Shown: in pieces, positions 1-58,728 of the stretch | Layout: every line of letters starts with the position of its first letter | How positions within the stretch are numbered: position 1 is the stretch's first letter | Source of the DNA: a virus | Lineage: Duplodnaviria > Caudoviricetes | Reading direction: 5' to 3' (one strand) | DNA length: 58,728 nucleotides | IMG/VR virus record: IMGVR_UViG_3300036760_000561 | Coordinates: 1 to 58,728 of that record | Notes under the pieces: model-generated | The model's input: the letters and a program-made list of their open reading frames with translations, nothing else | What the model was told of the DNA's origin: nothing | Databases searched by the model: none | Translations under genes and position numbers: made by a program

Positions 1-190
1 GCCCCTCCGGTTCCTCCAATGGCAAGTAGGTGCCGCGCCCCTGCGAGGGCGTCCACCGACTCACGACCCACGGATTCTCAAAACGTCGGAGCGGCGGGCC
101 GGGGTTGTCGTCGGGCGTCCACGCGAGATCGTTGCCATCGTGCCGTTCGGCCTGCAGCGGCGGCGTCCACCAGAGTTGCGGCGCGGGCAG
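1..190. repeat. Terminal near-duplicate of 58539-58728
   Basis: First 127 bp identical to 58539-58665; 4 substitutions (128, 137, 164, 182) in the remaining 63 bp. Confidence 0.95.
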
Positions 191-1009
191 GGGGCCGGGG
201 AAGTCCTCATCCATCACCGGGACAGCGGGCGTCGGACGCTCGTCGTTGAATTGGAACGAAGCCGCCAGCGTCGTGGTCAGCAGCGAGGCAGCGGCAAAGA
301 CGCCTAGTGCCGCTTGGGCCATCGCCGGGACGACGCCACTCCACACATCAGTTTCGGAATCGTCGGGTGGGGTGAACACCAGCGTCCGGCTGATCTCGAA
401 CCACGGATTGAGGGCCGTGGTGCCCGTTTCGTTTTCCGCGAGGTCCGAGGCGTTGTCCGATCCAAACGACATGGTGCCCGTGACCGTCGTTCCGCCCGCC
501 GTGCTGACCTGCCCACCGACCTCGATCACCAGTCGGTCGCCGGACACGGTGGTGTACCCGGTGGTCAGGGTGTCGCCATCGGCCAGCGTCTTGCTCGTCA
601 GCGTCCCGTTAATCCACTCGGTCGTGTTCGGCCCCACATGACCCAAGGCCAACATCGTCGCCTGGAGCGTCGTGCCGTCTTGCGAATAAACTTTGACGCA
701 AATCGGCTGGCGATTGATGTTGTCGTTGACACCCGACTCATTGCAGCGGATGTAGCACTTGATGGTGTCGCTGGTGACGAACGCGATCCCGGCAGCGAGC
801 GGATCGGAAATGAACTGCACGGCCAGCGCCGAGTCACTGGCCGCCGCCGCCCCGTTCGCCCAGATCGTCGTCGAGGCGGCAGCGGAACCATCTTTATAGG
901 CGAGGAGCCGACGCCGGACCCCTTCGGTGGTGCGGGTCCACGCGGCAAATCCGGGGGTGAGCCCATCGGGCGCCCCCGCCGTACTGGTGAGATAGAGTCT
1001 TGTTGCCAT
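1..1009 (-). CDS. N-terminal part of a Pro/Asp-rich repeat protein (runs off the window start, continues at 58728-56878); putative virion accessory protein
   Basis: Hand translation from ATG 1009 (MATRLYLTSTAGAPDG...DEDFPGPLPAPQLWWTPP...) is open to position 1; missing from the ORF track because it has no stop. Confidence 0.8.
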   Translation of the reverse strand, partial: MATRLYLTSTAGAPDGLTPGFAAWTRTTEGVRRRLLAYKDGSAAASTTIWANGAAAASDSALAVQFISDPLAAGIAFVTSDTIKCYIRCNESGVNDNINRQPICVKVYSQDGTTLQATMLALGHVGPNTTEWINGTLTSKTLADGDTLTTGYTTVSGDRLVIEVGGQVSTAGGTTVTGTMSFGSDNASDLAENETGTTALNPWFEISRTLVFTPPDDSETDVWSGVVPAMAQAALGVFAAASLLTTTLAASFQFNDERPTPAVPVMDEDFPGPLPAPQLWWTPPLQAERHDGNDLAWTPDDNPGPPLRRFENPWVVSRWTPSQGRGTYLPLEEPEG

Positions 1010-1072
1010 GCCCCGTCACACACCTACCGGGAGGAGAATCGCGCTCCTCTCGGTAGGCCGTGTGATCGATCC

Positions 1073-1567
1073 TTACTCAGCGACTTCGGCGCTAACGTGG
1101 TGCGCCATCGCCGTGACGCCGCACACCGAGTTGATGTCCAACTCGTCGCTCGACCCGCCCTCGATGCAGATCGTCGAATCGGGGTTCGGGGCCACCCACC
1201 CACCGGGGCCAGCCGCGCCACAGGAGAACGCGAGCTGGTACACGCCGGACACGGTGCCCGCTGTGATGGCGCTCACCTTGTCCGCCGCCGTGATGAGACA
1301 GGCGGTGAACACGCCTGCACCCATCGCCCGGCGGGGCGATCCGACCACCGCCGTCCCGCCCGTCCCCGCCGTCGTCCACCGCCGAATGCGGTAGCCGATG
1401 CCGGTGATCGCGGTCAGGCTCGCGCCCCGGCCCTGCACATAGATCGCCTGCACATCAGCGTTGCGCGCCCCGCCGCGTAGCACGAGCGTCGGGTCTTCGG
1501 TGTTGGGCGTGGCGTGCGTCGTGTACGGCGTCGCCGGAGCACCATCGAACCCATAGACCATCGGCAT
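1073..1567 (-). CDS. Hypothetical Gly/Thr/Ala-rich beta-type protein, putative virion accessory
   Basis: Strong AAGGAGG RBS; composition; co-oriented gene block. Confidence 0.6.
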   Translation of the reverse strand: MPMVYGFDGAPATPYTTHATPNTEDPTLVLRGGARNADVQAIYVQGRGASLTAITGIGYRIRRWTTAGTGGTAVVGSPRRAMGAGVFTACLITAADKVSAITAGTVSGVYQLAFSCGAAGPGGWVAPNPDSTICIEGGSSDELDINSVCGVTAMAHHVSAEVAE

Positions 1568-1579
1568 ACCACTACCTCC

Positions 1580-1933
1580 TTATGAAGCGCCACCCTGTTT
1601 GATGAGCGCGGCGAGCGGGGTGGCGTCCGCTTCCACGACTTGCACGAGTTCCTGCTCGGTCAAGGGCCGACCGAATTGATCCATCTGCTCTTGAGCAACC
1701 AACTCCCAAAACACTTCGTCCGGCATGAGCAATTCATTTTGCGCGACCGCGTAGGTGGCGGCGCATTCCTTACAGAGCCACGACACGAAACGCATGTTCT
1801 GCTCCGGTACGCTGCCTCCGGCGACGCCGCAGTTGTAGCAGTAGATGGGAATCCAGTAGGCCCCATCGGCACCGAGTCGAGCCCCACGTACGAGCCGTGG
1901 ACGGGAATCCGGCAACAGGTCAGCCATCGTCAT
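1580..1933 (-). CDS. Hypothetical zinc-finger protein
   Basis: CYNC...CKEC pairs; start overlaps upstream stop. Confidence 0.6.
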   Translation of the reverse strand: MTMADLLPDSRPRLVRGARLGADGAYWIPIYCYNCGVAGGSVPEQNMRFVSWLCKECAATYAVAQNELLMPDEVFWELVAQEQMDQFGRPLTEQELVQVVEADATPLAALIKQGGAS

Positions 1934-2790
1934 CCTCCCCATAATGCGGTCGCAGACGGCTCGACCATCCCGCTCGTCATCCAGCCGTCGTCATTGGCCC
2001 AGGTGAAACCATCCGGCACGCGGTACGGCGCACGCGGGCGAAACCGGAGGGCGGGCAGCGCCAGCCCCAGCCCCAGCGTGGCCCCGGTCACGGTGCCGGT
2101 GTTGTGGTAGCCGGAGTGATCGAGCACGACACCCGCGCCCTCCTTGCCGGGATACCAGAGGCCCACACAGCCCGACATCACCGCAGGGAACGGCTCATCC
2201 AGCGCGGAGACTTTCCACGCCTGGAGTTCGGGCAGCGTGAGGAGGCGCGTTCCGAAATAGGCCGCTGCACCAAGCCGCCCCGATATGGCGGACGTGGGGC
2301 TGCCCTTGGTTTTGTTGCCTAACCCGAGTGAGGCTGTGGCGAGCGAGGTAAACCCGTTGGACTTGTCCGTGCCCACCGTCACGGCACATCGTCGCATCGG
2401 GCGAACGAGATCACCGACGAACAGCCTCATTCGATCACCAGCACCCCCGGCGTTGTTGATCTGGACCGCCAGACAATACCACGTGTTGACCACCAGTCCG
2501 GCGTCGGTGGTTTCGTAGACACAGTTTCCATTGGCCAGCGTATCATTGTTCGAGAACAGGCGAAACTCTGTGGTGCCGCGAAACTGTGTGATCCATCCGT
2601 CGTTTGTTGCAGCGATTTCTTTTGAAAACGGTACTTTCAGGTTCGCGAGTGTGGTGGGGTACACCCACCCGATGGTGGTCATGGTGTCGCCCGTCGCCGC
2701 ATCACACACGCCGCAGTTCACCCGGTCGCTGGTCGCGGCGCCGAACGTCAACGCCGCCGACTGCTGGAAGGACCGCACGCCGCGTGGCAT
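1930..2790 (-). CDS. LamG/concanavalin A-like domain protein
   Basis: TTIGWVYP...NTWYCLAV...MRLFV...GLWY...VLDHSGYHNTGT pattern typical of LamG-like virion proteins. Confidence 0.65.
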   Translation of the reverse strand: MPRGVRSFQQSAALTFGAATSDRVNCGVCDAATGDTMTTIGWVYPTTLANLKVPFSKEIAATNDGWITQFRGTTEFRLFSNNDTLANGNCVYETTDAGLVVNTWYCLAVQINNAGGAGDRMRLFVGDLVRPMRRCAVTVGTDKSNGFTSLATASLGLGNKTKGSPTSAISGRLGAAAYFGTRLLTLPELQAWKVSALDEPFPAVMSGCVGLWYPGKEGAGVVLDHSGYHNTGTVTGATLGLGLALPALRFRPRAPYRVPDGFTWANDDGWMTSGMVEPSATALWGG

Positions 2791-2792
2791 CG

Positions 2793-3209
2793 TTAGCTCG
2801 CCCGCGCCCGCGACACGTCGGCCACGCTGACGCTCTGCCCGAACAGTTGCTCGGCCCGACTGCCCTTGCGGGTCAGGAGCGCCGTCAGGGCCGTGCGGGT
2901 GGGGCCGAGAGTGAACATCGCCGCGAACGCCGCTCGCACATTGGCGTTGCTGCTATCCACCTGCCCCGCGCCGGTCAGCGTCTGATACCGTTGTTTCTCG
3001 GCGGCACTGAGCGCGGTCCACTCGGTGGCCACCGTGGCGTTGATGATCTCGTAGGCCGGGATCACCCCGCGATCAATGTCAATCGTCGCCTGCACCGCGT
3101 TCAGCAGGTCAGCTGCCACCCAATCCGTGCCGGTGGCGAGCGGTACCGCATAGCCCCGTCCGGTCGGGTCGGTCAGCAGTTCGGTTTTGAGCGCCGCGAG
3201 ATCGATCAT
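2793..3209 (-). CDS. Hypothetical protein (accessory virion block)
   Basis: Tightly coupled ORF; starts with LKTELLTDPTGRGY. Confidence 0.6.
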   Translation of the reverse strand: MIDLAALKTELLTDPTGRGYAVPLATGTDWVAADLLNAVQATIDIDRGVIPAYEIINATVATEWTALSAAEKQRYQTLTGAGQVDSSNANVRAAFAAMFTLGPTRTALTALLTRKGSRAEQLFGQSVSVADVSRARAS

Positions 3210-3649
3210 TGGAGTTCGTCGTTTCCGGTATAGAGCGTCACGGTGTTGGCGGACGCCGCGAACGCCACGCCGGTCGCGTTGTAGAGCACCGGCTTGAACT
3301 TCCCGGCCGGGAGCAGGAACAGCGGCGTCATGATCCGCTTGGCGGCGGCGCCGGTCGTCACCAACACCCGCGCCGCCAGCATGTGGGTACCGGGGTTGGT
3401 GCTGGACGGGGCATCCTCGTAGGTCGTGCCGTCCAGCGATTGCACGAGGTACAGCTCCAGATACGCCCCCGCCGCTGGGGTCAGCGACTCGAGCACAATG
3501 TCGGCCCAGCCGAATTGATCGCCGTTCACCGTGTTGTCGAACGCGGTGCCCACCGCCGAGAACCCCACATTGGCGAGGGAGTTGAGTTCGGTGGTGAGCC
3601 CGGTGCCCCGACTGAGCGGAGCCGCTTGCCAGAGTACCGCGTTCGGCAT
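3206..3649 (-). CDS. Hypothetical beta-sandwich protein (accessory virion block)
   Basis: Coupled ORF; YLVQSLDGTTYED motif; beta-rich composition. Confidence 0.6.
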   Translation of the reverse strand: MPNAVLWQAAPLSRGTGLTTELNSLANVGFSAVGTAFDNTVNGDQFGWADIVLESLTPAAGAYLELYLVQSLDGTTYEDAPSSTNPGTHMLAARVLVTTGAAAKRIMTPLFLLPAGKFKPVLYNATGVAFAASANTVTLYTGNDELQ

Positions 3650-3652
3650 GAG

Positions 3653-3961
3653 CTAGGCCCTTTCTGTGGTGCGGAGAATTGCCTTGTCTACGCTCGACAC
3701 ATGCACCCCGAAGGCGCGGGCCACCGTCGCTTTGGAGTGTCCGTCAACCACCAGCTGTCGCATCAAATCCCACCGCGCTTGACGGTGCGCGATCAACTCC
3801 GCATCACCCCATGCCCGTCCGGGGCGCTGCGGTCCCTGCAAATGGTCCGGCACCGAAAGAGGGGCAGGACTTGACCGACCTCCACCGTGGATTGCGGTGT
3901 GCGGAGGATTTTTCACGCCATCCCTGTCGCGTCGGCCAAGCCCACCCCGGTCGGTGGTCAT
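3653..3961 (-). CDS. Small protein with C-terminal helix-turn-helix
   Basis: GHSKATVARAFGVHVSSVDKAI is HTH-like. Confidence 0.5.
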   Translation of the reverse strand: MTTDRGGLGRRDRDGVKNPPHTAIHGGGRSSPAPLSVPDHLQGPQRPGRAWGDAELIAHRQARWDLMRQLVVDGHSKATVARAFGVHVSSVDKAILRTTERA

Positions 3962-4638
3962 AGCGCGATCTGCACGAGATCGCAGCCGCTCGCGGTGATC
4001 GTGCCGCCACTTTGTTTCCACTCCAGGCAGAACAGGTCCGCCACCGCCTGCTGGCGCGGACTCACCACCGCCACCCGCGTCGGGAGCGCCGCGTACAACG
4101 CATCACAGCCCGGTCGGTCCTGCGTCCGTTCCGCCACCGCGCCCCCGTGGAAGGTCAGGAAGGCGCAAAACTGTTGCTGCTGCCTCGCGACAATCGTCGG
4201 GCGGTCGGGCTTCACATCGAGCGCAATGACCACCAGCGAGCTATCCACCTGAATCGGTCCCGGGGCGCCCGGTCCCTTCATCACTTTCCATGTCACCGTG
4301 GACGCAGCAGACGTTTTCCCGCTCTGCGTGCTCACCACGCTCGCGGTGAAGGTCACCGAGTCCCACACCGCCGGGCCAAGAGCGGTGAACGCCAGCGAGG
4401 TATCCGTCACCGCCGTCCCGGTCGGCAGCCCCGACCAGCCCGCCGGAGTGGACGCCACCGTGACCCGGTAGCCCGTCGCTCGCGCCCCCTTGCCCCAGCG
4501 GAGCTTGTAGGGCAGGGAATCGCCCGGCGCGAACATCGTCGGGGCGAAATCCGCCAACGCGAGATTCGCGGGCGGGCGTGGCGTGCCGCTCGCGGTGGTG
4601 CAGGCTGCCATGAGCGCGACGGCCAGAATCCATTTCAT
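3958..4638 (-). CDS. Lipoprotein with FN3/Ig-like domains
   Basis: MKWILAVALMAAC signal with lipobox; beta-rich body. Confidence 0.6.
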   Translation of the reverse strand: MKWILAVALMAACTTASGTPRPPANLALADFAPTMFAPGDSLPYKLRWGKGARATGYRVTVASTPAGWSGLPTGTAVTDTSLAFTALGPAVWDSVTFTASVVSTQSGKTSAASTVTWKVMKGPGAPGPIQVDSSLVVIALDVKPDRPTIVARQQQQFCAFLTFHGGAVAERTQDRPGCDALYAALPTRVAVVSPRQQAVADLFCLEWKQSGGTITASGCDLVQIAL

Positions 4639-4651
4639 ACGATGCACTCCT

Positions 4652-4978
4652 TCAGAATGTGATCGTCGGCACGGTGCCGAGCGCCGCCGCCTTGCCCGCC
4701 GCTTCAAGTTCGCCGTGTGCCCCTTGCCAAATGCGTTGCCAAATCACCCGCCACCCGCCGCGCTCATGCTCCTGCCGTGCATGGGTACACTCATGCCGGA
4801 GCAGGGCCAGAAACGTTGGGGCATACAATACGTGTTCTGCTTTTCTGAACCGCACGGTGCCGAACAGCGTCACCGCGTTGTGGCCGAGAAGTCGCGGAAT
4901 CCATGACGACCCAACCAGCGGGACCGTCAAGGTAAGGCCATCCGGCCATGTGGCGACTACGACGCGGTGAATCGCCAT
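4652..4978 (-). CDS. Small HExxH metallopeptidase-like protein (DUF4157-like)
   Basis: AVTLFGTV...LLRHECTHARQ...ELEA. Confidence 0.55.
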   Translation of the reverse strand: MAIHRVVVATWPDGLTLTVPLVGSSWIPRLLGHNAVTLFGTVRFRKAEHVLYAPTFLALLRHECTHARQEHERGGWRVIWQRIWQGAHGELEAAGKAAALGTVPTITF

Positions 4979-4979
4979 G

Positions 4980-5261
4980 CTACGCGGTCTTTTTCTGCGA
5001 AAGCTTGAACACATACGCCAGCCCGGCACTCGCCAGCGCCCCGACGTCACCTTGCGTGAGCGTGGTCAGGTCGGCTCCGGTCAACGCGATGCCCGCCGCC
5101 ACCGCTTTGGTGAACAGCCATGCACTCACCCCGACGATGATTTGCGTGACAGGCGCTGGCAATCCGTCCAGCAACGACACGCCTTTCTTGATCTTGTCGT
5201 AGAGTGGGACAAGCACCGCCGCCACGACAATCGGAATCATGAACATGAAAAGATCTTTCAT
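4980..5261 (-). CDS. Holin-like membrane protein
   Basis: 2-3 hydrophobic segments, basic C-terminus, directly downstream of endolysin. Confidence 0.5.
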   Translation of the reverse strand: MKDLFMFMIPIVVAAVLVPLYDKIKKGVSLLDGLPAPVTQIIVGVSAWLFTKAVAAGIALTGADLTTLTQGDVGALASAGLAYVFKLSQKKTA

Positions 5262-5296
5262 ACGTCCCCCCCTGTGAGGCGGCTTCCGCCGCCAAG

Positions 5297-5761
5297 TTAA
5301 ACTGCCCACCGGATAAAGCGATCCAGCGGCCCAAATGTTCGGGTGCGGCGGAAGTAACCCCACCCCTCCCGGCTGCCCGCGCCCGACGTATTGCCTTCCA
5401 GCGTGCTGCAACTGCCGTCTGCGTTCACCTTCTCGACGAACCCGGTATGCGCGAAGCGGTTCATCTTGGGGAACCAGAGCAGGAACACATCCCCGGCGAC
5501 CGGAGCTTCGACGACCAGCCCCTTCGCCTTCGACTTCTCATACAACATCTGGCAGCCACCCGTTAGGGTTAGGGGCCACCGGTTCCCGATGGCCTTGACC
5601 CCGACCCACGCGACCGCCGCCGCACACCACGGATCACCCTTCTTGAGCCCGACCACCGCCAGATATTCCTCCACCTTGAGGCCGCTGTTAGTGTTTGGGG
5701 GGCACTCGGTCACGTTGACCTGCGTGTCCGCGATCAGCAGCACGCGCTCAAGGTCAGTCAT
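5297..5761 (-). CDS. CHAP-domain endolysin
   Basis: PWCAAAVAW, AHTGFV and TLEGNT catalytic motifs. Confidence 0.85.
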   Translation of the reverse strand: MTDLERVLLIADTQVNVTECPPNTNSGLKVEEYLAVVGLKKGDPWCAAAVAWVGVKAIGNRWPLTLTGGCQMLYEKSKAKGLVVEAPVAGDVFLLWFPKMNRFAHTGFVEKVNADGSCSTLEGNTSGAGSREGWGYFRRTRTFGPLDRFIRWAV

Positions 5762-6086
5762 GGGTCGGCTCCACCCCGTCTGTGCGCCGTTCCTGAATCA
5801 CCCGCGTCGTCTGGTCAATGATCGTCCTCGATTCGGTTGATGTCGCTGCCTTGCTCTTGAGGAAGGCCATGAACATTCGCGCCCCGAAGATGGCCGACGC
5901 CAGCACGATCAGTTCTCCAACTGAGAACACGACACCCCACGCCTTTTCGATCAGCACGGCCAGCACAAACACGACGCCAATCGCCTTGCCGTGATCCACT
6001 TTGCCGTGATCGTCCACGCAATCCAGCGCCCGAAGCGGGTGCCAGAGGAGTTGGGCCACGAGCGGCCATCCCCGATAGGGAAACAT
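5754..6086 (-). CDS. Membrane protein, holin-like
   Basis: Two hydrophobic helices; lysis cassette. Confidence 0.5.
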   Translation of the reverse strand: MFPYRGWPLVAQLLWHPLRALDCVDDHGKVDHGKAIGVVFVLAVLIEKAWGVVFSVGELIVLASAIFGARMFMAFLKSKAATSTESRTIIDQTTRVIQERRTDGVEPTHD

Positions 6087-6334
6087 CAGGACGGGTTCCG
6101 GTGTTCGGCGGTGTCCCGCCGAAGGCGTCGGTCCTTGAGCACCTTGCCGGTCACATCCTTGGCCGTCTTGGTTCCGGCCATCAGGCCCCCGAACGCCATC
6201 ACTTCCATCGTGAAGTGCTCACTCATTCGCTCTCCCCACACGACATGGGCGATGATGGCGGTGAACACCAACGCGACTCCCGTCCCCGAAACCAGCCACC
6301 ACGGCACCTCGTTCCGTTCGCGTGTGGGCATCAT
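6086..6334 (-). CDS. Small membrane protein (lysis cassette)
   Basis: Hydrophobic helices, basic tail. Confidence 0.45.
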   Translation of the reverse strand: MMPTRERNEVPWWLVSGTGVALVFTAIIAHVVWGERMSEHFTMEVMAFGGLMAGTKTAKDVTGKVLKDRRLRRDTAEHRNPS

Positions 6335-6711
6335 TGCGCCCCCTGTCTACTCGGTCGTACGAAGTTAGGACACGCCACTTCTGGTATCCGCCCCCGCTGG
6401 ATCAACGCCAATTCGGTCGGCGTGAACAAGCGACAGAGCACCAGCATTTGCCGCACACCGATGAGGCTCACGGTATCCTGCACGGTACTAAGTTTCTTCC
6501 CGTTCGTCCCCACGATTGCCTGAATAGACTCTACCGTGGTCGTGAACCTCATGTCGGCGTCCTTGCGTTCCTGTCGCTCCAAGTCCAGCTTCGCCCCCGG
6601 CGACAACAGGCTGCCGCCGAGCCACAGAATCATCCCCGTCATGAACGAGGTGATGGCGACGATGCCGCCGAGCACTCCCACCACCTTGCGAAAGTCAAGG
6701 GCGAGCGTCAT
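6331..6711 (-). CDS. N-terminal TM plus coiled-coil protein
   Basis: Hydrophobic N-terminus; coupled ORF. Confidence 0.45.
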   Translation of the reverse strand: MTLALDFRKVVGVLGGIVAITSFMTGMILWLGGSLLSPGAKLDLERQERKDADMRFTTTVESIQAIVGTNGKKLSTVQDTVSLIGVRQMLVLCRLFTPTELALIQRGRIPEVACPNFVRPSRQGAQ

Positions 6712-6932
6712 GGTTTCCTCCGTTGGCCCTTCGTTTGCAGACTCAGCACCGTGGCTTCGAGCGCCGCGATCTTCTCCTCGGCCTTGGTGATCTGCGCCTG
6801 CGCCTCGCTCATGCGGGCGTTCACAAGACCGTGGATCGTCTCTAACGGTTTCGTCAAGGTCAGTCGCACCACGAGGCCCGTCACAATGGACACCACCCCC
6901 CCGACGACAAAGAACAACAGCGGAGCGTTCAT
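6708..6932 (-). CDS. Small TM plus coiled-coil protein
   Basis: TM then IHGLVNARMSE and coiled coil. Confidence 0.5.
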   Translation of the reverse strand: MNAPLLFFVVGGVVSIVTGLVVRLTLTKPLETIHGLVNARMSEAQAQITKAEEKIAALEATVLSLQTKGQRRKP

Positions 6933-6954
6933 CGCATTCTCTCAGCGCGTTGCA

Positions 6955-7275
6955 TCAGAGCGCCGACAAATCCCCGACCAGCCCGGTCAGCGCGGCGGAA
7001 ATCGCGTCGAGCAGGTTGGTCGAAGTAATCGTGGCTGGTGCGTCGGCCTTAGTGTAGACCCCCGAGTTGCCGACAATGGCCCAGAAGAACACTTCGACCG
7101 AACTCCTCGGATTCTCGACGGTCTTGCGTGCCCAGATCACCCGCTCCTTGTGACTCGCTACGGTGGTCGCTTCCGACAGCACGGCAACCGCAGCGACGAC
7201 CGCTTGCACGGTGCAGCGCACCATGAACGCTTCGTCCGAGCGGAGATTGAATACGTCTTGTTCTGTGGCCGCCAT
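6955..7275 (-). CDS. Hypothetical tail-associated protein
   Basis: Follows the tail fibre-like gene; RBS present. Confidence 0.5.
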   Translation of the reverse strand: MAATEQDVFNLRSDEAFMVRCTVQAVVAAVAVLSEATTVASHKERVIWARKTVENPRSSVEVFFWAIVGNSGVYTKADAPATITSTNLLDAISAALTGLVGDLSAL

Positions 7276-7285
7276 AGGTCCGCCT

Positions 7286-8590
7286 TTAGTAGATCGTTCG
7301 CATGTAGGCCAGCGTTTGCAGCCCCGAGGCGATCTTGAGGTGCGTCACACCCACGTTAGCTTGGTTGCCGGTGCTCCATGCCTGATCGCCCACATACAGC
7401 GTGTTCGTCAAGGAGCCGAGCCCGGTAACTGCTGTGCAGAAGGCCGAGAGGCCTGCGCCCGTATCAATCGCGGCCTGTGCAGCGGTCGTGAGGTTCTTAA
7501 ACTGCACCGAAAAGTCGAGGTACCCGGCCACCGGAGCCGGTATCGGGTCAGCGCGAAACTGGGTCGTCGTCCCGTCGTACACCACGGCGTCAATGTAGCG
7601 AGCCGTCGCTTCAAAACGCACCGCCAGCCGCGAGCCAGATGTACCCCGCGAGATGAGATAGTTGTCGGTCAACGTGCCTGCCAGCCCGTTCCAGAGCGGG
7701 TTCGCCACGCGAGCGTACCATGTCTCGTTGACCGACAGCGGCCAGAGCGCCGGATAGGTCAGCGCGTCGCCGTTGCGCGCGACGGCCACCGTGGTCGTCT
7801 TGATGTAGCCGCCCCCCGACAACGCATCATACGCCACGACCCCGCCCGCGTACACGGTGCCGGTGTTGGCAATTGCCAGTGCGGCGTCTGAGGCAGGGTA
7901 CACTTCCAGCTTATTGGTACTCGCGGCGGTGACGCTGGTAGTCTGAAACTCGAAGTAGTAGACCCCATTCGCCAGCGCCACCGGGCTTCCGGCAGCGGAG
8001 CCGGTCGTCATCACCACCGTTGGCACCCCACCGGCCCATGTGACAATACACAACAGTCGGTTGGCACCCGCCGTCGAATCGCGCAAGCGCAGCGCCGTGC
8101 TGGTGGAGGTGCCCGCCGCCATGTGGATGCCGATGGTCTTGATCGCATCGCCCACAAACCCGATTAACGAGGTATTGGTATACCCCTCGGCAGTCGCCGC
8201 CGTGTCGTCCCCAATGAGGTCCAGCACCACATCGCCGCACTTGAGCGCCGCCGCCGTGCGGGTCGGGGTGCCAATCACCGTCCATGAGGTGCCGAAATCC
8301 TCCGACTGAATGATGCGATTGGTGCGAGCCGGTTCCAGCAGCAGCGCCGTTTCGTAAGGGCTGACCGTCCCCGCTCGCGCTCCCCGCCATTGATAGTTAG
8401 CTACCTTGTACGGTTTCCCGGCGCTGTCCACCCCATAGGCCACCGTGTCGCGCACATAGGTCGCGGTCTGGCCGGAGTTGAGGCCCGCCAGCGTGAGCGG
8501 CGTGCGCAGGATGTAGTCGGTGCGCAGGTCGAACAGCAGGCTCGACCGCCGACTGACTTGCGAGCGCGGCTGCGGATTGGGGCGCTTCAC
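7286..8590 (-). CDS. Tail fibre/spike-like protein
   Basis: LLLEPARTNRI...SEDF and YIKTTTVAVARNGD motifs common in phage fibre/spike proteins. Confidence 0.7.
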   Translation of the reverse strand: MKRPNPQPRSQVSRRSSLLFDLRTDYILRTPLTLAGLNSGQTATYVRDTVAYGVDSAGKPYKVANYQWRGARAGTVSPYETALLLEPARTNRIIQSEDFGTSWTVIGTPTRTAAALKCGDVVLDLIGDDTAATAEGYTNTSLIGFVGDAIKTIGIHMAAGTSTSTALRLRDSTAGANRLLCIVTWAGGVPTVVMTTGSAAGSPVALANGVYYFEFQTTSVTAASTNKLEVYPASDAALAIANTGTVYAGGVVAYDALSGGGYIKTTTVAVARNGDALTYPALWPLSVNETWYARVANPLWNGLAGTLTDNYLISRGTSGSRLAVRFEATARYIDAVVYDGTTTQFRADPIPAPVAGYLDFSVQFKNLTTAAQAAIDTGAGLSAFCTAVTGLGSLTNTLYVGDQAWSTGNQANVGVTHLKIASGLQTLAYMRTIY

Positions 8591-9366
8591 GACAGGTACG
8601 CCTTGCGGCTGTAGTAGGTCGCGCTCACCGCGTTGGTGATCTTCACCATCGGTGCATCCCCCGGATCAAAGATCGGGAAGGTTTCCGTCGTGCCTAACGT
8701 CGCCATGATGTTGGTGCTGGTGACGTTATTCCAGCGCGTGATCGTCCATTGATCGAAGTCAATGTCCACATACTCCGCCGCAGTCCATGTCGTTGTCAGC
8801 GTCATGGTGTAGCGCGGGGTGCCCGCACGGTCGGCAATCACGATGGTACACGGGCTGGTGCCCGCGCCCACGAGCCGTAGAAAGCCACCTTGCGGAGCGG
8901 TGCCCACCGGAACCGCTGTGTAGGTGGCACCATCGCAAAGGATATGCGTCACCTCGGCCACCAGTGCATAGAAGTATGGGTCGGTGGATTCCAGTTGTAG
9001 GTCGAGCAGGGCCTCCCTGATCGCCAGCGACGCGGACCCGACGCCCTCTAGGCTGCTCGACGCCACGCGAGCATACACAAAACGGTTGGGGTCGTCGTTG
9101 ATGCGTACCTCGATCACGCCTTGCAGCGCCAGCATCAGCGCATCCAATTCCGTCTTGCGAGTCGCCACGCTGGTTGGCGTGAAATACAAACCAAAACGCA
9201 TGGTGCGACGCGGATACGTTGCCGGGATCGCCAGCCACGACCCAGCCCGACCGGAGATCGCCACGGCGTCCAGTTGAGCGCTCGACAGATCGCTCCACCC
9301 TGAAAGGCTGGTCGCTACACAACGAAAATCCACAATGTCGCGCCCGTTGATCCAGATGTCCGTCAT
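8587..9366 (-). CDS. Distal tail (Dit)-like protein
   Basis: Position; LESTDPYFY motif. Confidence 0.65.
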   Translation of the reverse strand: MTDIWINGRDIVDFRCVATSLSGWSDLSSAQLDAVAISGRAGSWLAIPATYPRRTMRFGLYFTPTSVATRKTELDALMLALQGVIEVRINDDPNRFVYARVASSSLEGVGSASLAIREALLDLQLESTDPYFYALVAEVTHILCDGATYTAVPVGTAPQGGFLRLVGAGTSPCTIVIADRAGTPRYTMTLTTTWTAAEYVDIDFDQWTITRWNNVTSTNIMATLGTTETFPIFDPGDAPMVKITNAVSATYYSRKAYLS

Positions 9367-12300
9367 CAGACGCTCCCCTTATCCACCAAAGTCTGGATCA
9401 GCGATTGTGGGCGATTGTCCAGATCAATCGTCGGGGCCACCGGGGTCTGCACCTCGTTGTCGTTCTCGATGCTTCGCGTCACCGCCACAATGCGTGGAGT
9501 GGCAGCAATCCCGCGTTCAGGGTCGCGCAGCAGCACCGTCCCGCCCAACGCGAACGGTGCGGCAGGATCATCTTCCAGCACCCCGACCCGATAGGCAATC
9601 GGTGGGGAGGAGGAATCATTGAGAATGTTCGCGCCATACTGCCACAGGTCGTTCGCGTAGCTCTGCTCGAAGGGCTCCGACACCGTTTCGGTGCCCAAAT
9701 ACGCGGAGATGCCCCACAACACAAAGGTCGGGGCCGACGCAGGGGTCAGGCTCACCCACAGAGGATGGTTACACTGAGCCTCGGTGATGGTCTGTGTAAG
9801 CGTAAGGTTCGCCACCGCCGCCGTCGTGCTGGAATTCGCCGGGAACGTGCCAGACCATAAGACGTCCGTGTTCGTGCGGTCCGTCAAGATGCGCATGGTG
9901 ATAGTGCCGGGGTCCGCCACAGCCCCGACCACCGGATGGAAGTGTGACACCCATGCCGTGACGCGAAGAGTTGTGCGTGCTGGTAGCCACGGCACCACGA
10001 GCACGCGAGCCACCGTTGCGCCCTGCCCGACGCCATTCACCAGCGCCTCGGCAGCGACCCCCCATGTGGGGACGGCGAGATTGGGAATGACCAGCGTCAC
10101 CGCCGTGTTGTCTGCTGCACCAGCACTCAAAGGAAGAATCAGCGCCACGGTGACGTTGCCGCTCCCATCGGCCTGTACGTCGGCTTGCACATAGGTCGCC
10201 GTCCACGGCGTCGTGATGCGCGTCCAGAGCGGCACCCAGCGGTTGGCCGCGAACCCCTTCAACGCCACCGTGTACGCCCCACCGGTCGCGGCCCCATTGC
10301 ACTTGATATTCGACTCGGCGGCGGCAACGAGCGGGTGGCTGGCTCGCGCCACAACATGACTGCTCAGAAAATGACCGCGATCTCCGTAGGCACGACCGGG
10401 CCGATGCCAATGGGGGTGCTTGACCCATGTGTCGGTCGTGAGCGTGTCGCGATGCAGGGGGTCATAGAACAACTGGTGCTCCCCGCGATACCCATAGCGG
10501 GACGCGTCGGCAAACCCAACGATGCGGCCATAGGTGGCGATGGCCGAGGCGTTTGGCATTTCAGCAGGGAGGTTCCGTGAGGAGTCGCGGCGCATTTCCA
10601 ACTGCACCCCGCTCGACGGGTTCGCCGCCACAACGTACCCCGTATCCTTGAACAAGCCGGTGTCGTCTGGCGTGATCGTACTGACTCCGCTCCCATCGTC
10701 CGCAACCGAAGCCGTGAGTTGCGCTAGGAATGGGGCGGAGGTCATCGGACGACACCCCACGAAGGCCCCACCGGGGTAGTGCTGCCACACCAGCTTACGG
10801 GCGGTATCGTACCACAGGAAAAATCCCCCGTAGTAATTGTCACTGTTTGTCGTGCCCATCGGATGGTTCGCGATGCCCTGCACCATCCCGGTGGCGAGCG
10901 TCTTGGTGTGGTTGGTGAGGTCAATCTGATACCATTGCTGCGTGGAAGCGAGGTTGGCCGTTCGCATATAGAGGTAGCGGTTGCCCACCGCATCGTAGGC
11001 CCCCATGCTCTGGACGCTCTGCAGCGCCAACGTATGCCAGTCGGCCACGGCGGTCGTGTCGGCCAACGTGTTCGGGACCGTATCGCTTGAGGCGTTATAC
11101 CACTCAATGCGATTCGTGCTGGTAACCCCAATGACGGCGACGGTGGCAACGGGGTCGTACCACATCCATTCTGGCGCGGCAGCGGTCAGGCCCGTCGGAT
11201 TGGCAAAGGTTTGCACACTCGGGTTGTAGACCTTCCACGCGGAGACGCCGCCACCGACCCACATCAGCACTCGATTCCCGCTGGTGCAGTACAGGGGCAT
11301 CGCGTTGATGTAGTTTTGCGCGGGAGCGCTCCCGGCGAAGTGCGGGCCATAATTGGTGAACACAGGCGGACTCGCGGCGGTGATGTGGACCGTGTACATA
11401 TTACCGGTGCCGCCATTGTTGCAGTAGCAGACCAGCCACGCAGCAGGTGTGACCATCCATGTGGCAACACCACCCCCACAGGAATCTTGCGCTGAGGACA
11501 CCCCAGCGGGGTGGTCAACCAATTCTCCGGCGTTTTTGGTGTACCCGAGTGTGGCCTCCGTCGAGAACGTCCCCGCATTGCAGTCGAAGGTGATGGCGCG
11601 AGCGGTGACGTGCGTAGGCGGAGAATCGTCGGCATAGATCAACAACGTGCCCGCTGTGCCAGAAGGCGAGAACCCGATGGTGCGCCATTGGGGAGCCGGA
11701 AAGGTGACGCCCGACTTGATGTATTTGGCATCATACTGCATCGTGGTCGGATCAATGCGCCACACGACCAACCAGTTCGATCCTGCCCCGCTATCAGCTT
11801 CCACCGTGAACAGATAGAATTTGGCGTTCACCGTGTTGTAGACGACGGACGACAACTGGCGACCGGGGTTGCTCGTACCCCCCACAATACCCTTCCAGAT
11901 CGCACTAGTGTTTTCGCCTGCGAACCCATCCACGGACGCGGTCGCAGTCATCCACGGTGAGTTCCCCTGCGGAACGACAGGCGGCGGCAAGATTTCTGCG
12001 TAGCTGGTGCTCAACTGTCCATCCACCTGCAAGGCCTTGGCCGAGGTGTTCTTGGCGTCCTTGATCTTGACTGTCGCGCCAGACGGGGTGGTATGCACGG
12101 CGAACGCGGTCTGCTCAATCCCACTCGCCCGCGTATCACCGGCTGGCGTTACGCCGGTCGGCACGATGACGGTGTATTGTCTGTCGCCGTCCTGCGAGCG
12201 CGTGCGGGCGGTGACGTTGCGCCCAACAAAGGCCACCGGGTTGATGCCGTTGGTTTTGTCAATCACCACCACATCAATGAGATAGTTGGTGGTGCCGTTC

Positions 12301-12833
12301 CGTCGAAGCTGAAGCTCATACACGGAGTTTGCCACCACCGACCGCAGCAGCCCCAACGGCGTCTGTCGCGTGTAGCTGGCCGTCACAAGGCCGGTCGGGA
12401 TCACGATGCCACGCGCCACCCACGAGATACCATTGGTGACGAGGGACGGCAGAATGTAGTTGTCAATCCATTGCGTGATGGTCAGCGAGGTCGTGGCGAG
12501 CGCGAAGGTCTGCAACCCCGCCAGCGTCTGCGAGAGAGGGGCGCGTCCGAGGTCATGTAGAATCGGGGTCGCCGTCACGGTCGTTGTGGGCGTATTCAGG
12601 TCGTCGTCCACCCGCAGAATGCGGTATTCCGTGGTGATGCCGGTATCCACCACGCTCAGAACGGCGCGAACCGTACAGTCCGCGATGGTATCCGATTGGT
12701 TGGGCAAGACCAGCGTACAGCCCTCATCCCCCGCGAGGCTCTCTCCATAGGTCAGGCTCTGCCAGTCCACGATACGGCGGACCACGGTCCCGCCCGCACA
12801 GGCGACATTCGAGAGGACGCTGACGGACGCCAT
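9366..12833 (-). CDS. Tail tip/hub protein with large central insert
   Basis: 1155 aa after tape measure; hub-like N- and C-termini around a beta-rich region. Confidence 0.7.
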   Translation of the reverse strand: MASVSVLSNVACAGGTVVRRIVDWQSLTYGESLAGDEGCTLVLPNQSDTIADCTVRAVLSVVDTGITTEYRILRVDDDLNTPTTTVTATPILHDLGRAPLSQTLAGLQTFALATTSLTITQWIDNYILPSLVTNGISWVARGIVIPTGLVTASYTRQTPLGLLRSVVANSVYELQLRRNGTTNYLIDVVVIDKTNGINPVAFVGRNVTARTRSQDGDRQYTVIVPTGVTPAGDTRASGIEQTAFAVHTTPSGATVKIKDAKNTSAKALQVDGQLSTSYAEILPPPVVPQGNSPWMTATASVDGFAGENTSAIWKGIVGGTSNPGRQLSSVVYNTVNAKFYLFTVEADSGAGSNWLVVWRIDPTTMQYDAKYIKSGVTFPAPQWRTIGFSPSGTAGTLLIYADDSPPTHVTARAITFDCNAGTFSTEATLGYTKNAGELVDHPAGVSSAQDSCGGGVATWMVTPAAWLVCYCNNGGTGNMYTVHITAASPPVFTNYGPHFAGSAPAQNYINAMPLYCTSGNRVLMWVGGGVSAWKVYNPSVQTFANPTGLTAAAPEWMWYDPVATVAVIGVTSTNRIEWYNASSDTVPNTLADTTAVADWHTLALQSVQSMGAYDAVGNRYLYMRTANLASTQQWYQIDLTNHTKTLATGMVQGIANHPMGTTNSDNYYGGFFLWYDTARKLVWQHYPGGAFVGCRPMTSAPFLAQLTASVADDGSGVSTITPDDTGLFKDTGYVVAANPSSGVQLEMRRDSSRNLPAEMPNASAIATYGRIVGFADASRYGYRGEHQLFYDPLHRDTLTTDTWVKHPHWHRPGRAYGDRGHFLSSHVVARASHPLVAAAESNIKCNGAATGGAYTVALKGFAANRWVPLWTRITTPWTATYVQADVQADGSGNVTVALILPLSAGAADNTAVTLVIPNLAVPTWGVAAEALVNGVGQGATVARVLVVPWLPARTTLRVTAWVSHFHPVVGAVADPGTITMRILTDRTNTDVLWSGTFPANSSTTAAVANLTLTQTITEAQCNHPLWVSLTPASAPTFVLWGISAYLGTETVSEPFEQSYANDLWQYGANILNDSSSPPIAYRVGVLEDDPAAPFALGGTVLLRDPERGIAATPRIVAVTRSIENDNEVQTPVAPTIDLDNRPQSLIQTLVDKGSV

Positions 12834-15800
12834 TAGATCACCCGGACGGTGCCGCTCGCGCCGCCCTTGACGTTACTGCGCTTCGACATGGACGAGTCAA
12901 TCGCGGTCAGCACCGCTTGGCCGAGTTCGGTGGGGTTGTTCAGCACGTCGCCACTGACATTCACCACAATGGTGACACCTCCCGCGCTCCCCCCACCACC
13001 GTAGTTGAGGCCGCCCACATTGAGTGCGGGTACCATATCGCCGGAGCGAAGGCTACTGGTGTTGTAGCTGATTTCGCGAAGGTAGATGTTCATGCTGGCG
13101 AGGTAGCCCGCCGCTTCGGTCGTGGCAAACGCCCGTCGCTCGACCGAGGTGATGTTCTGATCCGAGGCGGCAGCGCTGTTCGCCGCCGCCGCCAGCGCGA
13201 TGTCGCTCTGACGTTTGATGGCTTCGTCATGCTGCAGAGCGTCGAGATCAGTGAGATACGCCAGCGAGCGCCCTGCGGCCACCGCGTCGGCGCGTTCGCG
13301 GCGTTGCGCAATGTTGAACGCCAGATCGTCGGCGGCAGCCTCTTGCCCGAGCGCCCGCAAGTGGCGCACATCCATGTCCTGCCGTGCAGCAGCTTCCTCT
13401 CTCGCCGCCTGCGCCTTATCATCGAGCGCCTTCTGTGCAATCTTCGCCGCATCGGCCACGCGCAGCGCAGCCACCGCCATGTCCTCCATTCCCACGGTCA
13501 GATCGAACATGGCGAGCGTGGCCTCGGAGGCGTGTTCCGCGACCATGCGCTCGCGCTCGCGCTGCTGTTCGAGGTGGCGCACCTTGTCCTCGAATGCCTG
13601 CCGTTCAGCAAGCGTGGAGAATTCGGTGATCTTGGTCGCGTCCTGCCGAAGCTGAAGGTCTGCCTGCGTGGCGACGTTGTACGACGCGATAGCCGCCGCC
13701 GTCGCAGCCTCCCGATCAATCACCTCTTGAGCCGCGTCCGCGATGTCTTTCAAGCCTGAAGCCACATCGGCAGCAATAACCTTGAACCACCGTTCGGCCA
13801 TCTCGGGTGTCATTTCCCCGGTGTCGCGACGGCGAGTAATGTCGTTGGACGCGCTCTCCCCGCGCAAGCGCACTTGCTCGGCGCTGTCCTTCGCCACGCG
13901 CACTTCGTTTTGCTTGAGGTCCATCTCCTCCGCCACCGCCTTGGCCGCGTCGTTGATTGCCTCGATGGCCTGTCGCTTCGCCAACGCTTCTTCCCGCAGG
14001 CCCGCCACGTATTGCTGTTGATCAAGCAATGCCTGATTCAGTGCCGGACCCATTTCCTTCACCATGTCGTCGTACTGACGTTGATTCGACAATTGCAACG
14101 CCATCGTGTCGGCGGCGGCATCACTCCCCTTGAGGCGCAGAGCTTCTACAGCAAAATCCTCCCCTGTCCGTTTTTCACGGAGCGCGATTTCCTTTTTGAT
14201 AGCTTCCACGTTTTCGTCGTAAGCTTTGCGTAACTTCAACAACTCAACCAGATAGTCTCTCGCCGCTCGACCAGACCCACCATACGAGATTTCCAGATTC
14301 TTCTGATTAATCGCCGCTTGAATTTGCTGCTGGCTCAATTTGGTTACATCGCCACCGCCAAGAATCTGTTTCCTAGATTTGGCATCCCCACCGACAGCTT
14401 CACTCGCGGCTTTTTGTAATTCTTGCGCTTGTTTTTGCAGTTGATTTATTCCGTCGCCCAACATACCACGCGGGTGCGCGATAGCGACGAAATCCGCCAA
14501 GGCGGTCTCCCATGACTTCTTCGCATCAGCCATTTTCTTGGCGGCTTCGCGGGCTTTGGCCCCGGCCCCCAAAAGGCCACCGACCATCCCCACAACACCA
14601 CCCACAATCGCTCCCACCGGGCCACCAGAGGCAAACCCCGCCGCTGCGCCAGTCAGTGCCCCAATCGCTGCGCCACCGGCTGCGTTCCCGCCAAACTGAG
14701 TCCCAAGTCCTGCCCCCATCAGGCCAGCACCTAATCCCGCTGCCGCATTGGCGAAACCAGCGCCCTTACCACTGAATCCATGACCAAACGACCAGCCTTT
14801 TCCACCGGGCATCGAGGGCATCGGAATACCGCCGCCAGTGCCAGTGCCGTCCCCCCCAAAATCCATCGCCCCCACTCCGGCGACCATAGACGACGCACCG
14901 GCTATTTGTCGTGCCCCACCTTTGATGCTCTCCGTCAACTGCAACAGGAGTTTGTCCAGCCCAAGCGCCTTAATGGTCATGGCCGCAGCGATCTGTGCCA
15001 TCATCGTCACAAACATCTTCTTGATCGCACTCGTAAACGATGCGAACCCGGTAATCCCGCTCGTAAAGATGGATTCAAAAGTTTTCCCAAAGGCGTCCTG
15101 CATCCCGCGTACAGCAGCAATAAACGGCTCGACCGCGAGGCGACGAGCTTCTTCGCCTTTCTTTTTTGCTTCCTCGGTCAAGTGATTGGCGTTGGCGGTC
15201 AATTGATTGCGTTCCGCAATGCGGGTAGCCGCCACTGACCCCAGCCCCTTTAATTCAACCTCTCGTACCGTATTGCCATAGACAACGCTTTCGTTGTACG
15301 CATCGAGGGCGGCCTGTCCACCGCGAGTCACGGCGTCGAGTTGTCCCCGTGCAACGAGAAGCGCATTGGAACTACTGAGGTCGAGGTCTTGGACCGCAAG
15401 GGTTTTTGTTGTAGCAACCCCGAGGTCGGCGGTTTCTTGTGCTTGGCGTGCAACGGCTTCAGCGTTCTTCGTGTTCCCGGCTGCCCGTTCAGCGTCAAGC
15501 GTATTCTGATAGACCAAACTGACGTTGTATGCTTCAAGCGCCAGCTTACCACCCGTCGTCGCCGCATTCAATTGGCCCTGTGCAACCACGTTCGCTTTTC
15601 GGACGCTCTCCGCCGCCTTGTAGTGGGTCGTCGCTAACGCAAGAGCCTCGTTGGCCTCGGATTCGCTCCGTCCTGCCTGCGTGGCGGCCTCCCCTTGGCG
15701 TAGCAGCCCTTCGGCTCGTTCTCGGGTTGCTCTCACCGTCGATTTCAAGGCTTCGTTAAAGGTCAGGGTGCGCTCAGTGCCCCCTACCAGTCCAGCAACG

Positions 15801-17095
15801 TGTGCTGACCACAGAGCCGCGCCCGCTGCCAGCGACTTGTGATGATCGTCTTGTTGCTTCGTGAGGTCCGTAACACCCTTGGTCGCTTGGAATACGACCG
15901 ACACATCGACAGCACGGATGGCGGTTAATCGCGCCTGTGATTCCGCAATCGACACATTCAAATCATTTTCCGCTTCGGCGGCTTTCCGTAAATTCGCTTG
16001 ATCCTGTAAGCCTTGTTCAGCGATTCCGTGCTTGCGAAGCCTGTCGGCAATATCAAGCGCCGACCCCGGCCCTGCTGCCGCGACCGCTGCGGCCAATTCT
16101 TTTTCCAACTCAGCTTCCCGAACCAAGTCTGCCGCCGTCGCGATATGCGCGGTACGCAGTGAAGCGTAGCTCCCGAGAAGTCCTTGGATGGTGGCGATAT
16201 GCTGTTTCTTAACGACAATCAACGCCAACCGAGCGTCCGCTTCCGCTTCAATGGCCTTCTGATTCATTTCGGCTTGATGTTCTTCGTCGCTTTGGCGATT
16301 TCCCGCCAACAACCCAACAATCGGGATAGCGCGGAGACCCGCTGTTATCGCGTGCCGACCCACGGTTGCCCAACTAGTTTTGTCATTGAAAGCCTCCTCC
16401 CTCGTCCTGTCCGCCGCATCTTGAGCAAGGGAAGCACGTTGTCCAGCACTCCCTTTTTGAAACCCCGCTTCTCCTTGAATGGCCTTACGGGCATCGTCTT
16501 GTGCTTTTTCTGCTTCCCTTGACGCTTTGGTGAGATACTGGTAGGCCGCAGCCATAGCGGCAATGATCGCTAAAATCGCCGTCATCTTCGCAGCGCCAGT
16601 AACCATGGACCCCATGGAATAGACGATATGATCAATGATCGGCGGCACCCCAGCGGCGTGCCCTGCCATCGAGGCCATCATGAGGCCCATACGCCCTACA
16701 TGGAACCCAGCGCCTTCAGCGCCTTCGCCTACACGTTTAAACGCACCAGTATTTTTTTGTGCTTCTTCTTCTACGGCTTTTTCAGCCGAGACAAGGCGCA
16801 TTGTACTGTCGGTCAATTCCTTGTTTGCAGCGGTGATTTGCGGGATGAGTTTCGCTCGCGCCTCAATCATTTTGTTGCGTTCAGCACGACCAGCATCCGT
16901 ATTTCTTTCCTCGACGGAAAGTTTGTTGTATGCAGTCGCAGCATTATGTCCGGCTTTTTCGAGTATCGTGTACCGCGTCCCCGCTTTTTCAACCGCCAGT
17001 GCGATGTTCTCAAAACTCCGTACCACCTCGGAAGCCCCTGTAGTGGCTCCCGAGCTATCAATGACGACCCCGACCTTCAGGATTTCATCAGCCAT
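12833..17095 (-). CDS. Tape measure protein
   Basis: 1420 aa Ala-rich helical protein with Gly-rich TM-like segments, after the chaperones. Confidence 0.9.
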   Translation of the reverse strand: MADEILKVGVVIDSSGATTGASEVVRSFENIALAVEKAGTRYTILEKAGHNAATAYNKLSVEERNTDAGRAERNKMIEARAKLIPQITAANKELTDSTMRLVSAEKAVEEEAQKNTGAFKRVGEGAEGAGFHVGRMGLMMASMAGHAAGVPPIIDHIVYSMGSMVTGAAKMTAILAIIAAMAAAYQYLTKASREAEKAQDDARKAIQGEAGFQKGSAGQRASLAQDAADRTREEAFNDKTSWATVGRHAITAGLRAIPIVGLLAGNRQSDEEHQAEMNQKAIEAEADARLALIVVKKQHIATIQGLLGSYASLRTAHIATAADLVREAELEKELAAAVAAAGPGSALDIADRLRKHGIAEQGLQDQANLRKAAEAENDLNVSIAESQARLTAIRAVDVSVVFQATKGVTDLTKQQDDHHKSLAAGAALWSAHVAGLVGGTERTLTFNEALKSTVRATRERAEGLLRQGEAATQAGRSESEANEALALATTHYKAAESVRKANVVAQGQLNAATTGGKLALEAYNVSLVYQNTLDAERAAGNTKNAEAVARQAQETADLGVATTKTLAVQDLDLSSSNALLVARGQLDAVTRGGQAALDAYNESVVYGNTVREVELKGLGSVAATRIAERNQLTANANHLTEEAKKKGEEARRLAVEPFIAAVRGMQDAFGKTFESIFTSGITGFASFTSAIKKMFVTMMAQIAAAMTIKALGLDKLLLQLTESIKGGARQIAGASSMVAGVGAMDFGGDGTGTGGGIPMPSMPGGKGWSFGHGFSGKGAGFANAAAGLGAGLMGAGLGTQFGGNAAGGAAIGALTGAAAGFASGGPVGAIVGGVVGMVGGLLGAGAKAREAAKKMADAKKSWETALADFVAIAHPRGMLGDGINQLQKQAQELQKAASEAVGGDAKSRKQILGGGDVTKLSQQQIQAAINQKNLEISYGGSGRAARDYLVELLKLRKAYDENVEAIKKEIALREKRTGEDFAVEALRLKGSDAAADTMALQLSNQRQYDDMVKEMGPALNQALLDQQQYVAGLREEALAKRQAIEAINDAAKAVAEEMDLKQNEVRVAKDSAEQVRLRGESASNDITRRRDTGEMTPEMAERWFKVIAADVASGLKDIADAAQEVIDREAATAAAIASYNVATQADLQLRQDATKITEFSTLAERQAFEDKVRHLEQQRERERMVAEHASEATLAMFDLTVGMEDMAVAALRVADAAKIAQKALDDKAQAAREEAAARQDMDVRHLRALGQEAAADDLAFNIAQRRERADAVAAGRSLAYLTDLDALQHDEAIKRQSDIALAAAANSAAASDQNITSVERRAFATTEAAGYLASMNIYLREISYNTSSLRSGDMVPALNVGGLNYGGGGSAGGVTIVVNVSGDVLNNPTELGQAVLTAIDSSMSKRSNVKGGASGTVRVI

Positions 17096-17444
17096 TGGTT
17101 TGTTTGCGCTTCTCCCCGGTGACGTTCAAATACTCTATTTCTTGGGCATACACCAACTCGACAAACTCGTCGAGGTCTACCTGAGAATCGGTATAGCCAT
17201 GCCACTCCGCGTACATGACGACCTCACTATAGGCCAGCGGTTGTGGCATCCCGCTGGCTCCGTCATACTGCCGTGCTCGGTGTAAACTCAACCACGCTTC
17301 TCGCAACGGGAGACAGATCGGCCAGACCTCAAACGCCGCCAGCGCCCTTTCAGGCGGATCGTGCCCTGCTAACAATGCACTCCGGATGATCGTTTCCGGA
17401 TTCTCTAGCGTGAGTTGTGCATTCAGGGCGTGTCGGAGTTTTTT
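17088..17444 (-). CDS. Tail assembly chaperone, -1 frameshift extension (gpGT-like)
   Basis: -1 frame from the slippery site is open (LRHALNAQLTLENPETIIRSALLAGHD...) into ORF 17088-17375. Confidence 0.75.
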   Translation of the reverse strand, partial: KKLRHALNAQLTLENPETIIRSALLAGHDPPERALAAFEVWPICLPLREAWLSLHRARQYDGASGMPQPLAYSEVVMYAEWHGYTDSQVDLDEFVELVYAQEIEYLNVTGEKRKQTNG

Positions 17445-17839
17445 GCCATCTCCTCCACACTCTGTTTCCGAAACGTCTCCGCCGCCCCACCAAGAAACAA
17501 CACGTTCGTCCGCACTTCTCGCAATTCGGTCATCATCGCCTCTGCCGCCGCTGCGGAAAACGGAATAATGACCCCTGCGTCATCTGTCACGCCACGCCAG
17601 TCAACGATCAACGCTGTTGCGAGAGCGATATTCACGGCATCTTCAATATGGGGCGGCACATCCATGCGCGAGTAGTGCGCTCGATACTTCTGCCACACCA
17701 AGCGGTGTCGGAGTTCCCGAATCCGCGCCGTGTTGTCCGAGATCACCTTGAATTCAACGCCTTCCTGCATCATGACCCACGCGCCGTCACGTTCCGCCTT
17801 GTCGTCCGTTGCAAACCGCTTGTGCAGATTCGTTGCCAT
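17423..17839 (-). CDS. Tail assembly chaperone (gpG-like)
   Basis: RBS GAGGA; FATDDKAERDGAWV, IVDWRGV; ends AKNSDTP. Confidence 0.8.
   Translation of the reverse strand: MATNLHKRFATDDKAERDGAWVMMQEGVEFKVISDNTARIRELRHRLVWQKYRAHYSRMDVPPHIEDAVNIALATALIVDWRGVTDDAGVIIPFSAAAAEAMMTELREVRTNVLFLGGAAETFRKQSVEEMAKNSDTP
17438..17444 (-). promoter_or_regulatory. -1 ribosomal slippery site A-AAA-AAC
   Basis: GCA AAA AAC just before the chaperone stop, at the canonical position. Confidence 0.8.
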
Positions 17840-17968
17840 ATCATCCTCGAAAGAAAGATGCCCCTTCAGTATCGTAACCCCCATCGCTTGCGCTCTGGCG
17901 ATACCTCCGGGGCATGGTTTCGCTCCGCTCCCCAGCACAGGGTCATTGTGCTGAAGTCCCAACAATTG

Positions 17969-19477
17969 TTAGATCGTCGCCGTCGCAACTCCGACCTGCT
18001 CGCACCGCTGCACCTGCACCTGATAATTCACCGACGCCGGATTGGTGTATCGCAGCGCGTTGTAGGTGCAATCCACCATGATGTCCTGATCCAGCCCACC
18101 CACCACGGCTTGCGCCGTTGCGAGTTTGACCTTCGGCAGATCGAACTGGTAGGTGTAGCCACTGGAATCCGTGATCGCCCAATCCAGCGAAGTCGCGGTA
18201 TTCGCAATCGCCTTCGCCAGAATCGTGGTGTCCCCGAAATAGAACTTGGCCGACCCGGTAATCACCTGACGACCCAAATTGATGCCGACGAACCCAATCT
18301 GACCGATTCCCGGCAACTGACGGACATTGTTGGCAATGTCCATGCTCAATTCCATCGCGTACACGGGGGTCGCCAGCGCCGTTCCGGCTTCCGCGATTCG
18401 TGCCACGTTGGACGAGGAATTCATCACGTCACGGGCTTCCACCGTGTTATCCGTTGAACCCACGAAGCGCGTGGTCGTGATGTTGGAGGACATGGCCTTG
18501 ATGCTGGCCGTCCCCTTGACGAGGGCCTGCGAAGTCATCACCAGATTGAAAGCATCCACCACGCCGCCAAGCATGTACTGATAGGCTGGCGCGGTCAGGT
18601 CCGGGTGCTGCTGCTCGAAAGAATGGCCGAGCGTGGTTGTGCCGTTCCGCAGCACGTCCCCGTAAAAGAGCCGGATTGTCTTGCCCGCTGCGGTGTCCGT
18701 TGCAAAGCCAGTCGGCACCACGTCACAGGTCAACGAGGTCGCCAAAATGGCGCTGATTCGATACCACCCATTGTTCGCGGCGGTCGCAAACGAAAACGCA
18801 TCGCCGCCCACCGTGGTGCCCGCTTTGACCCACTGACCCACCACCAGTCCGAAGGTCGTGAAGTCGGTCACGGTCGAAGTAATCTTGTTGCCTACCGTGG
18901 TGGTTTGGATATCCGCCGCCGCTTGGGCTTCCAACCCGATGACTTTGAGGCGTGCGGCAGCGGGGGGAGCCGCTTCAGCGGTCTTTGCGCTCGTGACGAG
19001 TGAGGTCGAAGAACTGGCAATCCCCGCCTTGACCAGCCCATTGTTTGCTGCATTGGTGAATCCGGTCGCCAGCACCAACTGATTGCGTGCCCACGCGGGC
19101 GAGACCGCCGTGGTGGTATACGCCGCTGCGGCGACATCGGTGATTACCGAGTCGGCGGTGCCGAAATTGTCCTTCTCCGAGGATTTCGACCACAAGGCGC
19201 ACAGCCCGCCTTCCAGCAGCAGGTCGAGACCGCCGTAGGCTCCCCGGAAATACGACCACTCGAAATCCAGCGATCCATCGGCATTCTTTCCAACAAGGGG
19301 AAGATCCCCTACCATGCGGTCACTGATGATTTCGGCTGAAATCACTGTGACCGGCTTCCCGGCGAGTTGCGCCCCGTTGAACCGCATGGGGAGCCACTTG
19401 GGTGTGGCCGGGGTGGTTCCAATGGTGGCTTCTCGCACCATGCCCAGCTTGACGAGGTTGGTTACGGCCTGTGGCAT
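17969..19477 (-). CDS. Major tail tube protein with internal extra domain
   Basis: EATIGTTPATP N-terminus; FDLPKVK C-terminal region; position. Confidence 0.8.
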   Translation of the reverse strand: MPQAVTNLVKLGMVREATIGTTPATPKWLPMRFNGAQLAGKPVTVISAEIISDRMVGDLPLVGKNADGSLDFEWSYFRGAYGGLDLLLEGGLCALWSKSSEKDNFGTADSVITDVAAAAYTTTAVSPAWARNQLVLATGFTNAANNGLVKAGIASSSTSLVTSAKTAEAAPPAAARLKVIGLEAQAAADIQTTTVGNKITSTVTDFTTFGLVVGQWVKAGTTVGGDAFSFATAANNGWYRISAILATSLTCDVVPTGFATDTAAGKTIRLFYGDVLRNGTTTLGHSFEQQHPDLTAPAYQYMLGGVVDAFNLVMTSQALVKGTASIKAMSSNITTTRFVGSTDNTVEARDVMNSSSNVARIAEAGTALATPVYAMELSMDIANNVRQLPGIGQIGFVGINLGRQVITGSAKFYFGDTTILAKAIANTATSLDWAITDSSGYTYQFDLPKVKLATAQAVVGGLDQDIMVDCTYNALRYTNPASVNYQVQVQRCEQVGVATATI

Positions 19478-19492
19478 TCCTTGTTCCTCCGG

Positions 19493-19921
19493 TTATGATT
19501 CAAGTTTTATCTGGATTTTGTGTTTATCCAGATAATCGACCATCGCTAAAAATACAGACCGATTCTCGTCAAAATACCCGAGGGTTCGATTACACATCCC
19601 ACACAACAAGCCACGAATCGCACCGGTTCGATGGTCGTGATCTACAGCCAATCGCCTAACCCTGCCGTTTAAGCTTCGAGTTGTCTCTGGCCTGCAACAA
19701 ACAGCGCAAATGCCCCCCTGTTCAAAGAATCTTCTGTCGTACTCTTTAACGGAAAGGCCGTATTCTCGCCGTAAATTGCCCTCTCGCATCAAGTCCGATT
19801 TCCGAAGCTTCTCTCTTGGAGACAACTTCGCATGTCGTTCTCGACCGCACTCTCGGTGTCTGTCCGCCACATCAGGCTTTTGATAGAACTTTCGTTGTCG
19901 CTCCGGATCTTTATACGGCAT
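19493..19921 (-). CDS. Endonuclease VII-family (HNH-type) endonuclease, probable homing endonuclease
   Basis: YGLSVKEY...QGGICAVC...LAVDHDHRTGAIRGLLCGMCN. Confidence 0.85.
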   Translation of the reverse strand: MPYKDPERQRKFYQKPDVADRHRECGRERHAKLSPREKLRKSDLMREGNLRREYGLSVKEYDRRFFEQGGICAVCCRPETTRSLNGRVRRLAVDHDHRTGAIRGLLCGMCNRTLGYFDENRSVFLAMVDYLDKHKIQIKLES

Positions 19922-19928
19922 CCGTCCC

Positions 19929-20384
19929 TCAAATACTGTTGTACGAGTCGGCATACCACGCGACCGTGACAGGCACCTGCACGGTATCCGTCGTTGTCTG
20001 ATTCCCAGATCGTGCAACTCGTCGTACCGTGACCACTAACCCGCTGTAAGTGATCTGTGTATTCGGGGTAAAGCGTTCCATCACATTGCCCGCCATCGTG
20101 TCCACATCCACCGTGGGCTTCAAGACGAAGCTTTTGGGATTAGACAGGGCAAAGCAATCCACCAAATACAGCCCTTCGTGCCGAATCCGCCCTTGCGGTC
20201 CAAGTGTCTGCAACAAACTGGTCTGCGGTTTCAGTGTCTCCCGAAACCATTTCCCTTCGTCGGGCGGTGTAAACTCGCGCCCCTCCCAACTAATCTGGGT
20301 GTCGTCGCCGTCCACACCCGACATCGCCAACAGCCATTGCCGCAGCGCAGCGCGGATGGTCAGATGAGTCGTATTCTGCGCCAT
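19929..20384 (-). CDS. Tail terminator-like protein
   Basis: ISWEGREFTPP...RHEGLYLVDCF; position. Confidence 0.7.
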   Translation of the reverse strand: MAQNTTHLTIRAALRQWLLAMSGVDGDDTQISWEGREFTPPDEGKWFRETLKPQTSLLQTLGPQGRIRHEGLYLVDCFALSNPKSFVLKPTVDVDTMAGNVMERFTPNTQITYSGLVVTVRRVARSGNQTTTDTVQVPVTVAWYADSYNSI

Positions 20385-20864
20385 CTAGCGCCTCGCCGCC
20401 CGGGCGGCAGCAATGGCGTCAGACATCATATGCCGAACGCCATCAAACGCCAAACGAATCATGCCGTGGGGTGCCTGTGCTTGTGAATGACCAAACTCCA
20501 AGGATCGCATGTATGCACAATTCGAGAAAATCCCAATGCGATCACCAAGTTTCGCTCCGACTAGCTTCGGGGCGTCGTCTGGCCCGGTAGCATTGCGTAC
20601 ATAGTCGCCCTTTTTCGCCGTTTTGGCATCCGGATTCACAGACGACTGCACTGGTCCACTGTCCCCATTCAGCGAAATCCACCAACTCGCTCTTGCGTAT
20701 CCCGTATCGATCGGCGTTCCTACTGAGTATCTCCCGCCGATAGTTAAGTTTTCTGCAACGGCAAAACCAACATCGCGCAATACGGTAGTGAGATTTTCTT
20801 CCAAAATCTCTTTTCTCAACTCGACTTCTCGCACGAAGTCGTCCACCCCCGTAACCCGAATCAC
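20385..20864 (-). CDS. Tail completion/neck protein (HK97 gp10-like)
   Basis: TPIDTGYARASW...YMRSLEFGHS...QAPHGMIR; GTG start overlaps upstream stop. Confidence 0.75.
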   Translation of the reverse strand: MIRVTGVDDFVREVELRKEILEENLTTVLRDVGFAVAENLTIGGRYSVGTPIDTGYARASWWISLNGDSGPVQSSVNPDAKTAKKGDYVRNATGPDDAPKLVGAKLGDRIGIFSNCAYMRSLEFGHSQAQAPHGMIRLAFDGVRHMMSDAIAAARAARR

Positions 20865-21223
20865 AATTGCGCTTTTGCCCGATACATAATCGGAGTCCCG
20901 TTCGGGGCAATTGGAGTGGCGTCGGTTACGGTCCAGGTGTCGTTGCCGTCCACAATCTTGCACGTTCCGTCCACTTCAAACAGCAGCCCCTTGGCCGGAA
21001 TCAGAAACGTTGCCGTCTTATTTGACTCCAACGTTTCTCCCGATCGATTCGCTGCTATTCGCACTCGCACTATTTTCACCCTCATTTCCTGTTTGGCCCC
21101 CAGAACGGAGCTCTCCGTCACGGGGTCTGCCACTACCTGTTGTTTACTGACAGTAACCCGCTTCCCGTACTGAAAGAGAAGCCTGACAGCGAGACTAGCG
21201 TAACTGTCAGCGTAAGAAGTCAT
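20861..21223 (-). CDS. Head closure protein
   Basis: Size, position, IAPNGTPIMY. Confidence 0.6.
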   Translation of the reverse strand: MTSYADSYASLAVRLLFQYGKRVTVSKQQVVADPVTESSVLGAKQEMRVKIVRVRIAANRSGETLESNKTATFLIPAKGLLFEVDGTCKIVDGNDTWTVTDATPIAPNGTPIMYRAKAQL

Positions 21224-21777
21224 ACGTTGTCAAACGTCCCCGACACAAACTCTGACGGCATCTCCGGAGAACTGGAGAAGGGAAGAATCGGATCAGTGGG
21301 AAGCCGAAGAAGAGGAGCGATCATTCCGTCCACTGCCTGAATTATCGCATAGACGGAAAATCCGGGAAAATAGCTGACACTGAGAGCATCAACCGATTCG
21401 CTCTGAACTCCGCCCCCATGAGAGAGATCGGGCGAAAGATCCTCAGTTAACGCTCTGGCGGCGAGATAGGACACGGCCTCCGCCACTCTCCACGGCACCA
21501 CGTTATCCGGAACGGCGGTTCCGTCCCGTTCCACTACTCCAGTTCGGGGCCACGGCATGGTCTGCGCGTACGTCTTTTTCGCCCCGATCCAACGATACCG
21601 ATGTTGATTGCGAACATAATCCGACGCCCGAATCAGACCTGTCTGCTTCACAATGTCATTTTCGGCGTCCCAATCAACCTGACCGCCGCGATCAGTCCAG
21701 TATGCCTTGGCTGCCGCCAATGACACCAAACTCGTGGCAGAAGAAAGTCCCGTCCCGTCTTCGACAACAAAGGCCAT
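21220..21777 (-). CDS. Head-tail adaptor (DnaT-like annotated family)
   Basis: MAFVVEDGTG...QTMPWPR...SESVDALSVSY. Confidence 0.75.
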   Translation of the reverse strand: MAFVVEDGTGLSSATSLVSLAAAKAYWTDRGGQVDWDAENDIVKQTGLIRASDYVRNQHRYRWIGAKKTYAQTMPWPRTGVVERDGTAVPDNVVPWRVAEAVSYLAARALTEDLSPDLSHGGGVQSESVDALSVSYFPGFSVYAIIQAVDGMIAPLLRLPTDPILPFSSSPEMPSEFVSGTFDNV

Positions 21778-21781
21778 TGAT

Positions 21782-21970
21782 CTACCCCTTGGTCGAAGTC
21801 TTCTTCTCCGCTATACCAGAATCAGGACGCTCCTCGTACTGCACGTCCCCGCTATGAAGACGGTTGACCAAAGTTCCCTCTGGCCAACCGTTCGCCACAA
21901 CTTCGTCATTCGGGTCGTATGACACCCCGAAAGAACTGAATGATCGTTTGGCAACCAGTCTGACCGACAT
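21782..21970 (-). CDS. Small hypothetical protein after major capsid gene
   Basis: ATG 1 nt after the MCP stop. Confidence 0.55.
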   Translation of the reverse strand: MSVRLVAKRSFSSFGVSYDPNDEVVANGWPEGTLVNRLHSGDVQYEERPDSGIAEKKTSTKG

Positions 21971-21971
21971 C

Positions 21972-22922
21972 TTAGGCAACCGCGCCGTTGAAGAAGTATC
22001 CGCAATCAGCAGACACCTTCGCATGGGCGTATGCCTGCTCGCCCTCAATCCGATCACTGGCGAGATGCTCCATCCGGAACCGCTTAATCCGGGACCCCAC
22101 AATGGACCCGGTGAGCCCGGACCACGAGAACGTGTAGCCAGCAGTCGGCGTCATGATGGACGGGGAGGGAGTGGTGTAGCAGAGCAGAGCATGCTTGCCC
22201 GCCGCGAAATCGGTGGTCTGCGTCGCGTTGCCCTCGACCGTGCTGGTGAACACGGATTCCGAGACCAGGATGCGCTCGACATCGAAGAACCCCGCGAGCA
22301 TGGCGGTGTTGATGGAATCAGACGAGGTGTACTTGAACTGATCCTTGACCGCCGTACACTGACGCAGAGCCGCGATCACCCGCGCCCCCAGCACCAGCGT
22401 ATTCGGCTTCTGCCCGGTGGTGGACAGAATCTTGAGCTTGCCGGTCTCGACATCGCCCAGCGGATTCGCCGTCGCGAAGGTTGACCACAGCACGCCGGGT
22501 GTGATGTCCGTTGTCCAGATGCCGGTGGTGAAATACGCCGCCATCCAACTCCGTTCTTTCCGGATCGCGAGCTTCTGGCTGACGAATTCGGTCGCCGCCC
22601 GGTCAAGCTGCAACACGCTGTCGGCGTTGGCCCGCAACTGGTCGTCCACGTCCTTGTGGAACGCTTCGACCTTGCAGTTGTACGAAGCCGTGCTGAGTCC
22701 GAACCCACCACCTGCCGATTCCGTTCCAGCAGCGCGTTGCTTCGCCTCGTCCCGGAGGAAATCTTCCTTGGAATAGATGTAATACAGGTCACTCTGCTTC
22801 ATCACCGGCACGGCGGGAAACACCTTGTCTGCGATGAATGCGTTTTGATCCAGCATCCACGCCACTGAAATGTTCGTCAATGGAGCGTTTACATGGACAT
22901 CGCCAGAAGTCGGTTGCGGCAT
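21972..22922 (-). CDS. Major capsid protein
   Basis: HVNAPLTNISVAW...FIADKVFPAVPV...GYFFNGAV; RBS AAGGAG. Confidence 0.9.
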   Translation of the reverse strand: MPQPTSGDVHVNAPLTNISVAWMLDQNAFIADKVFPAVPVMKQSDLYYIYSKEDFLRDEAKQRAAGTESAGGGFGLSTASYNCKVEAFHKDVDDQLRANADSVLQLDRAATEFVSQKLAIRKERSWMAAYFTTGIWTTDITPGVLWSTFATANPLGDVETGKLKILSTTGQKPNTLVLGARVIAALRQCTAVKDQFKYTSSDSINTAMLAGFFDVERILVSESVFTSTVEGNATQTTDFAAGKHALLCYTTPSPSIMTPTAGYTFSWSGLTGSIVGSRIKRFRMEHLASDRIEGEQAYAHAKVSADCGYFFNGAVA

Positions 22923-22956
22923 GGAATTCTCTCCTTAAAGAGTCGTCGGGGCGGGA

Positions 22957-23334
22957 TTAAACAATCCCGGCTCCACAGGTGATATACGCAGTCACGATGT
23001 CGCCGTCGGCCCCAGCCGCTTCCATTGCCCAGCCGATCTTCGCTGATCCCGCCGTTGCGGCGGTCGCCGCCTTGCCGGTCGTTGCGGTCATGAGCATTGC
23101 ACCCAACGCAAAGGCCGCGTTGGCTTTGATTTTGGTGACCCCGAGTGTCATCACTTCCGCGACGAGGCCGGAGGTCGGCTTGTTCTGCAACACACCGAAA
23201 ACGGTCTCGCCCAACGCGGTGCAGGCGATCACGGTGCCACCCGCCCCGATCTTCACCAGTGTGTACTGCAAGGCCGACAGATCGGCCCCCGCGAGGAGGG
23301 TTCCAACAGAAAATCCGGGTTGTTCGGTTGCCAT
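22957..23334 (-). CDS. Capsid decoration/cement protein (DUF2190-like)
   Basis: AGADLSALQY...GVLQNKP...AMEAAGADGDIV; upstream of MCP. Confidence 0.75.
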   Translation of the reverse strand: MATEQPGFSVGTLLAGADLSALQYTLVKIGAGGTVIACTALGETVFGVLQNKPTSGLVAEVMTLGVTKIKANAAFALGAMLMTATTGKAATAATAGSAKIGWAMEAAGADGDIVTAYITCGAGIV

Positions 23335-23346
23335 GTGATTGTCTCC

Positions 23347-24216
23347 TTACTTCGTGAGTGACTGTTCGTAGAGGGAAGGATCCATCTCGAATACCTTCCG
23401 AATGGCCTGTGCTTCGGTCATTTTGGAGTCGGACTTTCTGATCTCGCTGGCCTTGGCCGAGACCGCATCCCCGACGCTAACCCCAATCTTGCCGTACTTG
23501 CCGATCTCGGTGGTGAGAGCAGCGGCGGTTTCACGGGCCTTCTGGAGAATCGGAGTCAAAGCGGCTTCCACTTCAGGACCCATCTGCAAAACCTTGGCCA
23601 ACTCCTCCGGGTTACCCGGCATTCCGCCCAGCAACTCCTTCGCCTTCTCCACCGCCACGCGATTTCTTTCGGCGGTTTCAAACTTGGCGATCCGCTCATT
23701 GGCAGCTTTGGCCACGGCGGTTGCTTCGGCGGCTTCGGCTCCCGCCTTGGCAATGGCCTGCTCTGCCCGTCGTACAGTGTCTTCCGCCTTGGCAATAGCC
23801 TGTTTCATGATCTTCCCCTTGTTGGATTTGTCCTTGTCGCCTTCGTCGGTCTCCTCGGTTTCACTGGTGTCCTCATCGCCCTCAGGAGGAGTTTCTTCAC
23901 CCTCGTCATCCTCCTCATCGTTCAAGAAAGCGGGCTTCTCCTTCTTCACTTCGGATGAGAGGTGTTTCTCCAGTCTGGCCACATCCTCATCCAGAGCCTT
24001 GAGAACTTCTTCATCAGTGGAGAGAATTGTTCCGTCTCCCTTTTTCCCCACGGCCACGGTGCGAAGAGCGGACCTGAGCGCCCCAATGAACCCCTTGATT
24101 GCTGCCATGTGCGGCTCCTGTTCTGACTTGTAGACAAGAATGCGGGCACCTTTATTAGCGCCACGCTTGGCAAAACTGATTTCCCTAACGGAAAGATTCT
24201 TCAGTCGAGTGGCCAT
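23347..24216 (-). CDS. Scaffold protein with N-terminal protease-like segment
   Basis: LKNLSVREISFAKRGAN N-terminus, acidic linker, coiled coil. Confidence 0.75.
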   Translation of the reverse strand: MATRLKNLSVREISFAKRGANKGARILVYKSEQEPHMAAIKGFIGALRSALRTVAVGKKGDGTILSTDEEVLKALDEDVARLEKHLSSEVKKEKPAFLNDEEDDEGEETPPEGDEDTSETEETDEGDKDKSNKGKIMKQAIAKAEDTVRRAEQAIAKAGAEAAEATAVAKAANERIAKFETAERNRVAVEKAKELLGGMPGNPEELAKVLQMGPEVEAALTPILQKARETAAALTTEIGKYGKIGVSVGDAVSAKASEIRKSDSKMTEAQAIRKVFEMDPSLYEQSLTK

Positions 24217-24255
24217 GAAGCCCTAACAAGGACGCGAGAAAACATCAATCCAAAT

Positions 24256-24288
24256 TGAAAAGTAAGACCATCAATCCGTTGACACAAG
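24256..24288 (-). promoter_or_regulatory. Putative late promoter motif (copy 1)
   Basis: CTTGTG...TTGATG-N5-ACTTTTCA, shared with 32135-32165. Confidence 0.5.
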
Positions 24289-24299
24289 TTTTTGGCTAT

Positions 24300-25853
24300 C
24301 TAGTGGATTCTGACGGATTTCCGGGCGAATCGGTATAGATAGGCTTTGATACCACTTCCGCCAGAATGTCCTCCACTTCCACGGGAACGGAAAGGTCTCC
24401 ATTGCCGGGATGAGAGAGTGTTCTCTTCCACAACGACCGGATGCGTTCCAGAGTTGTCGTATCGGACATAACCATGAGCCATCTCCTTTACTTTTTGAAA
24501 TGTGGCAGCGGGTTTACTGTCTACTGTCACTAGGGTGTATTGGGGAGAGACAAATCTGCCGGTGGGAGCCTTTTTCCATCGCGATATAGTCCGCTGTACT
24601 GCTGTTTCCAAGGGGACGTGCACCTCATGCACAAATACCCGGTATCCCCGATTCCGAGCAGCCTTAATCAATTGTTCAATCTTGCTAGCCGTTTTCCCCG
24701 TCATCGGGGCCACCACATTAGCTCCTTGATGCAGAGCCCTATCCATAATAGATCCGGCCAACATGGAGGATTCTTCGTGTACAATTGCCGATCCACGTCC
24801 TCCGTCGTTCTCCGGGATTCGATCTTTGAATTCGTCAGGGTCCACCAATACCGCTGATCTCAAGGCAATCAGAGGATTAGCTACCTGAGTGGATTTTCCC
24901 GTTCCGGGTCCGCCCAAAACCAGATCTAGTATCCTCTGATTTCGAACTCCCCCTTGTGTTTGTTTGGCCCACTCGTCATCCACCCATCCAGCTCTCATTG
25001 CATGGCGCTCTTCGGTGTCTATGTGAGCTGTGATGGTGTGGCTCTTGAAATACCCCTCCTCGTCCTGCTGAATTTTCAGTATTTCCGGAGTTTCGTATTT
25101 CTTGAACAACGCCGCTATAACTTCTGCTTTCTCTTCTCCCACAGTCGGGGCATCGGCAAATCGGCCCCCGCCTTCCCCTGAGAGGACACGGGGATGTTGC
25201 GATTCGTTCCATTCTTTGACAACTCTGTTCAAACGGTCTCGAAGTTTTCCCCACCAATTTCGTTTAACCCGCGATCGAGTGGGAGACCACTCAATGCCCG
25301 GGGTGTGGGTATCGACAAGACCCGGATCATCCTTTGTCAAATCGAATATCGGTTCCCTAGTTGCGACTCCCCCGATGCTGAACCCTTGATATTCACCAGA
25401 TTTTACTTTGCTCCATACCCCATCATCCCTAACGTACACCGTCCCCATCCATCCAGTTGGAGTATCGGGAGGAAGGCCAAGGGTCTTTTTAACCCCCTTC
25501 GTCACTACCAACGATTCCACTACAGTACCTACCACTCGGGGCTCACCGTCCGCCCCTTTCATGTGGACTTCTCCGGCATCCCGATAATTCGTCATGAAGT
25601 TATGGGCGGTCTTAACCAACATGTCCTCGTCTATCACATCCCCCTGTGAATCCACATGCGGGGAACCATCCGAATTGGTAATCACCGAAAACCAACCGGT
25701 AACCAGACGCTGCTCCGCATCCACTTTGCGGACTGTACCGCCCCGCAACACCTCAAGAATGTGCGGGGTGGGTTCGCTCTTTCTGTCGGCGTCTTTCGAC
25801 TCCCACACCAGATCGCCCGGTTCCCACACGAATCTGTCAGTTGTAGTAGTCAT
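24300..25853 (-). CDS. XkdF-like prohead protease fused to zeta-toxin-like P-loop kinase
   Basis: QRLVTGW...DSQGD...H...VKSGEYQGFSIGG; then GGPGTGKST...DPDEFK...VHEESS. Confidence 0.85.
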   Translation of the reverse strand: MTTTTDRFVWEPGDLVWESKDADRKSEPTPHILEVLRGGTVRKVDAEQRLVTGWFSVITNSDGSPHVDSQGDVIDEDMLVKTAHNFMTNYRDAGEVHMKGADGEPRVVGTVVESLVVTKGVKKTLGLPPDTPTGWMGTVYVRDDGVWSKVKSGEYQGFSIGGVATREPIFDLTKDDPGLVDTHTPGIEWSPTRSRVKRNWWGKLRDRLNRVVKEWNESQHPRVLSGEGGGRFADAPTVGEEKAEVIAALFKKYETPEILKIQQDEEGYFKSHTITAHIDTEERHAMRAGWVDDEWAKQTQGGVRNQRILDLVLGGPGTGKSTQVANPLIALRSAVLVDPDEFKDRIPENDGGRGSAIVHEESSMLAGSIMDRALHQGANVVAPMTGKTASKIEQLIKAARNRGYRVFVHEVHVPLETAVQRTISRWKKAPTGRFVSPQYTLVTVDSKPAATFQKVKEMAHGYVRYDNSGTHPVVVEENTLSSRQWRPFRSRGSGGHSGGSGIKAYLYRFARKSVRIH

Positions 25854-26142
25854 CAGGGCACCACCTCCGCATCGACCATGATACCACTTGTGAAGCCAGC
25901 GGTTTTCACGCCTTTCACACCGGTTATCCTAAATCTGGTGCCGGGTTTTAGAATGAATTCATTCTTCACAAAGTAATTGGCCCCGGAACCACGCAACACC
26001 GCATTAGTCCAAATTCCTTGGGTGCCCTTGGGAACAGTAATTCTCATGTGAGTTGTCACACCCCCCTTGTAGGCTCTTTTGGCCCATCCTCTAGATTGTT
26101 CGGGCGAAATAGTGGTGGACATGAATCCTTTATCCCCCCCCC
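25853..26142 (-). CDS. C-terminal half of a VIP2-like ADP-ribosyltransferase domain, out of frame at G9
   Basis: DKGFMSTT...MRITVPKG...NEFILKPGTRFRI. Confidence 0.75.
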
Positions 26143-27348
26143 AACTGTACCGAGGCGTGTTCCCCACTCTTGTAGCACTTGATCCACCGTAACCTGATAC
26201 TTCTCCCCCGGCATCTTTAAAGCACCGTGAGAATTGTTGATGGCCCGATATACTACAATGGGACGGGTTAATGGGGGAGAATCTCTTATCAACTGTCGAA
26301 GCTCCTGTTTGGCATCCCCCAATTTTTCAGCATCGTCGGGATTCCACAGTATCGAGTCTTTGTAATGCTGAGCATCGGTGGCAGTTCGTAAACTCCCATT
26401 GATCAACCTATTTCCGTCCCCCATGTACGCCATAACTGCTTCCTGTTCTTCGTCAGTCACACCCACGCCGTGTCTCCACATCGCGTTTAAATGCCCGATT
26501 GTCCCCTGAGGCGACATCATCGGCTCATCCGTCACACTCGCGACATCTGTAATGCTTGGGACACCAGCGGCACTAACAAATCTGCCGCCTCCCGATGCGC
26601 CCCCGTCTTGACGGGGGTGAAGAGATTCCTCCCACTCCTTGCCCACCTTGGTAGAGGGGGGACGATACCACGACCCGAAAGACTGCGGGCGGTATCCTCT
26701 TTTCGAGCTGGCGGGGATGAATCCCAGACTCCTGTAAAATCTATGCAGAGCCGCTCGTTTCCGTGGAGTCTCCGATTCCGGACTTAACGTAACCGTCAGT
26801 CCTTTTTGATCGGCCCAATCCGTAACTTTCGTCATCATGCGATGGCCGTGTCCTTTACCACGTTCCGCTTTGGGCACCACGATATTAGCTACATGCGGCT
26901 CTCCGTTGGCAATCATCAACTCCAGACTGGAACCCGGGGGCGACTCATCACGGATGGACTGAGCGAGAGACTCCACTTCTTCGTCCAATGCGGCGGATTT
27001 GTTGCGAGTACGTGATTGCCAAAATGCGGTTCCCGCCTCCGTCTGATGGACTGGACTAGGACGGAGAGTTTGCCTTGTTTCCCGCTCCATGTGGTCATAC
27101 AATTGTGTTCCTAACCCCTGTCTACGACGTTCCGGTTTTACATGGAAATCCACGGCGTAGTCCCCGACACCGATCTTCTCGCCTTTTTCATCATACTTCC
27201 CCGCCAGCCGTGCCGAAGCGACGACTTCGTTGCCTTCACGCATCTCGAATTCACCGAGAGAGGTTTGCACAAAAGAGAACTTCCCTCCCTCATCACGAGG
27301 ATGAAGAGATTCCTCCCATTTTCGCACCGCAGCAAATAATGACGTCAA
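26056..27348 (-). CDS. GNAT-GNAT-ART(N-half) multidomain effector
   Basis: RRQGLGTQLY and RGKGHG...FYRSLGF GNAT motifs; AYMGDGNRLINGSLR...VVYRA ART motif; TTG start at 27348 inferred (track start 27378). Confidence 0.8.
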   Translation of the reverse strand: MTSLFAAVRKWEESLHPRDEGGKFSFVQTSLGEFEMREGNEVVASARLAGKYDEKGEKIGVGDYAVDFHVKPERRRQGLGTQLYDHMERETRQTLRPSPVHQTEAGTAFWQSRTRNKSAALDEEVESLAQSIRDESPPGSSLELMIANGEPHVANIVVPKAERGKGHGHRMMTKVTDWADQKGLTVTLSPESETPRKRAALHRFYRSLGFIPASSKRGYRPQSFGSWYRPPSTKVGKEWEESLHPRQDGGASGGGRFVSAAGVPSITDVASVTDEPMMSPQGTIGHLNAMWRHGVGVTDEEQEAVMAYMGDGNRLINGSLRTATDAQHYKDSILWNPDDAEKLGDAKQELRQLIRDSPPLTRPIVVYRAINNSHGALKMPGEKYQVTVDQVLQEWGTRLGTVGGGIKDSCPPLFRPNNLEDGPKEPTRGV

Positions 27349-27668
27349 GAACCCACCTTTTGCTTGGTGTCCAACCAAACGAATTCACCAGGGGGAAAGT
27401 GATCTTTGCAACGAACGCAAAACAACGCCCGATAGAACGATGGGTCGTGTGCCATCGTTTCTGCAATGGCGGAATGAATTCGAGTTACTGTGAAGCAGTC
27501 CATGTGCCGGTATTCTCGACGCACCGGACGCACCGGGTCTTTTTGTCGTTCTGCCTTGTCCAGCACCCAATAGTCTTTGTACATCCCGTCGGACAGTCGC
27601 GTCATGTCGGGACACGGAACGTCCCAGCCGTCGGGCGGGGGATCGTTGAATAGAGGAACTCGTGCCAT
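27345..27668 (-). CDS. Conserved-looking phage Zn-binding hypothetical protein
   Basis: VRPVRREYRH..C...AET...FY..LFCVRCKDHFP..EFVW. Confidence 0.65.
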   Translation of the reverse strand: MARVPLFNDPPPDGWDVPCPDMTRLSDGMYKDYWVLDKAERQKDPVRPVRREYRHMDCFTVTRIHSAIAETMAHDPSFYRALFCVRCKDHFPPGEFVWLDTKQKVGS

Positions 27669-27788
27669 AGAAACGCCCCCTCCCCTGAACCCTTATAAGC
27701 TTCGGTTTCTCTTGAATTTGAGTCTAGCCCTGTTGTCGAGTGCCGATTGCGTTATGTGACGTGCTCTCTCGGCTCTGGCCTCTTTGCT

Positions 27789-27917
27789 CTACACGACGGG
27801 TTCGGATTCTGAGGAACTTCCCCCGCCTCCGTTGTCGAATTTCCCGTCATCATCACGTGGGTGTGAGGACTCGTCCCACTTTTTCACGATTAGGTCAAAC
27901 AGAGTTGGCTTTTTCAT
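27789..27917 (-). CDS. Short peptide carrying the W-x-ES-x-HPR tag
   Basis: MKKPTLFDLIVKKWDESSHPRDDDGKF; ATGA coupling to MuF; RBS GGAG. Confidence 0.65.
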   Translation of the reverse strand: MKKPTLFDLIVKKWDESSHPRDDDGKFDNGGGGSSSESEPVV

Positions 27918-29005
27918 GATCTCCCCGGTATTGGTTTGATGAAAGTGACGCAACGACAATTCACTCCATGTGGCGCTCCCCAAGTCTGCTCGCCAGAATC
28001 CGGGGCAACAAAGTAGTCGTCATACCTTACCACTTGACCATTCATCTGGCGATGATTATGGTCTAATCCGAACCCCAAGGTTTGTCTGACAACCCCCTTG
28101 GCGCTCACCGTAATTCCTGGCCGTACTCTCTCATCGTGAGCAGTCGCCCAGCGTTTTTGCACATTGCCGCTACTGATGGCCCCTCTTTCAATGGCTTGGT
28201 CCCATCCCGCCCGTTGTCCTTCTGCTTGCATAGCAAGCGATTCAGTGCGAGCGATGGTCTCAGCCCTGTACGCAAGATAGCGACTCTCGTATCTCTCAAC
28301 AAGAAAGTCGATCCGTTTGCTGTCCAACGGGATTCCCTCTCGAAGTGCCCGCTTTATCTCAGGATCGAATCGCCGGTCTCGGAGTGCCCGATTGAGTGTC
28401 TCAGAATCGCCAGTCTCCAGCATGGTACGGAAATTCCTCACCGCCTGCGCCTGCCGTTCAGTCAACCCGATGATGCCCCCGGTTCGTCGTCCATCTTCCC
28501 CCACTCGTCCCGCCAATTGCGTGATGAGTGAACGCGGGTTAACTCCGTTGTGAATCTGCTCCATAAGATAACTACGGATTCCTTGCCGGGTTGGTTCGGC
28601 TATTTCCCGAATCAGCCTCAGATCGTTGCGCTGAATTGCATCAAAAGTTCGAGGATTGGCTATGTTGAAACTAACGGCGACCACTGGACCGAGGCGATCA
28701 CTCCCCACAAAGATGGCGGCATCAGCCAGACTTTTAGCTCCCACGTGCATGAGAGCTTCCCGGGTAGAATGCACCAACGGTGCCCATATGTCTAGAGAAG
28801 CGGTTTGGGGACCCAGAATCAGGTCTGCGGCTTTAATTACGTCACCCTCCTCGATGGCCGCAATCAAAGCTCGTACGGGAATCTGATTCCTAATCTGATC
28901 CATAACGAGCATAAAAGCCCGCCTGATCGGGGGACTCATCCGGTCTGCCAGCTTGGTCAGCCGGTCCCATATCAGAGAAGTGGCTTTTTCTACAGTTTCT
29001 GTCAC
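27914..29005 (-). CDS. MuF-like minor head protein
   Basis: RAETIARTE...KRWATAHDERVR...H...NCRC. Confidence 0.9.
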   Translation of the reverse strand: MTETVEKATSLIWDRLTKLADRMSPPIRRAFMLVMDQIRNQIPVRALIAAIEEGDVIKAADLILGPQTASLDIWAPLVHSTREALMHVGAKSLADAAIFVGSDRLGPVVAVSFNIANPRTFDAIQRNDLRLIREIAEPTRQGIRSYLMEQIHNGVNPRSLITQLAGRVGEDGRRTGGIIGLTERQAQAVRNFRTMLETGDSETLNRALRDRRFDPEIKRALREGIPLDSKRIDFLVERYESRYLAYRAETIARTESLAMQAEGQRAGWDQAIERGAISSGNVQKRWATAHDERVRPGITVSAKGVVRQTLGFGLDHNHRQMNGQVVRYDDYFVAPDSGEQTWGAPHGVNCRCVTFIKPIPGRS

Positions 29006-30366
29006 TGTTCTTCCCCAACGTCAGTATCTTTTTCGTCACTAGCCTGTGGCGGGTTAACCGCTGATGGAAGGGGAGACTTGGACGAAGATACGGAGTCGGG
29101 CGGTGGAGTGCCCAAGGAACTCACTGCTTCACTGTCTTCTTTTGCGAGGGGCAATCCCCCGATCTTTCTCAAGTAGTCCTCAAGATCTTTGTCGGGGAAC
29201 AGTGGCATGCCCACCCCAGCCAGTGACGTAATGTACGCCGCCATTCTGGCGAGGTCAGGCGAGTCCACTTCTCCCGGCACTAACATCGGCATCGTCCCGG
29301 CGGGCAGAGCGTTGATCTTCCACATCCGTCTGATCAACTGACGATTGAACACGCCACTGATGATCTGTGCCCATGCCCACAGTACCTGACTGAACAGCTC
29401 AGTCTTGTCCTTGGAGAGCGCAAAGCTTCCGGTTGTCTGCTGCCCCAACATGATGAAGTCAGCCAAAATGGTAGAGGAGATGCGTTTGTCGTATCGATCG
29501 ATGATTGCAGTCATGTCACCACTCCGCCTACCATCTGCCATCACGTATTCAATTTGATACAGCTTTTCGTGACTCTCCGGGTGCACGTCGCTGGGGAGCA
29601 AGATGCCCCCTTGCCGGTCCGAGGCCAGATTGGTCACCAAGGTTTCGTAGGCCGCTTTGATTGCGGCATTGCTGGGATCTAGAATGATGGAACCGGGAAC
29701 CCGAACTGTCACCAACCCCGCCGCTCGAATGGCCGCTCGTCCCTCCGACTCCTCAATCACCTTCTTGCGGAGCCACGAGACGTATGATCCCCGTAGGATG
29801 CTGCGCCCCTCCGGGTTATTGAGCGAAGAGTCGGTTCGGAACAGCAACATCTTCTCCATCGGAATCAGAACGGCGGGGTTTTCCCAATCCATCTGCCACA
29901 TTCCTGTCGGATCGCCGTTGCCCGGATCGAATTCCCACCGCAACAGCGTTTCCTGTGATCTCAAAGCAATCTTGGCGGGAACCCACAACTCTTCTCGGTT
30001 GGCCCAGACGATCTCATGCGGAGCGAAACCGTAGGTGAACATCGTGCAGATGCTGCTAACCAATTCGGGGAAAGTGGGGTCCAGATTGACAAACAGAACA
30101 TCCTCCATCATCTCCTTTGCTTCGATAGCGTCAGGGGAGGAATCCGCCGCCTCGATTTGCCACTCGATGTTTCGCACCAGCATGGATACTGAGAAGATCA
30201 AAGCTGCCACCACCGGGTCATTGAGTGACATCTCGGTGTATGCCCTGACTCCTTGCAATCCTTGCAATTGCGGCAGGAAATCCGCCGAGACGTACCCCCC
30301 TATTTTACGTAACCCGGTCGTTCCCACTGAGGAGGTCAACGGAGTTTTGGTCTTCTTCGCGGCCAT
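29002..30366 (-). CDS. Portal protein (Mu gp29/DUF935-like)
   Basis: YGFAPHEIVW, NPEGRSILR, GSFALS; follows TerL. Confidence 0.9.
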   Translation of the reverse strand: MAAKKTKTPLTSSVGTTGLRKIGGYVSADFLPQLQGLQGVRAYTEMSLNDPVVAALIFSVSMLVRNIEWQIEAADSSPDAIEAKEMMEDVLFVNLDPTFPELVSSICTMFTYGFAPHEIVWANREELWVPAKIALRSQETLLRWEFDPGNGDPTGMWQMDWENPAVLIPMEKMLLFRTDSSLNNPEGRSILRGSYVSWLRKKVIEESEGRAAIRAAGLVTVRVPGSIILDPSNAAIKAAYETLVTNLASDRQGGILLPSDVHPESHEKLYQIEYVMADGRRSGDMTAIIDRYDKRISSTILADFIMLGQQTTGSFALSKDKTELFSQVLWAWAQIISGVFNRQLIRRMWKINALPAGTMPMLVPGEVDSPDLARMAAYITSLAGVGMPLFPDKDLEDYLRKIGGLPLAKEDSEAVSSLGTPPPDSVSSSKSPLPSAVNPPQASDEKDTDVGEEQ

Positions 30367-30378
30367 GGTTTCTGCTCC

Positions 30379-31719
30379 TTATCCGCCGAAGGGATTCATC
30401 AGCGGAACCCCCAGCGTGGGAATGATCGGAACCCGGGACTTCTCCGGAAAATCAAAAGCTGCGTAAACCAAAGAATCCCCATCATCCGTGGACCGGCCTA
30501 TCCGCACCTTGATGGAATCCTTACTCTCTATCTCAATCACCTTGCCCACGATACGATAGCGAGGAGCAGACAGATCTCCCACCAATCGTTCCGACACCTT
30601 ATTGGGTAGAGAAAATAAGCCCATTCGAATCTTTTCACGGAACTCCCACCACATCTGAGACCGGAGATTTTTGAATTGAAAGAAGGAACCAACTCGCTCC
30701 ACCGGGGACGCCCCCGATATCACTTCCCGCACCATCAGGCCGTCCCGCCTCAAGTTATCCACCACACCGGGGGGCATGGTGTCAATCCGGATTTCTTCAG
30801 GACTCACTTCAAAATCGGACGCTCGGACCTTGGTAATGTCGGCCACTCTGTCAGTCGGCAAACCGTGAAAGCTCTCCGAGGCGACCATGGCGTTGCCGTC
30901 CAGAAAAGTTAACACGGTATTGTCATCACCATATCGCGCCACGTCCACCCCCAATCGTCGTATCCCGGGTACTGGCTCCACATTCTGTGCGGCCCAAATC
31001 CACTCTGCTCGAATCAGCTGATCGGGGTCCTCCAGAAAGTTCCACAGCCCCTTGACAAATCGATCATACTCAGTTGGGGGCAGATTCTTGAGGGACTCTT
31101 TGTACTCCTCTGGAATGTACGGGTTATCGAGGATGGTGGCTTGTTGGAAGAAGTACCGAGGAGGTAGGGTACCCAACATGCTGGGATCGTAGAACACCTT
31201 CTTAGGCCATCGCCCCGTTGGGTTGACGGTATTGAGTACTAGAGGATGCGGCTGCTTACCCCCGGGAATGAGCCACGATCCCGCCCGTTCGATGGTCTTG
31301 TAGAAGGTCTTTTCCGAGATCTCATCACATTCTTCATTGAGGAACCCGTTCACTTCAAGACCGTGAAAGCGATTGAGCTCCGGGTCGTCTTTGATAGACT
31401 CGGGGAGAAAGATAATTCGAGATCCGTTGGTGCAGGTGGACTCCCAAGTACTCTTATTGATCTCACCGATGAAATCGTGGGGACGAATGCGGTCAAAAGT
31501 GGGGATGGTGTTACGTCGGAGAGTCGGCAGATCCTTTCTAACCACGGCCCATCGAGAGTTAGGAAAAATTCGAGACAGCAGAATGATGGCTCCTAACCCG
31601 CCATACGACTTACCACTGCGAATTCCCCCTCCGAATAGCAGATAGTAATAGTCACCGCTGAGTGCGGCTTCAATGAATCGAGTTTGCTTATCGGATGCCG
31701 CAAACTCGAATTCGTCCAT
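30379..31719 (-). CDS. terL: Terminase large subunit
   Basis: GGGIRSGKS Walker A; GVDVARYGDD and DDGDSL nuclease motifs. Confidence 0.92.
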   Translation of the reverse strand: MDEFEFAASDKQTRFIEAALSGDYYYLLFGGGIRSGKSYGGLGAIILLSRIFPNSRWAVVRKDLPTLRRNTIPTFDRIRPHDFIGEINKSTWESTCTNGSRIIFLPESIKDDPELNRFHGLEVNGFLNEECDEISEKTFYKTIERAGSWLIPGGKQPHPLVLNTVNPTGRWPKKVFYDPSMLGTLPPRYFFQQATILDNPYIPEEYKESLKNLPPTEYDRFVKGLWNFLEDPDQLIRAEWIWAAQNVEPVPGIRRLGVDVARYGDDNTVLTFLDGNAMVASESFHGLPTDRVADITKVRASDFEVSPEEIRIDTMPPGVVDNLRRDGLMVREVISGASPVERVGSFFQFKNLRSQMWWEFREKIRMGLFSLPNKVSERLVGDLSAPRYRIVGKVIEIESKDSIKVRIGRSTDDGDSLVYAAFDFPEKSRVPIIPTLGVPLMNPFGG

Positions 31720-32120
31720 TAGAATTCAATGACTCGACCGCCCACTTGCCACTTCTGCTTGGTCGTCACGGTCTGCTTGATGTCGATTTTCTGCCGGTAT
31801 TTCTTCGGCTTGTTGGCCTCCAGCAGTTTTACCAGCAGATAATCAGAACTGGCCTTAGCCCGTTTGATGGCAGTTTCCTCCAACGATTCAACCACTTCCA
31901 TCTGAGCCTCGACAAACATCTCCTTGAAGAAGGGGTCCGCCAGAATCCAGCGTCGGAATTCACTCCGAGTAATCCCGGAATCGCCACAGGCTGCAGACAC
32001 CGTGCCCCTCGCTTTGTACGCCAGCAAGAATGAACACTTCCTGAAATCAGCAACGGGTTGATGCGTTTCTTCTCTGAGTTCAGCGGCCAAAGGATGAAGA
32101 ATTAAAGCAGTTCCCGGCAT
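31719..32120 (-). CDS. terS: Terminase small subunit
   Basis: HTH, LEETAIKRA, SDYLLVKLLEANKPKKY; immediately upstream of TerL. Confidence 0.8.
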   Translation of the reverse strand: MPGTALILHPLAAELREETHQPVADFRKCSFLLAYKARGTVSAACGDSGITRSEFRRWILADPFFKEMFVEAQMEVVESLEETAIKRAKASSDYLLVKLLEANKPKKYRQKIDIKQTVTTKQKWQVGGRVIEF

Positions 32121-32134
32121 GAGGCAACCTTGTG

Positions 32135-32165
32135 TGAAAAGTTACAACATCAAACACGCCACAAG
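32135..32165 (-). promoter_or_regulatory. Putative late promoter motif (copy 2)
   Basis: CTTGTG...TTGATG-N5-ACTTTTCA upstream of terS. Confidence 0.5.
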
Positions 32166-34517
32166 AAAGATAATCACTACCCCCCTATGTTTAGAAGTTA
32201 CCGTCAACACTCGTTGCGCCCTCGCCCTCGTAATAGGCTCGACCCGTCGCGGGATCGTAGGCGTACCAATGGTGGCGTCCGTCCTGCGTCTCGCGGAAGA
32301 ATCGGTAGGGGTACGTCATGGGGCACCGTACCTGCTCCCCGTCGTAGGGACCGCCCCACATCTCGGCGTCCAGCCGCACCCGCTCGCTCACCCGTCCCCT
32401 CCTTCCCGGCCAGCTTGTCCCGCGCCATATTGATGCTCCGCATGAAAGGTTTCAGTCCGCAACCTGTTTACAATGTTCTCTTTGGTGAGCCGGACTGTAA
32501 TGCGTAGTACCTCGGTCACCCCAACCTCGGATACAGCCTCCATGAAACCCTCGGGCATGGCGTCCGGCAACTCCGGCTCATCCTCCACCGCTTTGATCGC
32601 CGCCGCCCGCAGCGCGTCCCGCTCCGCCGTGAGTTCCGCAATACATTGATCCGAAAGGTCTATCGCCAGCCGGTGAATGCGCTCCGCATTCTCCTGCTGC
32701 TCCGTGAGTTGTTGGAACGCCCAGCGAACGTGGGCCGACCCGATCAAAGGCGGCGGCGAGCCGGGCGGGCCGAAAATCGCAGCAAATCGGTCACACTCTC
32801 GAACCTCGATCAGCGCCGCATCCCGGTCCGCCGTGAGTTCTGTGATCCGCGCCTCGGCGGCGGTCAGGGCACCCCGGAGTTGATCCACGTCGGCCACATT
32901 CGCTACCCACTCGGCACTCATAATACCCGACCGCAACTGCTCCAACATGGAACGCAATCGGGCCAGCGGGTCCGAGGTTGGGGTGATCATACTCCCCCCC
33001 CCTTCCCGAACTGCGCGGCGTAGGCGGCACGCAGAGCCTCCGCGAGCGGATCATCCGCTGCTTCCGCAAATCGGTAATACTCTGTGTGCGTTTCCCCCTT
33101 CGCCTTCCAGTAGGCTTTCGCCGCCGCCTGCCACGCCGCCTCGCTCGGCTCCGGGACGGGGGGCGGGGAGCGGAGGGCGGCATGGAGAACGGTTGCCGCT
33201 GCTCGAAGGCGGCGCGGATCGTTTCCGAAGTCGTTGGCGTGAAGACAATCTCCATGTCGCAAGGCGTCCTGATACCCTTCGATCAAATCCGCCACGCCCT
33301 CAATGACCAGCAGCGCCTGCTCCGCCTCTCCCCCGGAGGGAGCCCCATGCACCGGGCATTGCGACGTGTCCCGCGTGGTCTGACCCCCAGCGGTCCATGT
33401 CGAGCAGCCGCACCCGGCTGGTGAATGGAGGGCAGCGACCAGATTAGGGTAACGAAAACGGAAGCTCATGGCTGCGTTCCCTCCGCTCGGGCGGCGTCCA
33501 AACACCGTTGACCTAACGCGCTGGCAAAGTAGCATGACATCGGGAAATCGTCCCACTCGGCACATCCGCAGCCCTCGCCACACGGTGCGAGGACTTCACG
33601 GGATTCCAGCAACCCACACTCGACCAGCATATCCTGAGCATCGCCGCCGTCAATGTCGCACGGGCCATGCTTCCGGTGCGTCTCAATAAACTGTCCGGCG
33701 AATCGTTCCAACCGTTCCGCATCCCGGTCCCGCGCCGAGAGCGCCAAACGGATGGCGGACTCCAACGCGGTGCGAGCGGTACGCGCAGCGCCCTCGGCGT
33801 GTTCGACATCCGACGCTGGCGTGAGGGGGCGGTAATCCAGCCGGGCAAACTCACGCTCCGCAAAGCCGTAGCGATCAACCAGCGCCATGATCTCCTCCGG
33901 CAGCGGCGCGGGCTCCACGGGGGGAGGGATCATCGCTTAAACTCCGAGGGTAGCCCACGCTGTTGCGCCCACGCCTCGTCAACTGCAACCTCTTCGCCGG
34001 GTGGAATATGACCTACGGTTTCTTCCGCCGCCTCATCGTGGGTATAACGACCGGCTTCCATCAGTACGCTGGTATAACCCGCCCGATTGGGCCGCCACCA
34101 TTGGTAATGCTCCCAACTCCAAATCAAGTACCGTCTCTCACTCATGGCTGCGCTCCCTCCTGTCGCAGAATCAGTAGACCCAGTATTCCACAGACCACGC
34201 CACCGAGGATGCCGACGAACTGAAAGAACGGCGTGGCCTGTCCCGGCCAGACGGCGAGCCAGAGCGCACCACCGAAGCCCCCGACGATACCGCCCTGTCC
34301 CGCGCCACGCCGGGCGCCGCGCCAGAACGCACTCACGCCACTCATGTCGCCTCCTTCCCCGACTCAGTGGCCTCGCGTTTCAGTTGGTCGAGGGCGTCGG
34401 CAGTATGCGGGCGGCCCTCGTTGTCGATTGCGCCACCGAGTGAAACGCAGTCGCGCAGCACCGCAACTGGCAGAGTTGCAACGTTGACCAACGTGCGAAC
34501 GACCTGCCCGAACAGTT

Positions 34518-34898
34518 TCATGTGTCCTCCGGGGACGGGGCGGGCTTGACGACGGTGCGTGTGCCGCCCGTCCCATGTTCAAACGACATCCCAAGCGCCT
34601 GTTCCGCGTCGTGGCTGGGCGGAAAGTCCACCGGCTCATGGGTCGCCGCGAAGATGGCCGGTTTACAGGGGTAGAACTCCCCCGCCACACCTCGAATGAT
34701 CCAGTCCCCGATGGACGCCATGAGTGGCCCTTCGAGCGTGAAAATCTTGAGGCCGCTACGGTGAACCACTTCCACGTATTCATCCCACGACCATTTGTCC
34801 GCAGAGCGGTGCAGCCAGGTGAAGTCGATGACTTCCCGCAGGTTGTCGCCCGTCCACTGCACCGCTTCGATCACCACCGGCTTCTTGCGAAATTTCAT
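34518..34898 (-). CDS. Conserved phage protein (KKPVVIEAVQW...EFYPCKP family)
   Basis: Recognisable widespread motif. Confidence 0.8.
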   Translation of the reverse strand: MKFRKKPVVIEAVQWTGDNLREVIDFTWLHRSADKWSWDEYVEVVHRSGLKIFTLEGPLMASIGDWIIRGVAGEFYPCKPAIFAATHEPVDFPPSHDAEQALGMSFEHGTGGTRTVVKPAPSPEDT

Positions 34899-35897
34899 GT
34901 CGTCCCCTTCCTCGGCTCCCCGATGTCCACCAACGCGGAAAGCGGAAATACGGCCTCCAACGCGGCGCGGGCGACAGCAACATCGCAGTTCCCCTGCGTC
35001 ACCCCGTATCGAGTGGCACGGTTTACCAGCGCGTCAATCAGCGCCCCAATCTCCTCTGGCGGCGGCAGGGGCGCGGTGTCCTCGCCGGTCCCGACCGAGT
35101 GGGTGAGGTAGTGATGGGTCGGGTCCGTGGTGGAGGCGATCATAAGACCGAGCACACTGTCGTCAACATCGCGGGTGGGCACAACCGTTTCGACGATGGC
35201 ATCCCCATTGCCGCGCCTGAGTGTCAACCGAGTCCAGCCCCATGGGTCGTCGTATCGGTGAAGGTGCGCGGTGTCGTTGGTATCCATCACCGCCTCCTCC
35301 GGGTGAAAGCGCCACTCACCAACGCGATGCTCGAATTGGCCCCCGCCTACTTCTTCTATCGAACGCATCCATTGGAATCCGAGAATCCGTCTCACAGTCC
35401 CTCCTTCGTGGCTTCCGCGATCAGTTGGACGACGCAGCCGGGGCACTCGATTCCAGCGGTCGGGGCAATCGGCGTTCGGCTCATACTCCCTCCTCTCTCA
35501 TGCGCTGGAACTTCTCATCCTCGGCTGCGGAACGTAACCCATCGCCATGCTCGCGGGCTTCTGCGTCCAGCGTGTCCTGCGTCACCGGGAAGCAATGCAA
35601 CTCGGAGCAGCATATAATGGTTGCTCCACCGGGATATCGACGCCCACAATACGGGCATTGCACGAGGTCAGTCATGTAGCCTCTTTCGTGCCGGGTCGGA
35701 GACGTGCAGGGTGTCCAGCCGCTCGACGTGCATGCTTTCGAATGAGCTGCTGAATTCTTCGCCATGTTCGACTCGACTGCTTCCCGATAAACCGCGCAAT
35801 ACGTGGGGTACGTAACGCCCCCTCGTGATACTCCTTGGCCACAAGTAACTGAGCCAACGTCGGATGTTTGAGACTCATACGATCCCCCAGCGTGTGA

Positions 35898-36098
35898 TCA
35901 TCGACTTGGATATTTCTCGGTTTTGAGCAGTTTGGCCACACTCACCGCCGAGATATTCCAACCCCATCGGTTGTGGAAGATCCCACGGCGCACATAACGC
36001 CCTAACTCCCAACGTGCTGCAAGTGTTTTGTTCATGCACAAGCGCTGCACTTGGCGTTTCCCTACCTTCAGTTTGTTGGCTACTTCTGCGGTGGTCAT
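35898..36098 (-). CDS. Excisionase-like HTH DNA-binding protein
   Basis: MTTAEVANKLKVGKRQVQRLC. Confidence 0.6.
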   Translation of the reverse strand: MTTAEVANKLKVGKRQVQRLCMNKTLAARWELGRYVRRGIFHNRWGWNISAVSVAKLLKTEKYPSR

Positions 36099-36680
36099 CC
36101 GTGGCCATGCCCTTTCTGGTGGACTCGTACAGCGAGTCGGTTTGCCTTCTCGGATGCAATTGGCTTCTTGGCACTCGCATGTCGTTGCACAATCTCCCGC
36201 ATCGTGTCCTCGACCTTTTCCTTCCTAAACCGCTTCCTGAAATCCACTGATCTTCGACTCATGCATCCCTCCGGGTTAATGCGTTGCAATGTGTGCAGCC
36301 ATCCAGCGCCAGCGCCTATACCCGGACAAAGTAGAGGGGGGCCGGATAGAACACGCCGGGCAAACTATGGAAAGGCCCCACCCTTTACCGGTCTTTCGAC
36401 TGGAAAAGTAGTGCCCCCACCCGGGCGGTAAAAGCTCGTTCAGGAATGCCGAGGCGCTGGGCATAGGCTTGAAGCCATCCTTCGATCCGACCAAAGGCGT
36501 AGGCTTCTTGAGCTTCGGTCCCCAGATTCCCATGTGTTTGCTCCCCTTTTTTCACGGAGTGAGGTTTTTTGTGAGCCCGTCGAGCTTTGACCGACGCCCG
36601 GATATTTGCCAGCATCTTTTCCCGGTTTTTGGGTAACTGCGTCCAGTGTTTTTTCATCATCCTCTTGCGGGTTAACGAAA

Positions 36681-37196
36681 TCACGCTGTAGGTTTTCCTT
36701 TAAGAGCTGCCCGGTGTTTGATCCTCATAACCGTAACTGCCGAAATGCCAAACTCTCTGGCGATGGCCCGATAAGGTCTCGGGTCCATGGCGATGTCGTT
36801 GTGGTTGCGATGGGTCAGGGTTGCTAATCCTCGTCTTTCTCGTTTCCCCATAATCGAGTCTTCTGCGGCACCCAGCTTGGGGAGGTGGACTTTGCTAACC
36901 CAAGAGATGAACTGGTTCACCTTGGCCACTCTGGCACGAAGGACCGGAATTGAGACCCCAATCGAGTCGGCCACATCCGCCAAGGATCGCTCCCCCTTCC
37001 TAACCTGAATCCAGTTCTTCAACTGAGTTTCCCGCCAGTACGAGCTCCCGAAGTACCCCGGCCCTCGTTTGCTGCCCTTCACTCCGATAGGCCCATCTGG
37101 CCCCACGGAGGGGTCAAGGAGGTCTATGGCCTCTTGGACCGACCGCTCTCCGGGTATGATCCGATCTAGAAACTCCGAGCCTACGAGAAAAGCCAC
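36681..37196 (-). CDS. Double-HTH DNA-binding protein
   Basis: SLADVADSIGVS and YRAIAREFGISAVTVMRIK. Confidence 0.6.
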   Translation of the reverse strand: MAFLVGSEFLDRIIPGERSVQEAIDLLDPSVGPDGPIGVKGSKRGPGYFGSSYWRETQLKNWIQVRKGERSLADVADSIGVSIPVLRARVAKVNQFISWVSKVHLPKLGAAEDSIMGKRERRGLATLTHRNHNDIAMDPRPYRAIAREFGISAVTVMRIKHRAALKGKPTA

Positions 37197-37224
37197 GTTA
37201 CTTTACCTTTCTAGGATATTTTAA

Positions 37225-37253
37225 AAGAAACAGCCGAGAGCCCCCGGGCGCAA
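37225..37253 (-). promoter_or_regulatory. Putative promoter TTGCGC-N17-TTTCTT
   Basis: Upstream of the 37196 start; same hexamers as 39638-39666. Confidence 0.6.
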
Positions 37254-37309
37254 GTATCGGGTTGACGGAGCAAAGTAGGGGAAATGCCCCTAACCCGGGC
37301 ATAACACGT

Positions 37310-37365
37310 TAGGGCAAAGTAAGTAGGGCAAAGTAAGTAGGGCAAAGTAAGTAGGGCAAAGTAGG
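37310..37365 (+). repeat. 4 tandem copies of 14-bp TAGGGCAAAGTAAG
   Basis: Three exact copies plus one with 1 mismatch; non-coding region. Confidence 0.95.
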
Positions 37366-37562
37366 TAGGGGGATGGGTCCCAGCCCCAGCGGCGAGGGGT
37401 ATTTTACCTACCTTTCCTCCCCCCGTTTCTCCGGGCTGAGAGTGACGCACACTACTCTCCCGGACCCCTTTGGGGGGTCCTGGAGATACGTATGCGTCAT
37501 TTCAGTATCCAGCCTATTAACAGGAAACAAACCAGAAATGTACCTAACCCGGGTAATGCTTT

Positions 37563-37688
37563 GGACATACCCCTCGTTACAGGGATACTGCTAACCCAAT
37601 GACGCTCTATAAGTATTCAAATACCTCTCGCGGGTTAGGTCGGCTTTTCCTGCCCCTTTTGAATAGGGGGACATACCCCTTGTTACAG
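37563..37688 (+). repeat. 20-bp direct repeat GGACATACCCCTYGTTACAG (37563-37582, 37669-37688)
   Basis: 1 mismatch between copies. Confidence 0.85.
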
Positions 37689-37837
37689 TATAGTGGCCTA
37701 GACCGCCGAGAAAAGAGCAGATACATAGTGGGGTATGACCGGGTTATGTGAGATACCCTCTCACACTATATCAACATTATATAGTATGTCCCTATCGTTT
37801 CTTCGAATTTCCTGCTGCTACTTAATGGCAGGTATGT

Positions 37838-39435
37838 CTATACCCCTATGAAACGCCCCTCTCTGCCGTCGTCTTCCGTCAGTGCAAACGCAAGAGTAGG
37901 GGAATCAGGGTGGAACTGGGAGTGCCCCACTGTCACGAAGGGTAGCCCACATGAGGCACAGATCGTTCCTCCGTCTGGTCCGACCACCGGCAGGAACAGG
38001 CCGGACTGGACACAGGGATGATCGGCTGGCATGTTCCGCACCCTGAGCCATGTGATTGCGGCGGGAGTGCCGGGAGTGGGGCAGGGTATTCGGGTTATAC
38101 TCCTTCCAAGGCTTCCAAAGCCAACTCAGCCTCGACCACCCGGCGATACTGGTCAGTGGCGTCCCCGATCCCGCACAACGAGGCCAGAGCCGTTTGCCCG
38201 CGTTCCGGGTAGACTACACAGCACTCGACCATCTTGGGCTCTTCGTCCCCGTCCCACGGCATCTCATCGAGGGACCAGACGAACCGAAGACCAAGATCGA
38301 CAGCCCGCTCTTCGGCTTGAGCCAGCATCCGGGCGCACTTGAGTTTCCCGGGAGGGGAAGCGTACCCAGCGTGATCACAAAAGAACTGGACCGCCTTCCG
38401 GAGCCGATTCTTGCGATAGGCTGTTCGGGTCATGCGACCACCACCCAATCCATGATGGTTCTCAGCAGGTGATCGTAGTCGCCGCTCATCGCCTCGGTCA
38501 TGAACCGCTTGGTCTCCTCCGGGGAAGCTCCCGCCTCCTTCAGCGCTCGATTGACTCGCCCAAGCAGAGCGAAGGAGTTGCCATCCATCCCGACCAGCTT
38601 GACCTTCACAGGGTACTCAGGCATTTGGTGTGATCTCCTCAAGTTGGGGCACCGTAGTGCCGGGGGGCAGGGTCCGTTCGCACTCGAAACAGGCGGTGCC
38701 GAACGGCTTGAATCGGGGAGCGAACATCACGAACCGAACCCCGTCACCGCGTCCGCAGAACACGCAGCGCGGGCGCATCTCAGGCTCGGGGAGTCTCCGT
38801 CGCCGGGTCATGGCGTCTCCTCTCCTGTTGGGATGGAGGCCTCGACCACGTGAGCCTCGTCGTGATCGATGCCGATGTTGAGCTTCAAGCTGGGAATTCG
38901 ATCGGTGGCATTGAACAACATCCGCTCAGCCCGGGCCAAGGCTATGGCGGTGGACTCACCCCGGCGCATCTCGATGGTCCCCTCAAACACGCCGCAGAAG
39001 CTGATCATGGTCATAGTGTCTCCTTTTCGGTGAGGGGCCGATGCTCGACATGCTCGCTACCGTCCCTCCCGCCAGTGGCGAAAAGGTGACAGCTCTTGCA
39101 GGTTGGAACCAGATGGAGGACAACGTGAGGAGTGAGCCCGGTTGCCGGATTCCGGCAGTTCGCGAACCACTCGCATCTGGGGGCCTTCTTGATCTTCGCA
39201 GCCATCACAGCACCTCCACTTGGGTGCCCGGGGCGATTGCCACCACCGGGATGCTCTGGACGAACTTGACCTTCTTGATCTGTCCTTTGACCATCGCCTC
39301 GAATTCGTAGGTCTTGGCCTCGCCGTCGTACCGGACCCGAACCGCTGTCTCCGAAGGTTGAACCACCACCCCGGTGAGGGGTCTCCCGGCCACCCGGAAC
39401 CGGGTCCCCGCTCCTAAGGTCCCCAAGCTCGTCAT
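37838..39435 (-). other. Leftward early operon of small hypothetical genes (incl. 38095-38433, 38430-38624, 38617-38811, 38808-39014, 39011-39208, 39205-39435)
   Basis: Coupled ORFs with RBS; 38430-38624 has a DGNSFALLGRV...SGDYDHLL motif. Confidence 0.6.
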
Positions 39436-39486
39436 CTGGTCCATCCTCTCATTGGGGTCTCTTTCCGTCGCACCGCCCACAATTGA

Positions 39487-39515
39487 AAGAAAATACATCG
39501 GGGCTCTCCTGTCAA
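39487..39515 (-). promoter_or_regulatory. Putative promoter TTGACA-N17-TTTCTT
   Basis: Leftward member of a divergent pair. Confidence 0.65.
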
Positions 39516-39637
39516 GTATCCAGTTGACGGGGCCTCGGGGGGGGGGGTACATGGGAGGCCACCCGGGAGGGGGCAGTATACCCTCGGGGGGGGGGAGTAC
39601 CCCTTTCCCTCCTGTCAGGTAGGGGTTTGCCGGGGGA

Positions 39638-39666
39638 TTGCGCACCGGCAACTCCTGTATTTTCTT
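39638..39666 (+). promoter_or_regulatory. Putative promoter TTGCGC-N17-TTTCTT
   Basis: Rightward member; shares TGTATTTTCTTTC with the leftward promoter. Confidence 0.65.
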
Positions 39667-39710
39667 TCCAGTGTAGGCGGTGCGACGAGACCCCAACCGG
39701 GAGGGACCAG

Positions 39711-39947
39711 ATGACCTCGACTCAAGAGATGGTCGCGACGGATCAGGAGGCAAGACAGGCCGCGATGATCGCGGTACTCAATGAGGTGGCTCAACCGAGA
39801 AAGACCAAAAAACTCCCTTCAATCAAGTCGATTCAGCGGATGATGGACAGCGGTTACTGCAGGGCTACCGATGGTTGCGTGGTCGAACCCGATGGTGCCT
39901 GCCCCCATGGCAAACCGTCATGGGCTCTCGAACTGGGAATGATCTGA
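39711..39947 (+). CDS. Small Cys/His phage protein
   Basis: DGCVVEPDGACPHGKPSW motif; RBS. Confidence 0.7.
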   Translation: MTSTQEMVATDQEARQAAMIAVLNEVAQPRKTKKLPSIKSIQRMMDSGYCRATDGCVVEPDGACPHGKPSWALELGMI

Positions 39948-41653
39948 TGAAACGAGTCATGATGTGGGACGACGCAGTGGATGAAGCCAAGGCGATGTTT
40001 GGCCGGAACTACTGGATGTCGCAATCCGGCACCAAGTTCAGAGTCGGCGCGGTGGTGCTGGGCCGGAACTGGATCGTGGGCGAAGGTCGCAGCTGGCGGG
40101 CGGCAATCCTGAACGCGTGGGGCAACCTTGACCGAGGAGGGAACTGAATGGCGAAGACCATCGACATGACCCCGACATGGGTGGGAATCCTGCCCGCCCT
40201 GCTGGCGGTGCTGGAGAGCTCCCCCAACACCGACAGCAGACAGCTGGTGAGGACTGAACTCAAGCGGATGGCCGCTCTCGCGGATCGTTACGTCATCAGC
40301 CAGAAGGGGATCAAGTAATGCGATGTCCAGATTGTCAGAAGTTCGTGAGCTTCGACGCCGAGGTGGAACCGGAAGAACAGAATGGGCCGGAATTCGACGG
40401 CACCGGAGTCGAAGCCGAATACCGTCGAGTGCTGACCTGCCAGGAGTGCGGCACTGAACTCAAGGAATCCATGATCACCGTGATGGCGGAGGTGGAGTGG
40501 GGCAAGGACACGACTCCAGCGGACGAATGCCCCGGGGAGAATGCCGTCGAAGGGGAACATGAGTGGGAGATCGAAGACGCTTCAGCCGAGGCGACCATAG
40601 GGACCATCGACAGGGATCGGCACGGCAAGAAGATCAAGAACCCGCGCTACATGAAGATAACCTACGGCGTGAACATCAGCGGGACGGTCAAGTGCGCCAA
40701 CTGCAACGCCGAAGGAACCTACAACGGGGACGCCGCAGAAACGGCTTCCGGCTTCGATGAACTTACCTAAACCGGGGAGATGGTTCTGCTACTGGTGCCA
40801 GCAGGGGATTACCGACCAAAGGGAGGCAAGCGGTGGCGTTACGGTAGATTGGGCGACGGAGGACGGGGATTTCGGATGCGACCAGCACCCCATTACCGGC
40901 CCAGAAGAAGGGACCGGTCCACACGAAACCATCGAGGAAGTCCGCGCCATCGTTGTGGCCTATCACCATCAGCCCGGAGGAATCGGACAATGAGAGAGTA
41001 CAACAGGGAAGAATTCTTGGGGTGGTTGGCTCAACGAGCGGCAGATCAGGTGCTGCGAGTGGGAGACTTCTATCGACACGCGCCGATGTCCGGAACTCTA
41101 GCGTCTCGTGTCGAGGTGATGGACCAGTACATGGAGGAATTCCAAGCGGCGAGAAACTCCGACAAAGTGGCGATGGCGACGGTCCTTGAATTCCTCGGTT
41201 CCGTAGACCCCGAATGACCACCCTCACCACCGTGAAAGAGTTCCATTACGCCAACCGTGAAATACGGAGACTGACCAAGACAAGGCTTCCCGTAACCCGG
41301 GAGGAGTGGGACAATTTGGTGGCCCGGATTGCGGCCAAGCTGAGACAGCAATTCAACAATTCCTCGGGGAGAGCTCTTCAATTGGCTCGCCTCGCCGTGG
41401 TTTACTCCATCGGGTACGAACTGGAGCTGACACTCCCCCGGCCCCGGAAAGGAAAAGTCCTGCAATGATCGTTTACGTGGTACGAGTCCAGACTGAGTTA
41501 GGGGACCAATTCACTTGGTCCTATCCCAACGCTTTCGGAATACGGGATGCGCTGGAGCAGTGGCTGAAAGACCCCGACACGTTCACCGGGTCTCCAGTCA
41601 AGACCATGGAGATCTTCAAGAAGAATTCACAGGAAGTTACTCAAAGACCCTAA
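39947..41653 (+). other. Rightward early small genes (39947-40147, 40148-40318, 40318-40770, 40757-40993, 40990-41217, 41214-41468, 41465-41653)
   Basis: Coupled ORFs; 40148-40318 (MAKTIDMTPTW...) translated by hand; 40318-40770 has three CxxC pairs. Confidence 0.6.
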
Positions 41654-41669
41654 TGAAAGGACACACAGC

Positions 41670-42746
41670 ATGGCACACGAACTAGAGATCATCAACGGTG
41701 AAGCATCCTTCTTCTCAGTGAAGGACACGGCTTGGCATCAGCTGGGAACCGTCATCCCGGACAACCCCTCTTTCGAAGAGGCCATCCGACTGGCAAAGCT
41801 CGATTACGAGGTTAGGGTGGAGCCCGCCTACCGCCGAATTGAGACTCCCAATGTCCGGGGCGGGGCCATCTATCAAGCCTCCACTCGAACCTTCCTGACC
41901 ACCCGGGTTGACACCGGCAAACAGCTGGGACACGTCTCCCAAACCTACCGAGCGGTCCAGAACATGGACGCCTTTGCGGTGCTGAAACCGCTGGTCGAGG
42001 GGGGAGCGCTCAGACTCGAAACGGGCGGGGTGCTGCGAGAGGGGGAGGACGCGTGGTTGCTGGGGCAGTTCGACGGCTCCAAGTTCGGCCCTAACGCGCA
42101 GGAGCAATTCATTCAGTCCAACGATCCGGTGGCTACCTACGCCATGATTCGGACCAACCACTCGGGACGGGCGGGAATTCTGATCGGGGAGACCCCAATT
42201 CGGGTGGTGTGCGCCAACACTCTGGCGATGGCCGAATCTGCCACTGGCAGCGCTCTCTGCTCAATCCGCCACACCGGCAACGCTGAAGCGAGATTGGTCG
42301 AGACCGCTCAGTTGCTGTTTCGTCGAGTGATCGAGGACTACGAGGTGATTGCGCTGGAGATGAAGCGGCTCAAAGCAACCTTCCTCGACGATGCGATGCT
42401 GCGCCAGCTGGTGCTTGATGTGGCGGTCCCGGACCCGACCAGAAATCCGAAGTTCAACCCGGATTCCCCTCTGGCCAACCACGTGATGCAACGGGCTGAG
42501 TCCAAGCGGAACATCATCGTCAATCTGTGGACCAACGGCAAGGGCCACACGGGCGATCATTCAGCATGGGAAGCTTACAACGCCGTGGTAGAGGCCATTG
42601 ACCACAACAAGGAGATGTGGCCCAATCAAAGCGGTGTGTGGCGAGCGGCATCGCTTCAAAGTGGCGTGTTGGCCGAGACCAAGCGGCGAGTGCTCAACTC
42701 GCTGCTTGCGGCGGTTCCGGCTCCCGGACTGGAGTTGGCCGTATGA
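41670..42746 (+). CDS. DUF932-family protein
   Basis: MAHELE...AWHQLG...YRAVQN...TPIRVVCANTL...AWEAYNAVVE. Confidence 0.85.
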   Translation: MAHELEIINGEASFFSVKDTAWHQLGTVIPDNPSFEEAIRLAKLDYEVRVEPAYRRIETPNVRGGAIYQASTRTFLTTRVDTGKQLGHVSQTYRAVQNMDAFAVLKPLVEGGALRLETGGVLREGEDAWLLGQFDGSKFGPNAQEQFIQSNDPVATYAMIRTNHSGRAGILIGETPIRVVCANTLAMAESATGSALCSIRHTGNAEARLVETAQLLFRRVIEDYEVIALEMKRLKATFLDDAMLRQLVLDVAVPDPTRNPKFNPDSPLANHVMQRAESKRNIIVNLWTNGKGHTGDHSAWEAYNAVVEAIDHNKEMWPNQSGVWRAASLQSGVLAETKRRVLNSLLAAVPAPGLELAV

Positions 42747-42922
42747 CAAACGATAAGGTCTATCTCGGGGACGGGCTGTACGCCCGGTACGACGGATTTC
42801 ACCTCATTCTCACCGCCGAAGACGGCATTACGGTAAGCAATGTCGTCTACCTAGACCCGGAAGTGTGGCAAGAGCTGCTCCGGGTCATGGGGAAGTGGAC
42901 AGCGGGAGGAGGACAACCATGA
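42743..42922 (+). CDS. Small conserved phage protein
   Basis: YLGDGLYARYDG...VYLDPEV motif. Confidence 0.7.
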   Translation: MTNDKVYLGDGLYARYDGFHLILTAEDGITVSNVVYLDPEVWQELLRVMGKWTAGGGQP

Positions 42923-43255
42923 GATGCCCACGGTGTTGGCGACGATTGAAGGTGAAGTGCCAACTCCGACTGGAAACGCTGGTCGAGCACGTTTCCAATC
43001 CTAACGACCAACCCTCGCTGAAAGACGCTTATGGCTGTTGGAATCCCCGTTGTACGGCGGCTACAGATGGCTCGGTGTGGGATGACTTCGGTGACGCCTA
43101 TCAAGCGGGCGGCGATGCGCTATTTAGTTGGTCATGGCGCTATTACAAGTTTGGACGCCACTGGAATAAGTACATTCGTAACCCGTGGATCAGATTCAAG
43201 TTCCGAATGAGAGGACGAAGTGTTGACATCAAGAACCCGTTCGGCAATTAGCTTC

Positions 43256-43284
43256 TTGCGCTGAGCGGGCCATCCCATTATCTT
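43256..43284 (+). promoter_or_regulatory. Putative promoter TTGCGC-N17-TATCTT
   Basis: Intergenic, upstream of the 43303 start. Confidence 0.55.
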
Positions 43285-44042
43285 GCAGGAGAGAGGAAAG
43301 ACCATGCCAGCAGAGCTAGGTCGCCGTGCTTCGGGAGCCGTGCCCCCGGAAGGAATTACGTTGAGCCGGGAAGTGGCGGAAGCCTTGATTGAGGGACTGG
43401 TGGGGAGAGTGCCCTCCTTCACCAATGATACTGCTTTCGTCCGGTGGTGCATTGATCAGCAACGACAACGGACAGCGACGGCATACGAAGGGGTTTTGGT
43501 CGATCTCCGACAAGCCCTAAGGATGGCCAATGTCCGAGCAGTCACATGGGGTGCAGAGGTCGAAAGGGTGTATCAAACGAAGCAATTGGAAATCGAGGGT
43601 CTCAAGCGGGTTATCAGGGAAGGAAAAAGTTTCCATGACGGCACATGAGGTAACCAACGGGCTGCTCAACACTTTCGATGCAGCTATTTACATCCTCGGA
43701 TTTTTGGTTCCTTTTGTTGTTTTTCACTACTGGCGGGAATTCAAAAAGTACCGTCAATGGCAGTTGCGAACCAAGCGGTTCTGGGAATTCCTTTACAACG
43801 ATGATTGAAACGAGAATTCCCGTGCAGAAGATCTACCGAGTCGTGGCCTGGAAAAAGACCGATCTTTCCCGGGTTATAATGGCGACGAAGTTCATCGCAG
43901 CGAATTCAGGGCAAGAAGCCATCGCCACGCTAGCGGGGGATCTCGGCCTTTCTCGGGAGCGATGGGACGGATCGGCCAGTCCTGAAGTGGTTCTTCGAAT
44001 CGAAGAAATTCTGTCTCAGAAGTAACAGTGTCAACTCGGTAC

Positions 44043-44071
44043 TTGACAGAAAATCCTCACTGTGCTTTTTT
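44043..44071 (+). promoter_or_regulatory. Putative promoter TTGACA-N14-TGn-TTTTTT
   Basis: Intergenic; perfect -35, extended -10 TG. Confidence 0.65.
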
Positions 44072-44542
44072 TCGGTGAAGGAATAACTCTCAACCATGGG
44101 GGACCAAGATGAAGACGATCGGACGCGCCCTCCCGAAATCCTCGACTCCAGTAAAGAGTGAGTCGAGGATTTGCTTCGGCATCATGTGGTTCAAGACTGA
44201 AAAGGAGGCGATGCAAGCCGATGCTCACGTCAAAGCATCGGGCATCACCTACAATGGCGGGTATTTTCACGGCATGCCCTGCGGTCGGGATAACACGTGG
44301 GACCACGACGGTCTTTTCGCCGTCACCAACTGATTCGAAGAGAGGGGGGCGCCGATGTGTGAAGCATGCGTCCGATTCCATTTTCATTACGGTCCCATTC
44401 CCGTGCTGTCCCGGGTTATGCAGATCGAAGACGAATTCGACCGAGGGGATTCCCTGACGCGCCTTCAAATCGAAGCTTTATTGGCCTTGATTGAGGCCAA
44501 CAAGGACCGGATTCATTTCGGGGACTATGACAGGGAGTTCGC

Positions 44543-45010
44543 ATGAACGCCGACCGGGCCATAGAAATAGCCAAGGTACTGGAGGACAAAGGGCCTCTCA
44601 AGTCCGTTGATATAGCGGCGGCTCTCGGATTGGGGATATTTCAAATCACCGCCAGACTCTCTTCGATGGAAAAGGCCGGGAGTTTGCGACGAGAGGGGAA
44701 GTTGTGGAATCTCAATACCAGCGTAGCCGCCTTGACGACCCCCGAAGTAGTTAATCCGGACAATGCCGAAGAGATGGCGGCTGGGTCTACCCGGGGGTGG
44801 AGGATTGGGTATGTCACCATGGGGGACCATTCGGCGGAGTACTATCGCAGCCATTCCGGAGAATTCTTCACTCCCGGAACTCTCAACGATGCCGATTTTG
44901 TCATTCGAAAACCCCTCACTGAGGGACTCAACGCGATTTATCTGAAACGGGTGAACCCGACCAGCGAGTTAGGAACACTTATTGCCGCCGCCCATCCAAT
45001 CACGCAGTAA
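44543..45010 (+). CDS. Winged-HTH protein
   Basis: GPLKSVDIAAALGL...RLSSMEKAGSLRREGKLW. Confidence 0.6.
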   Translation: MNADRAIEIAKVLEDKGPLKSVDIAAALGLGIFQITARLSSMEKAGSLRREGKLWNLNTSVAALTTPEVVNPDNAEEMAAGSTRGWRIGYVTMGDHSAEYYRSHSGEFFTPGTLNDADFVIRKPLTEGLNAIYLKRVNPTSELGTLIAAAHPITQ

Positions 45011-45030
45011 TTCAAGGGGGGTTCTGACCA

Positions 45031-45309
45031 GTGAGTGGCCACATCGAAATTCAGCCCAACCGGCTGCGCAAACTCAGGTTCCGTTCCCGGTTGACACAAA
45101 GGGAATTGGGAGTGTTGACCGGCATCGATCACACCACTATCAGCAAGCATGAAAGTGGAGACCGGGGACTCGATCAGCACGACATCATGCAATACTCTAG
45201 GGTGTTCAAGGTGAATACCCATGAGATTTTCATGGATACGGAAGATCGGCCATGGCAGGAGGAGCCCGGAGTAACTGCGTTGAGTAACGAAGAGGACGAT
45301 GGCGCATAA
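45031..45309 (+). CDS. XRE-family HTH regulator
   Basis: RLRKLR...LTQRELGVLTGIDHTTISKHESG. Confidence 0.85.
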   Translation: MSGHIEIQPNRLRKLRFRSRLTQRELGVLTGIDHTTISKHESGDRGLDQHDIMQYSRVFKVNTHEIFMDTEDRPWQEEPGVTALSNEEDDGA

Positions 45310-45311
45310 TC

Positions 45312-47132
45312 GTGGACTCCGACTCTCTTGCCGGGGCGATTAACTACTCCTCTATAGGATGGAGTGTAATCCCGGTAGCACGGGCTACTAAGCTCCCGCT
45401 GATTCAGTGGCAACGATACCAGAACAGGATCGCCACTGAGGAAGAAATTAGATATTGGTGGCTGCATAACCCGGACGCCAATGTGGGCATCGTGACCGGT
45501 TCGATATCCGGTCTCGTCGTCGTGGATGTGGATACCTCTGACAACGGAAGAGCGGAAGAAATCGCGAACCGCTTTCCCACTACTCTGGTATCCAGAACAG
45601 GATCGGGCGGGACTCACTTATTTTATCACCACCCTGATCCTTTTCAAACCAGATTCCCCAATCGAGTAAACAAGCAGTCCAAGACTGATATCCGTGGGGA
45701 CGGCGGGTTTGTGGTGGCTCCTCCTTCGATGCACTCCAATGGTTCTCTTTATTCGTGGGTTTTACACGACCTGTCTCGGGTTCCCACACTGCCCTTGACG
45801 GCACTACCCCTTATTTTTCCGGGGATGTCCAATCAAGCGGAGGGGGACAAGGACTGGATTCTAGAAGCGTTGCAAGGTGTTGGGGAGGGAGAGCGCAACA
45901 GCACAGCCGCCAGATTAGCGGGTTATTGGATTCACAAGGGCATTCCCGAGGACGTGATAATCGGGATGCTGTTGGATTGGAACATCAAGAACACGCCGCC
46001 GTTGCGTTCATCCGAAATCGAACGAACAGTGAGATCGGTGTGGGAAACGGCGTCCCGAGAAACAGATAGGAAATTCCAGGATAAACCGTCTACCAGTCTT
46101 AGAGTCAGAGAGCCGGAACCCTCCACGACGATGGAGGACCCTTTCTCATTGGTCCCATTTTCCGAATACATGGCTACCTTCGGGGGCCAGCCTATCAATT
46201 GGGTTATCGAAAAATGGATGCCCGACAAGACAATCATGCTGATGGTGGCTCCTCCCGGAGCATACAAGACGTGGATGCTGCTGGATCTGGCGATCAGTGT
46301 AGCCTCGGGAACCAAATTTCTCGGCCATTACCCGGTGCTGTCCAAGGGACCCGTCATCATCATCCAACAAGAGGACTTCCACGGCCAGATAGCGGAGCGA
46401 ATCGGGATCATTGTGGAATCGAGATTCGGCATGGTCTCCGGATACCGAAGTTCCGATGAGGATTTCGGGTTACAGAGCGCCCCAAATCTTCCGATCTATT
46501 TACACGCCGCTCGCCGGTTTAAGTTCTCCGATTCGGTGGTGTTGACGGCGTTGGAAAGTCACATTGCTGCCATTCGACCACGACTAGTGATTCTTGACCC
46601 ACTGTACTCAGCCGGTGAGACCGACGACTACATGGCCAAGACCGTAACTCAGATGTTCGCTTTCAAATCGATGCGGGACCGATACGGCTGTTCCTTCCTA
46701 ATGGCGCATCACACGAAAAAACACAACGATGCCGGGGGACAGGATCGGCAAGAAGCGTGGGGCTCGCAATTTCTTAATGCTTTCTTGGAGACCGGTTGGC
46801 AGATCAGGCCGGGGAAAAAAACGGAGGCGTCCACTATCAAGATTCGACGACATTTTAAGGTATCCTCCAACGTACGTGAGGAGACGATCAATTTCAACAT
46901 CAGCACAGAAGCTCCCTACAGTTATCGGGCGGATGTCACCAATGACGGGGTAGATTTACAACCGGAGGATTTGAAGGTAGAAGCCGCCTTAATGGAGGGG
47001 CCAACCACCCGTGCCGATCTGCAGAAAAAACTCCCCGCTCTCTCTGTAACTCAACTCAAAAAAACGTTGGAGAAACTAGTAGAGTTAGGCAAGGTCACCA
47101 GAGGAGTTGACTTCAAGTTTAAATTAGTCTAA
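45312..47132 (+). CDS. Prim-Pol/PriCT primase fused to RecA-like (AAA_25) helicase
   Basis: NVGIVTG...VVDVD, TGSGGTHLFY, DIRGDGGFVVAPPS, GERN, APPGAYKT, ILDP, AHHTKK. Confidence 0.88.
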   Translation: MDSDSLAGAINYSSIGWSVIPVARATKLPLIQWQRYQNRIATEEEIRYWWLHNPDANVGIVTGSISGLVVVDVDTSDNGRAEEIANRFPTTLVSRTGSGGTHLFYHHPDPFQTRFPNRVNKQSKTDIRGDGGFVVAPPSMHSNGSLYSWVLHDLSRVPTLPLTALPLIFPGMSNQAEGDKDWILEALQGVGEGERNSTAARLAGYWIHKGIPEDVIIGMLLDWNIKNTPPLRSSEIERTVRSVWETASRETDRKFQDKPSTSLRVREPEPSTTMEDPFSLVPFSEYMATFGGQPINWVIEKWMPDKTIMLMVAPPGAYKTWMLLDLAISVASGTKFLGHYPVLSKGPVIIIQQEDFHGQIAERIGIIVESRFGMVSGYRSSDEDFGLQSAPNLPIYLHAARRFKFSDSVVLTALESHIAAIRPRLVILDPLYSAGETDDYMAKTVTQMFAFKSMRDRYGCSFLMAHHTKKHNDAGGQDRQEAWGSQFLNAFLETGWQIRPGKKTEASTIKIRRHFKVSSNVREETINFNISTEAPYSYRADVTNDGVDLQPEDLKVEAALMEGPTTRADLQKKLPALSVTQLKKTLEKLVELGKVTRGVDFKFKLV

Positions 47133-47139
47133 TTGACAC

Positions 47140-47168
47140 TTGACAAATACGATCCCGAGTGTTTTTTT
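47140..47168 (+). promoter_or_regulatory. Putative promoter TTGACA-N14-TGn-TTTTTT
   Basis: Intergenic, heads the replication/Z operon. Confidence 0.65.
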
Positions 47169-47209
47169 TCGAGGGTAGGCAACCAACCTTTACACGGAAG
47201 GATCGTCAA

Positions 47210-47512
47210 ATGCCGGATATCGCTACCACCAAGACTCGCAAGCCACGCAAGGACAAGGGGATGAAGCGGAATGGAAAGATCGTCAAGATTCGAGGAGTCT
47301 GTCTCTTCTCCGGTTCGCCCACCAAGGGCAAGAAATCCCGATTCCTGCCCGGGAACGACGCCAAGCTCAAGAGCGTGTTGATCAAGGTCCACGGAGACAG
47401 CGCACCCATGGGAGCGATTCCTCGAACCGCTTTGGATGCCCTCAAGAGCCCCGGGGGAATTCTCGGTTTCAAGATCACGGATTCCGGCACCCTTCGTAAG
47501 GTCGGAGACTAG
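47210..47512 (+). CDS. Basic hypothetical protein
   Basis: SRFLPGNDAKLKSVL motif; RBS. Confidence 0.6.
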   Translation: MPDIATTKTRKPRKDKGMKRNGKIVKIRGVCLFSGSPTKGKKSRFLPGNDAKLKSVLIKVHGDSAPMGAIPRTALDALKSPGGILGFKITDSGTLRKVGD

Positions 47513-47516
47513 CCCG

Positions 47517-48671
47517 ATGCGACCGACTGGCCCGGCCCCCGTTGTTACGACCAACGACGGGAAGCCGTGGCTCAACATGTCTCAAATCTCCGAATGGACC
47601 AGATGCCGGTATCGGTACGATCTGACCACCATTCGGAGAATCCAGCCCCGGGCCATCAGCCGACCGCTGGACCTTGGCTCCGCCGTTCATGCCGGTATTG
47701 CCGCCTTATTGTCGGCCCCGGCTCTGCCCCTCGTTGGGCCGTATCGGGATGAGCACATTCGATCGGCTTTGGTCAAGTGGTACGAACGAGAACGAGAAGT
47801 TCGGTCCGGATTTCAAGGGGAGGAAGAGCAAGAGGCTCTGAATATCCGCAGCACAGCGGCCTTGATTGTGGGTCGCCAGTCTGGGTTGCTCAGCCCGGAC
47901 CGGTGGCAAGTAGTCAGGCTCCCGTATTCCAAAGCCTTGTATTCCGGGGCCAATGAGAACACGCCAGCGGGAGCCCCACTAGTTGAGCTGGGGATCTCGA
48001 AACGGTTCCCCAGCAAGCAACGGATGGGATGGGCGGGGATGCATGGGACTCCGGATGTCGTGCTGGAGGACCTGCGAGATGGGGGAGTCTGGCTCACCGA
48101 TTTCAAAGTACGTGGCACCTTCTCCCCGATTGAAGACGAAGAAACAAACATCCAGCATCCGATTTATCAGTACCTGCTGAACCACTACGGGGTGGAGGCG
48201 AACGGCCATCTGACTTGGCAGATTCGTAATGACATCCCACACCAACCCGCAATTAACAAAGACGGGAGTGTTAGCAGAGCCCGTATTGCAACGGACTGGC
48301 CGACATACCGTGATGCCGTTATCGCGGCGGGGCAGGATCCGATGGAGTACGTCGAAATGCAACAAAAATTGGCTGATGTTGAATTCACTCGGATCACGCG
48401 CACCTATCGCTCTCTCGATTCCGCCCGACGCATCTGGGACACCGTGATGACCCCGATTGCCAAGGCAATGCATCGGGAACGGAAATCCCCGGCACATCGA
48501 AGCCTGAACGCTTGGAACTGCAAAGGCTGTAGGGTCAAAGAGTTCTGTCTGGCGGAGTTGAAGGGGGAGGACACCGAATTCCTGTTGTCCACTTCATACG
48601 TGGACTTCAACAATCCACGCGAGTTCATACCCTTGACGGTCGAACAAATGCAATTCGACGAGGAAAACTGA
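47517..48671 (+). CDS. PD-(D/E)XK Cas4/RecB-like exonuclease
   Basis: C...GSAVH...PD...DFK...Q...Y...CKGC...C. Confidence 0.8.
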   Translation: MRPTGPAPVVTTNDGKPWLNMSQISEWTRCRYRYDLTTIRRIQPRAISRPLDLGSAVHAGIAALLSAPALPLVGPYRDEHIRSALVKWYEREREVRSGFQGEEEQEALNIRSTAALIVGRQSGLLSPDRWQVVRLPYSKALYSGANENTPAGAPLVELGISKRFPSKQRMGWAGMHGTPDVVLEDLRDGGVWLTDFKVRGTFSPIEDEETNIQHPIYQYLLNHYGVEANGHLTWQIRNDIPHQPAINKDGSVSRARIATDWPTYRDAVIAAGQDPMEYVEMQQKLADVEFTRITRTYRSLDSARRIWDTVMTPIAKAMHRERKSPAHRSLNAWNCKGCRVKEFCLAELKGEDTEFLLSTSYVDFNNPREFIPLTVEQMQFDEEN

Positions 48672-49468
48672 TGAAACCGAGCATCTATCGGGTGGCAGTA
48701 GAGGCCCCCACTTTCAACATGGCACTCTATGGAGACCCCGGAAGTGGGAAGACCACTCTGGCGTCAACAGCCCAGGATGTACCAGAGATGCAGAACGTCC
48801 TTTTTGCCAATATCGAGGGCGGGTTACTCTCGGTAGCGCACCGAGGCGATCTGCAAGCGCTAGACATTCACAGAACCGACGAGGTGGAAGAGCTGCTATT
48901 CATGCTGGCGCAGGGCTCTCTGAAGGACGTGAGGACAGTCGTATTGGACTCTGTGACCGAACTCCAAACACTCAATCTGGAGGAGATTACCGCTGCGGCG
49001 TTGCTCAAGGCCCGAGGCAAGGGCGACAAGCGTGAACGGGACGAGATTTGGCAAGACGATTACGGCAAGAGTACCGTACAGCTGAAGAGGTTGATTCGAG
49101 GATTCAAGGACCTCCCGGCGAATTTCATCGTTACGGCGCTCGCCAAGTACGTGTATCGAAAGAGCGACAGCAGCAGTGGCCCGGTTGAAGGGGCTGAACC
49201 CCAGATAGTGTTGCCTTCGTTGACACAGAAGCTCTGCGTTAGCATGATGGGCTACATGGACATGGTGTGGTTTACGTATTATGACGCCGACGATCAGAAA
49301 TTCAAGGCACTCACTCGCAATCAAGGCGCGTGGCGGGCCAAGACTCGGGGACCGAAATTCTCAGAGGCGATTGGTCCTCTGATGCTCAGTCCTAACCTGC
49401 CCGACATTTATCGCATCTTTGTAGAATCTGAGCGGTCCTCCCCCGCTCCGGTTGTTGTCACCACTTAA
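48671..49468 (+). CDS. Sak4-like AAA ATPase (recombinase)
   Basis: YGDPGSGKTT, VVLDSVT. Confidence 0.8.
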   Translation: MKPSIYRVAVEAPTFNMALYGDPGSGKTTLASTAQDVPEMQNVLFANIEGGLLSVAHRGDLQALDIHRTDEVEELLFMLAQGSLKDVRTVVLDSVTELQTLNLEEITAAALLKARGKGDKRERDEIWQDDYGKSTVQLKRLIRGFKDLPANFIVTALAKYVYRKSDSSSGPVEGAEPQIVLPSLTQKLCVSMMGYMDMVWFTYYDADDQKFKALTRNQGAWRAKTRGPKFSEAIGPLMLSPNLPDIYRIFVESERSSPAPVVVTT

Positions 49469-49494
49469 GGGGAGACTACTCCAAGGAGTTCCAG

Positions 49495-49968
49495 ATGACT
49501 GGACCCAAGCCGGATTTTGGTAGACCTGCTCCCTCCGATGGCGACGAGTTCTCCGCTGAGCTTCCGCCCAACGATCAGGACAGTAAGTATGCCCCCCCGG
49601 GGCAGTATCTTGCCAAAGTGGTGGATATCATCAAGAGCAGGGCCAAGAGCTCCGGCAATCCCATGTGGGTGGTCTCATTTGTGATTGTGGAAGGCGAATT
49701 CGCAGGACTCGACAAGGACGTGCATCTGGCGATCACACCAAACGCCATGTGGAAGGTCACTGAAACAATGATGGCTCTCGGTCTGGCCGACGCCTCGGGC
49801 GGCATCATCAATTTCAAGAAGACCGAAGTTCTCAATCGAGGAGCCCTCATCGTTCTTGATGACGACATGTACCGGGATCGAAAGACCGCCAAAGTCACCA
49901 AGGTACTCCCCCATCCTAAGGGGGCGGGCACTTTGATCACGGGCAGTGGGGGCAAACCCTCCTTCTGA
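49495..49968 (+). CDS. ssDNA-binding protein (DUF669-like)
   Basis: PPGQYLAKV...SSGNPM; follows the Sak4-like gene. Confidence 0.7.
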   Translation: MTGPKPDFGRPAPSDGDEFSAELPPNDQDSKYAPPGQYLAKVVDIIKSRAKSSGNPMWVVSFVIVEGEFAGLDKDVHLAITPNAMWKVTETMMALGLADASGGIINFKKTEVLNRGALIVLDDDMYRDRKTAKVTKVLPHPKGAGTLITGSGGKPSF

Positions 49969-49977
49969 GGCAACACC

Positions 49978-51726
49978 ATGCTTGTAACACGCGCAAAATT
50001 CGGGACCGCCCTAGAGGATTTAGGGCGGTTCCCCCGCCTCATTGTGGACACAGAGACCACAGGACTGAAAGTGTATCAACAGGACAGAGTGTGCGGTGTG
50101 GCGGTGTGGGGAGGGGAGGAGGAGGTTAGGCCGATGTACTTCCCCATTCGCCATGCAGAGGGGGAACATGAAGCGGAAAAGAACCTAACTCCGGACCAAT
50201 ACCGGAGTCTGATCGAAGCTTTGTCCGCCCCGGGAGTAATTCACACCGGGTGGAATTACAAATTCGATCTTGGGATGCTGCAGCGGGACGGGATGAAGGA
50301 ACCACATGCGGCGGAAGACGTGATGCTGGCAGCCCATTTGATGAATGAGAATGAGCCCAATTTCAAACTCAAAGAAACTGCCGCCCGCTACATTGACCCA
50401 CAGGCCGCAGCCGCCGAACGGGGACTGACAGAAATGTTGTCAGACCGAGGGATGACCAAGGGCGACATCTCACGTCTGCTGGCGGCTGAGGTGGAGCCCT
50501 ATGCCACACAGGATGTGGTGCTAACGGAGAGAATGCGGCAGGTTTACGTCACGGCTTTACGGGATTGGAAATTGCTCGATCTCTGGCAGGAAGTCAATGA
50601 GTACATGTTAGCGACGTATCGAATGGAACGTCACGGGTTAGCTCTTGACATCGATCTCATTCATGAGTACGTGAAAGAGGCCGCAGAGAAAGAGTCGGAC
50701 CTGTATAACAGGATTTGTGCCGCTGCCGGGTACTCAATCAATCCAAGAAGCTCCAAACAACTGCAAGCGTGGCTTGGTTTAGCCAGCACGGCTGAAGAAG
50801 TACTGGAAGAGATCGGGGAGGATCACCCCGAGGCGTTGCTGCTACGGGATTACCGAAAATGGGCGAAGGTGAGCAATACCTACTATCTCCCATGGTTGGA
50901 GAAATTGGGGGAGGACGGATTTCTTCATCCTAACTTTCTCCTCCACGGAACCATCTCGGGACGACCATCTTGCAACAGCCCGAATCTACAAGCGGTGCCG
51001 AGGAAGACTGAAATATACAAGGTAAAGGACGTGATCGTTGCTCGGCCCGGATACCGTCTGACGAACATGGACTACTCTCAAGCCGAGATTCGGCTGTTCG
51101 CCCATTACTCCGAGGATGCGATTTTAGCTGATATCTTTGAACGTGATGGGGACACCCATGGGGAGGTGGCTACGGCATTGGGCATTCCCAGGGATGCTGC
51201 CAAGAGGATCAACCTAGGGACGCAATACGGGTTAGGATCAGCGGGACTTGCTTCCAAACTCAAGATCCCGCTTTCTCTAGCCACGGAATACCTTGACCGG
51301 TACCACCGCGATCATCCGGGATCACGTCGTCTGTACTACCACATGCAGAGGAAGGCGGAGGATGTCAGATACATCCGCATGTGGACAGGACGGGTTAGAC
51401 GGTACAACTGTTCCAAGGCAGAACCCCATAAAGCTCTTTCCAATCTGATTCAGGGGGGAGTAGCTGAGGTTATGCGATACGCCATCACTTCCATTGACAG
51501 GATGGCGCGGGAGGGGCCTTTGACGGGAACTAGAATGCTGTTGCAGGTGCACGATTCTATTTTGTTCGAAACTCCAGAGGAGCGTACCGAAGAGTATCTC
51601 CCAATCATCCAAGGCATCATGCAAAATATCGGGGATTTCAGCGTTCCCCTCAGAGTGGATGTGATGACTGGAAATCGATGGGGAAAACTTGAACCATGGG
51701 GAGTTGTTCATGCCGAGACAGCATAG
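49978..51726 (+). CDS. Family A DNA polymerase with 3'-5' exonuclease, candidate DpoZ
   Basis: DTETTG, NYKFD, YATQD; motif A DYSQAEIR, motif B KRINLGTQYG, motif C VHDS. Confidence 0.92.
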   Translation: MLVTRAKFGTALEDLGRFPRLIVDTETTGLKVYQQDRVCGVAVWGGEEEVRPMYFPIRHAEGEHEAEKNLTPDQYRSLIEALSAPGVIHTGWNYKFDLGMLQRDGMKEPHAAEDVMLAAHLMNENEPNFKLKETAARYIDPQAAAAERGLTEMLSDRGMTKGDISRLLAAEVEPYATQDVVLTERMRQVYVTALRDWKLLDLWQEVNEYMLATYRMERHGLALDIDLIHEYVKEAAEKESDLYNRICAAAGYSINPRSSKQLQAWLGLASTAEEVLEEIGEDHPEALLLRDYRKWAKVSNTYYLPWLEKLGEDGFLHPNFLLHGTISGRPSCNSPNLQAVPRKTEIYKVKDVIVARPGYRLTNMDYSQAEIRLFAHYSEDAILADIFERDGDTHGEVATALGIPRDAAKRINLGTQYGLGSAGLASKLKIPLSLATEYLDRYHRDHPGSRRLYYHMQRKAEDVRYIRMWTGRVRRYNCSKAEPHKALSNLIQGGVAEVMRYAITSIDRMAREGPLTGTRMLLQVHDSILFETPEERTEEYLPIIQGIMQNIGDFSVPLRVDVMTGNRWGKLEPWGVVHAETA

Positions 51727-52798
51727 AGGAGACATTACAGCGGTTGTGGATGGGGCTTACGGGTCCTGCGGCAAGGGAGTCGTGGTTAACCATTTGGCCA
51801 AAAAATATGCAGTCCATGTCCGAGTCGGATCAGTTCAAGCGGGACACAGCCATTTCCATGCCGACACGGTATTCAAGCAGCAAGTGGTTCCAGTAGGATG
51901 GATTAACCCCAAAGCTCAACTGATAATCGGTCGTGGGGCCTTGGTCAGTTTCTCTCAACTGGTGAAGGAGGTCGAAGAAATTCTTCCTTATGATCCCTCA
52001 ATCCTAAAACGGCTCAAGATCGATTCTCGGGCCGGAGTTCTGGACGACCGGCACCACATGGAAGAAGGCGGGACAGGAGGGGACATGCACAAACGGATAG
52101 GGTCCACAGGCGAAGGAGTAGGAGCAGCCCGGATGGCTCGGATTCGTAGAGATTCCTCTTTCTTCAATCTGGCCTATCAATCGGCAGAGCTCTACGGAGG
52201 AGCTTTGTGGTCAGCTTCCGATTTGTTGATGGACAATGTGCACCATCTCATCCTCGGTGCTAGGGAAAGAGGAGAGAATACGCTGCTTGAGGGGGCACAG
52301 GGGGCTGGACTCAGTTTGATCCATGGGCCATGGCCTTATGTCACCAGTACCGACACCAACGCCTCACAGATGGCGGCGGATATCGGCCTTCCCCCGCGAT
52401 TCATAAACCGGACCGTTTTGGTGGTTAGAAGCCACCCGATAAGAGTAGCCGGGAATTCTGGCCCTCTCAAGAATGAAATCACATGGGCGGAGTTGTCCAA
52501 ACGACTAGGCAAAGAGGTTGAAGAGAAGACCACCGTTACCCGCAAGATCAGAAGGATAGGGGAGTGGGACGACGACCTTTTCATGGCGGCAGTTCGGATT
52601 AACGCTCCCACTTCTATCGCTCTCATGTTTGCCGACTACATTAACCCGGCTGACGAGGGAAAGACTCGATTTGGGGATCTGAGTGTCAAAACCAAGTCTT
52701 TCGTAAAATACCTAGAATCCATGTCCGGAGTCCCGGTTTCTCTCATCGGGACCGGGGGCCATGGCTGGAAAATCGTAGACCGGGGAATCAGACTATGA
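51710..52798 (+). CDS. purZ: PurZ/PurZ0-like 2-amino-deoxyadenylosuccinate synthetase
   Basis: PurA fold with GSCGKG (Ser for the PurA Asp), HPIRV, TTVTRKIRR, MFADY. Confidence 0.8.
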   Translation: MPRQHRGDITAVVDGAYGSCGKGVVVNHLAKKYAVHVRVGSVQAGHSHFHADTVFKQQVVPVGWINPKAQLIIGRGALVSFSQLVKEVEEILPYDPSILKRLKIDSRAGVLDDRHHMEEGGTGGDMHKRIGSTGEGVGAARMARIRRDSSFFNLAYQSAELYGGALWSASDLLMDNVHHLILGARERGENTLLEGAQGAGLSLIHGPWPYVTSTDTNASQMAADIGLPPRFINRTVLVVRSHPIRVAGNSGPLKNEITWAELSKRLGKEVEEKTTVTRKIRRIGEWDDDLFMAAVRINAPTSIALMFADYINPADEGKTRFGDLSVKTKSFVKYLESMSGVPVSLIGTGGHGWKIVDRGIRL

Positions 52799-53220
52799 TG
52801 GACAACGTGACACTGTATTGGACCGGCGAGGGGGAGAGACCAACCAAGTCCCATCCCGGGGATGCTGGATGGGACCTGTTCTCATTCGACACGTTTGCCG
52901 TAGGCCCCAAATCGTTGTCCGACATCAGAACCGGAGTATCTGTTGCTCTGCCCCACGGGTATTACGGCCATATTATGGGCAGAAGTTCCACTTTCAGGGT
53001 CCATCAATTGCAGGTCATCGAGGCCGTCATAGATTCAGGATATCGGGGAGAACTCTTCTTCCAAGTGTATAACCCGGGAGAACACACAGTCCACGTTGAC
53101 AAAGGACGCAGATTGGCTCAGCTGATTATTCTCCCGGTTCCCTCTGTGGAATGGTGCAGAGTACAAGACCTAACTTCTAGTTCGAGGGGGGACCGTGGCT
53201 TCGGAAGTTCCGGGAAATAG
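52795..53220 (+). CDS. dut: Trimeric dUTPase-fold protein
   Basis: AGWDL, GRSS, VIDSGYRGE, RLAQL, RGDRGFGSSG. Confidence 0.85.
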   Translation: MMDNVTLYWTGEGERPTKSHPGDAGWDLFSFDTFAVGPKSLSDIRTGVSVALPHGYYGHIMGRSSTFRVHQLQVIEAVIDSGYRGELFFQVYNPGEHTVHVDKGRRLAQLIILPVPSVEWCRVQDLTSSSRGDRGFGSSGK

Positions 53221-53521
53221 CGCTGCCAAGAATGACGGGGGCAAACTCAGATTTGATCTCATTCCGGTCTTACCGCTGGAAGAGTTGGTTTTCACCATCA
53301 CTCTAGGAGCCAACAAGTACGGGGATCGAGATTGGGAAAGAGGAATGCCCTACGGGAGAATGTTTGCCGCTATGTTGCGACACGCGTGGGCATGGTGGAA
53401 GGGGGAATCTCGGGATTTTGAAGACAGAAATCACCATCTGGCCGCTGTGGCGTTTTGTGCTCTGGCTCTCATGGAATTGGAACGTACTCATCCCGAGATG
53501 GACGACAGGCCAAAGTTATGA
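53195..53521 (+). CDS. dATP/dGTP diphosphohydrolase-domain protein
   Basis: KNDGGKLRFDLIP...GANKYG..DWERG...RH...HLA. Confidence 0.8.
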   Translation: MASEVPGNSAAKNDGGKLRFDLIPVLPLEELVFTITLGANKYGDRDWERGMPYGRMFAAMLRHAWAWWKGESRDFEDRNHHLAAVAFCALALMELERTHPEMDDRPKL

Positions 53522-54030
53522 GGATAGGGACGCGTTCTCTCCTCTTCGGCGCCCATCAATTCGTTCTTCATCCCTTGATGGTGGCAATTGCATGGAACAG
53601 ATTGTACGGTTTCCCGTGGGATCCCCGACTGTGGGTTTCTTTCTTTGTACACGATTGGGGCTATTGGAGATGCCCCAATATGGACGGACCCGAGGGGGAA
53701 CTTCATCCATTCCGAGGAGCCGCTATTGTCAAAAAGCTGTTCGGCACTCGATGGGGGCAATTCACTCTTCTACACTCCCGGACTACGGCGAAGATGCTGG
53801 GACAGCCGGTATCTGATCTTTGCGCGGCTGATAAACTGGCCGTGGCGCTGCTCCCGTGGTGGGTGTACGTCCCAATGGTAAGAGTTACTGGTGAAATCCG
53901 GGAGTACAAACGAGTCTCTAAACATGTCAAGCAGACCGGTTGGATAGATCAACAGATCAGCTGGGAATCAGACATCGAATGGTTCAGGGTTTTGCAGAAG
54001 GACCTTCTCAGACGGGATCGATCCCCATGA
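53518..54030 (+). CDS. HD-domain phosphohydrolase-like protein
   Basis: LHP...VHDWG...HP...LHS...ADKL. Confidence 0.6.
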   Translation: MRIGTRSLLFGAHQFVLHPLMVAIAWNRLYGFPWDPRLWVSFFVHDWGYWRCPNMDGPEGELHPFRGAAIVKKLFGTRWGQFTLLHSRTTAKMLGQPVSDLCAADKLAVALLPWWVYVPMVRVTGEIREYKRVSKHVKQTGWIDQQISWESDIEWFRVLQKDLLRRDRSP

Positions 54031-54323
54031 GCCCACTTGAAACTTCCATCACTTCGACTATCCTAAAACGCTTGAGAAATCGGGGAGTGGAGATAATCAA
54101 AGTCCACGTGACAGCATACATGAGAACCGGAGAGCCCGATCTTCTCGGTTGTCTTCCCCCGTCTGGACGCACCGTGGCATTGGAAGTTAAACAGCCCGGA
54201 AAGAAGGCCACCCCCGTTCAACAGATGAGATTGATGATGTGGGAAAAGGCGGGAGCCATAACTGGAACTGTCCACTCCGCAGACGAAGCTGAGATGCTGG
54301 TGTTTGGTGATTTACAAAACTGA
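54027..54323 (+). CDS. VRR-NUC nuclease
   Basis: GEPDL...LEVKQPG...TPVQ. Confidence 0.85.
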   Translation: MSPLETSITSTILKRLRNRGVEIIKVHVTAYMRTGEPDLLGCLPPSGRTVALEVKQPGKKATPVQQMRLMMWEKAGAITGTVHSADEAEMLVFGDLQN

Positions 54324-55707
54324 ACCATGGCTGCATCAGCAACAAGCCTTTGACTATGCTTTTCCCCGGAATCACACCATGTTGGCTATGGCTCCGAGGA
54401 CCGGGAAATCAAAGGTCACCATCGATTTGATAATGAATTGGGGGGCCAAGCGAATCCTGATTCTCTGTCCCCGATTTGTTGCTTCAGTGTGGGTTGACCA
54501 ATTCAATCGACATTGGCACCCCGAGGCGGGGGAAGTAACGGTCATCCTGTTGTCTGCTCAGCAAGGAAAATCCTTGCCGATCTCAAAACGGATACAACTG
54601 GCCGAAGAGTCGCTGTCTCATTGTAGTGCAGACGTTGTGATGGTGTTTGTTGTAAATTACGACATCGCTTGGAGGCCCATTTTTACTTCATGGGCGTTAA
54701 AACAACATTGGGACGTGGTGGGATGTGATGAGTCTCATCGAATCAAGGCCCCCGGGGGAAAGTCGTCAAGAGCTATTTTTAATATCGGCAGGACCGCCAT
54801 TCATCGGTTATGCCTGACGGGCACTCCAATGGCCCATTCTCCTTTGGATATCTATGGGCAGTACCGGTTTATGGATTCCACGGTGTTCGGAACCAATTTT
54901 TCTCGATTTAGGTCCCGATACGCCGTTATGGGGGGATTCATGATGCGACAAGTGATCGGGTATCAAAATGAGGGAGAACTGAATTCGAAGTTTTATCAAC
55001 ACTCTTTCCGTGTGCGATCTGAGGATGTGCTAGATATTCCGGACAATCTCCCCCCTGACATTCGAGAAACCGCACTGGAACCGTCATCCGCCAAAATTTA
55101 CCGCGATTTAAAAAAGAGCTTTTCTGCTGGAGTTCTCAATGGGACTGTGACAGTAGCCAACGCCTTAACTAAGATCGTCAGGTTCCAGCAGATCACCAGT
55201 GGATTCATCAAGACCGATGACGGGATAGAGCAAAATCTGGGAGAAGAGAAGATCACGATGTTTCATGACAGCATGAAAGACCTAGAGGAACAGGAGCCAG
55301 TAGTAGTGTATGCTCGATTTACCCGAGATCTTGACCGGTTGGCTGGGCTCCTAAGTACGCTGGGGGAGTCTTTTTCTCGTTGCTACGATGGCGTGGACGA
55401 AGTGAAAGAATGGGAGTCCGGTGGAAGTAGATTCCTTCTTGCCCAGATCAAATCCGCCGCAGAGGGAAGGGATTTTGTAAGATCGAGAGTGGTCATCTAT
55501 TACAGTTTGACCCATTCCTTAACCGACTACATTCAGAGTAGAGAACGGGTACGAGGGCCGGATCAGAAAAGAAGAGTTCTGTACATCCATCTCATGGTGG
55601 AGAATTCCATCGATTGGAAAATACTCCGATCTCTGGAGTCCCATGAAGAAGTCATTGAAGGTGTGTTGCGTCAGACCAAAGAGGAGGAATCAGAGACTCC
55701 ATCCTAA
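54304..55707 (+). CDS. SNF2-type superfamily II helicase
   Basis: PRTGKS, DESHRIK, LTGTP, QSRERV. Confidence 0.88.
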   Translation: MVIYKTEPWLHQQQAFDYAFPRNHTMLAMAPRTGKSKVTIDLIMNWGAKRILILCPRFVASVWVDQFNRHWHPEAGEVTVILLSAQQGKSLPISKRIQLAEESLSHCSADVVMVFVVNYDIAWRPIFTSWALKQHWDVVGCDESHRIKAPGGKSSRAIFNIGRTAIHRLCLTGTPMAHSPLDIYGQYRFMDSTVFGTNFSRFRSRYAVMGGFMMRQVIGYQNEGELNSKFYQHSFRVRSEDVLDIPDNLPPDIRETALEPSSAKIYRDLKKSFSAGVLNGTVTVANALTKIVRFQQITSGFIKTDDGIEQNLGEEKITMFHDSMKDLEEQEPVVVYARFTRDLDRLAGLLSTLGESFSRCYDGVDEVKEWESGGSRFLLAQIKSAAEGRDFVRSRVVIYYSLTHSLTDYIQSRERVRGPDQKRRVLYIHLMVENSIDWKILRSLESHEEVIEGVLRQTKEEESETPS

Positions 55708-56313
55708 CCCGAAGAACAAGCCCCCTCCTACTTGTTTATTTGCATTTATGTACAGCCCCGCTCCCATGATCGTGCTGGGAGGATTTAGTATCCCAAGCCA
55801 TTTTTTGGGCCTGAGGGGCTCCAAGGGAGCACTGATCACCAGACGTTTTAATCTAGCGTTCATCGAATCCAAGCTTCTGATTGCCACACGAGCAGTGTCC
55901 AGAGATAACCGTAATTCTGATATCGAAGTCTTTCTTTGGTTGGCCAGTGACTCAGCGGTGTCGGCTCTTTCTCCCTCCAGTTCGATTAAAGACACCAAGA
56001 TGGGTATCGAGTCCAAAGCTTGGGTCAGATGTCCAAGGGAGTCCTTGAGGATCTTTCCGGAATAGCGAAGGTTGATCAATCGCTGTTCCACGGTTCTCCG
56101 CATGAATTCAGCCGTGTCCACTGCAACAGCTGCAGCCGCAAGAAAGCTATCTTGTTTTTTTATCCACAGGTGAAGTGAATCGTTGGATATCAGAATCCCC
56201 CTGACTTCGGCCTTCCACTTTATTTGCTCCGTTGAGAAATGGTGGCGCATCCAAATGGCGTATACAATTATCGCCATTAGTGCCACAATCAGGTACGACA
56301 AAGGTTTCTTCAT
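55690..56313 (-). CDS. TM plus coiled-coil protein with C-terminal beta signal, spanin-like
   Basis: N-terminal TM, coiled coil, ends GGGLFFGLGWSL. Confidence 0.55.
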   Translation of the reverse strand: MKKPLSYLIVALMAIIVYAIWMRHHFSTEQIKWKAEVRGILISNDSLHLWIKKQDSFLAAAAVAVDTAEFMRRTVEQRLINLRYSGKILKDSLGHLTQALDSIPILVSLIELEGERADTAESLANQRKTSISELRLSLDTARVAIRSLDSMNARLKRLVISAPLEPLRPKKWLGILNPPSTIMGAGLYINANKQVGGGLFFGLGWSL

Positions 56314-56541
56314 TAGGAACCTCGAATAGTTTATAGAGATCTTGCTGTATGGACACCACAGATCGAATCACCGCTGCTCGTCTTCCCCATTTGAATAAAG
56401 CCTGAGAGGTTGCCCTATCCCTGTCGTCGGCCTGCACTCTCCCCAGAATCCGATAAATTGGAGAAGGGACAGGGCCATGCCCCCTCTTTTGTTTTAGGGT
56501 TTTGGCATAGTTGATTCGTTCAAATACCGCCCACCAGACGC

Positions 56542-56868
56542 TCATATAATTGGCTGGGTTTGCAGGGACAACGTGGGCTCCCAGTATCCATGGACGCCAC
56601 TACACACCGCTGTCACCCGCAGAATATACGTTCCGGTAGACGACAACGTAATGTTATAGGGCAAGGTGCCACGCCAGAGACCTGTACTCGCGGCCACATA
56701 GGACAAACTAATAGCCGATCCGCTAATCACCGCCGCCGCGACGGTATCGTACACATCCGCCGTGATCGTGCCGGTCGTGACGTACGTGCCGACAGGATCG
56801 CTAGCAAATCGAAGGGATCGAAGTTCCACGAGTGTGTCGTTGAGCTTAAAGAAAATCAGTGCTTGCAT
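56542..56868 (-). CDS. Small Ig-like beta protein (accessory virion block)
   Basis: RBS GAGGA; beta-rich; follows the repeat protein. Confidence 0.55.
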   Translation of the reverse strand: MQALIFFKLNDTLVELRSLRFASDPVGTYVTTGTITADVYDTVAAAVISGSAISLSYVAASTGLWRGTLPYNITLSSTGTYILRVTAVCSGVHGYWEPTLSLQTQPII

Positions 56869-56877
56869 GGTGTCCTC

Positions 56878-58728
56878 TCAAGGTTTTAAGGCCCCGGTTT
56901 CACCGAAGGGGGGTCGCGTAACCACGTTTCCATTCAGCGCCGGTATGATGTTTGGTTGCCCCAACATCGCCGGGAGCGTCACCGGGATCACCCCCAACGC
57001 CGAGACGGTATTGAGAGGAGAGAGGAGGCTCGGCACTGTGACCACAAATCCCAATAGGGCGTCGTAGCGAGGGAAAGCTATCAGCCCCTCGTCACACACG
57101 GCCTGTGGAGGGGGTGTCGGCCACAGACGCGGGGACGGCCAGACGGTTCCGTCGTGTTCCTCAACCGTGGACAGCGAGCTGACAGCATTGCCATCGTCCC
57201 ACCACAACATTGTGACGTTCGACGGCGACACGCTCGCCGGGGAAAGCCACCCTTCCTCGTCCACCGCGAGTGACGGAACAAAATCTTCATCTGGCGGGGG
57301 CAGCCACAGTGACTGGGCAGCCCAGATTGGACGGTGGAGTACGCTCGCGTCGTCCTCAACAACGCTAACGATGATTGGGTCATCCCATGGCGTGAACAGC
57401 GTATTTTGGGCACTTGCCGTTGGGACAACGGGCCATCCCGTCGCGTCGTCGTCTACCGCAACATTGAGATGCAGGTTGCCGAGGTCGTTCCCCTCATCCA
57501 GCCGCGCCTGCACCGAAGGCACCGGCCAGAGGGCCGGGGTCGGAGTAACCAGTAGATAATCTTCGTCGGTGCCAATCGTCGGGGTCGGAGCTACCCACGT
57601 TTCCTCAATCGCCACGGCCTGACATGGCGGCACCGGCCAGAGGTCGGGGCGAGGGCGGGGTCCGGGGAAGTCCTCGTCGCGCAGCCATGATAGATCGTTT
57701 CCAGCATCTATGGTGGCCTGTAGCGGCGGCGTCCACGACAACTGCGGTTGCGGCTGCGGGCCGGACGGCTCCTCATCAATCGCGGGATTGAGATGGAGGT
57801 TCCCCATGTCCATGCCGCTGTCGGCCATCGCCTGAACGGGCGGCACCAGACAGAGCGCGGGTGCGGGCAGGACCAGGAGATAGTCCTCATCCGTCCCGAT
57901 GAACGTCGGTGGGGTAACCCAATCCTCGTCAATCGCCCGCGCTTGGGGCGGGGGCACCGTCCAGAGTTCGGGCCGGGGCAACGGCCCCGCGAAATCCTCA
58001 TCAACGCTCGGGAAGAGGTGCAGGTTGCCAAGCGCCATCCCGTCGTCGGTGAGCGCCTGCGGCGGGGGCACCGTCCAGAGCAACGGCGCGGGCAGAACAA
58101 TCGGATGGTCCTCGTCGGTCCCAATGGACAGTGGGGGCGCGACCCAATTCTCCTCTAGCGCCGTCGCCTGCAGCGGGGGAACCGACCACAAGACGGGAGC
58201 GGGCAGCGGCCCCGTAAAGTCTTCATCTACCGTTGGAAGCGCGTGAAGGTTTCCGAGGCTGTTGCCGTCATCCACCATCGCCTGTGGCGGGGGCACCGGC
58301 CAGAGCAACGGCGCGGCGACCGGGCCGGGGAAGTCCTCGTCAACGGTCGGGAATAGGTGCAGGTTGCCGAGGTCATTCCCATCGTCCGTCGCCGCCTGCC
58401 CCGAACGCGCCTCCGGCCACACCAGCCCCACCGGGGGCGCATCGTCCTCCACCGTCGCCGTGACCGGAGGCGCGTAGTCGCCCTCCTCGAAGATCGGCAG
58501 CCGTCCCCATGGAATCGGCGGCGGCACCACCGGCTGCAGCCCCTCCGGTTCCTCCAATGGCAAGTAGGTGCCGCGCCCCTGCGAGGGCGTCCACCGACTC
58601 ACGACCCACGGATTCTCAAAACGTCGGAGCGGCGGGCCGGGGTTGTCGTCGGGCGTCCACGCGAGGTCGTTGCCGTCGTGCCGTTCGGCCTGCAGCGGCG
58701 GTGTCCACCAGAGTTGCGGGGCGGGCAG
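56878..58728 (-). CDS. C-terminal part of the Pro/Asp-rich repeat protein
   Basis: Frame open to the window end (LPAPQLWWTPP...); 33-38 aa DED repeats. Confidence 0.85.
   Translation of the reverse strand: MPAPQLWWTPPLQAERHDGNDLAWTPDDNPGPPLRRFENPWVVSRWTPSQGRGTYLPLEEPEGLQPVVPPPIPWGRLPIFEEGDYAPPVTATVEDDAPPVGLVWPEARSGQAATDDGNDLGNLHLFPTVDEDFPGPVAAPLLWPVPPPQAMVDDGNSLGNLHALPTVDEDFTGPLPAPVLWSVPPLQATALEENWVAPPLSIGTDEDHPIVLPAPLLWTVPPPQALTDDGMALGNLHLFPSVDEDFAGPLPRPELWTVPPPQARAIDEDWVTPPTFIGTDEDYLLVLPAPALCLVPPVQAMADSGMDMGNLHLNPAIDEEPSGPQPQPQLSWTPPLQATIDAGNDLSWLRDEDFPGPRPRPDLWPVPPCQAVAIEETWVAPTPTIGTDEDYLLVTPTPALWPVPSVQARLDEGNDLGNLHLNVAVDDDATGWPVVPTASAQNTLFTPWDDPIIVSVVEDDASVLHRPIWAAQSLWLPPPDEDFVPSLAVDEEGWLSPASVSPSNVTMLWWDDGNAVSSLSTVEEHDGTVWPSPRLWPTPPPQAVCDEGLIAFPRYDALLGFVVTVPSLLSPLNTVSALGVIPVTLPAMLGQPNIIPALNGNVVTRPPFGETGALKP
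58539..58728. repeat. Terminal near-duplicate of 1-190
   Basis: 186 of 190 positions identical. Confidence 0.95.

Follow-up and report, generated by a model that had tools for sequence, protein, structure and literature searches.

Why should one short peptide recur in three open reading frames (ORFs) among the head genes of a tailed phage? The window, by which we mean the whole stretch of 58,728 nucleotides of virus record IMGVR_UViG_3300036760_000561 that was analysed, carries on its minus strand four copies of the motif [KE]-W-[DEN]-E-S-x-H-P-R…G-[KR]-F, in three ORFs between the gene for a MuF-like protein and that for a probable scaffold. An earlier note on this DNA had read them as a capsid-loading or ejection tag of effector proteins. 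Capsid-borne proteins that act in the first seconds of infection are hard to predict from sequence, and a header that hardly varies would make them recognisable by a simple test. Such a tag would also be a handle on the selection and release of internal head proteins outside T4.

Four Copies of the Tag in the Window

The four copies, all on the minus strand, are listed below with their profile scores.

27837..27884, minus strand: tag 1, core KKWDESSHPRDDDGKF, followed by DNGGGGSSSESEPVV and a stop codon; 50.9 bits
27277..27324, minus strand: tag 2, RKWEESLHPRDEGGKF, near the N-terminus of the GNAT-GNAT-ART ORF; 36.8 bits
26578..26640, minus strand: tag 3, KEWEESLHPRQDGGASGGGRF, at the junction of the second GNAT and the ART, with a long spacer between HPR and G-R-F; 32.3 bits
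25158..25217, minus strand: tag 4, KEWNESQHPRVLSGEGGGRF, at the junction of the XkdF protease and the zeta kinase, with a long spacer; 27.3 bits

Searched as a degenerate DNA pattern, W-x-E-S-x-H-P-R gave four matches on the minus strand and none on the plus strand; the mean expected by chance was 0.01 (100 shuffles), and a reversed-pattern control gave no match. A six-frame scan of the whole window with a profile of 112 tags recovered exactly these four, and all the copies that the earlier note had located were found in place. Any two window tags use different codons for 2 to 4 of the 6 to 8 residues that they share, so that their likeness is kept at the protein level and does not stem from a recent DNA duplication. 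The V-x-K that had been described ahead of each tag is present in the window but does not hold across 520 tags, where position -1 is E in 27%, D in 27% and K in 11%. The plus-strand reading of 27837-27884 is interrupted by a stop codon.

Genes around the Tags

The genes follow one another in the order TerL, Mu-type portal, MuF, the tag 1 ORF, a 107-aa ORF, tag 2-GNAT-GNAT-tag 3-ART, XkdF protease-tag 4-zeta kinase, a 289-aa probable scaffold, a cement protein and the major capsid protein (MCP). Domain and PHROG matches thus agree with the placing of the tags between MuF and scaffold in the earlier note.

29002..30366, minus strand: portal of the Mu type, without tag (PF06074, 1.7e-34; phrog_113)
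27914..29005, minus strand: MuF-like head morphogenesis protein (PF04233, 2e-8; phrog_3517, 1.2e-68)
27789..27917, minus strand: 42-aa ORF made up of tag 1 and a Gly/Ser tail only, whose ATG overlaps the MuF stop codon (ATGA)
26056..27378, minus strand: ORF with tag 2, two GNAT domains, tag 3 and the N-terminal half of an ADP-ribosyltransferase (Pfam Acetyltransf_1, two stretches, 1.2e-14); its frame ends past the G run
26134..26142, minus strand: nine consecutive G, where the ART switches reading frame; the only independent contig stops within this run
25853..26167, minus strand: C-terminal half of the ADP-ribosyltransferase in another frame (PF03496 ADPrib_exo_Tox, 3.8e-8; phrog_3895)
24300..25853, minus strand: ORF with an XkdF-type prohead protease (residues 41-166; PF14550, 1.4e-18), tag 4 and a zeta-toxin-like kinase (residues 296-456; PF06414, 1.7e-19)
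23347..24216, minus strand: 289-aa acidic protein, a probable scaffold from its position and composition (sole match phrog_17741, of unknown function)
21972..22922, minus strand: major capsid protein (phrog_1005, 2.2e-83)

In this assembly, a break of frame at the nine-G run divides the ART in two. The prohead-protease (XkdF) domain upstream of tag 4 was absent from the earlier note.

Tag 1 belongs neither to MuF nor to a cargo gene. Two in-frame stops (TAG and TAA) lie between the 42-aa ORF and the next ORF, and a contig of an independent sample that spans 27411-27960 shows 0 differences; among the sequencing runs, no RNA data set containing this DNA is listed. The claim that the tag stands in front of effectors therefore holds for tags 2-4 and fails for tag 1, which occupies the 42-aa ORF without cargo. 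No match to this ORF was found in PHROGs. Two other origins of tag 1 were considered: read-through from the 42-aa into the 107-aa ORF is ruled out by the in-frame TAG and TAA and by a separate ribosome-binding site, and a usual C-terminal tail of this MuF family was rejected, the tag being present in 0/120 near-length homologues.

Anatomy of the Header

The header consists of a short Ala/Leu-rich stretch, a compact knuckle and a flexible Gly/Ser-rich linker, after which the enzyme domain comes next. The consensus of the knuckle is [ED]-[WF]-x-E-x-x-H-P-R-x3-G-[KRQ]-[FW]. Over 520 tags, E is conserved in 96%, H in 99%, P in 98%, R in 100% and G in 97%; W, E, H, P, R, G and F were fixed in the pattern by which the tags had been collected, and the profile carries part of that bias. 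Gly reaches 48-55% at positions +16 to +18 in the same set. In a set of 536 tags, position 0 is aromatic in 519 and position -1 acidic in 294, and [WF]-x-E is followed by S, A or G in 324. Internal tags are conserved like N-terminal ones, so that each junction is under selection. In an AF2 model computed from the 112-tag alignment, the tag forms a compact turn with good local confidence (pLDDT about 83 over residues 11-30).

Where several tags occur in one protein, they are spaced at a median of 266 aa (5-95% range 140-618, n = 382), with no interval below 50 aa. Of 154 proteins, 72 have their first tag no further than 60 aa from the N-terminus, and 2 have their last tag equally close to the C-terminus; in 17/154 the tag stands 5-14 residues past Met, and in many prophage proteins it sits at residue 3-4. 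None of 48 distinct tags (56 rows) overlapped a Pfam stretch, and in simple fusions the effector domain starts 9-55 aa past the end of the tag. Judged by these arrangements, the tag is the N-terminal header of domain-sized modules, one per module, be it in a single gene or in a polyvalent polyprotein. The modularity proposed earlier is borne out by this spacing and by the position of the tag, always outside of and N-terminal to enzyme modules.

Tagged modules elsewhere (IMG/VR ORFs and library proteins) include ADP-ribosyltransferases, GNAT, zeta kinase, NUDIX, PBECR1 and Acb1. The acetylating, ADP-ribosylating and phosphorylating cargo that had been predicted is thus seen, as GNAT, ART and zeta kinase domains, behind tags both here and in relatives. 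A tag profile with a table of downstream domains and gene context, the check suggested in the earlier note, returned effector domains and a head-gene setting. About half of the tagged proteins scanned lack a recognisable domain (21/62, 34/63 and 5/24), and many of these could be new anti-defence or takeover enzymes. Among 87 scanned library proteins, no relaxase, ArdC or T4SS domain was found and one FtsK_SpoIIIE domain was present; on these counts, an origin of the tag in conjugative elements was rejected.

Spread across Phages

The tag was found in 3,605 cluster representatives at E<=1e-3 (377 at <=1e-10), with up to 18 copies per protein. In IMG/VR, at least 123 stretches carried the motif versus 3 for the reversed-pattern control. 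It is also present in prophages of many bacterial phyla, among them Actinomycetota, Bacillota, Pseudomonadota, Melainabacteria and Planctomycetota. The guess that the motif is widespread was therefore correct. When loci were picked by MuF likeness, 1/80 contained tags; the tag is thus not a component of head assembly in general.

Narrower searches returned little. The 42-aa ORF used as a tblastn query, which is too short for the purpose, had no match at E<=1 in cultured phages, and a 32-aa tag query matched 12 of 50,697 records at E<=10. Related loci numbered three when sought with the four window tags, a pattern that is too narrow, and none when the MuF sequence alone was the query. The four tags, used in a word-indexed search, yielded 5 foreign proteins only.

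Link to Head Genes and Proteases

A head domain is present in 23/62 scanned tag-bearing IMG/VR ORFs (portal in 17, DUF2213 in 5 and MuF in 1) and in 6/63 and 8/24 tagged library proteins. MuF lies within 6 kb of a tag in 23 of 24 records, versus ca. 25% by chance. Both sets of counts uphold the claim that the carriers are head-encoded.

Proteases were surveyed in 37 tag-bearing records of at least 30 kb. DUF2213 was found in 21 of them, XkdF in 5, Mu-like_Pro in 2, an HK97-type S78 protease in 1 and a ClpP-like protease alone in 1; if DUF2213 and Mu-like_Pro are counted as assemblin-like, such proteases occur in 29/37 carriers. None of the protease families searched for was detected in the other 7/37, four of which are at least 90% complete; in these four near-complete phages the tag ORF still lies beside portal, TerL, MuF or MCP. 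Peptidase_S49 was found in 0/10 records and Peptidase_S77 in 0/7, the latter result being uninformative since the controls were equally silent. Tag and protease share one polypeptide in the window (XkdF) and in other carriers (DUF2213).

Kinship of XkdF and DUF2213 was not established by hhalign (probability 0.5%). No solved structure of an XkdF domain was found, and an AF2 model of DUF2213 built from 5 sequences had a pLDDT of 52. Prediction of a complex between the XkdF domain (residues 28-188, 9-row alignment) and a 36-aa tag (112-row alignment), run without controls, gave ipSAE values of 0.02 and 0.02 (mark 0.32) and speaks neither for nor against binding. Portal families differ among carriers. 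The window MCP has a detectable relative in 3/36 other tag-bearing records, which makes the MCP unlikely as a conserved reader and leaves no conserved shell partner apparent. Among the proteases, portals and MCPs compared across carriers, no single conserved reader of the tag was found.

The Tag and Known Systems

Tag peptides had no match in Pfam at E<=1, none in NCBIfam and none among PDB chains at E<=10. A close parallel is the capsid-targeting sequence (CTS) of T4, which is carried by internal proteins IPI-III and Alt, is removed by the gp21 head protease and is weakly conserved and lineage-specific. As with the CTS, the peptide is short, lies on the N-terminal side (72/154 first tags, with 2/154 near the C-terminus) and is borne by non-structural proteins whose genes accompany head genes; an ADP-ribosyltransferase is among the cargo of both, and the tag may follow the same course of prohead loading, clipping and then injection. 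In contrast to the CTS, the tag is near-invariant across phyla and is also found internally, once per module and up to 18 times per protein; its packaging and cleavage are putative.

Encapsulin cargo-loading peptides, which are mostly C-terminal and bind the shell protein, are likewise short and conserved and are joined by a flexible linker to unrelated enzymes, which they direct into an HK97-fold shell, as the tag may do. The tag differs in being N-terminal to its module, and the shell proteins of its carriers are too diverse for one evident conserved site.

The cargo itself is familiar from polyvalent proteins with portal-, MuF- and peptidase-fused effectors, whose domains have been described and whose processing was predicted mainly by zincin-like peptidases, as far as the portions consulted go (Iyer et al. 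2017, PMC5512222; Iyer et al. 2022, PMC9503650). From the same portions, ART-PolyVal, PBECR1, LPD3, LPD13, InPase, zeta kinase and NUDIX are shared with tagged proteins, and the fusions to portal, MuF and assemblin-like peptidase are the same. The window conforms to this type: GNAT, GNAT and ART are combined in one ORF pair and protease and zeta kinase in another ORF; its genes lie between MuF and MCP, one of them fused to XkdF, and relatives are fused to portal, MuF or DUF2213. The main texts of both papers, supplements aside, do not contain "HPR" and do not mention a conserved inter-module header. In MuF polymorphic toxins of temperate phages, the MuF head protein carries variable toxic C-terminal domains, the cargo, in the portions consulted, being fused directly to MuF, whereas the window MuF ends ahead of the tag; the main text of that paper lacks "linker", "HPR", "glycine", "cleav" and "conserved motif" (Jamet et al. 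2017, PMC5576092). A full-text motif search of the literature also found no description of the tag. The domains and head-gene fusions are thus already known, and the near-invariant header before each module is, as far as these searches reach, probably undescribed.

What the Header May Do

We give an even chance to the reading, suggested by the placement of the tag and its conservation, that it heads a portable cassette whose cargo travels inside the phage head. The knuckle would be recognised, while the procapsid is being assembled, by some conserved component of the assembly machinery; the first candidate for this reader is the prohead protease of assemblin-like type, which is XkdF in the window and DUF2213 in most other carriers. 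Each module would thereby be taken inside the shell, and the same recognition would lead to clipping at or beside the header, so that modules freed from portal, MuF, protease or each other could leave with the DNA. The tag would act as both address and cutting joint, in the manner of the T4 sequence. Tags at residues 3-14 of standalone proteins have nothing to cut off, which argues against a pure cutting role, and tags in portal or protease fusions are superfluous for entry, which argues against a pure address role. Of the loading or ejection tag claimed earlier, the modular, widespread and head-associated character and the expected cargo stand, while V-x-K beyond the window and cargo for tag 1 do not.

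It is unlikely that the tag is a pure cutting joint, i.e., a recognition site at which a head or polyprotein protease separates modules, with no part in capsid entry. Polyproteins with as many as 18 tags show a conserved copy for each domain-sized interval, which would suit such a joint, but the 17/154 proteins tagged 5-14 residues past Met and the many prophage proteins tagged at residue 3-4 offer nothing to separate. Tags are also kept between portal or protease domains and cargo whose entry is already assured, and [WF]-x-E followed by S, A or G (324/536) is similar to the hydrophobic-x-Glu sites at which the T4 head protease cuts; yet fourteen conserved positions are far above the usual need of a protease site. 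The presence of assemblin-like proteases in 29/37 carriers, if DUF2213 and Mu-like_Pro count as such, is offset by protease families that differ between carriers or were not detected.

We find it no more probable that the header serves on exit or after entry, as a leading end that threads the module into the portal and tail channel or as a motif for refolding, placement or controlled turnover in the cell. Such a role would by itself fit both extreme N-terminal tags and tags in portal fusions, although internal tags would need a putative cut just upstream in order to become leading ends. Threading would be eased by the flexible Gly/Ser linker that follows the header, but position -1 is acidic in only 294/536 tags. 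Occurrence of the same motif across bacterial phyla points to a reader that all tailed phages, or all cells, have in common, whereas no partner was identified in the carriers compared. A passive structural cap, i.e., a small self-folding insulator or solubility aid spread by cassette recombination and read by nothing, agrees with the compact AF2 structure of the tag alone, its constant location in linkers and, as a possible recombination joint, the great diversity of downstream domains, but is very unlikely given H, P and R that are 98-100% invariant across phyla (beyond the needs of a spacer), restriction to head-gene contexts and tags at the very N-terminus of single-domain proteins, where no insulation is needed.

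The cassette reading has a bolder form, possible but doubtful, in which the ca. 25-residue header would be a universal "zip code" of tailed phages, alone enough for any protein to be taken up, released and delivered into the next host, with some conserved element of the head machinery as its reader. If true, thousands of proteins that lack annotation would stand out as injected effectors, and a tag sufficient for loading could become a tool for putting chosen proteins into phage particles. For the window, the cassette reading would mean delivery of a pair of acetyltransferases, an ADP-ribosyltransferase whose frame is broken in this assembly and a zeta-type kinase, and tag 1 would be a header without cargo.

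A Recurring Tag in the Head Module

The region under study comprises the head genes of an uncultured tailed phage (its 58.7-kb IMG/VR record is estimated to be 72% complete). All head-module genes lie on the minus strand, in the following order:

30379-31719, minus strand: TerL
29002-30366, minus strand: Mu-type portal
27914-29005, minus strand: MuF
27789-27917, minus strand: 42-aa ORF with tag 1
27345-27668, minus strand: 107-aa ORF
26056-27378, minus strand: two GNAT domains plus the first half of an ADP-ribosyltransferase (ART), in one ORF
25853-26167, minus strand: second ART half, in another frame
24300-25853, minus strand: XkdF-type prohead protease domain, then a zeta-toxin-like kinase, in one ORF
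next in order, minus strand: 289-aa acidic protein, probable scaffold, named by position only
end of the order, minus strand: cement protein, then major capsid protein (MCP)

Four copies of a short motif, [KE]-W-[DEN]-E-S-x-H-P-R...G-[KR]-F, had been reported in this module by an earlier note made from the sequence alone, and all four were recovered exactly, on the minus strand, at 27837-27884, 27277-27324, 26578-26640 and 25158-25217 (tags 1 to 4). A DNA pattern encoding W-x-E-S-x-H-P-R matched the window four times, against 0.01 matches expected from shuffled sequences, and the reversed control pattern matched nowhere in it. A six-frame scan of the window with a 112-tag profile retrieved only the same four tags. 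Residues common to the copies are often written with different codons, which indicates that selection acts on the peptide.

Tag 1 forms a separate 42-aa ORF that consists of the tag and a Gly/Ser tail and nothing else. Its ATG overlaps the MuF stop codon, two in-frame stops lie downstream, and the junction of the two genes has the identical sequence in a contig from a second sample. In the nearest Atlas cluster there are 120 proteins, each about 40 aa long and half of viral origin (score 0.89, to be taken only as a lead); header-only mini-proteins may thus recur. Tag 4 is positioned after the protease domain. The long spacer of tags 3 and 4 is unusual, being present in 3 of 119 tags from 79 IMG/VR loci and the window.

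The ART reading frame shifts at a run of nine G (26134-26142, minus strand). The likely source sequencing run shows the identical sequence, and the sole independent contig stops within the run; the frame change may be an assembly error, a variable tract or a real break. The 107-aa ORF between tags 1 and 2 carries Cys pairs and no tag. It matched no Pfam or PHROG family and falls in conserved viral clusters of hypothetical proteins of about 100 aa (Atlas scores 0.94-0.96; structure TM 0.90-0.93).

Anatomy and Distribution of the Tag

A consensus was drawn from 520 tags in 154 high-scoring proteins. An Ala/Leu-rich stretch is followed by [ED] at position -1, W (76%) or F (19%) at position 0, [DNE], E (96%), [SEAD] and any residue; then come H (99%), P (98%), R (100%), [DAG], two variable residues and G (97%), and the core closes with K (39%), R (37%) or Q (12%) and F (88%) or W (7%). 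The invariance is partly built in, since W, E, H, P, R, G and F were constant in the pattern used to collect the seed tags. Behind the core runs a Gly/Ser-rich stretch, with Gly at 48-55% at positions +16 to +18. AF2 modeling from a 112-row alignment yielded a compact turn, predicted with local confidence (pLDDT about 83 at residues 11-30, mean 76), in which R and F are bridged. The tag was covered by no model in Pfam, NCBIfam or PHROG and by no chain in the PDB.

The expectation that the motif is widespread was borne out by a pattern scan of IMG/VR, a profile search of 1.84 billion cluster representatives and a scan of species-representative genomes. A word-indexed search with the four window tags retrieved five foreign proteins, which bear between one and four tags amid MuF, portal and ART domains. 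The canonical form was searched as a 42-base degenerate DNA pattern, which matched at least 123 stretches in IMG/VR, compared with three for the pattern read backwards; 124 distinct tag instances, up to five per ORF, were read from the IMG/VR loci listed. The 112-tag profile retrieved 3,605 proteins at E ≤ 1e-3, 377 at ≤ 1e-10 and 15 at ≤ 1e-30, with up to 18 matched stretches in one 7,334-aa protein.

In species-representative genomes, at least 125 stretches matched the same DNA pattern. Among the matches listed, 109 show K, R or Q where expected and about 10 are false, lying in another frame of a Lactobacillaceae gene; hosts among them include Actinomycetota, Bacillota, Pseudomonadota, Melainabacteria, Elusimicrobiota, Planctomycetota, Verrucomicrobiota, Spirochaetota and Desulfovibrio. 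The recurring false match (loci L156, L174, L192, L197, L200, L218, L226, L254 and L257), from Lactobacillaceae and Paenibacillus, has the form W*EG.HPS..GNF and contains stops; it evidently stems from a conserved gene read in a different frame or on the other strand. Contigs assigned by binning to Heimdallarchaeota and Methanomethylophilaceae MAGs (L177 and L216) also carry tags of canonical appearance; these contigs may represent archaeal viruses or binning contamination.

A weak search of cultured phages matched 12 of 50,697 records, including Pseudomonas phages Orisa/Orimi, Xanthomonas phages PhiXhv-5 and PhiXhv-7 and a Burkholderia phage whose small gene behind MuF is headed by the tag. 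In Pseudomonas phage Orisa03, a portal ORF bears the F variant of the tag ahead of a C-terminal domain. Out of 80 viral loci picked solely by likeness to the window's MuF, only the closest MuF relative (L265) carries tags, of a shortened variant. The tag is therefore an accessory and not a fixture. At L265:100-7790, the variant Y/F-[DE]-E-[SA]-K-HPR-N-[RK]-GKF occurs in three ORFs upstream of MuF, and SEHPRGEHGRF is found in a NUDIX-containing ORF downstream of MuF.

The Tag Heads Effector Modules near Head Genes

Successive tags stand about one domain apart (median distance 266 aa, 5-95% range 140-618, none below 50; n = 382). Of 154 proteins, 72 have their first tag no more than 60 aa from the N-terminus, and only two have their last tag that close to the C-terminus. 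Of 48 distinct tags (56 rows), not one overlaps with a Pfam stretch. The tag is thus a header, one per module, on the N-terminal side. In simple fusions, it ends 9-55 aa ahead of the effector domain and starts 56-112 aa past the portal domain. Ahead of N-terminal tags lie leaders of 5-59 aa without any common sequence; the tag starts 5-14 residues after Met in 17 of the 154 proteins and at residue 3-4 in many prophage genes.

As the earlier note had suggested, a profile of the tag was built and downstream domains and gene context were tabulated, which revealed effector domains and a head-gene setting. Domains were scanned in 62 of 76 tag-bearing IMG/VR ORFs, the 14 shortest being left out. Head-assembly domains were Phage_portal_3 (15), DUF2213 (5), Portal_Mu (2) and MuF (1); effector domains were ADPrib_exo_Tox (8), PBECR1 (5), LPD3 (4), Zeta_toxin (3), NUDIX (3) and ART-PolyVal (2). 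Acb1, methyltransferase, glutamine deamidase, PI3/PI4-kinase-like, SNF2 and other domains were also present, and 21 of the 62 ORFs matched no family. In two further sets of tag-bearing library proteins (63 and 24), ART families were found in 16 and 9 and head domains in 6 and 8, respectively; conjugation hallmarks were found in none of the library proteins scanned.

MuF could be detected in 30 of the 37 tag-bearing records at least 30 kb long; in 24 of them it scored above the curated cut-off. In 23 of these 24, a tag lies within 6 kb of MuF (median 1.65 kb), compared with about 25% by chance.

Effectors fused to MuF, portal and a capsid-processing serine peptidase are described in the main texts of Aravind-group papers (PMC5512222, PMC9503650), which predict packaging, injection and proteolytic processing of such proteins. 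Neither "HPR" nor a conserved inter-module header appears in those main texts, or in the main text of the MuF-toxin paper (PMC5576092), and literature searches by motif strings and phrases returned nothing relevant on the tag.

Possible Role of the Tag

The proposal of a modular head-cargo tag is supported, at the level of comparative sequence evidence, in its modularity, breadth and head context; its other part, loading or ejection, we only infer. A tag at the very start of a single-domain protein cannot act only as a separator, and a tag retained between a portal or protease domain and its cargo cannot serve for entry alone. Both positional facts would be accommodated most simply by a label recognised once per module for both loading and release, comparable in this respect to the T4 capsid-targeting sequence. 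We give roughly even chances to the tag being an address plus a cutting joint, read by the head-assembly machinery and most likely by the prohead protease.

A role after release, as an exit or after-entry leader, would fit both positional facts too, and we consider it improbable. A cutting joint only is about equally improbable: it would agree with the tags retained between portal or protease domains and cargo, but the extreme N-terminal tags of single-domain proteins have nothing to separate. A passive cap seems the least probable.

As candidate reader of an address plus cutting joint, a head component shared by every carrier was sought. DUF2213 was found in 21 of the 37 records, XkdF in 5, Mu-like_Pro in 2 and HK97-type S78 and ClpP-like proteases in one each; none of the protease families searched was found in the remaining seven. 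In the four near-complete (≥90%) records among these seven, the tag ORF still adjoins portal, TerL, MuF or MCP genes. DUF2213 is annotated as "head maturation protease" in RefSeq phage records; its relatedness to XkdF could not be demonstrated by comparison. A sequence-conserved pocket on the shell or portal is not evident, since a relative of the window's MCP could be detected in only 3 of the 36 other carriers and portal families vary among carriers.

The XkdF domain is N-terminal in the window ORF at 24300-25853, with cargo after it; in three of the four other XkdF carriers (L133, L135 and L136), it closes long multidomain ORFs of 401-782 aa without a tag. In several multi-tag proteins (P0002, P0006 and P0007), the C-terminal region is an HExxH zincin-like domain that matches ATLF or SprT-like families weakly, and two others contain Peptidase_C39-like domains; some tagged polyproteins could thus be processed by proteases other than the prohead protease.

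Follow-up and report, generated by a model that had tools for sequence, protein, structure and literature searches.

T at position -11 of the -10 element is a severe down-mutation for E. coli sigma-70. An unsubstituted C2-H of -11A is important for strand opening, and 2-aminopurine at this position impairs stable complexes, for which steric hindrance by the 2-amino group has been proposed; the group is reported to be harmful at -11, yet tolerated in an optimal promoter (PMC4496690, PMC1919498). In cyanophage S-2L, 2-aminoadenine (Z) is stated to replace all A (PMC8342488). The wider question is how a host polymerase reads an all-2-aminoadenine genome; our literature searches found no paper on Z-phage promoters. 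Here we analysed the window, the whole 58,728-nucleotide stretch of an uncultured, metagenomic tailed-phage record, in which several promoter-like sites have a T-rich hexamer in place of the usual -10 element.

Gene content of the phage

One criterion for Z phages is Ser in the P-loop of PurZ (S14 of phiVC8), and a role of a dUTPase homologue has been proposed for Wayne-like Z phages (bioRxiv 10.1101/2025.10.22.683976). The window has a Ser-type PurZ, a polymerase next to purZ and dATP-removing enzymes (a dUTPase homologue and a PF18909 protein), encoded as follows:

49978-51726, plus strand: family A DNA polymerase that includes a 3'-5' exonuclease domain and immediately precedes PurZ (a DpoZ-like position); preference for dZTP putative
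51689-52798, plus strand: PurZ homologue, P-loop GSCGKG, with Ser at the position of Asp in PurA
52795-53220, plus strand: dUTPase-family protein adjoining PurZ
53195-53521, plus strand: MazZ-like hydrolase (PF18909) with a dATP/dGTP diphosphohydrolase domain

The PurZ of the record matched the phiVC8 and S-2L PurZ chains in the PDB, while the HD_3 profile, used for DatZ, had no match in the window. The premise of a Z genome, put forward in an earlier note on this DNA, thus held at the level of gene content through the Ser P-loop PurZ, the family A polymerase, the dUTPase homologue and the MazZ-like hydrolase, and the phage DNA probably holds Z in place of A.

No match to a profile of the primase-polymerase turned up in 185,579 species genomes. 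With the terminase profile a single relative (47%) was found, on a contig of a Deltaproteobacteria MAG that is without a primase-polymerase and whose matches to the PurZ of the window are weak and PurA-like. Deltaproteobacteria were not adopted as the host, because the terminase match and the PurA-like matches are too weak to name one. Rfam and tRNA scans were empty.

Promoter-like sites with a T-rich -10 element

Five sites (A to E), each oriented toward the next gene and 28-44 nt upstream of its start codon, have a hexamer without any A at the place of the -10 element; they are given here with a sixth site, in which A at -11 is retained, and with an inverted repeat.

44030-44072, plus strand: site A, GTCAAC-N3-GTAC, TTGACA (44043-44048), 17 nt ending in TGc, TTTTTTT
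47133-47169, plus strand: site B, TTGACA (47140-47145; a second TTGACA at 47133), 17 nt ending in TGt, TTTTTTTT
39487-39528, minus strand: site C, GTCAAC-N3-ATAC, TTGACA, 17 nt, TTTCTT(T)
39638-39667, plus strand: site D, TTGCGC, 17 nt, TTTCTT(T)
37225-37266, minus strand: site E, GTCAAC-N3-ATAC, TTGCGC, 17 nt, TTTCTT(TT)
43256-43284, plus strand: sixth site, TTGCGC, 17 nt, TATCTT
39466-39687, no strand: inverted repeat of two 32-nt arms (39466-39497 and 39656-39687), 91% complementary

At site A, 37 nt separate the hexamer from the ATG at 44109, and the operon that it heads includes a FaeA-like winged-helix gene (44543-45010), an HTH gene (45031-45309) and the primase-polymerase gene. Site B, with its ATG 41 nt downstream at 47210, precedes the operon of the exonuclease, Sak4, the polymerase and PurZ. 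Sites C and D are the leftward and rightward arms of a divergent control region (ATG at 39444, 42 nt away, and at 39711, 44 nt away), and site E, 28 nt from a GTG at 37196, heads a leftward operon that continues into the terminase, portal and head genes. The sixth site has an ATG 19 nt downstream, at 43304.

When the T-only sites were held against sigma-70 promoters, the -35 box was TTGACA in three of the five and TTGCGC, which matches the consensus at 3/6 positions, in the other two (D and E). The spacer was exactly 17 nt in all five, within the 17 +/- 1 nt of sigma-70, and T stood at -12 and -7 in all five, as in sigma-70 promoters. Where sigma-70 promoters have A at -11 of the non-template strand, T was found in 5/5, and A at the sixth site alone. 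TG occupies -15/-14 in A and B, does so in E with an 18-nt spacer only, and lies at -17/-16 in C and D. A GTCAAC-N3-RTAC sequence adjoins the -35 box upstream in three sites, A (44043), C (39515, minus strand) and E (37253, minus strand).

The earlier note had described these five sites with their coordinates, strands, hexamers, 17-nt spacers and T at -12, -11 and -7, the extended -10 TG within 44043-44071 and 47140-47168, the sixth site and the placement of the sites ahead of operons, and all of this was re-read as it had been given. Only its count of five promoters gave way: for sites C and D, the inverted repeat copies the -10 box and the bases predicted to be transcribed first, so the two are one duplicated cassette, leaving four independent sites. 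In contigs of two DNA runs site B was unchanged, and on that of a near-identical strain from the second run the region of site E differed at 37257 alone, an upstream position. A search of RNA runs listed none with sequence from 37200-47199.

The pattern TTGMSM-N17-TTTYTT had 5 matches on both strands. Over 100 dinucleotide-preserving shuffles the mean was 0.15, and no shuffle had as many as 5; because the pattern was picked after the sites were seen, this overstates the significance. TTTYTT follows 3 of the 27 TTGACA hexamers of the record after exactly 17 nt. A generic sigma-70 consensus scan of 35001-55000 returned 7 sites against 10.1 +/- 2.7 expected, so ordinary -10 boxes are not enriched in that region. 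The record is 58% G+C and has only six runs of at least 7 T, both strands counted.

Relatives and competing readings of the T-rich box

Relatives were found through the primase-polymerase gene. Sites A and B are the positional counterparts of the relatives' canonical TTGACA-N17/18-TGnTATAAT promoters at the same gene junctions, site A corresponding to those upstream of the HTH gene and site B to a TTGACA-N18-TGnTATAAT that closely follows the primase-polymerase gene. Among the relatives, six that combine a Ser-type PurZ with this promoter architecture have TATAAT or TAAAAT. Of their 19 sites, 17 have A at -11; the two exceptions are chance-like matches at 2 of 6 positions, and the credible sites have A in 17/17. 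In the primase-polymerase tree the window falls into one clade with relatives L001 and L050 (95/84). The -10 boxes of L001 are TATTTT, TATCTT and TTTATT, and include a TTGCGC-N17-TATCTT like the sixth site of the window; L050 has TTGACG-N17-TGcTTTCTT, and L018, a sister, has TAGCTT. A at -11 is still present in 3 of the 10 sites of the window, L001 and L050, and judging from the tree the T-rich -10 element is a derived trait of this one small clade. The DUF932 protein and a 171-aa HTH protein led to no closer relatives among viral contigs. The motif TACTTGACA-N17-TTTYTTT had at least 117 single matches in viral contigs, mostly AT-rich, and the 80 loci fetched from that scan held no primase-polymerase or PurZ relative of the window.

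Because the sites are non-random, point toward genes and occupy the places of the relatives' consensus promoters, we counted these features in favour of promoter status. The leading reading, quite possible if short of probable, is that the T-only sites are working promoters whose -10 change is linked to a 2-aminoadenine genome. They would then descend from the TTGACA-N17/18-TGnTATAAT of the family and would have kept its -35 box, 17-nt spacing, -12T and -7T, and TG in two sites, the hexamer having been rebuilt to T (plus C at -9) in one small clade. With T at -11, the adenine pocket of sigma would meet no Z on the non-template strand, and the promoter would draw its strength from the -35 box, TG, -12T and -7T, perhaps aided by a phage factor. 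In three sites the A's of the -35 box are retained, which would fit a problem confined to the flipped -10 bases. The sites presumably fire as promoters, and Z would be the cause of the T-rich box. Since a T at -11 already weakens a promoter severely, replacing Z by T there brings no obvious gain.

We consider it rather unlikely that the reader has changed, that is, that a phage-encoded, remodelled or alternative host sigma using a TTGACA-type -35 reads the T-rich -10, with Z incidental or linked through that factor. The canonical sigma-70 pocket refuses T at -11, and one box serves early, replication and late operons alike, yet the first promoters after infection must run on host polymerase alone. 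The window gave no Sigma70_r2 match at E <= 1 and only sub-threshold matches to region 4 HTH, and its 171-aa HTH protein, an orphan, had generic HTH look-alikes, although a sigma gene could lie outside the record, which is linear with an estimated completeness of 72%. S-2L has a gene for sigma-70 region 1.2-2.2, broken by Ns in its record, vB_BpsS-140 has two annotated sigma-70 family genes, and the TTGCGC -35 box is common to the window, L001 and S-2L; however, the window, G001 and G002 yielded no homologue of the KBS-S-2A or vB_BpsS-140 sigmas. The analogy to the middle promoters of SPO1, whose consensus we take to be AGGAGA-N17/18-TTTNTTT, was not relied on, as 37 kb of SPO1's 132.5 kb contained 0 matches.

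Weak, regulated housekeeping promoters are an improbable reading, in which the -10 element has decayed, the strong -35, TG and a regulator at GTCAAC-N3-RTAC carry the promoter, and T-richness reflects another constraint such as DNA shape. Decay would be expected to leave mixed bases and not runs of 6-8 T in a genome of this G+C content, and the T-only boxes are conserved in L050, an independent contig. A conserved upstream GTCAA-N9-TTGAC palindrome does overlap the -35 box in three sites, the HTH gene is conserved in the same operon in nearly all relatives, and the TATTTT and TATCTT of L001 are intermediate boxes, but activators usually offset a poor -35, not a lost -11A. It is highly improbable that the sites are no promoters at all, with TTGACA/TTGCGC serving as half of an operator and the T run as the tail of a terminator or as another signal: GTCAA-N9-TTGAC resembles an operator and a terminator scan flagged 37247-37234 (minus strand; a 5-bp stem, then CTGTTTCTTT), but the other four sites, by reading, have no stem ahead of the T run, every one of the five is separated from its -35 box by exactly 17 nt, the T-only sites replace the relatives' consensus promoters at the same junctions, and no other promoter candidates lie ahead of these operons.

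By nearest-neighbour values, TATAAT melts at least as readily as a run of T. Because the nearest-neighbour order is reported to persist in diaminopurine DNA (PMC8599871), the idea that a T/Z tract opens more easily was rejected. On visual inspection, sigma-54 and archaeal TATA-box readings were also set aside, since the -35, spacer and TG geometry is kept.

Promoters of other Z-cluster phages and comparison with known systems

S-2L has seven promoter-like sites of the form (T/A)ATTGCG(C/T/A)-N17-TGnTTTA(A/C)T, every one of them in front of a small leftward gene. With one filter, 8 T(-11) sites were counted against 0.54 expected, and 6 of the 13 extended -10 sites of S-2L keep A at -11. Like the window, S-2L has a Z cluster, T at -11, TG at -15/-14 (sites A and B of the window), a 17-nt spacer, a TTGCGC -35 box and a single site for each small operon. 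The T-only box of the window is A-free, whereas S-2L retains A at -9/-8, and what the two have in common is T at -11 and not the absence of adenine. Their similarity at the protein level is limited to PurZ (30%), a VRR-NUC protein (39%) and a single weak match of 53 residues. T at -11 recurs in two unrelated Z-cluster lineages. We found no description of this promoter family in passages of the S-2L report (PMC8342488), whose supplements may annotate regulatory elements.

A at -11 was found in 8 of 9 intergenic matches of PMBT28 and 8 of 9 matches of phiVC8, SH-Ab 15497 has 11 A(-11) sites against 2.4 expected, and vB_BpsS-140 has five TTGACA-N18-TGtTATAAT. Two non-Z controls were used, a SPO1 piece and the cyanophage KBS-S-2A; KBS-S-2A had no clear promoter family, nor did the 15.3 kb examined of Gordonia phage Ghobes. 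Since the relatives and these four Z-cluster phages keep A at -11, the Z cluster alone does not drive A out of the -10 element, and a Z genome does not require T at -11.

The earlier note's claim that a Z genome removed A from the -10 element therefore survives in part: T at -11 recurs in S-2L, but the six relatives with a Ser-type purZ keep A at every credible site. Usage at -11 across purZ phages divides likewise, with T prevailing in the clade of the window and recurring in S-2L, and A in the six relatives, PMBT28, phiVC8, SH-Ab 15497 and vB_BpsS-140. The biochemistry that the note had invoked, impaired opening with C2-amino-substituted purines at -11, is in print (PMC4496690, PMC1919498), and its view that the trait is undescribed agrees with our literature searches, which found no published description.

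It is possible, if doubtful, that T at -11 is a recurrent, convergently evolved solution of Z phages (the window, L001, L050 and S-2L) that keeps Z from the adenine pocket of sigma, to which the A-free TTGCGC -35 may belong, the reader being the host sigma in a non-canonical manner or a Z-adapted phage factor. The other Z phages would for the most part depend on Z-tolerant, maximal-consensus promoters, the commoner solution being A (Z) at -11 within a near-perfect consensus. The window and S-2L offer natural promoter pairs for tests, namely the relatives' TATAAT against the TTTTTT of the window at the same gene junction, and the TTTAAT and TATAAT versions within S-2L itself. If T at -11 works on Z-DNA, the rule of an indispensable -11A would need revision, and design rules for expression from Z-substituted DNA could follow.

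Compared with the canonical extended -10 promoters of the relatives, PMBT28, phiVC8 and vB_BpsS-140, the window has the same -35 hexamer, 17-nt spacer, -12T/-7T and placement before operons, and the TG (sites A and B) and the upstream RTAC and GTCAAC context are also alike. It differs in T for A at -11 in five of the six sites, whose hexamers are free of A altogether, and in the TTGCGC -35 box at D, E and the sixth site. Phage AR9, whose non-virion polymerase is reported to read template-strand uracils in promoters (PMC5449584), likewise combines a genome-wide base replacement with an unusual promoter element. AR9 has its own multisubunit polymerase and another motif, whereas the window, in which no phage polymerase or sigma was found, has the -35, spacer and TG geometry of bacterial sigma-70.

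T-rich -10 boxes in the window

Direct reading of the sequence confirmed the six places described in the earlier note, five of which (sites A to E) have TTGACA or TTGCGC, 17 nt and then TTTYTT, with T in place of the -11A. The window is the entire record, a linear sequence from a sediment metagenome with an estimated completeness of 72%, and is laid out as follows.

44030-44072 (+), site A
47133-47169 (+), site B
39487-39528 (-), site C
39638-39667 (+), site D
37225-37266 (-), site E
43256-43284 (+), sixth site, TTGCGC-N17-TATCTT
~39.4 kb downward (-), small genes, an 850-nt non-coding stretch, an orphan HTH protein (36681-37196), small and large terminase, portal, head and tail genes
From 39.7 kb (+), in order, DUF932 protein, FaeA-like winged-helix protein, Cro/CI-type HTH protein, primase-polymerase/helicase, exonuclease, Sak4, family A polymerase, PurZ, dUTPase homologue, MazZ-like domain, VRR-NUC, SNF2 helicase

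The pattern TTGMSM-N17-TTTYTT, which was chosen post hoc, had 5 matches against 0.15 expected, and at least 5 matches were found in 0 of 100 shuffles. TTTYTT stood exactly 17 nt after TTGACA for 3 of 27 hexamers, and sites A to E are each oriented toward the next gene with 28-44 nt from the hexamer to the start codon. Sites C and D, which form the arms of a single 32-nt inverted repeat (91% complementary), were counted as one. At sites A, C and E, GTCAAC-N3-RTAC abuts the -35 box on its upstream side, creating a GTCAA-N9-TTGAC palindrome. Ordinary sigma-70 consensus sites between 35 and 55 kb showed no enrichment (7 vs 10.1 ± 2.7 expected). Sites A to E are very probably promoters.

A second inverted repeat (39431-39446 and 39700-39715; 16 nt, 94% complementary) spans the ribosome site and the start codon of each divergent gene, so that the first few residues of the two proteins are identical, and CCTCGGGGGGGGGG occurs twice (39533-39546 and 39582-39595) between the divergent promoters. 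The non-coding stretch at 37200-38050 (~850 nt), which is flanked by the late-operon promoter and the leftward early genes, has no convincing open reading frame. It contains five tandem copies of the 14-nt unit TAGGGCAAAGTAAG (37296-37379), with GGACATACCCCTYGTTACAG and GAAATGNCCCTAACCCGGG dispersed nearby in two copies each; this repeat region may serve as an origin, as iterons or as a packaging site. Amid the head genes, a 517-aa protein (24300-25853, minus strand) has matches to a head-maturation protease, a methyltransferase-labelled family and ATPase/polynucleotide-kinase-like PHROGs, and is an unusual fusion.

Promoters of relatives and of other phages with Z genes

A search with the primase-polymerase gene returned 97 loci (93 non-redundant), in which 59 RTAY-TTG(ACA/ACG/CGC) sites were found. 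TATAAT (30) or TAAAAT (16) followed at 17-18 nt spacing in 46 of the 59, and all but one of these 46 had TG at -15/-14. The relatives' sites share the junctions of sites A and B, upstream of the HTH gene and directly downstream of the primase-polymerase gene. The window's sites are thus homologous to textbook extended -10 promoters, from which they differ only in the hexamer.

The window PurZ matches the solved phiVC8 and S-2L PurZ chains, and its P-loop is GSCGKG (archaeal PurA, GDEGKG); purZ matches were found in 218 phage records. In a 2025 preprint (bioRxiv 10.1101/2025.10.22.683976), the P-loop serine is the criterion for genomes in which 2-aminoadenine (Z) replaces adenine, and a dUTPase homologue is proposed as the substitute for DatZ/MazZ in Wayne-like phages. 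The window encodes a dUTPase homologue followed by a MazZ-like PF18909 domain (53195-53521), and HD_3 (DatZ) had no match in it. On gene content the Z premise holds for the window, with Z in the DNA itself predicted. PF18909 was not found in the complete relative G002, in a search that matched no control genome either; thus the Z cluster varies within this phage family. Two relatives, L013/L033 and L017, have adenylosuccinate-synthetase homologues with 29-31% identity to the window PurZ, in which the P-loop is GDEGKG or GGEGKG without the PurZ serine, and L013 keeps TATAAT promoters.

The earlier note had proposed that a Z genome drove A from the -10 element. PurZ with GSEGKG was found in six relatives (G002, complete, 49 kb; L008, L015, L024, L030 and L036), and A occupies -11 at 17 of the 19 motif sites in their loci; the remaining two, which agree with TATAAT at just 2 of 6 positions, seem fortuitous. 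Salmonella phage PMBT28, which has purZ, mazZ, datZ and a polymerase, has 9 intergenic matches at 10 or more of 12 consensus positions (A at -11 in 8, TG in 8, perfect in 4), and by the same threshold A is at -11 in 8 of 9 matches in phiVC8. In SH-Ab 15497, A stands at -11 in 11 sites (2.4 expected), and Bacillus phage vB_BpsS-140 (P-loop GSEGKG) has TTGACA-N18-TGtTATAAT five times. The Z gene cluster is therefore fully compatible with A at -11, and the proposal is supported only in part; in its favour, T(-11) recurs in S-2L and T-rich boxes in relatives L001 and L050.

In PMBT28, phiVC8, SH-Ab 15497, vB_BpsS-140 and relatives L002-L052, as Z-cluster phages that keep A at -11, promoters are strikingly perfect, combining TTGACA with TGnTATAAT across a 17-18 nt spacer (TG in most). 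According to a review (PMC4496690), 2-aminopurine at -11 is tolerated by an optimal promoter and not by a weak one. Near-perfect promoters may be the usual answer to, or compensation for, Z at -11.

Readings of the T-rich boxes

T-rich boxes occur beyond the window. L001 has TTGACG-N17-TATTTT, TTGCGC-N17-TATCTT and TTGACG-N17-TTTATT, and L050 has GTAC-TTGACG-N17-TGcTTTCTT ahead of the FaeA-like gene. The primase-polymerase tree places the window, L001 and L050 in one clade (95/84) with L018 (TTGACA-N17-TAGCTT) as its sister, a placement that is uncertain because the branches are long.

That a different factor reads the boxes, with no connection to Z, is a rather unlikely explanation. No sigma region 2 was found in the window, from which up to 28% of the genome may be absent; the S-2L 'sigma 70' gene (6951-7271) aligns with the 309-aa KBS-S-2A sigma factor over the latter's first 107 residues only and is broken by six N at 6966-6971 of record MW334946; and vB_BpsS-140 has two annotated sigma genes. 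That the sites are weak regulated promoters, a reading for which the palindromes at the -35 boxes speak, is quite improbable. That they are not promoters at all is very improbable.

A link of the T-rich -10 to a Z genome is the leading, still tentative reading, seen in two lineages of about six examined with few non-Z controls. What the two T(-11) lineages share is the -11 position and not a box devoid of adenine, and loss of -11A neither follows from a Z genome nor depends on one. Promoter adaptation in Z phages was described neither in the main texts covered, few of them from subscription journals, nor in the passages covered of PMC8342488, whose abstract states that all A in cyanophage S-2L is replaced by Z. 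S-2L, which can be cultivated, has seven leftward promoters, (T/A)ATTGCG(C/T/A)-N17-TGnTTTAAT or TTTACT, each followed by a small gene or open frame. At six further extended -10 sites, TATAAT, TATAGT or TATACT occupies the same register. With one common filter, T(-11) sites numbered 8 vs 0.54 expected in S-2L and 1 vs 3.3 in a piece of SPO1. For the Z link, S-2L is more telling than L001/L050. Protein similarity between S-2L and the window is limited to PurZ (30%), a VRR-NUC protein (39%) and a single weak match of 53 residues, yet both have the A-free -35 variant TTGCGC.

Follow-up and report, generated by a model that had tools for sequence, protein, structure and literature searches.

A probable PurZ0-type nucleotide-pool module for 2-aminoadenine DNA in an uncultured phage

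We analyzed a 58,728-nucleotide phage sequence (IMG/VR record IMGVR_UViG_3300036760_000561, hereafter the window), in which five consecutive genes probably constitute the nucleotide-pool module, of PurZ0 type, of a phage building its DNA with 2-aminoadenine (Z) for adenine. A Z-DNA pathway is the best reading because the synthetase carries PurZ residues and because close homologues of the enzymes flanking it hydrolyze dATP and dGTP. The first-pass annotation had likewise proposed that this phage replaces A with Z; the synthetase, the dUTPase and the DUF5664 protein bear this out, but the DpoZ and DatZ parts of that proposal do not stand. The enzyme set is a known system, in a form whose first description dates from 2026; in this phage it comes with an ordinary-looking polymerase and one extra enzyme.

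The gene cluster and its relatives

The cluster lies within a longer operon, all on the plus strand:

45312-47132, +, PrimPol-AAA_25 helicase (Pfam; upstream part of the operon)
47436-48671, +, PD-(D/E)XK nuclease (Pfam; upstream part)
48671-49468, +, AAA_24 ATPase (Pfam; upstream part)
49495-49968, +, DUF669 SSB-like protein (Pfam; upstream part)
49978-51726, +, PolA, family A DNA polymerase with 3'-5' exonuclease, 582 aa (PF00476, E 2.5e-65; PF01612, E 4.1e-09)
51710-52798, +, PurZ-family synthetase, 362 aa from the ATG at 51710 (PF00709, E 4.7e-47; phrog_1211, E 6e-65)
52795-53220, +, DutZ-like trimeric dUTPase-fold enzyme, 141 aa (PF00692, E 5.4e-27)
53195-53521, +, stand-alone DUF5664 / dGTP_diPhyd_N protein, 108 aa (PF18909, E 3.4e-28; phrog_801, E 9.9e-38)
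53518-54030, +, fifth gene, divergent HD-superfamily candidate, 170 aa from the ATG at 53518 (alignment, AlphaFold model, profiles)
54027-54323, +, VRR-NUC nuclease (family match; downstream part)
54304-55707, +, SNF2-type helicase (family match; downstream part)

The five open reading frames are all present with the limits first assigned to them, and the overlaps reported between them are genuine: ATGA stop/start overlaps occur at 52795-52798, 53518-53521 and 54027-54030, PolA and the synthetase share 17 nt, and the dUTPase and DUF5664 genes share 26 nt. The five genes are translationally coupled. Alternative TTG starts exist for the synthetase (51689) and the fifth gene (53455).

Among 14 related IMG/VR loci, PolA lies directly 5' of the synthetase in 13 and the dUTPase directly 3' of it in 10; the complete PolA-PurZ-Dut order is found in 10/14 of these loci and in all four contigs from metagenome-assembled genomes (MAGs). 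Because these positions recur, the gene arrangement is not due to chance. The upstream gene order, from PrimPol-AAA_25 to DUF669, is also kept in related loci, which carry further PurZ0-type accessories: an NDT-like gene (PF05014, E 1e-11), DUF5664 and a PurB-like lyase. In the window record itself we found no DatZ, MazZ, DUF550 or NDT (DmtZ) gene and no PurB; for DUF550 (PF04447), the control genomes of the search gave no match either. The suggestion of a probably diderm host gains nothing from these data: we found no tRNAs in the record, the sole match in the spanin search (O_Spanin_T7, E 0.0099) was below the cut-off, and the single chromosomal contig with a relative belongs to a Collinsella MAG, of a monoderm lineage.

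A Ser-type synthetase and its pool enzymes

We assign the synthetase to the PurZ family on the basis of its sequence. Its S19 (in GSCGKG) occupies the position of PurA Asp13, where Ser is found in 149 of 153 phage or metagenome rows and in 7/7 PurZ/PurZ0 references, and Asp in 4/4 bacterial PurA. According to PMC12884076, phage PurZ has Ser for this Asp in 100% of 147 sequences, and mutation of S14 to D is described as abolishing selectivity (bioRxiv 10.1101/2025.10.22.683976). T274 corresponds to phiVC8 T262 and S-2L T273, which contact the 2-amino group, and the column is Gly in bacterial PurA. K279 stands where bacterial PurA has an Arg (R303) that contacts the ribose O2' as described in PMC8342488, Lys or Leu being a PurZ feature; P243, W259 and K279 all agree with PurZ and differ from PurA. 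The predicted reaction is dGMP + Asp to N6-succino-2-amino-2'-deoxyadenylate.

The PDB sequence search matched 27 PurA/PurZ sequences. The highest-scoring is the Asp-type PurA of Pyrococcus horikoshii (PDB 5k7x, 2d7u), with 158.9 bits over residues 18-365, versus 127 bits for phiVC8 PurZ. This short PurA, like the window synthetase, lacks the ~40-residue bacterial insertion, but it keeps the catalytic Asp (GDEGKG) where the window synthetase has Ser.

In trees where PurA was represented solely by four bacterial sequences, 49 Ser-type rows split from bacterial PurA at 100/100. The phylogeny with PurA, PurZ and PurZ0 that had been proposed as a check thus separates the synthetase from bacterial PurA, but it does not place it inside the named PurZ0 clade. 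IQ-TREE groups it within a distinct clade of 18 metagenomic rows (84/95), with the deep order unsettled; FastTree puts it sister to Ghobes/Wayne-like PurZ0 (support 95) and, among representatives of 50%-identity clusters, inside a 50-row clade, which marks the lineage as large. In AU tests, uniting it with PurZ0 (p 0.375) or with PurZ (p 0.184) is rejected in neither case. The PurZ references (phiVC8/S-2L) form their own clade at 98/97, with the window synthetase outside it.

D309 of the synthetase aligns with PurA D333, a column that holds Asp in 4/4 PurZ0 references and N or Q in 3/3 PurZ references; S-2L Q308, in this column, hydrogen-bonds the adenine 6-amino group according to PMC8342488. 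From the structural descriptions of PurA and S-2L we infer that this residue would decide GTP use, and retention of the guanine-binding Asp makes GTP the probable phosphate donor. F307 and Y310, however, correspond to residues that stack on adenine in ATP-using PurZ, so the donor assignment is uncertain. In PMC12884076 the ATP and GTP preferences of PurZ0 and PurZ are given in opposite orders in one section and in the introduction. We do not place the synthetase in the ATP-using PurZ subgroup, given Asp rather than N/Q at the S-2L Q308 column and the position outside the phiVC8/S-2L clade, although the AU test leaves a union formally unrejected.

The dUTPase groups in an 11-row clade with its relatives, Z-phage Duts and the characterized Ghobes DutZ (split 99/98), apart from 10 ordinary Duts (seven from non-Z phages and three cellular). 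Its best GenBank phage matches (85-108 bits) belong for the most part to PurZ-bearing actinophages, versus 67 bits or less for canonical phage Duts; Arthrobacter globiformis phages are also among the best (88-96 bits), and Beagle, the one examined, has no PurA/PurZ homologue. The DUF5664 protein, typed by pairwise comparison, is closer to the corresponding domain of gp50 from the PurZ0 Arthrobacter phage Nubia (54% identity, 93 bits) than to the Acinetobacter protein in which DUF5664 is fused to DUF550 (28%, 38 bits). PMC12884076 reports that Ghobes DutZ and Wayne DUF5664 hydrolyze dATP and dGTP to monophosphates, the DutZ activity being established there solely for the enzymes of Ghobes and Wayne. 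By analogy, we predict that the DutZ-like dUTPase hydrolyzes dATP, dGTP and dUTP to monophosphates and that the stand-alone DUF5664 protein is a dATP/dGTP pyrophosphohydrolase; both predictions are carried over from homologues sharing 45-54% identity. Given the dUTPase clade and the DUF5664 likeness, the accessory set is the DutZ/DUF5664 set of PurZ0 phages (Nucleic Acids Research 2026) and thus a known one, where the first-pass annotation had found it unlike the MazZ/DatZ or DUF550 sets.

Comparison with known Z-DNA systems

PurZ0-type phages share with the window a Ser-type synthetase that retains the guanine-binding Asp and has a GNSG loop, a Dut of the DutZ clade, a stand-alone DUF5664 of Arthrobacter-phage type, the placement of PolA 5' and Dut 3' of the synthetase, and the lack of DatZ and MazZ. 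They differ in several respects: the window synthetase is just 30-36% identical to theirs and belongs to a metagenomic clade apart from them, the window polymerase is not DpoZ-1 (73-86 bits, another clade, Tyr for Phe), and the window has an extra putative HD-family gene and no NDT/DmtZ. The known examples infect Actinomycetota.

The set typified by phiVC8 and Acinetobacter SH-Ab 15497 consists of PurZ, DatZ, MazZ or DUF5664-DUF550, and DpoZ-2. It has in common with the window the PurZ-family Ser and Thr in the dGMP pocket, F and Y around the base-binding position, and a family A polymerase adjoining purZ; the window differs in its Asp for N/Q at the adenine-binding position, its unfused DUF5664, its lack of DatZ, MazZ and DUF550, and a polymerase outside DpoZ-2. 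Cyanophage S-2L combines PurZ, MazZ and DatZ with a non-selective PrimPol. The window operon likewise encodes a PrimPol, and the logic is likely the same, with A excluded by control of the dNTP pool instead of a Z-selective polymerase. In place of the HD-family DatZ and MazG-fold MazZ of S-2L, however, the window pool enzymes are a Dut-fold protein and DUF5664, and the window adds PolA.

The polymerase, the fifth gene and competing explanations

Window PolA and seven relatives form their own clade (100/100), and the DpoZ-1 and DpoZ-2 pairs lie elsewhere, each at 100/100. BLAST gives 170-203 bits to non-Z phage PolAs versus 73-130 to DpoZ, and the three GenBank phages nearest to window PolA have no PurA/PurZ homologue. 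Motif A is the canonical DYSQAE. Position B4 of motif B is Tyr in window PolA and in 8/8 relatives, as in 3/3 non-Z phage and 4/4 cellular PolAs, versus Phe in 4/4 DpoZ references; PMC10201439 describes this Phe as the substitution common to both DpoZ clusters. To judge from its sequence, window PolA thus looks canonical, and we reject its identification as a member of DpoZ (Z-selective family A polymerases) on the grounds of both clade and marker residue.

In the pathway that we propose, the DutZ-like dUTPase and DUF5664 would strip pyrophosphate from dATP and dGTP, as their characterized homologues do, removing the competitor dATP and supplying dGMP. The synthetase, judging from its residues, would join this dGMP to aspartate, probably with GTP, and host PurB and host kinases would complete dZTP, as in the established pathway. 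The adjacent family A polymerase would copy the genome and, because it shows no DpoZ hallmark, A would probably be excluded through dATP depletion, as in S-2L. The most likely arrangement is therefore one of dZTP synthesis, dATP/dGTP destruction and a non-selective polymerase.

There is a small chance that substitution is partial, with dZTP being made and a canonical-looking polymerase and pyrophosphatase-only pool control leaving a mixed A/Z genome. The motif A and B4 residues of PolA, its place outside both DpoZ clades and the failure to find a DatZ-type dATP triphosphohydrolase all agree with such an outcome. Yet S-2L, in which DpoZ is dispensable, attains complete A-to-Z substitution without a selective polymerase according to PMC10201439, two types of predicted dATP-degrading enzyme are encoded here, and PurZ0 phages using DutZ instead of DatZ are treated as Z-DNA phages in PMC12884076.

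The fifth gene had been labeled an HD protein and taken for a DatZ-type remover of dATP. It has no sequence match in Pfam, PHROG or PDB, and Foldseek with its AlphaFold model (pLDDT 88.7) gave no match at E <= 1e-3. On the other hand, an alignment of 32 family members shows H13, H18, H45-D46, H63, H86 and D105 to be invariant, with the H..HD..D positions conserved; the best structural matches of the model are nearly all HD proteins, at Z of only 4-5.8; an HD cluster of the Atlas scores 0.92; a profile match connects it to the HD oxygenase TmpB with E 0.022; and PF01966 matches weakly in 5/32 members (E >= 0.046). We retain the description as a putative, divergent HD-superfamily protein, the label with the weakest support of the five. 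The family has at least 1219 members, and the gene is a widespread phage accessory gene. Identity with DatZ is rejected: comparing the 32-sequence family with S-2L and phiVC8 DatZ by hhalign gives a probability of 0.3%, the gene has no YfbR-like or HD_3 match, and PF12917 is absent from the six frames of the record. That it acts as a functional analogue of DatZ, removing dATP, we consider quite unlikely. An ATGA overlap joins it to the nucleotide module, and in one relative (L018), whose locus has no Dut, a homologue lies after PurZ and DUF5664; but in the family's 80 best IMG/VR loci no homologue of PurZ/PurA or Dut lies within 5 kb, the gene's neighbors differ widely among other phages, and in a GenBank podovirus that carries it a 'DNA adenine methylase' is annotated ~0.5 kb 3', with no annotated synthetase in the region viewed.

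Finally, it is highly improbable that the cluster serves ordinary auxiliary metabolism, with a PurA acting on IMP, a housekeeping dUTPase and a normal ATGC genome, for although the top PDB match of the synthetase is an archaeal PurA and all five dUTPase motifs appear canonical in translation, the synthetase has replaced the catalytic Asp13, the Gly of the 2-amino pocket and R303, the Dut groups with DutZ, and the bacterial MAGs harboring a relative (4/4) each hold a separate Asp-type PurA of their own.

Returning to the Z-DNA pathway, we tentatively raise the possibility that a third family A polymerase, recruited independently and lacking the DpoZ hallmarks, serves to maintain Z-DNA in a large lineage of uncultured phages. 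If this is true, exclusion of A in a phage replicating with PolA would be achieved wholly by DutZ and DUF5664 control of the nucleotide pool, which might here be reinforced by an unannotated family of HD hydrolases.

The synthetase operon and its place in the PurZ family

The five genes named by the first-pass annotation are all present as ORFs in the window, four of them with Pfam or PHROG matches. They lie within one tightly packed operon on the + strand (window 45312-55707):

Genes of the cluster (window coordinates)
49978-51726, + strand: PolA; PF00476 (E 2.5e-65) and an exonuclease domain
51710 (or TTG 51689)-52798, + strand: PurA homologue, the synthetase, 362 aa from the ATG; PF00709 (E 4.7e-47) and phrog_1211 ("2-aminooxy adenylosuccinate synthetase", E 6e-65)
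52795-53220, + strand: dUTPase (Dut); PF00692 (E 5.4e-27)
53195-53521, + strand: DUF5664 / dGTP_diPhyd_N protein; PF18909 (E 3.4e-28)
53518 (or TTG 53455)-54030, + strand: gene 5, without a family match

Stop and start codons overlap as ATGA between the synthetase and dUTPase genes, between the DUF5664 gene and gene 5, and between gene 5 and a VRR-NUC nuclease gene, which is followed by an SNF2 helicase. On the 5' side of PolA, the operon encodes a PrimPol-helicase, a PD-(D/E)XK nuclease, an AAA_24 ATPase and a DUF669 protein.

We aligned the synthetase with three PurZ (phiVC8, S-2L and an Acinetobacter phage), four PurZ0 (Ghobes, Hiyaa, Nubia and IndiRoo) and four bacterial PurA proteins. In this 12-sequence alignment, S19 occupies the position of PurA Asp13, T274 falls in the column of phiVC8 T262 and S-2L T273 (Gly in PurA), P243 and W259 are PurZ-specific residues, K279 stands in place of PurA R303, and the insertion of ~40 residues seen in bacterial PurA is missing. 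The Asp13 to Ser change, the residues of the 2-amino pocket and the change at R303 are defining PurZ features according to the literature: the Asp is replaced by Ser in 100% of 147 phage PurZ (PMC12884076); in PurZ, S14, F12 and T262 make room for the 2-amino group, and selectivity is lost when S14 is mutated to D (bioRxiv 10.1101/2025.10.22.683976); and PurA R303 contacts the ribose O2', the PurZ equivalents being pulled away (PMC8342488). Among 1.84 billion representative proteins searched, 507 clusters matched the synthetase at E <= 1e-30. Across 153 aligned rows (139 of the top 150 clusters, of at least 300 aa, plus 14 phage references), the Asp13 column is Ser in all but four (149 Ser, 2 Gly, 1 Asn, 1 gap). 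Identity to GenBank phage homologues is at most 36%, and among PDB sequences Pyrococcus PurA scores highest (158.9 bits), followed by phiVC8 PurZ (127), 7vf6 (114) and S-2L PurZ (79). Judged by its active-site residues, the window synthetase is a PurZ-family enzyme.

The phylogeny with PurA, PurZ and PurZ0 that the first-pass annotation had proposed confirmed the separation from bacterial PurA and left the choice between PurZ0 and PurZ unsettled. With FastTree (157 rows), the window falls in a 50-row clade (support 96) whose sister is a 14-row clade containing the PurZ0 references (95). With IQ-TREE (53 rows), the 49 Ser-type rows split from bacterial PurA at 100/100; the PurZ references form a clade with Bacillus phage 140 (98/97), the PurZ0 references form another (100/99), and the window falls apart from both, in a clade of 18 rows (84/95), with no firm order among the deep branches. 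AU tests rejected neither a union of the window with PurZ0 (p 0.375) nor one with PurZ (p 0.184). PurA is represented in these trees by bacterial sequences; a profile search of genome contigs gave no archaeal PurA, its matches being four MAG contigs. Relatives of the window lineage may already figure in the published PurZ and DpoZ trees or among the two DpoZ sequences newly described in the bioRxiv preprint. Separately, 27 Ser-type rows (P0174, P0183, P0203, P0217, P0256 and others) form a clade of PurZ homologues that range from 355 to 746 aa, only two being shorter than 505 aa. In the two examined with Pfam, the synthetase is fused to one or two P-loop kinase-like domains (AAA_33, AAA_18 or AAA_17) at its N-terminal side, and members of this clade may be nucleotide kinase-PurZ fusions.

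The phosphate donor site of the window synthetase reads M306-F307-A308-D309-Y310. The D309 column is Asp in PurA (D333) and in 4/4 PurZ0 references, and Asn or Gln in 3/3 ATP-using PurZ; S-2L Q308 is reported to bind the adenine 6-amino group (PMC8342488). The GNSG loop also agrees with PurZ0. F307 and Y310, by contrast, correspond to residues reported to stack on adenine in phiVC8 PurZ (bioRxiv 10.1101/2025.10.22.683976). We suggest GTP as the donor, with only moderate confidence. The mixed signature of its donor site and its position in a clade apart make the synthetase a distinctive feature of the module.

Accessory genes and polymerase

Ghobes DutZ and the Dut domain of Wayne convert dATP, dGTP and dUTP to monophosphates, as does the stand-alone Wayne DUF5664; dutZ occurs in 98/98 PurZ0 genomes examined, and PurZ phages instead carry DatZ with MazZ or DUF550 (all from PMC12884076). 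In a 21-row tree, the window Dut groups with those of five relatives and with five Duts of PurZ-bearing phages, Ghobes DutZ included, and this group is split at 99/98 from seven non-Z phage and three cellular Duts; a PurA homologue is present in Olihed and absent from Beagle, both checked. Searched against phages by tblastn, the window Dut scores 85-108 bits with actinophages, mostly PurZ0 carriers, versus at most 67 bits with canonical Duts. The window DUF5664 protein shares 54% identity (93 bits) with the corresponding domain of Nubia gp50, encoded directly 3' of PurZ0 in that phage, versus 28% (38 bits) with the DUF550-fused Acinetobacter protein; its sequence has no match in the PDB. The accessory set, earlier described as unlike those known, is therefore the published PurZ0-type set. 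Compared with the PurZ0-type actinophage systems, the window and its relatives have the same DutZ/DUF5664 toolkit but a distinct synthetase clade and an ordinary-looking polymerase. To our knowledge, the PurZ0-type systems characterised so far all come from actinophages and are paired with a Wayne-like DpoZ.

We examined by tree and motif whether the polymerase is a DpoZ, one of the Z-selective family A enzymes. In a 20-row PolA tree, the window and seven relatives form their own clade (100/100), with DpoZ-1 (Nubia, IndiRoo) and DpoZ-2 (phiVC8, Acinetobacter) elsewhere, each at 100/100.

BLAST scores of the window PolA
Cellulosimicrobium phage DS1: 203 bits
Arthrobacter phage Casserole: 178 bits
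Listeria phage LP-010: 170 bits
Three typical cellular PolA: 137-154 bits; a fourth, divergent MAG PolA: 74 bits
DpoZ-2 references: 130 and 80 bits
DpoZ-1 references: 86 and 73 bits

None of the three phages nearest by PolA (DS1, Casserole and LP-010) carries a PurA homologue. Phe at position B4 of motif B is the single substitution named as common to both DpoZ clusters in PMC10201439. The B4 residue is Phe in 4/4 DpoZ references and Tyr in the window, in 8/8 relatives and in 7/7 ordinary PolAs; motif A of the window PolA is the canonical DYSQAE. By its separate clade and the Tyr at B4, the window PolA is not a DpoZ. A third PolA lineage without DpoZ marks is another distinctive feature of the module. 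Complete substitution without a selective polymerase has been reported for S-2L (PMC10201439).

Gene 5 belongs to a family of at least 1219 homologues at E <= 0.001, the best 120 listed being 50-68% identical; none has a Pfam domain, and all are called hypothetical. A few members lie on long bacterial contigs and others are spread across phages. Across 32 aligned sequences, the invariant positions include H13, H18, H45-D46, D56, H63, H86, D105-K106, E126 and E129. The sequence itself matched nothing in Pfam or PHROG, and among PDB sequences only ETS1 at chance level (E 0.25). The AlphaFold model is all-helical (pLDDT 88.7) and gave no Foldseek match in the PDB at E <= 1e-3; an exhaustive structural search is led by Cas3-HD, HD-GYP, YhaM, Mesh1, YedJ, PgpH and related HD proteins, with Z scores of only 4-5.8. 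The family profile matches the HD oxygenase TmpB across the HD motif (E 0.022), PF01966 is touched weakly by 5/32 family members, and the Atlas lists an HD cluster at 0.92. Its identification as a DatZ-type enzyme fails: hhalign against DatZ gives a probability of 0.3%, Pfam gives no match, and a six-frame search of the record finds no DatZ. Of the family's 80 best IMG/VR loci, none has PurZ/PurA or Dut homologues within 5 kb, whereas DUF5664 occurs in 2 and PolA in 4; neighbours vary widely, and clustering them revealed no constant partner. In GenBank phages the family occurs in five records, each of 41,774 bases with equal identity and score; in the one examined, a podovirus, a gene annotated as an adenine methylase lies ~0.5 kb from the homologue. 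The only parallel to the window is a related PurZ-bearing locus (L018) with the order PurZ, DUF5664, gene 5 homologue and VRR-NUC, without Dut. Gene 5 is probably an HD-superfamily hydrolase and at most a putative part of the Z pathway, and its family is a candidate new one within the superfamily; this extra, unexplained gene is also distinctive of the window module.

Related loci, genome ends and host

We found 14 IMG/VR loci with synthetases 49-58% identical to that of the window; PolA lies directly upstream in 13/14 and Dut directly downstream in 10/14. Further genes occur in some relatives: DUF5664, a PurB-like lyase, or a DUF1599 protein together with an NDT-like one (PF05014, E 1e-11). 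Extra nucleotide genes lie at L005:8514-9321, L010:4769-5564, L029:7562-9734 and L013:5145-10490; among these four relatives, a DUF1599 protein overlaps the NDT-like protein, and a 214-aa DUF1599-containing protein is followed by the PurB-like lyase (PF00206, E 2.4e-27). L013 also has a UDG-PolA fusion by Pfam and, judged solely from the translation, an ORF resembling ribonucleotide reductase. Amino-methyltransferase motif IV (DPPW, NPPF, SPPY) was seen by eye in ORFs L005:10005-10490, L014:5864-6463 and L010:3552-4748, and in no credible gene of the window. If these ORFs are N6-adenine methyltransferases, their role in an adenine-free genome would need explanation; Z itself might be methylated, or host DNA might be the target.

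IMG/VR labels the window record as linear and 72% complete. Positions 1-190 recur at 58539-58728 with 4 mismatches, and an ORF that runs off position 2 (1009..2, - strand) continues in frame in ORF 58728..56878 (- strand), giving a junction-spanning, repeat-rich protein of ~890 aa (DEDFxGPxP..LWxVPPxQA units). Because of this 190-nt terminal repeat and the ORF across the junction, the record is probably a complete genome of ~58.5 kb, circularly closed or terminally redundant, despite the 72% estimate. This makes absences more meaningful: six-frame searches of the whole record found no DatZ, NDT, MazG or PurB, and also no DUF550, a weak result because the control genomes gave no DUF550 match either. 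G+C is 62-66% over window 1-14000, which holds the tail and fibre genes and includes ORFs of 1155 and 1420 aa without PHROG match, and mostly 49-61% over 14001-58728, with the exception of a 61-63% stretch at 32-36 kb; a tail module of mosaic origin may explain the step.

The suggestion of a probably diderm host found no backing. The window has no tRNAs, no significant spanin match, and head and tail genes without named close relatives. By eye, the ORF at 3958-4707 (- strand) has a lipoprotein signal (LMAAC), its O_Spanin_T7 match being below cut-off (E 0.0099), and that at 5297-5761 (- strand) is a CHAP/NlpC-P60-like lysin candidate. The four MAG contigs with relatives are labelled Paludibacter, a Bacteroidetes bacterium, Psychracetigena and Collinsella; in each, Dut follows the relative, and each MAG has its own Asp-type PurA. 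The Collinsella contig (G003:C1, locus L030; 119 kb) has a partial PurZ-like gene (47% identity, residues 95-337) and Dut less than 3 kb from its end; it carries a cellular PolA at ~58 kb and is therefore chromosomal. The two genes resemble a prophage of this phage group, or what is left of one, in a genome of the monoderm Actinomycetota.

Proposed route to Z-DNA and its implications

The sequence holds a PurZ-type active site, a Dut of the DutZ clade, a DUF5664-1-like protein and a kept gene order. On this evidence, the window cluster is probably a real, coherent Z-DNA module, a form of the known PurZ0-type system and not a pathway of a new kind. In the route we propose, the DutZ-like Dut and DUF5664 would convert dATP and dGTP to monophosphates, and the synthetase would make the succinylated precursor from dGMP, with GTP as the probable donor. 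Completion of dZTP would fall to PurB and kinases of the host, and an unselective PolA would then incorporate Z owing to the scarcity of dATP.

In Z-DNA phages the genetic alphabet is altered naturally, and their enzymes can be used to make restriction-resistant DNA. With the guanine-binding Asp and the aromatic residues of ATP-using PurZ in one site, the window synthetase is a useful test case for the donor switch in PurZ evolution. If the virion DNA is fully Z-substituted, a selective polymerase would be dispensable in phages with PolA too, and the range of Z-using hosts and lineages would be wider.
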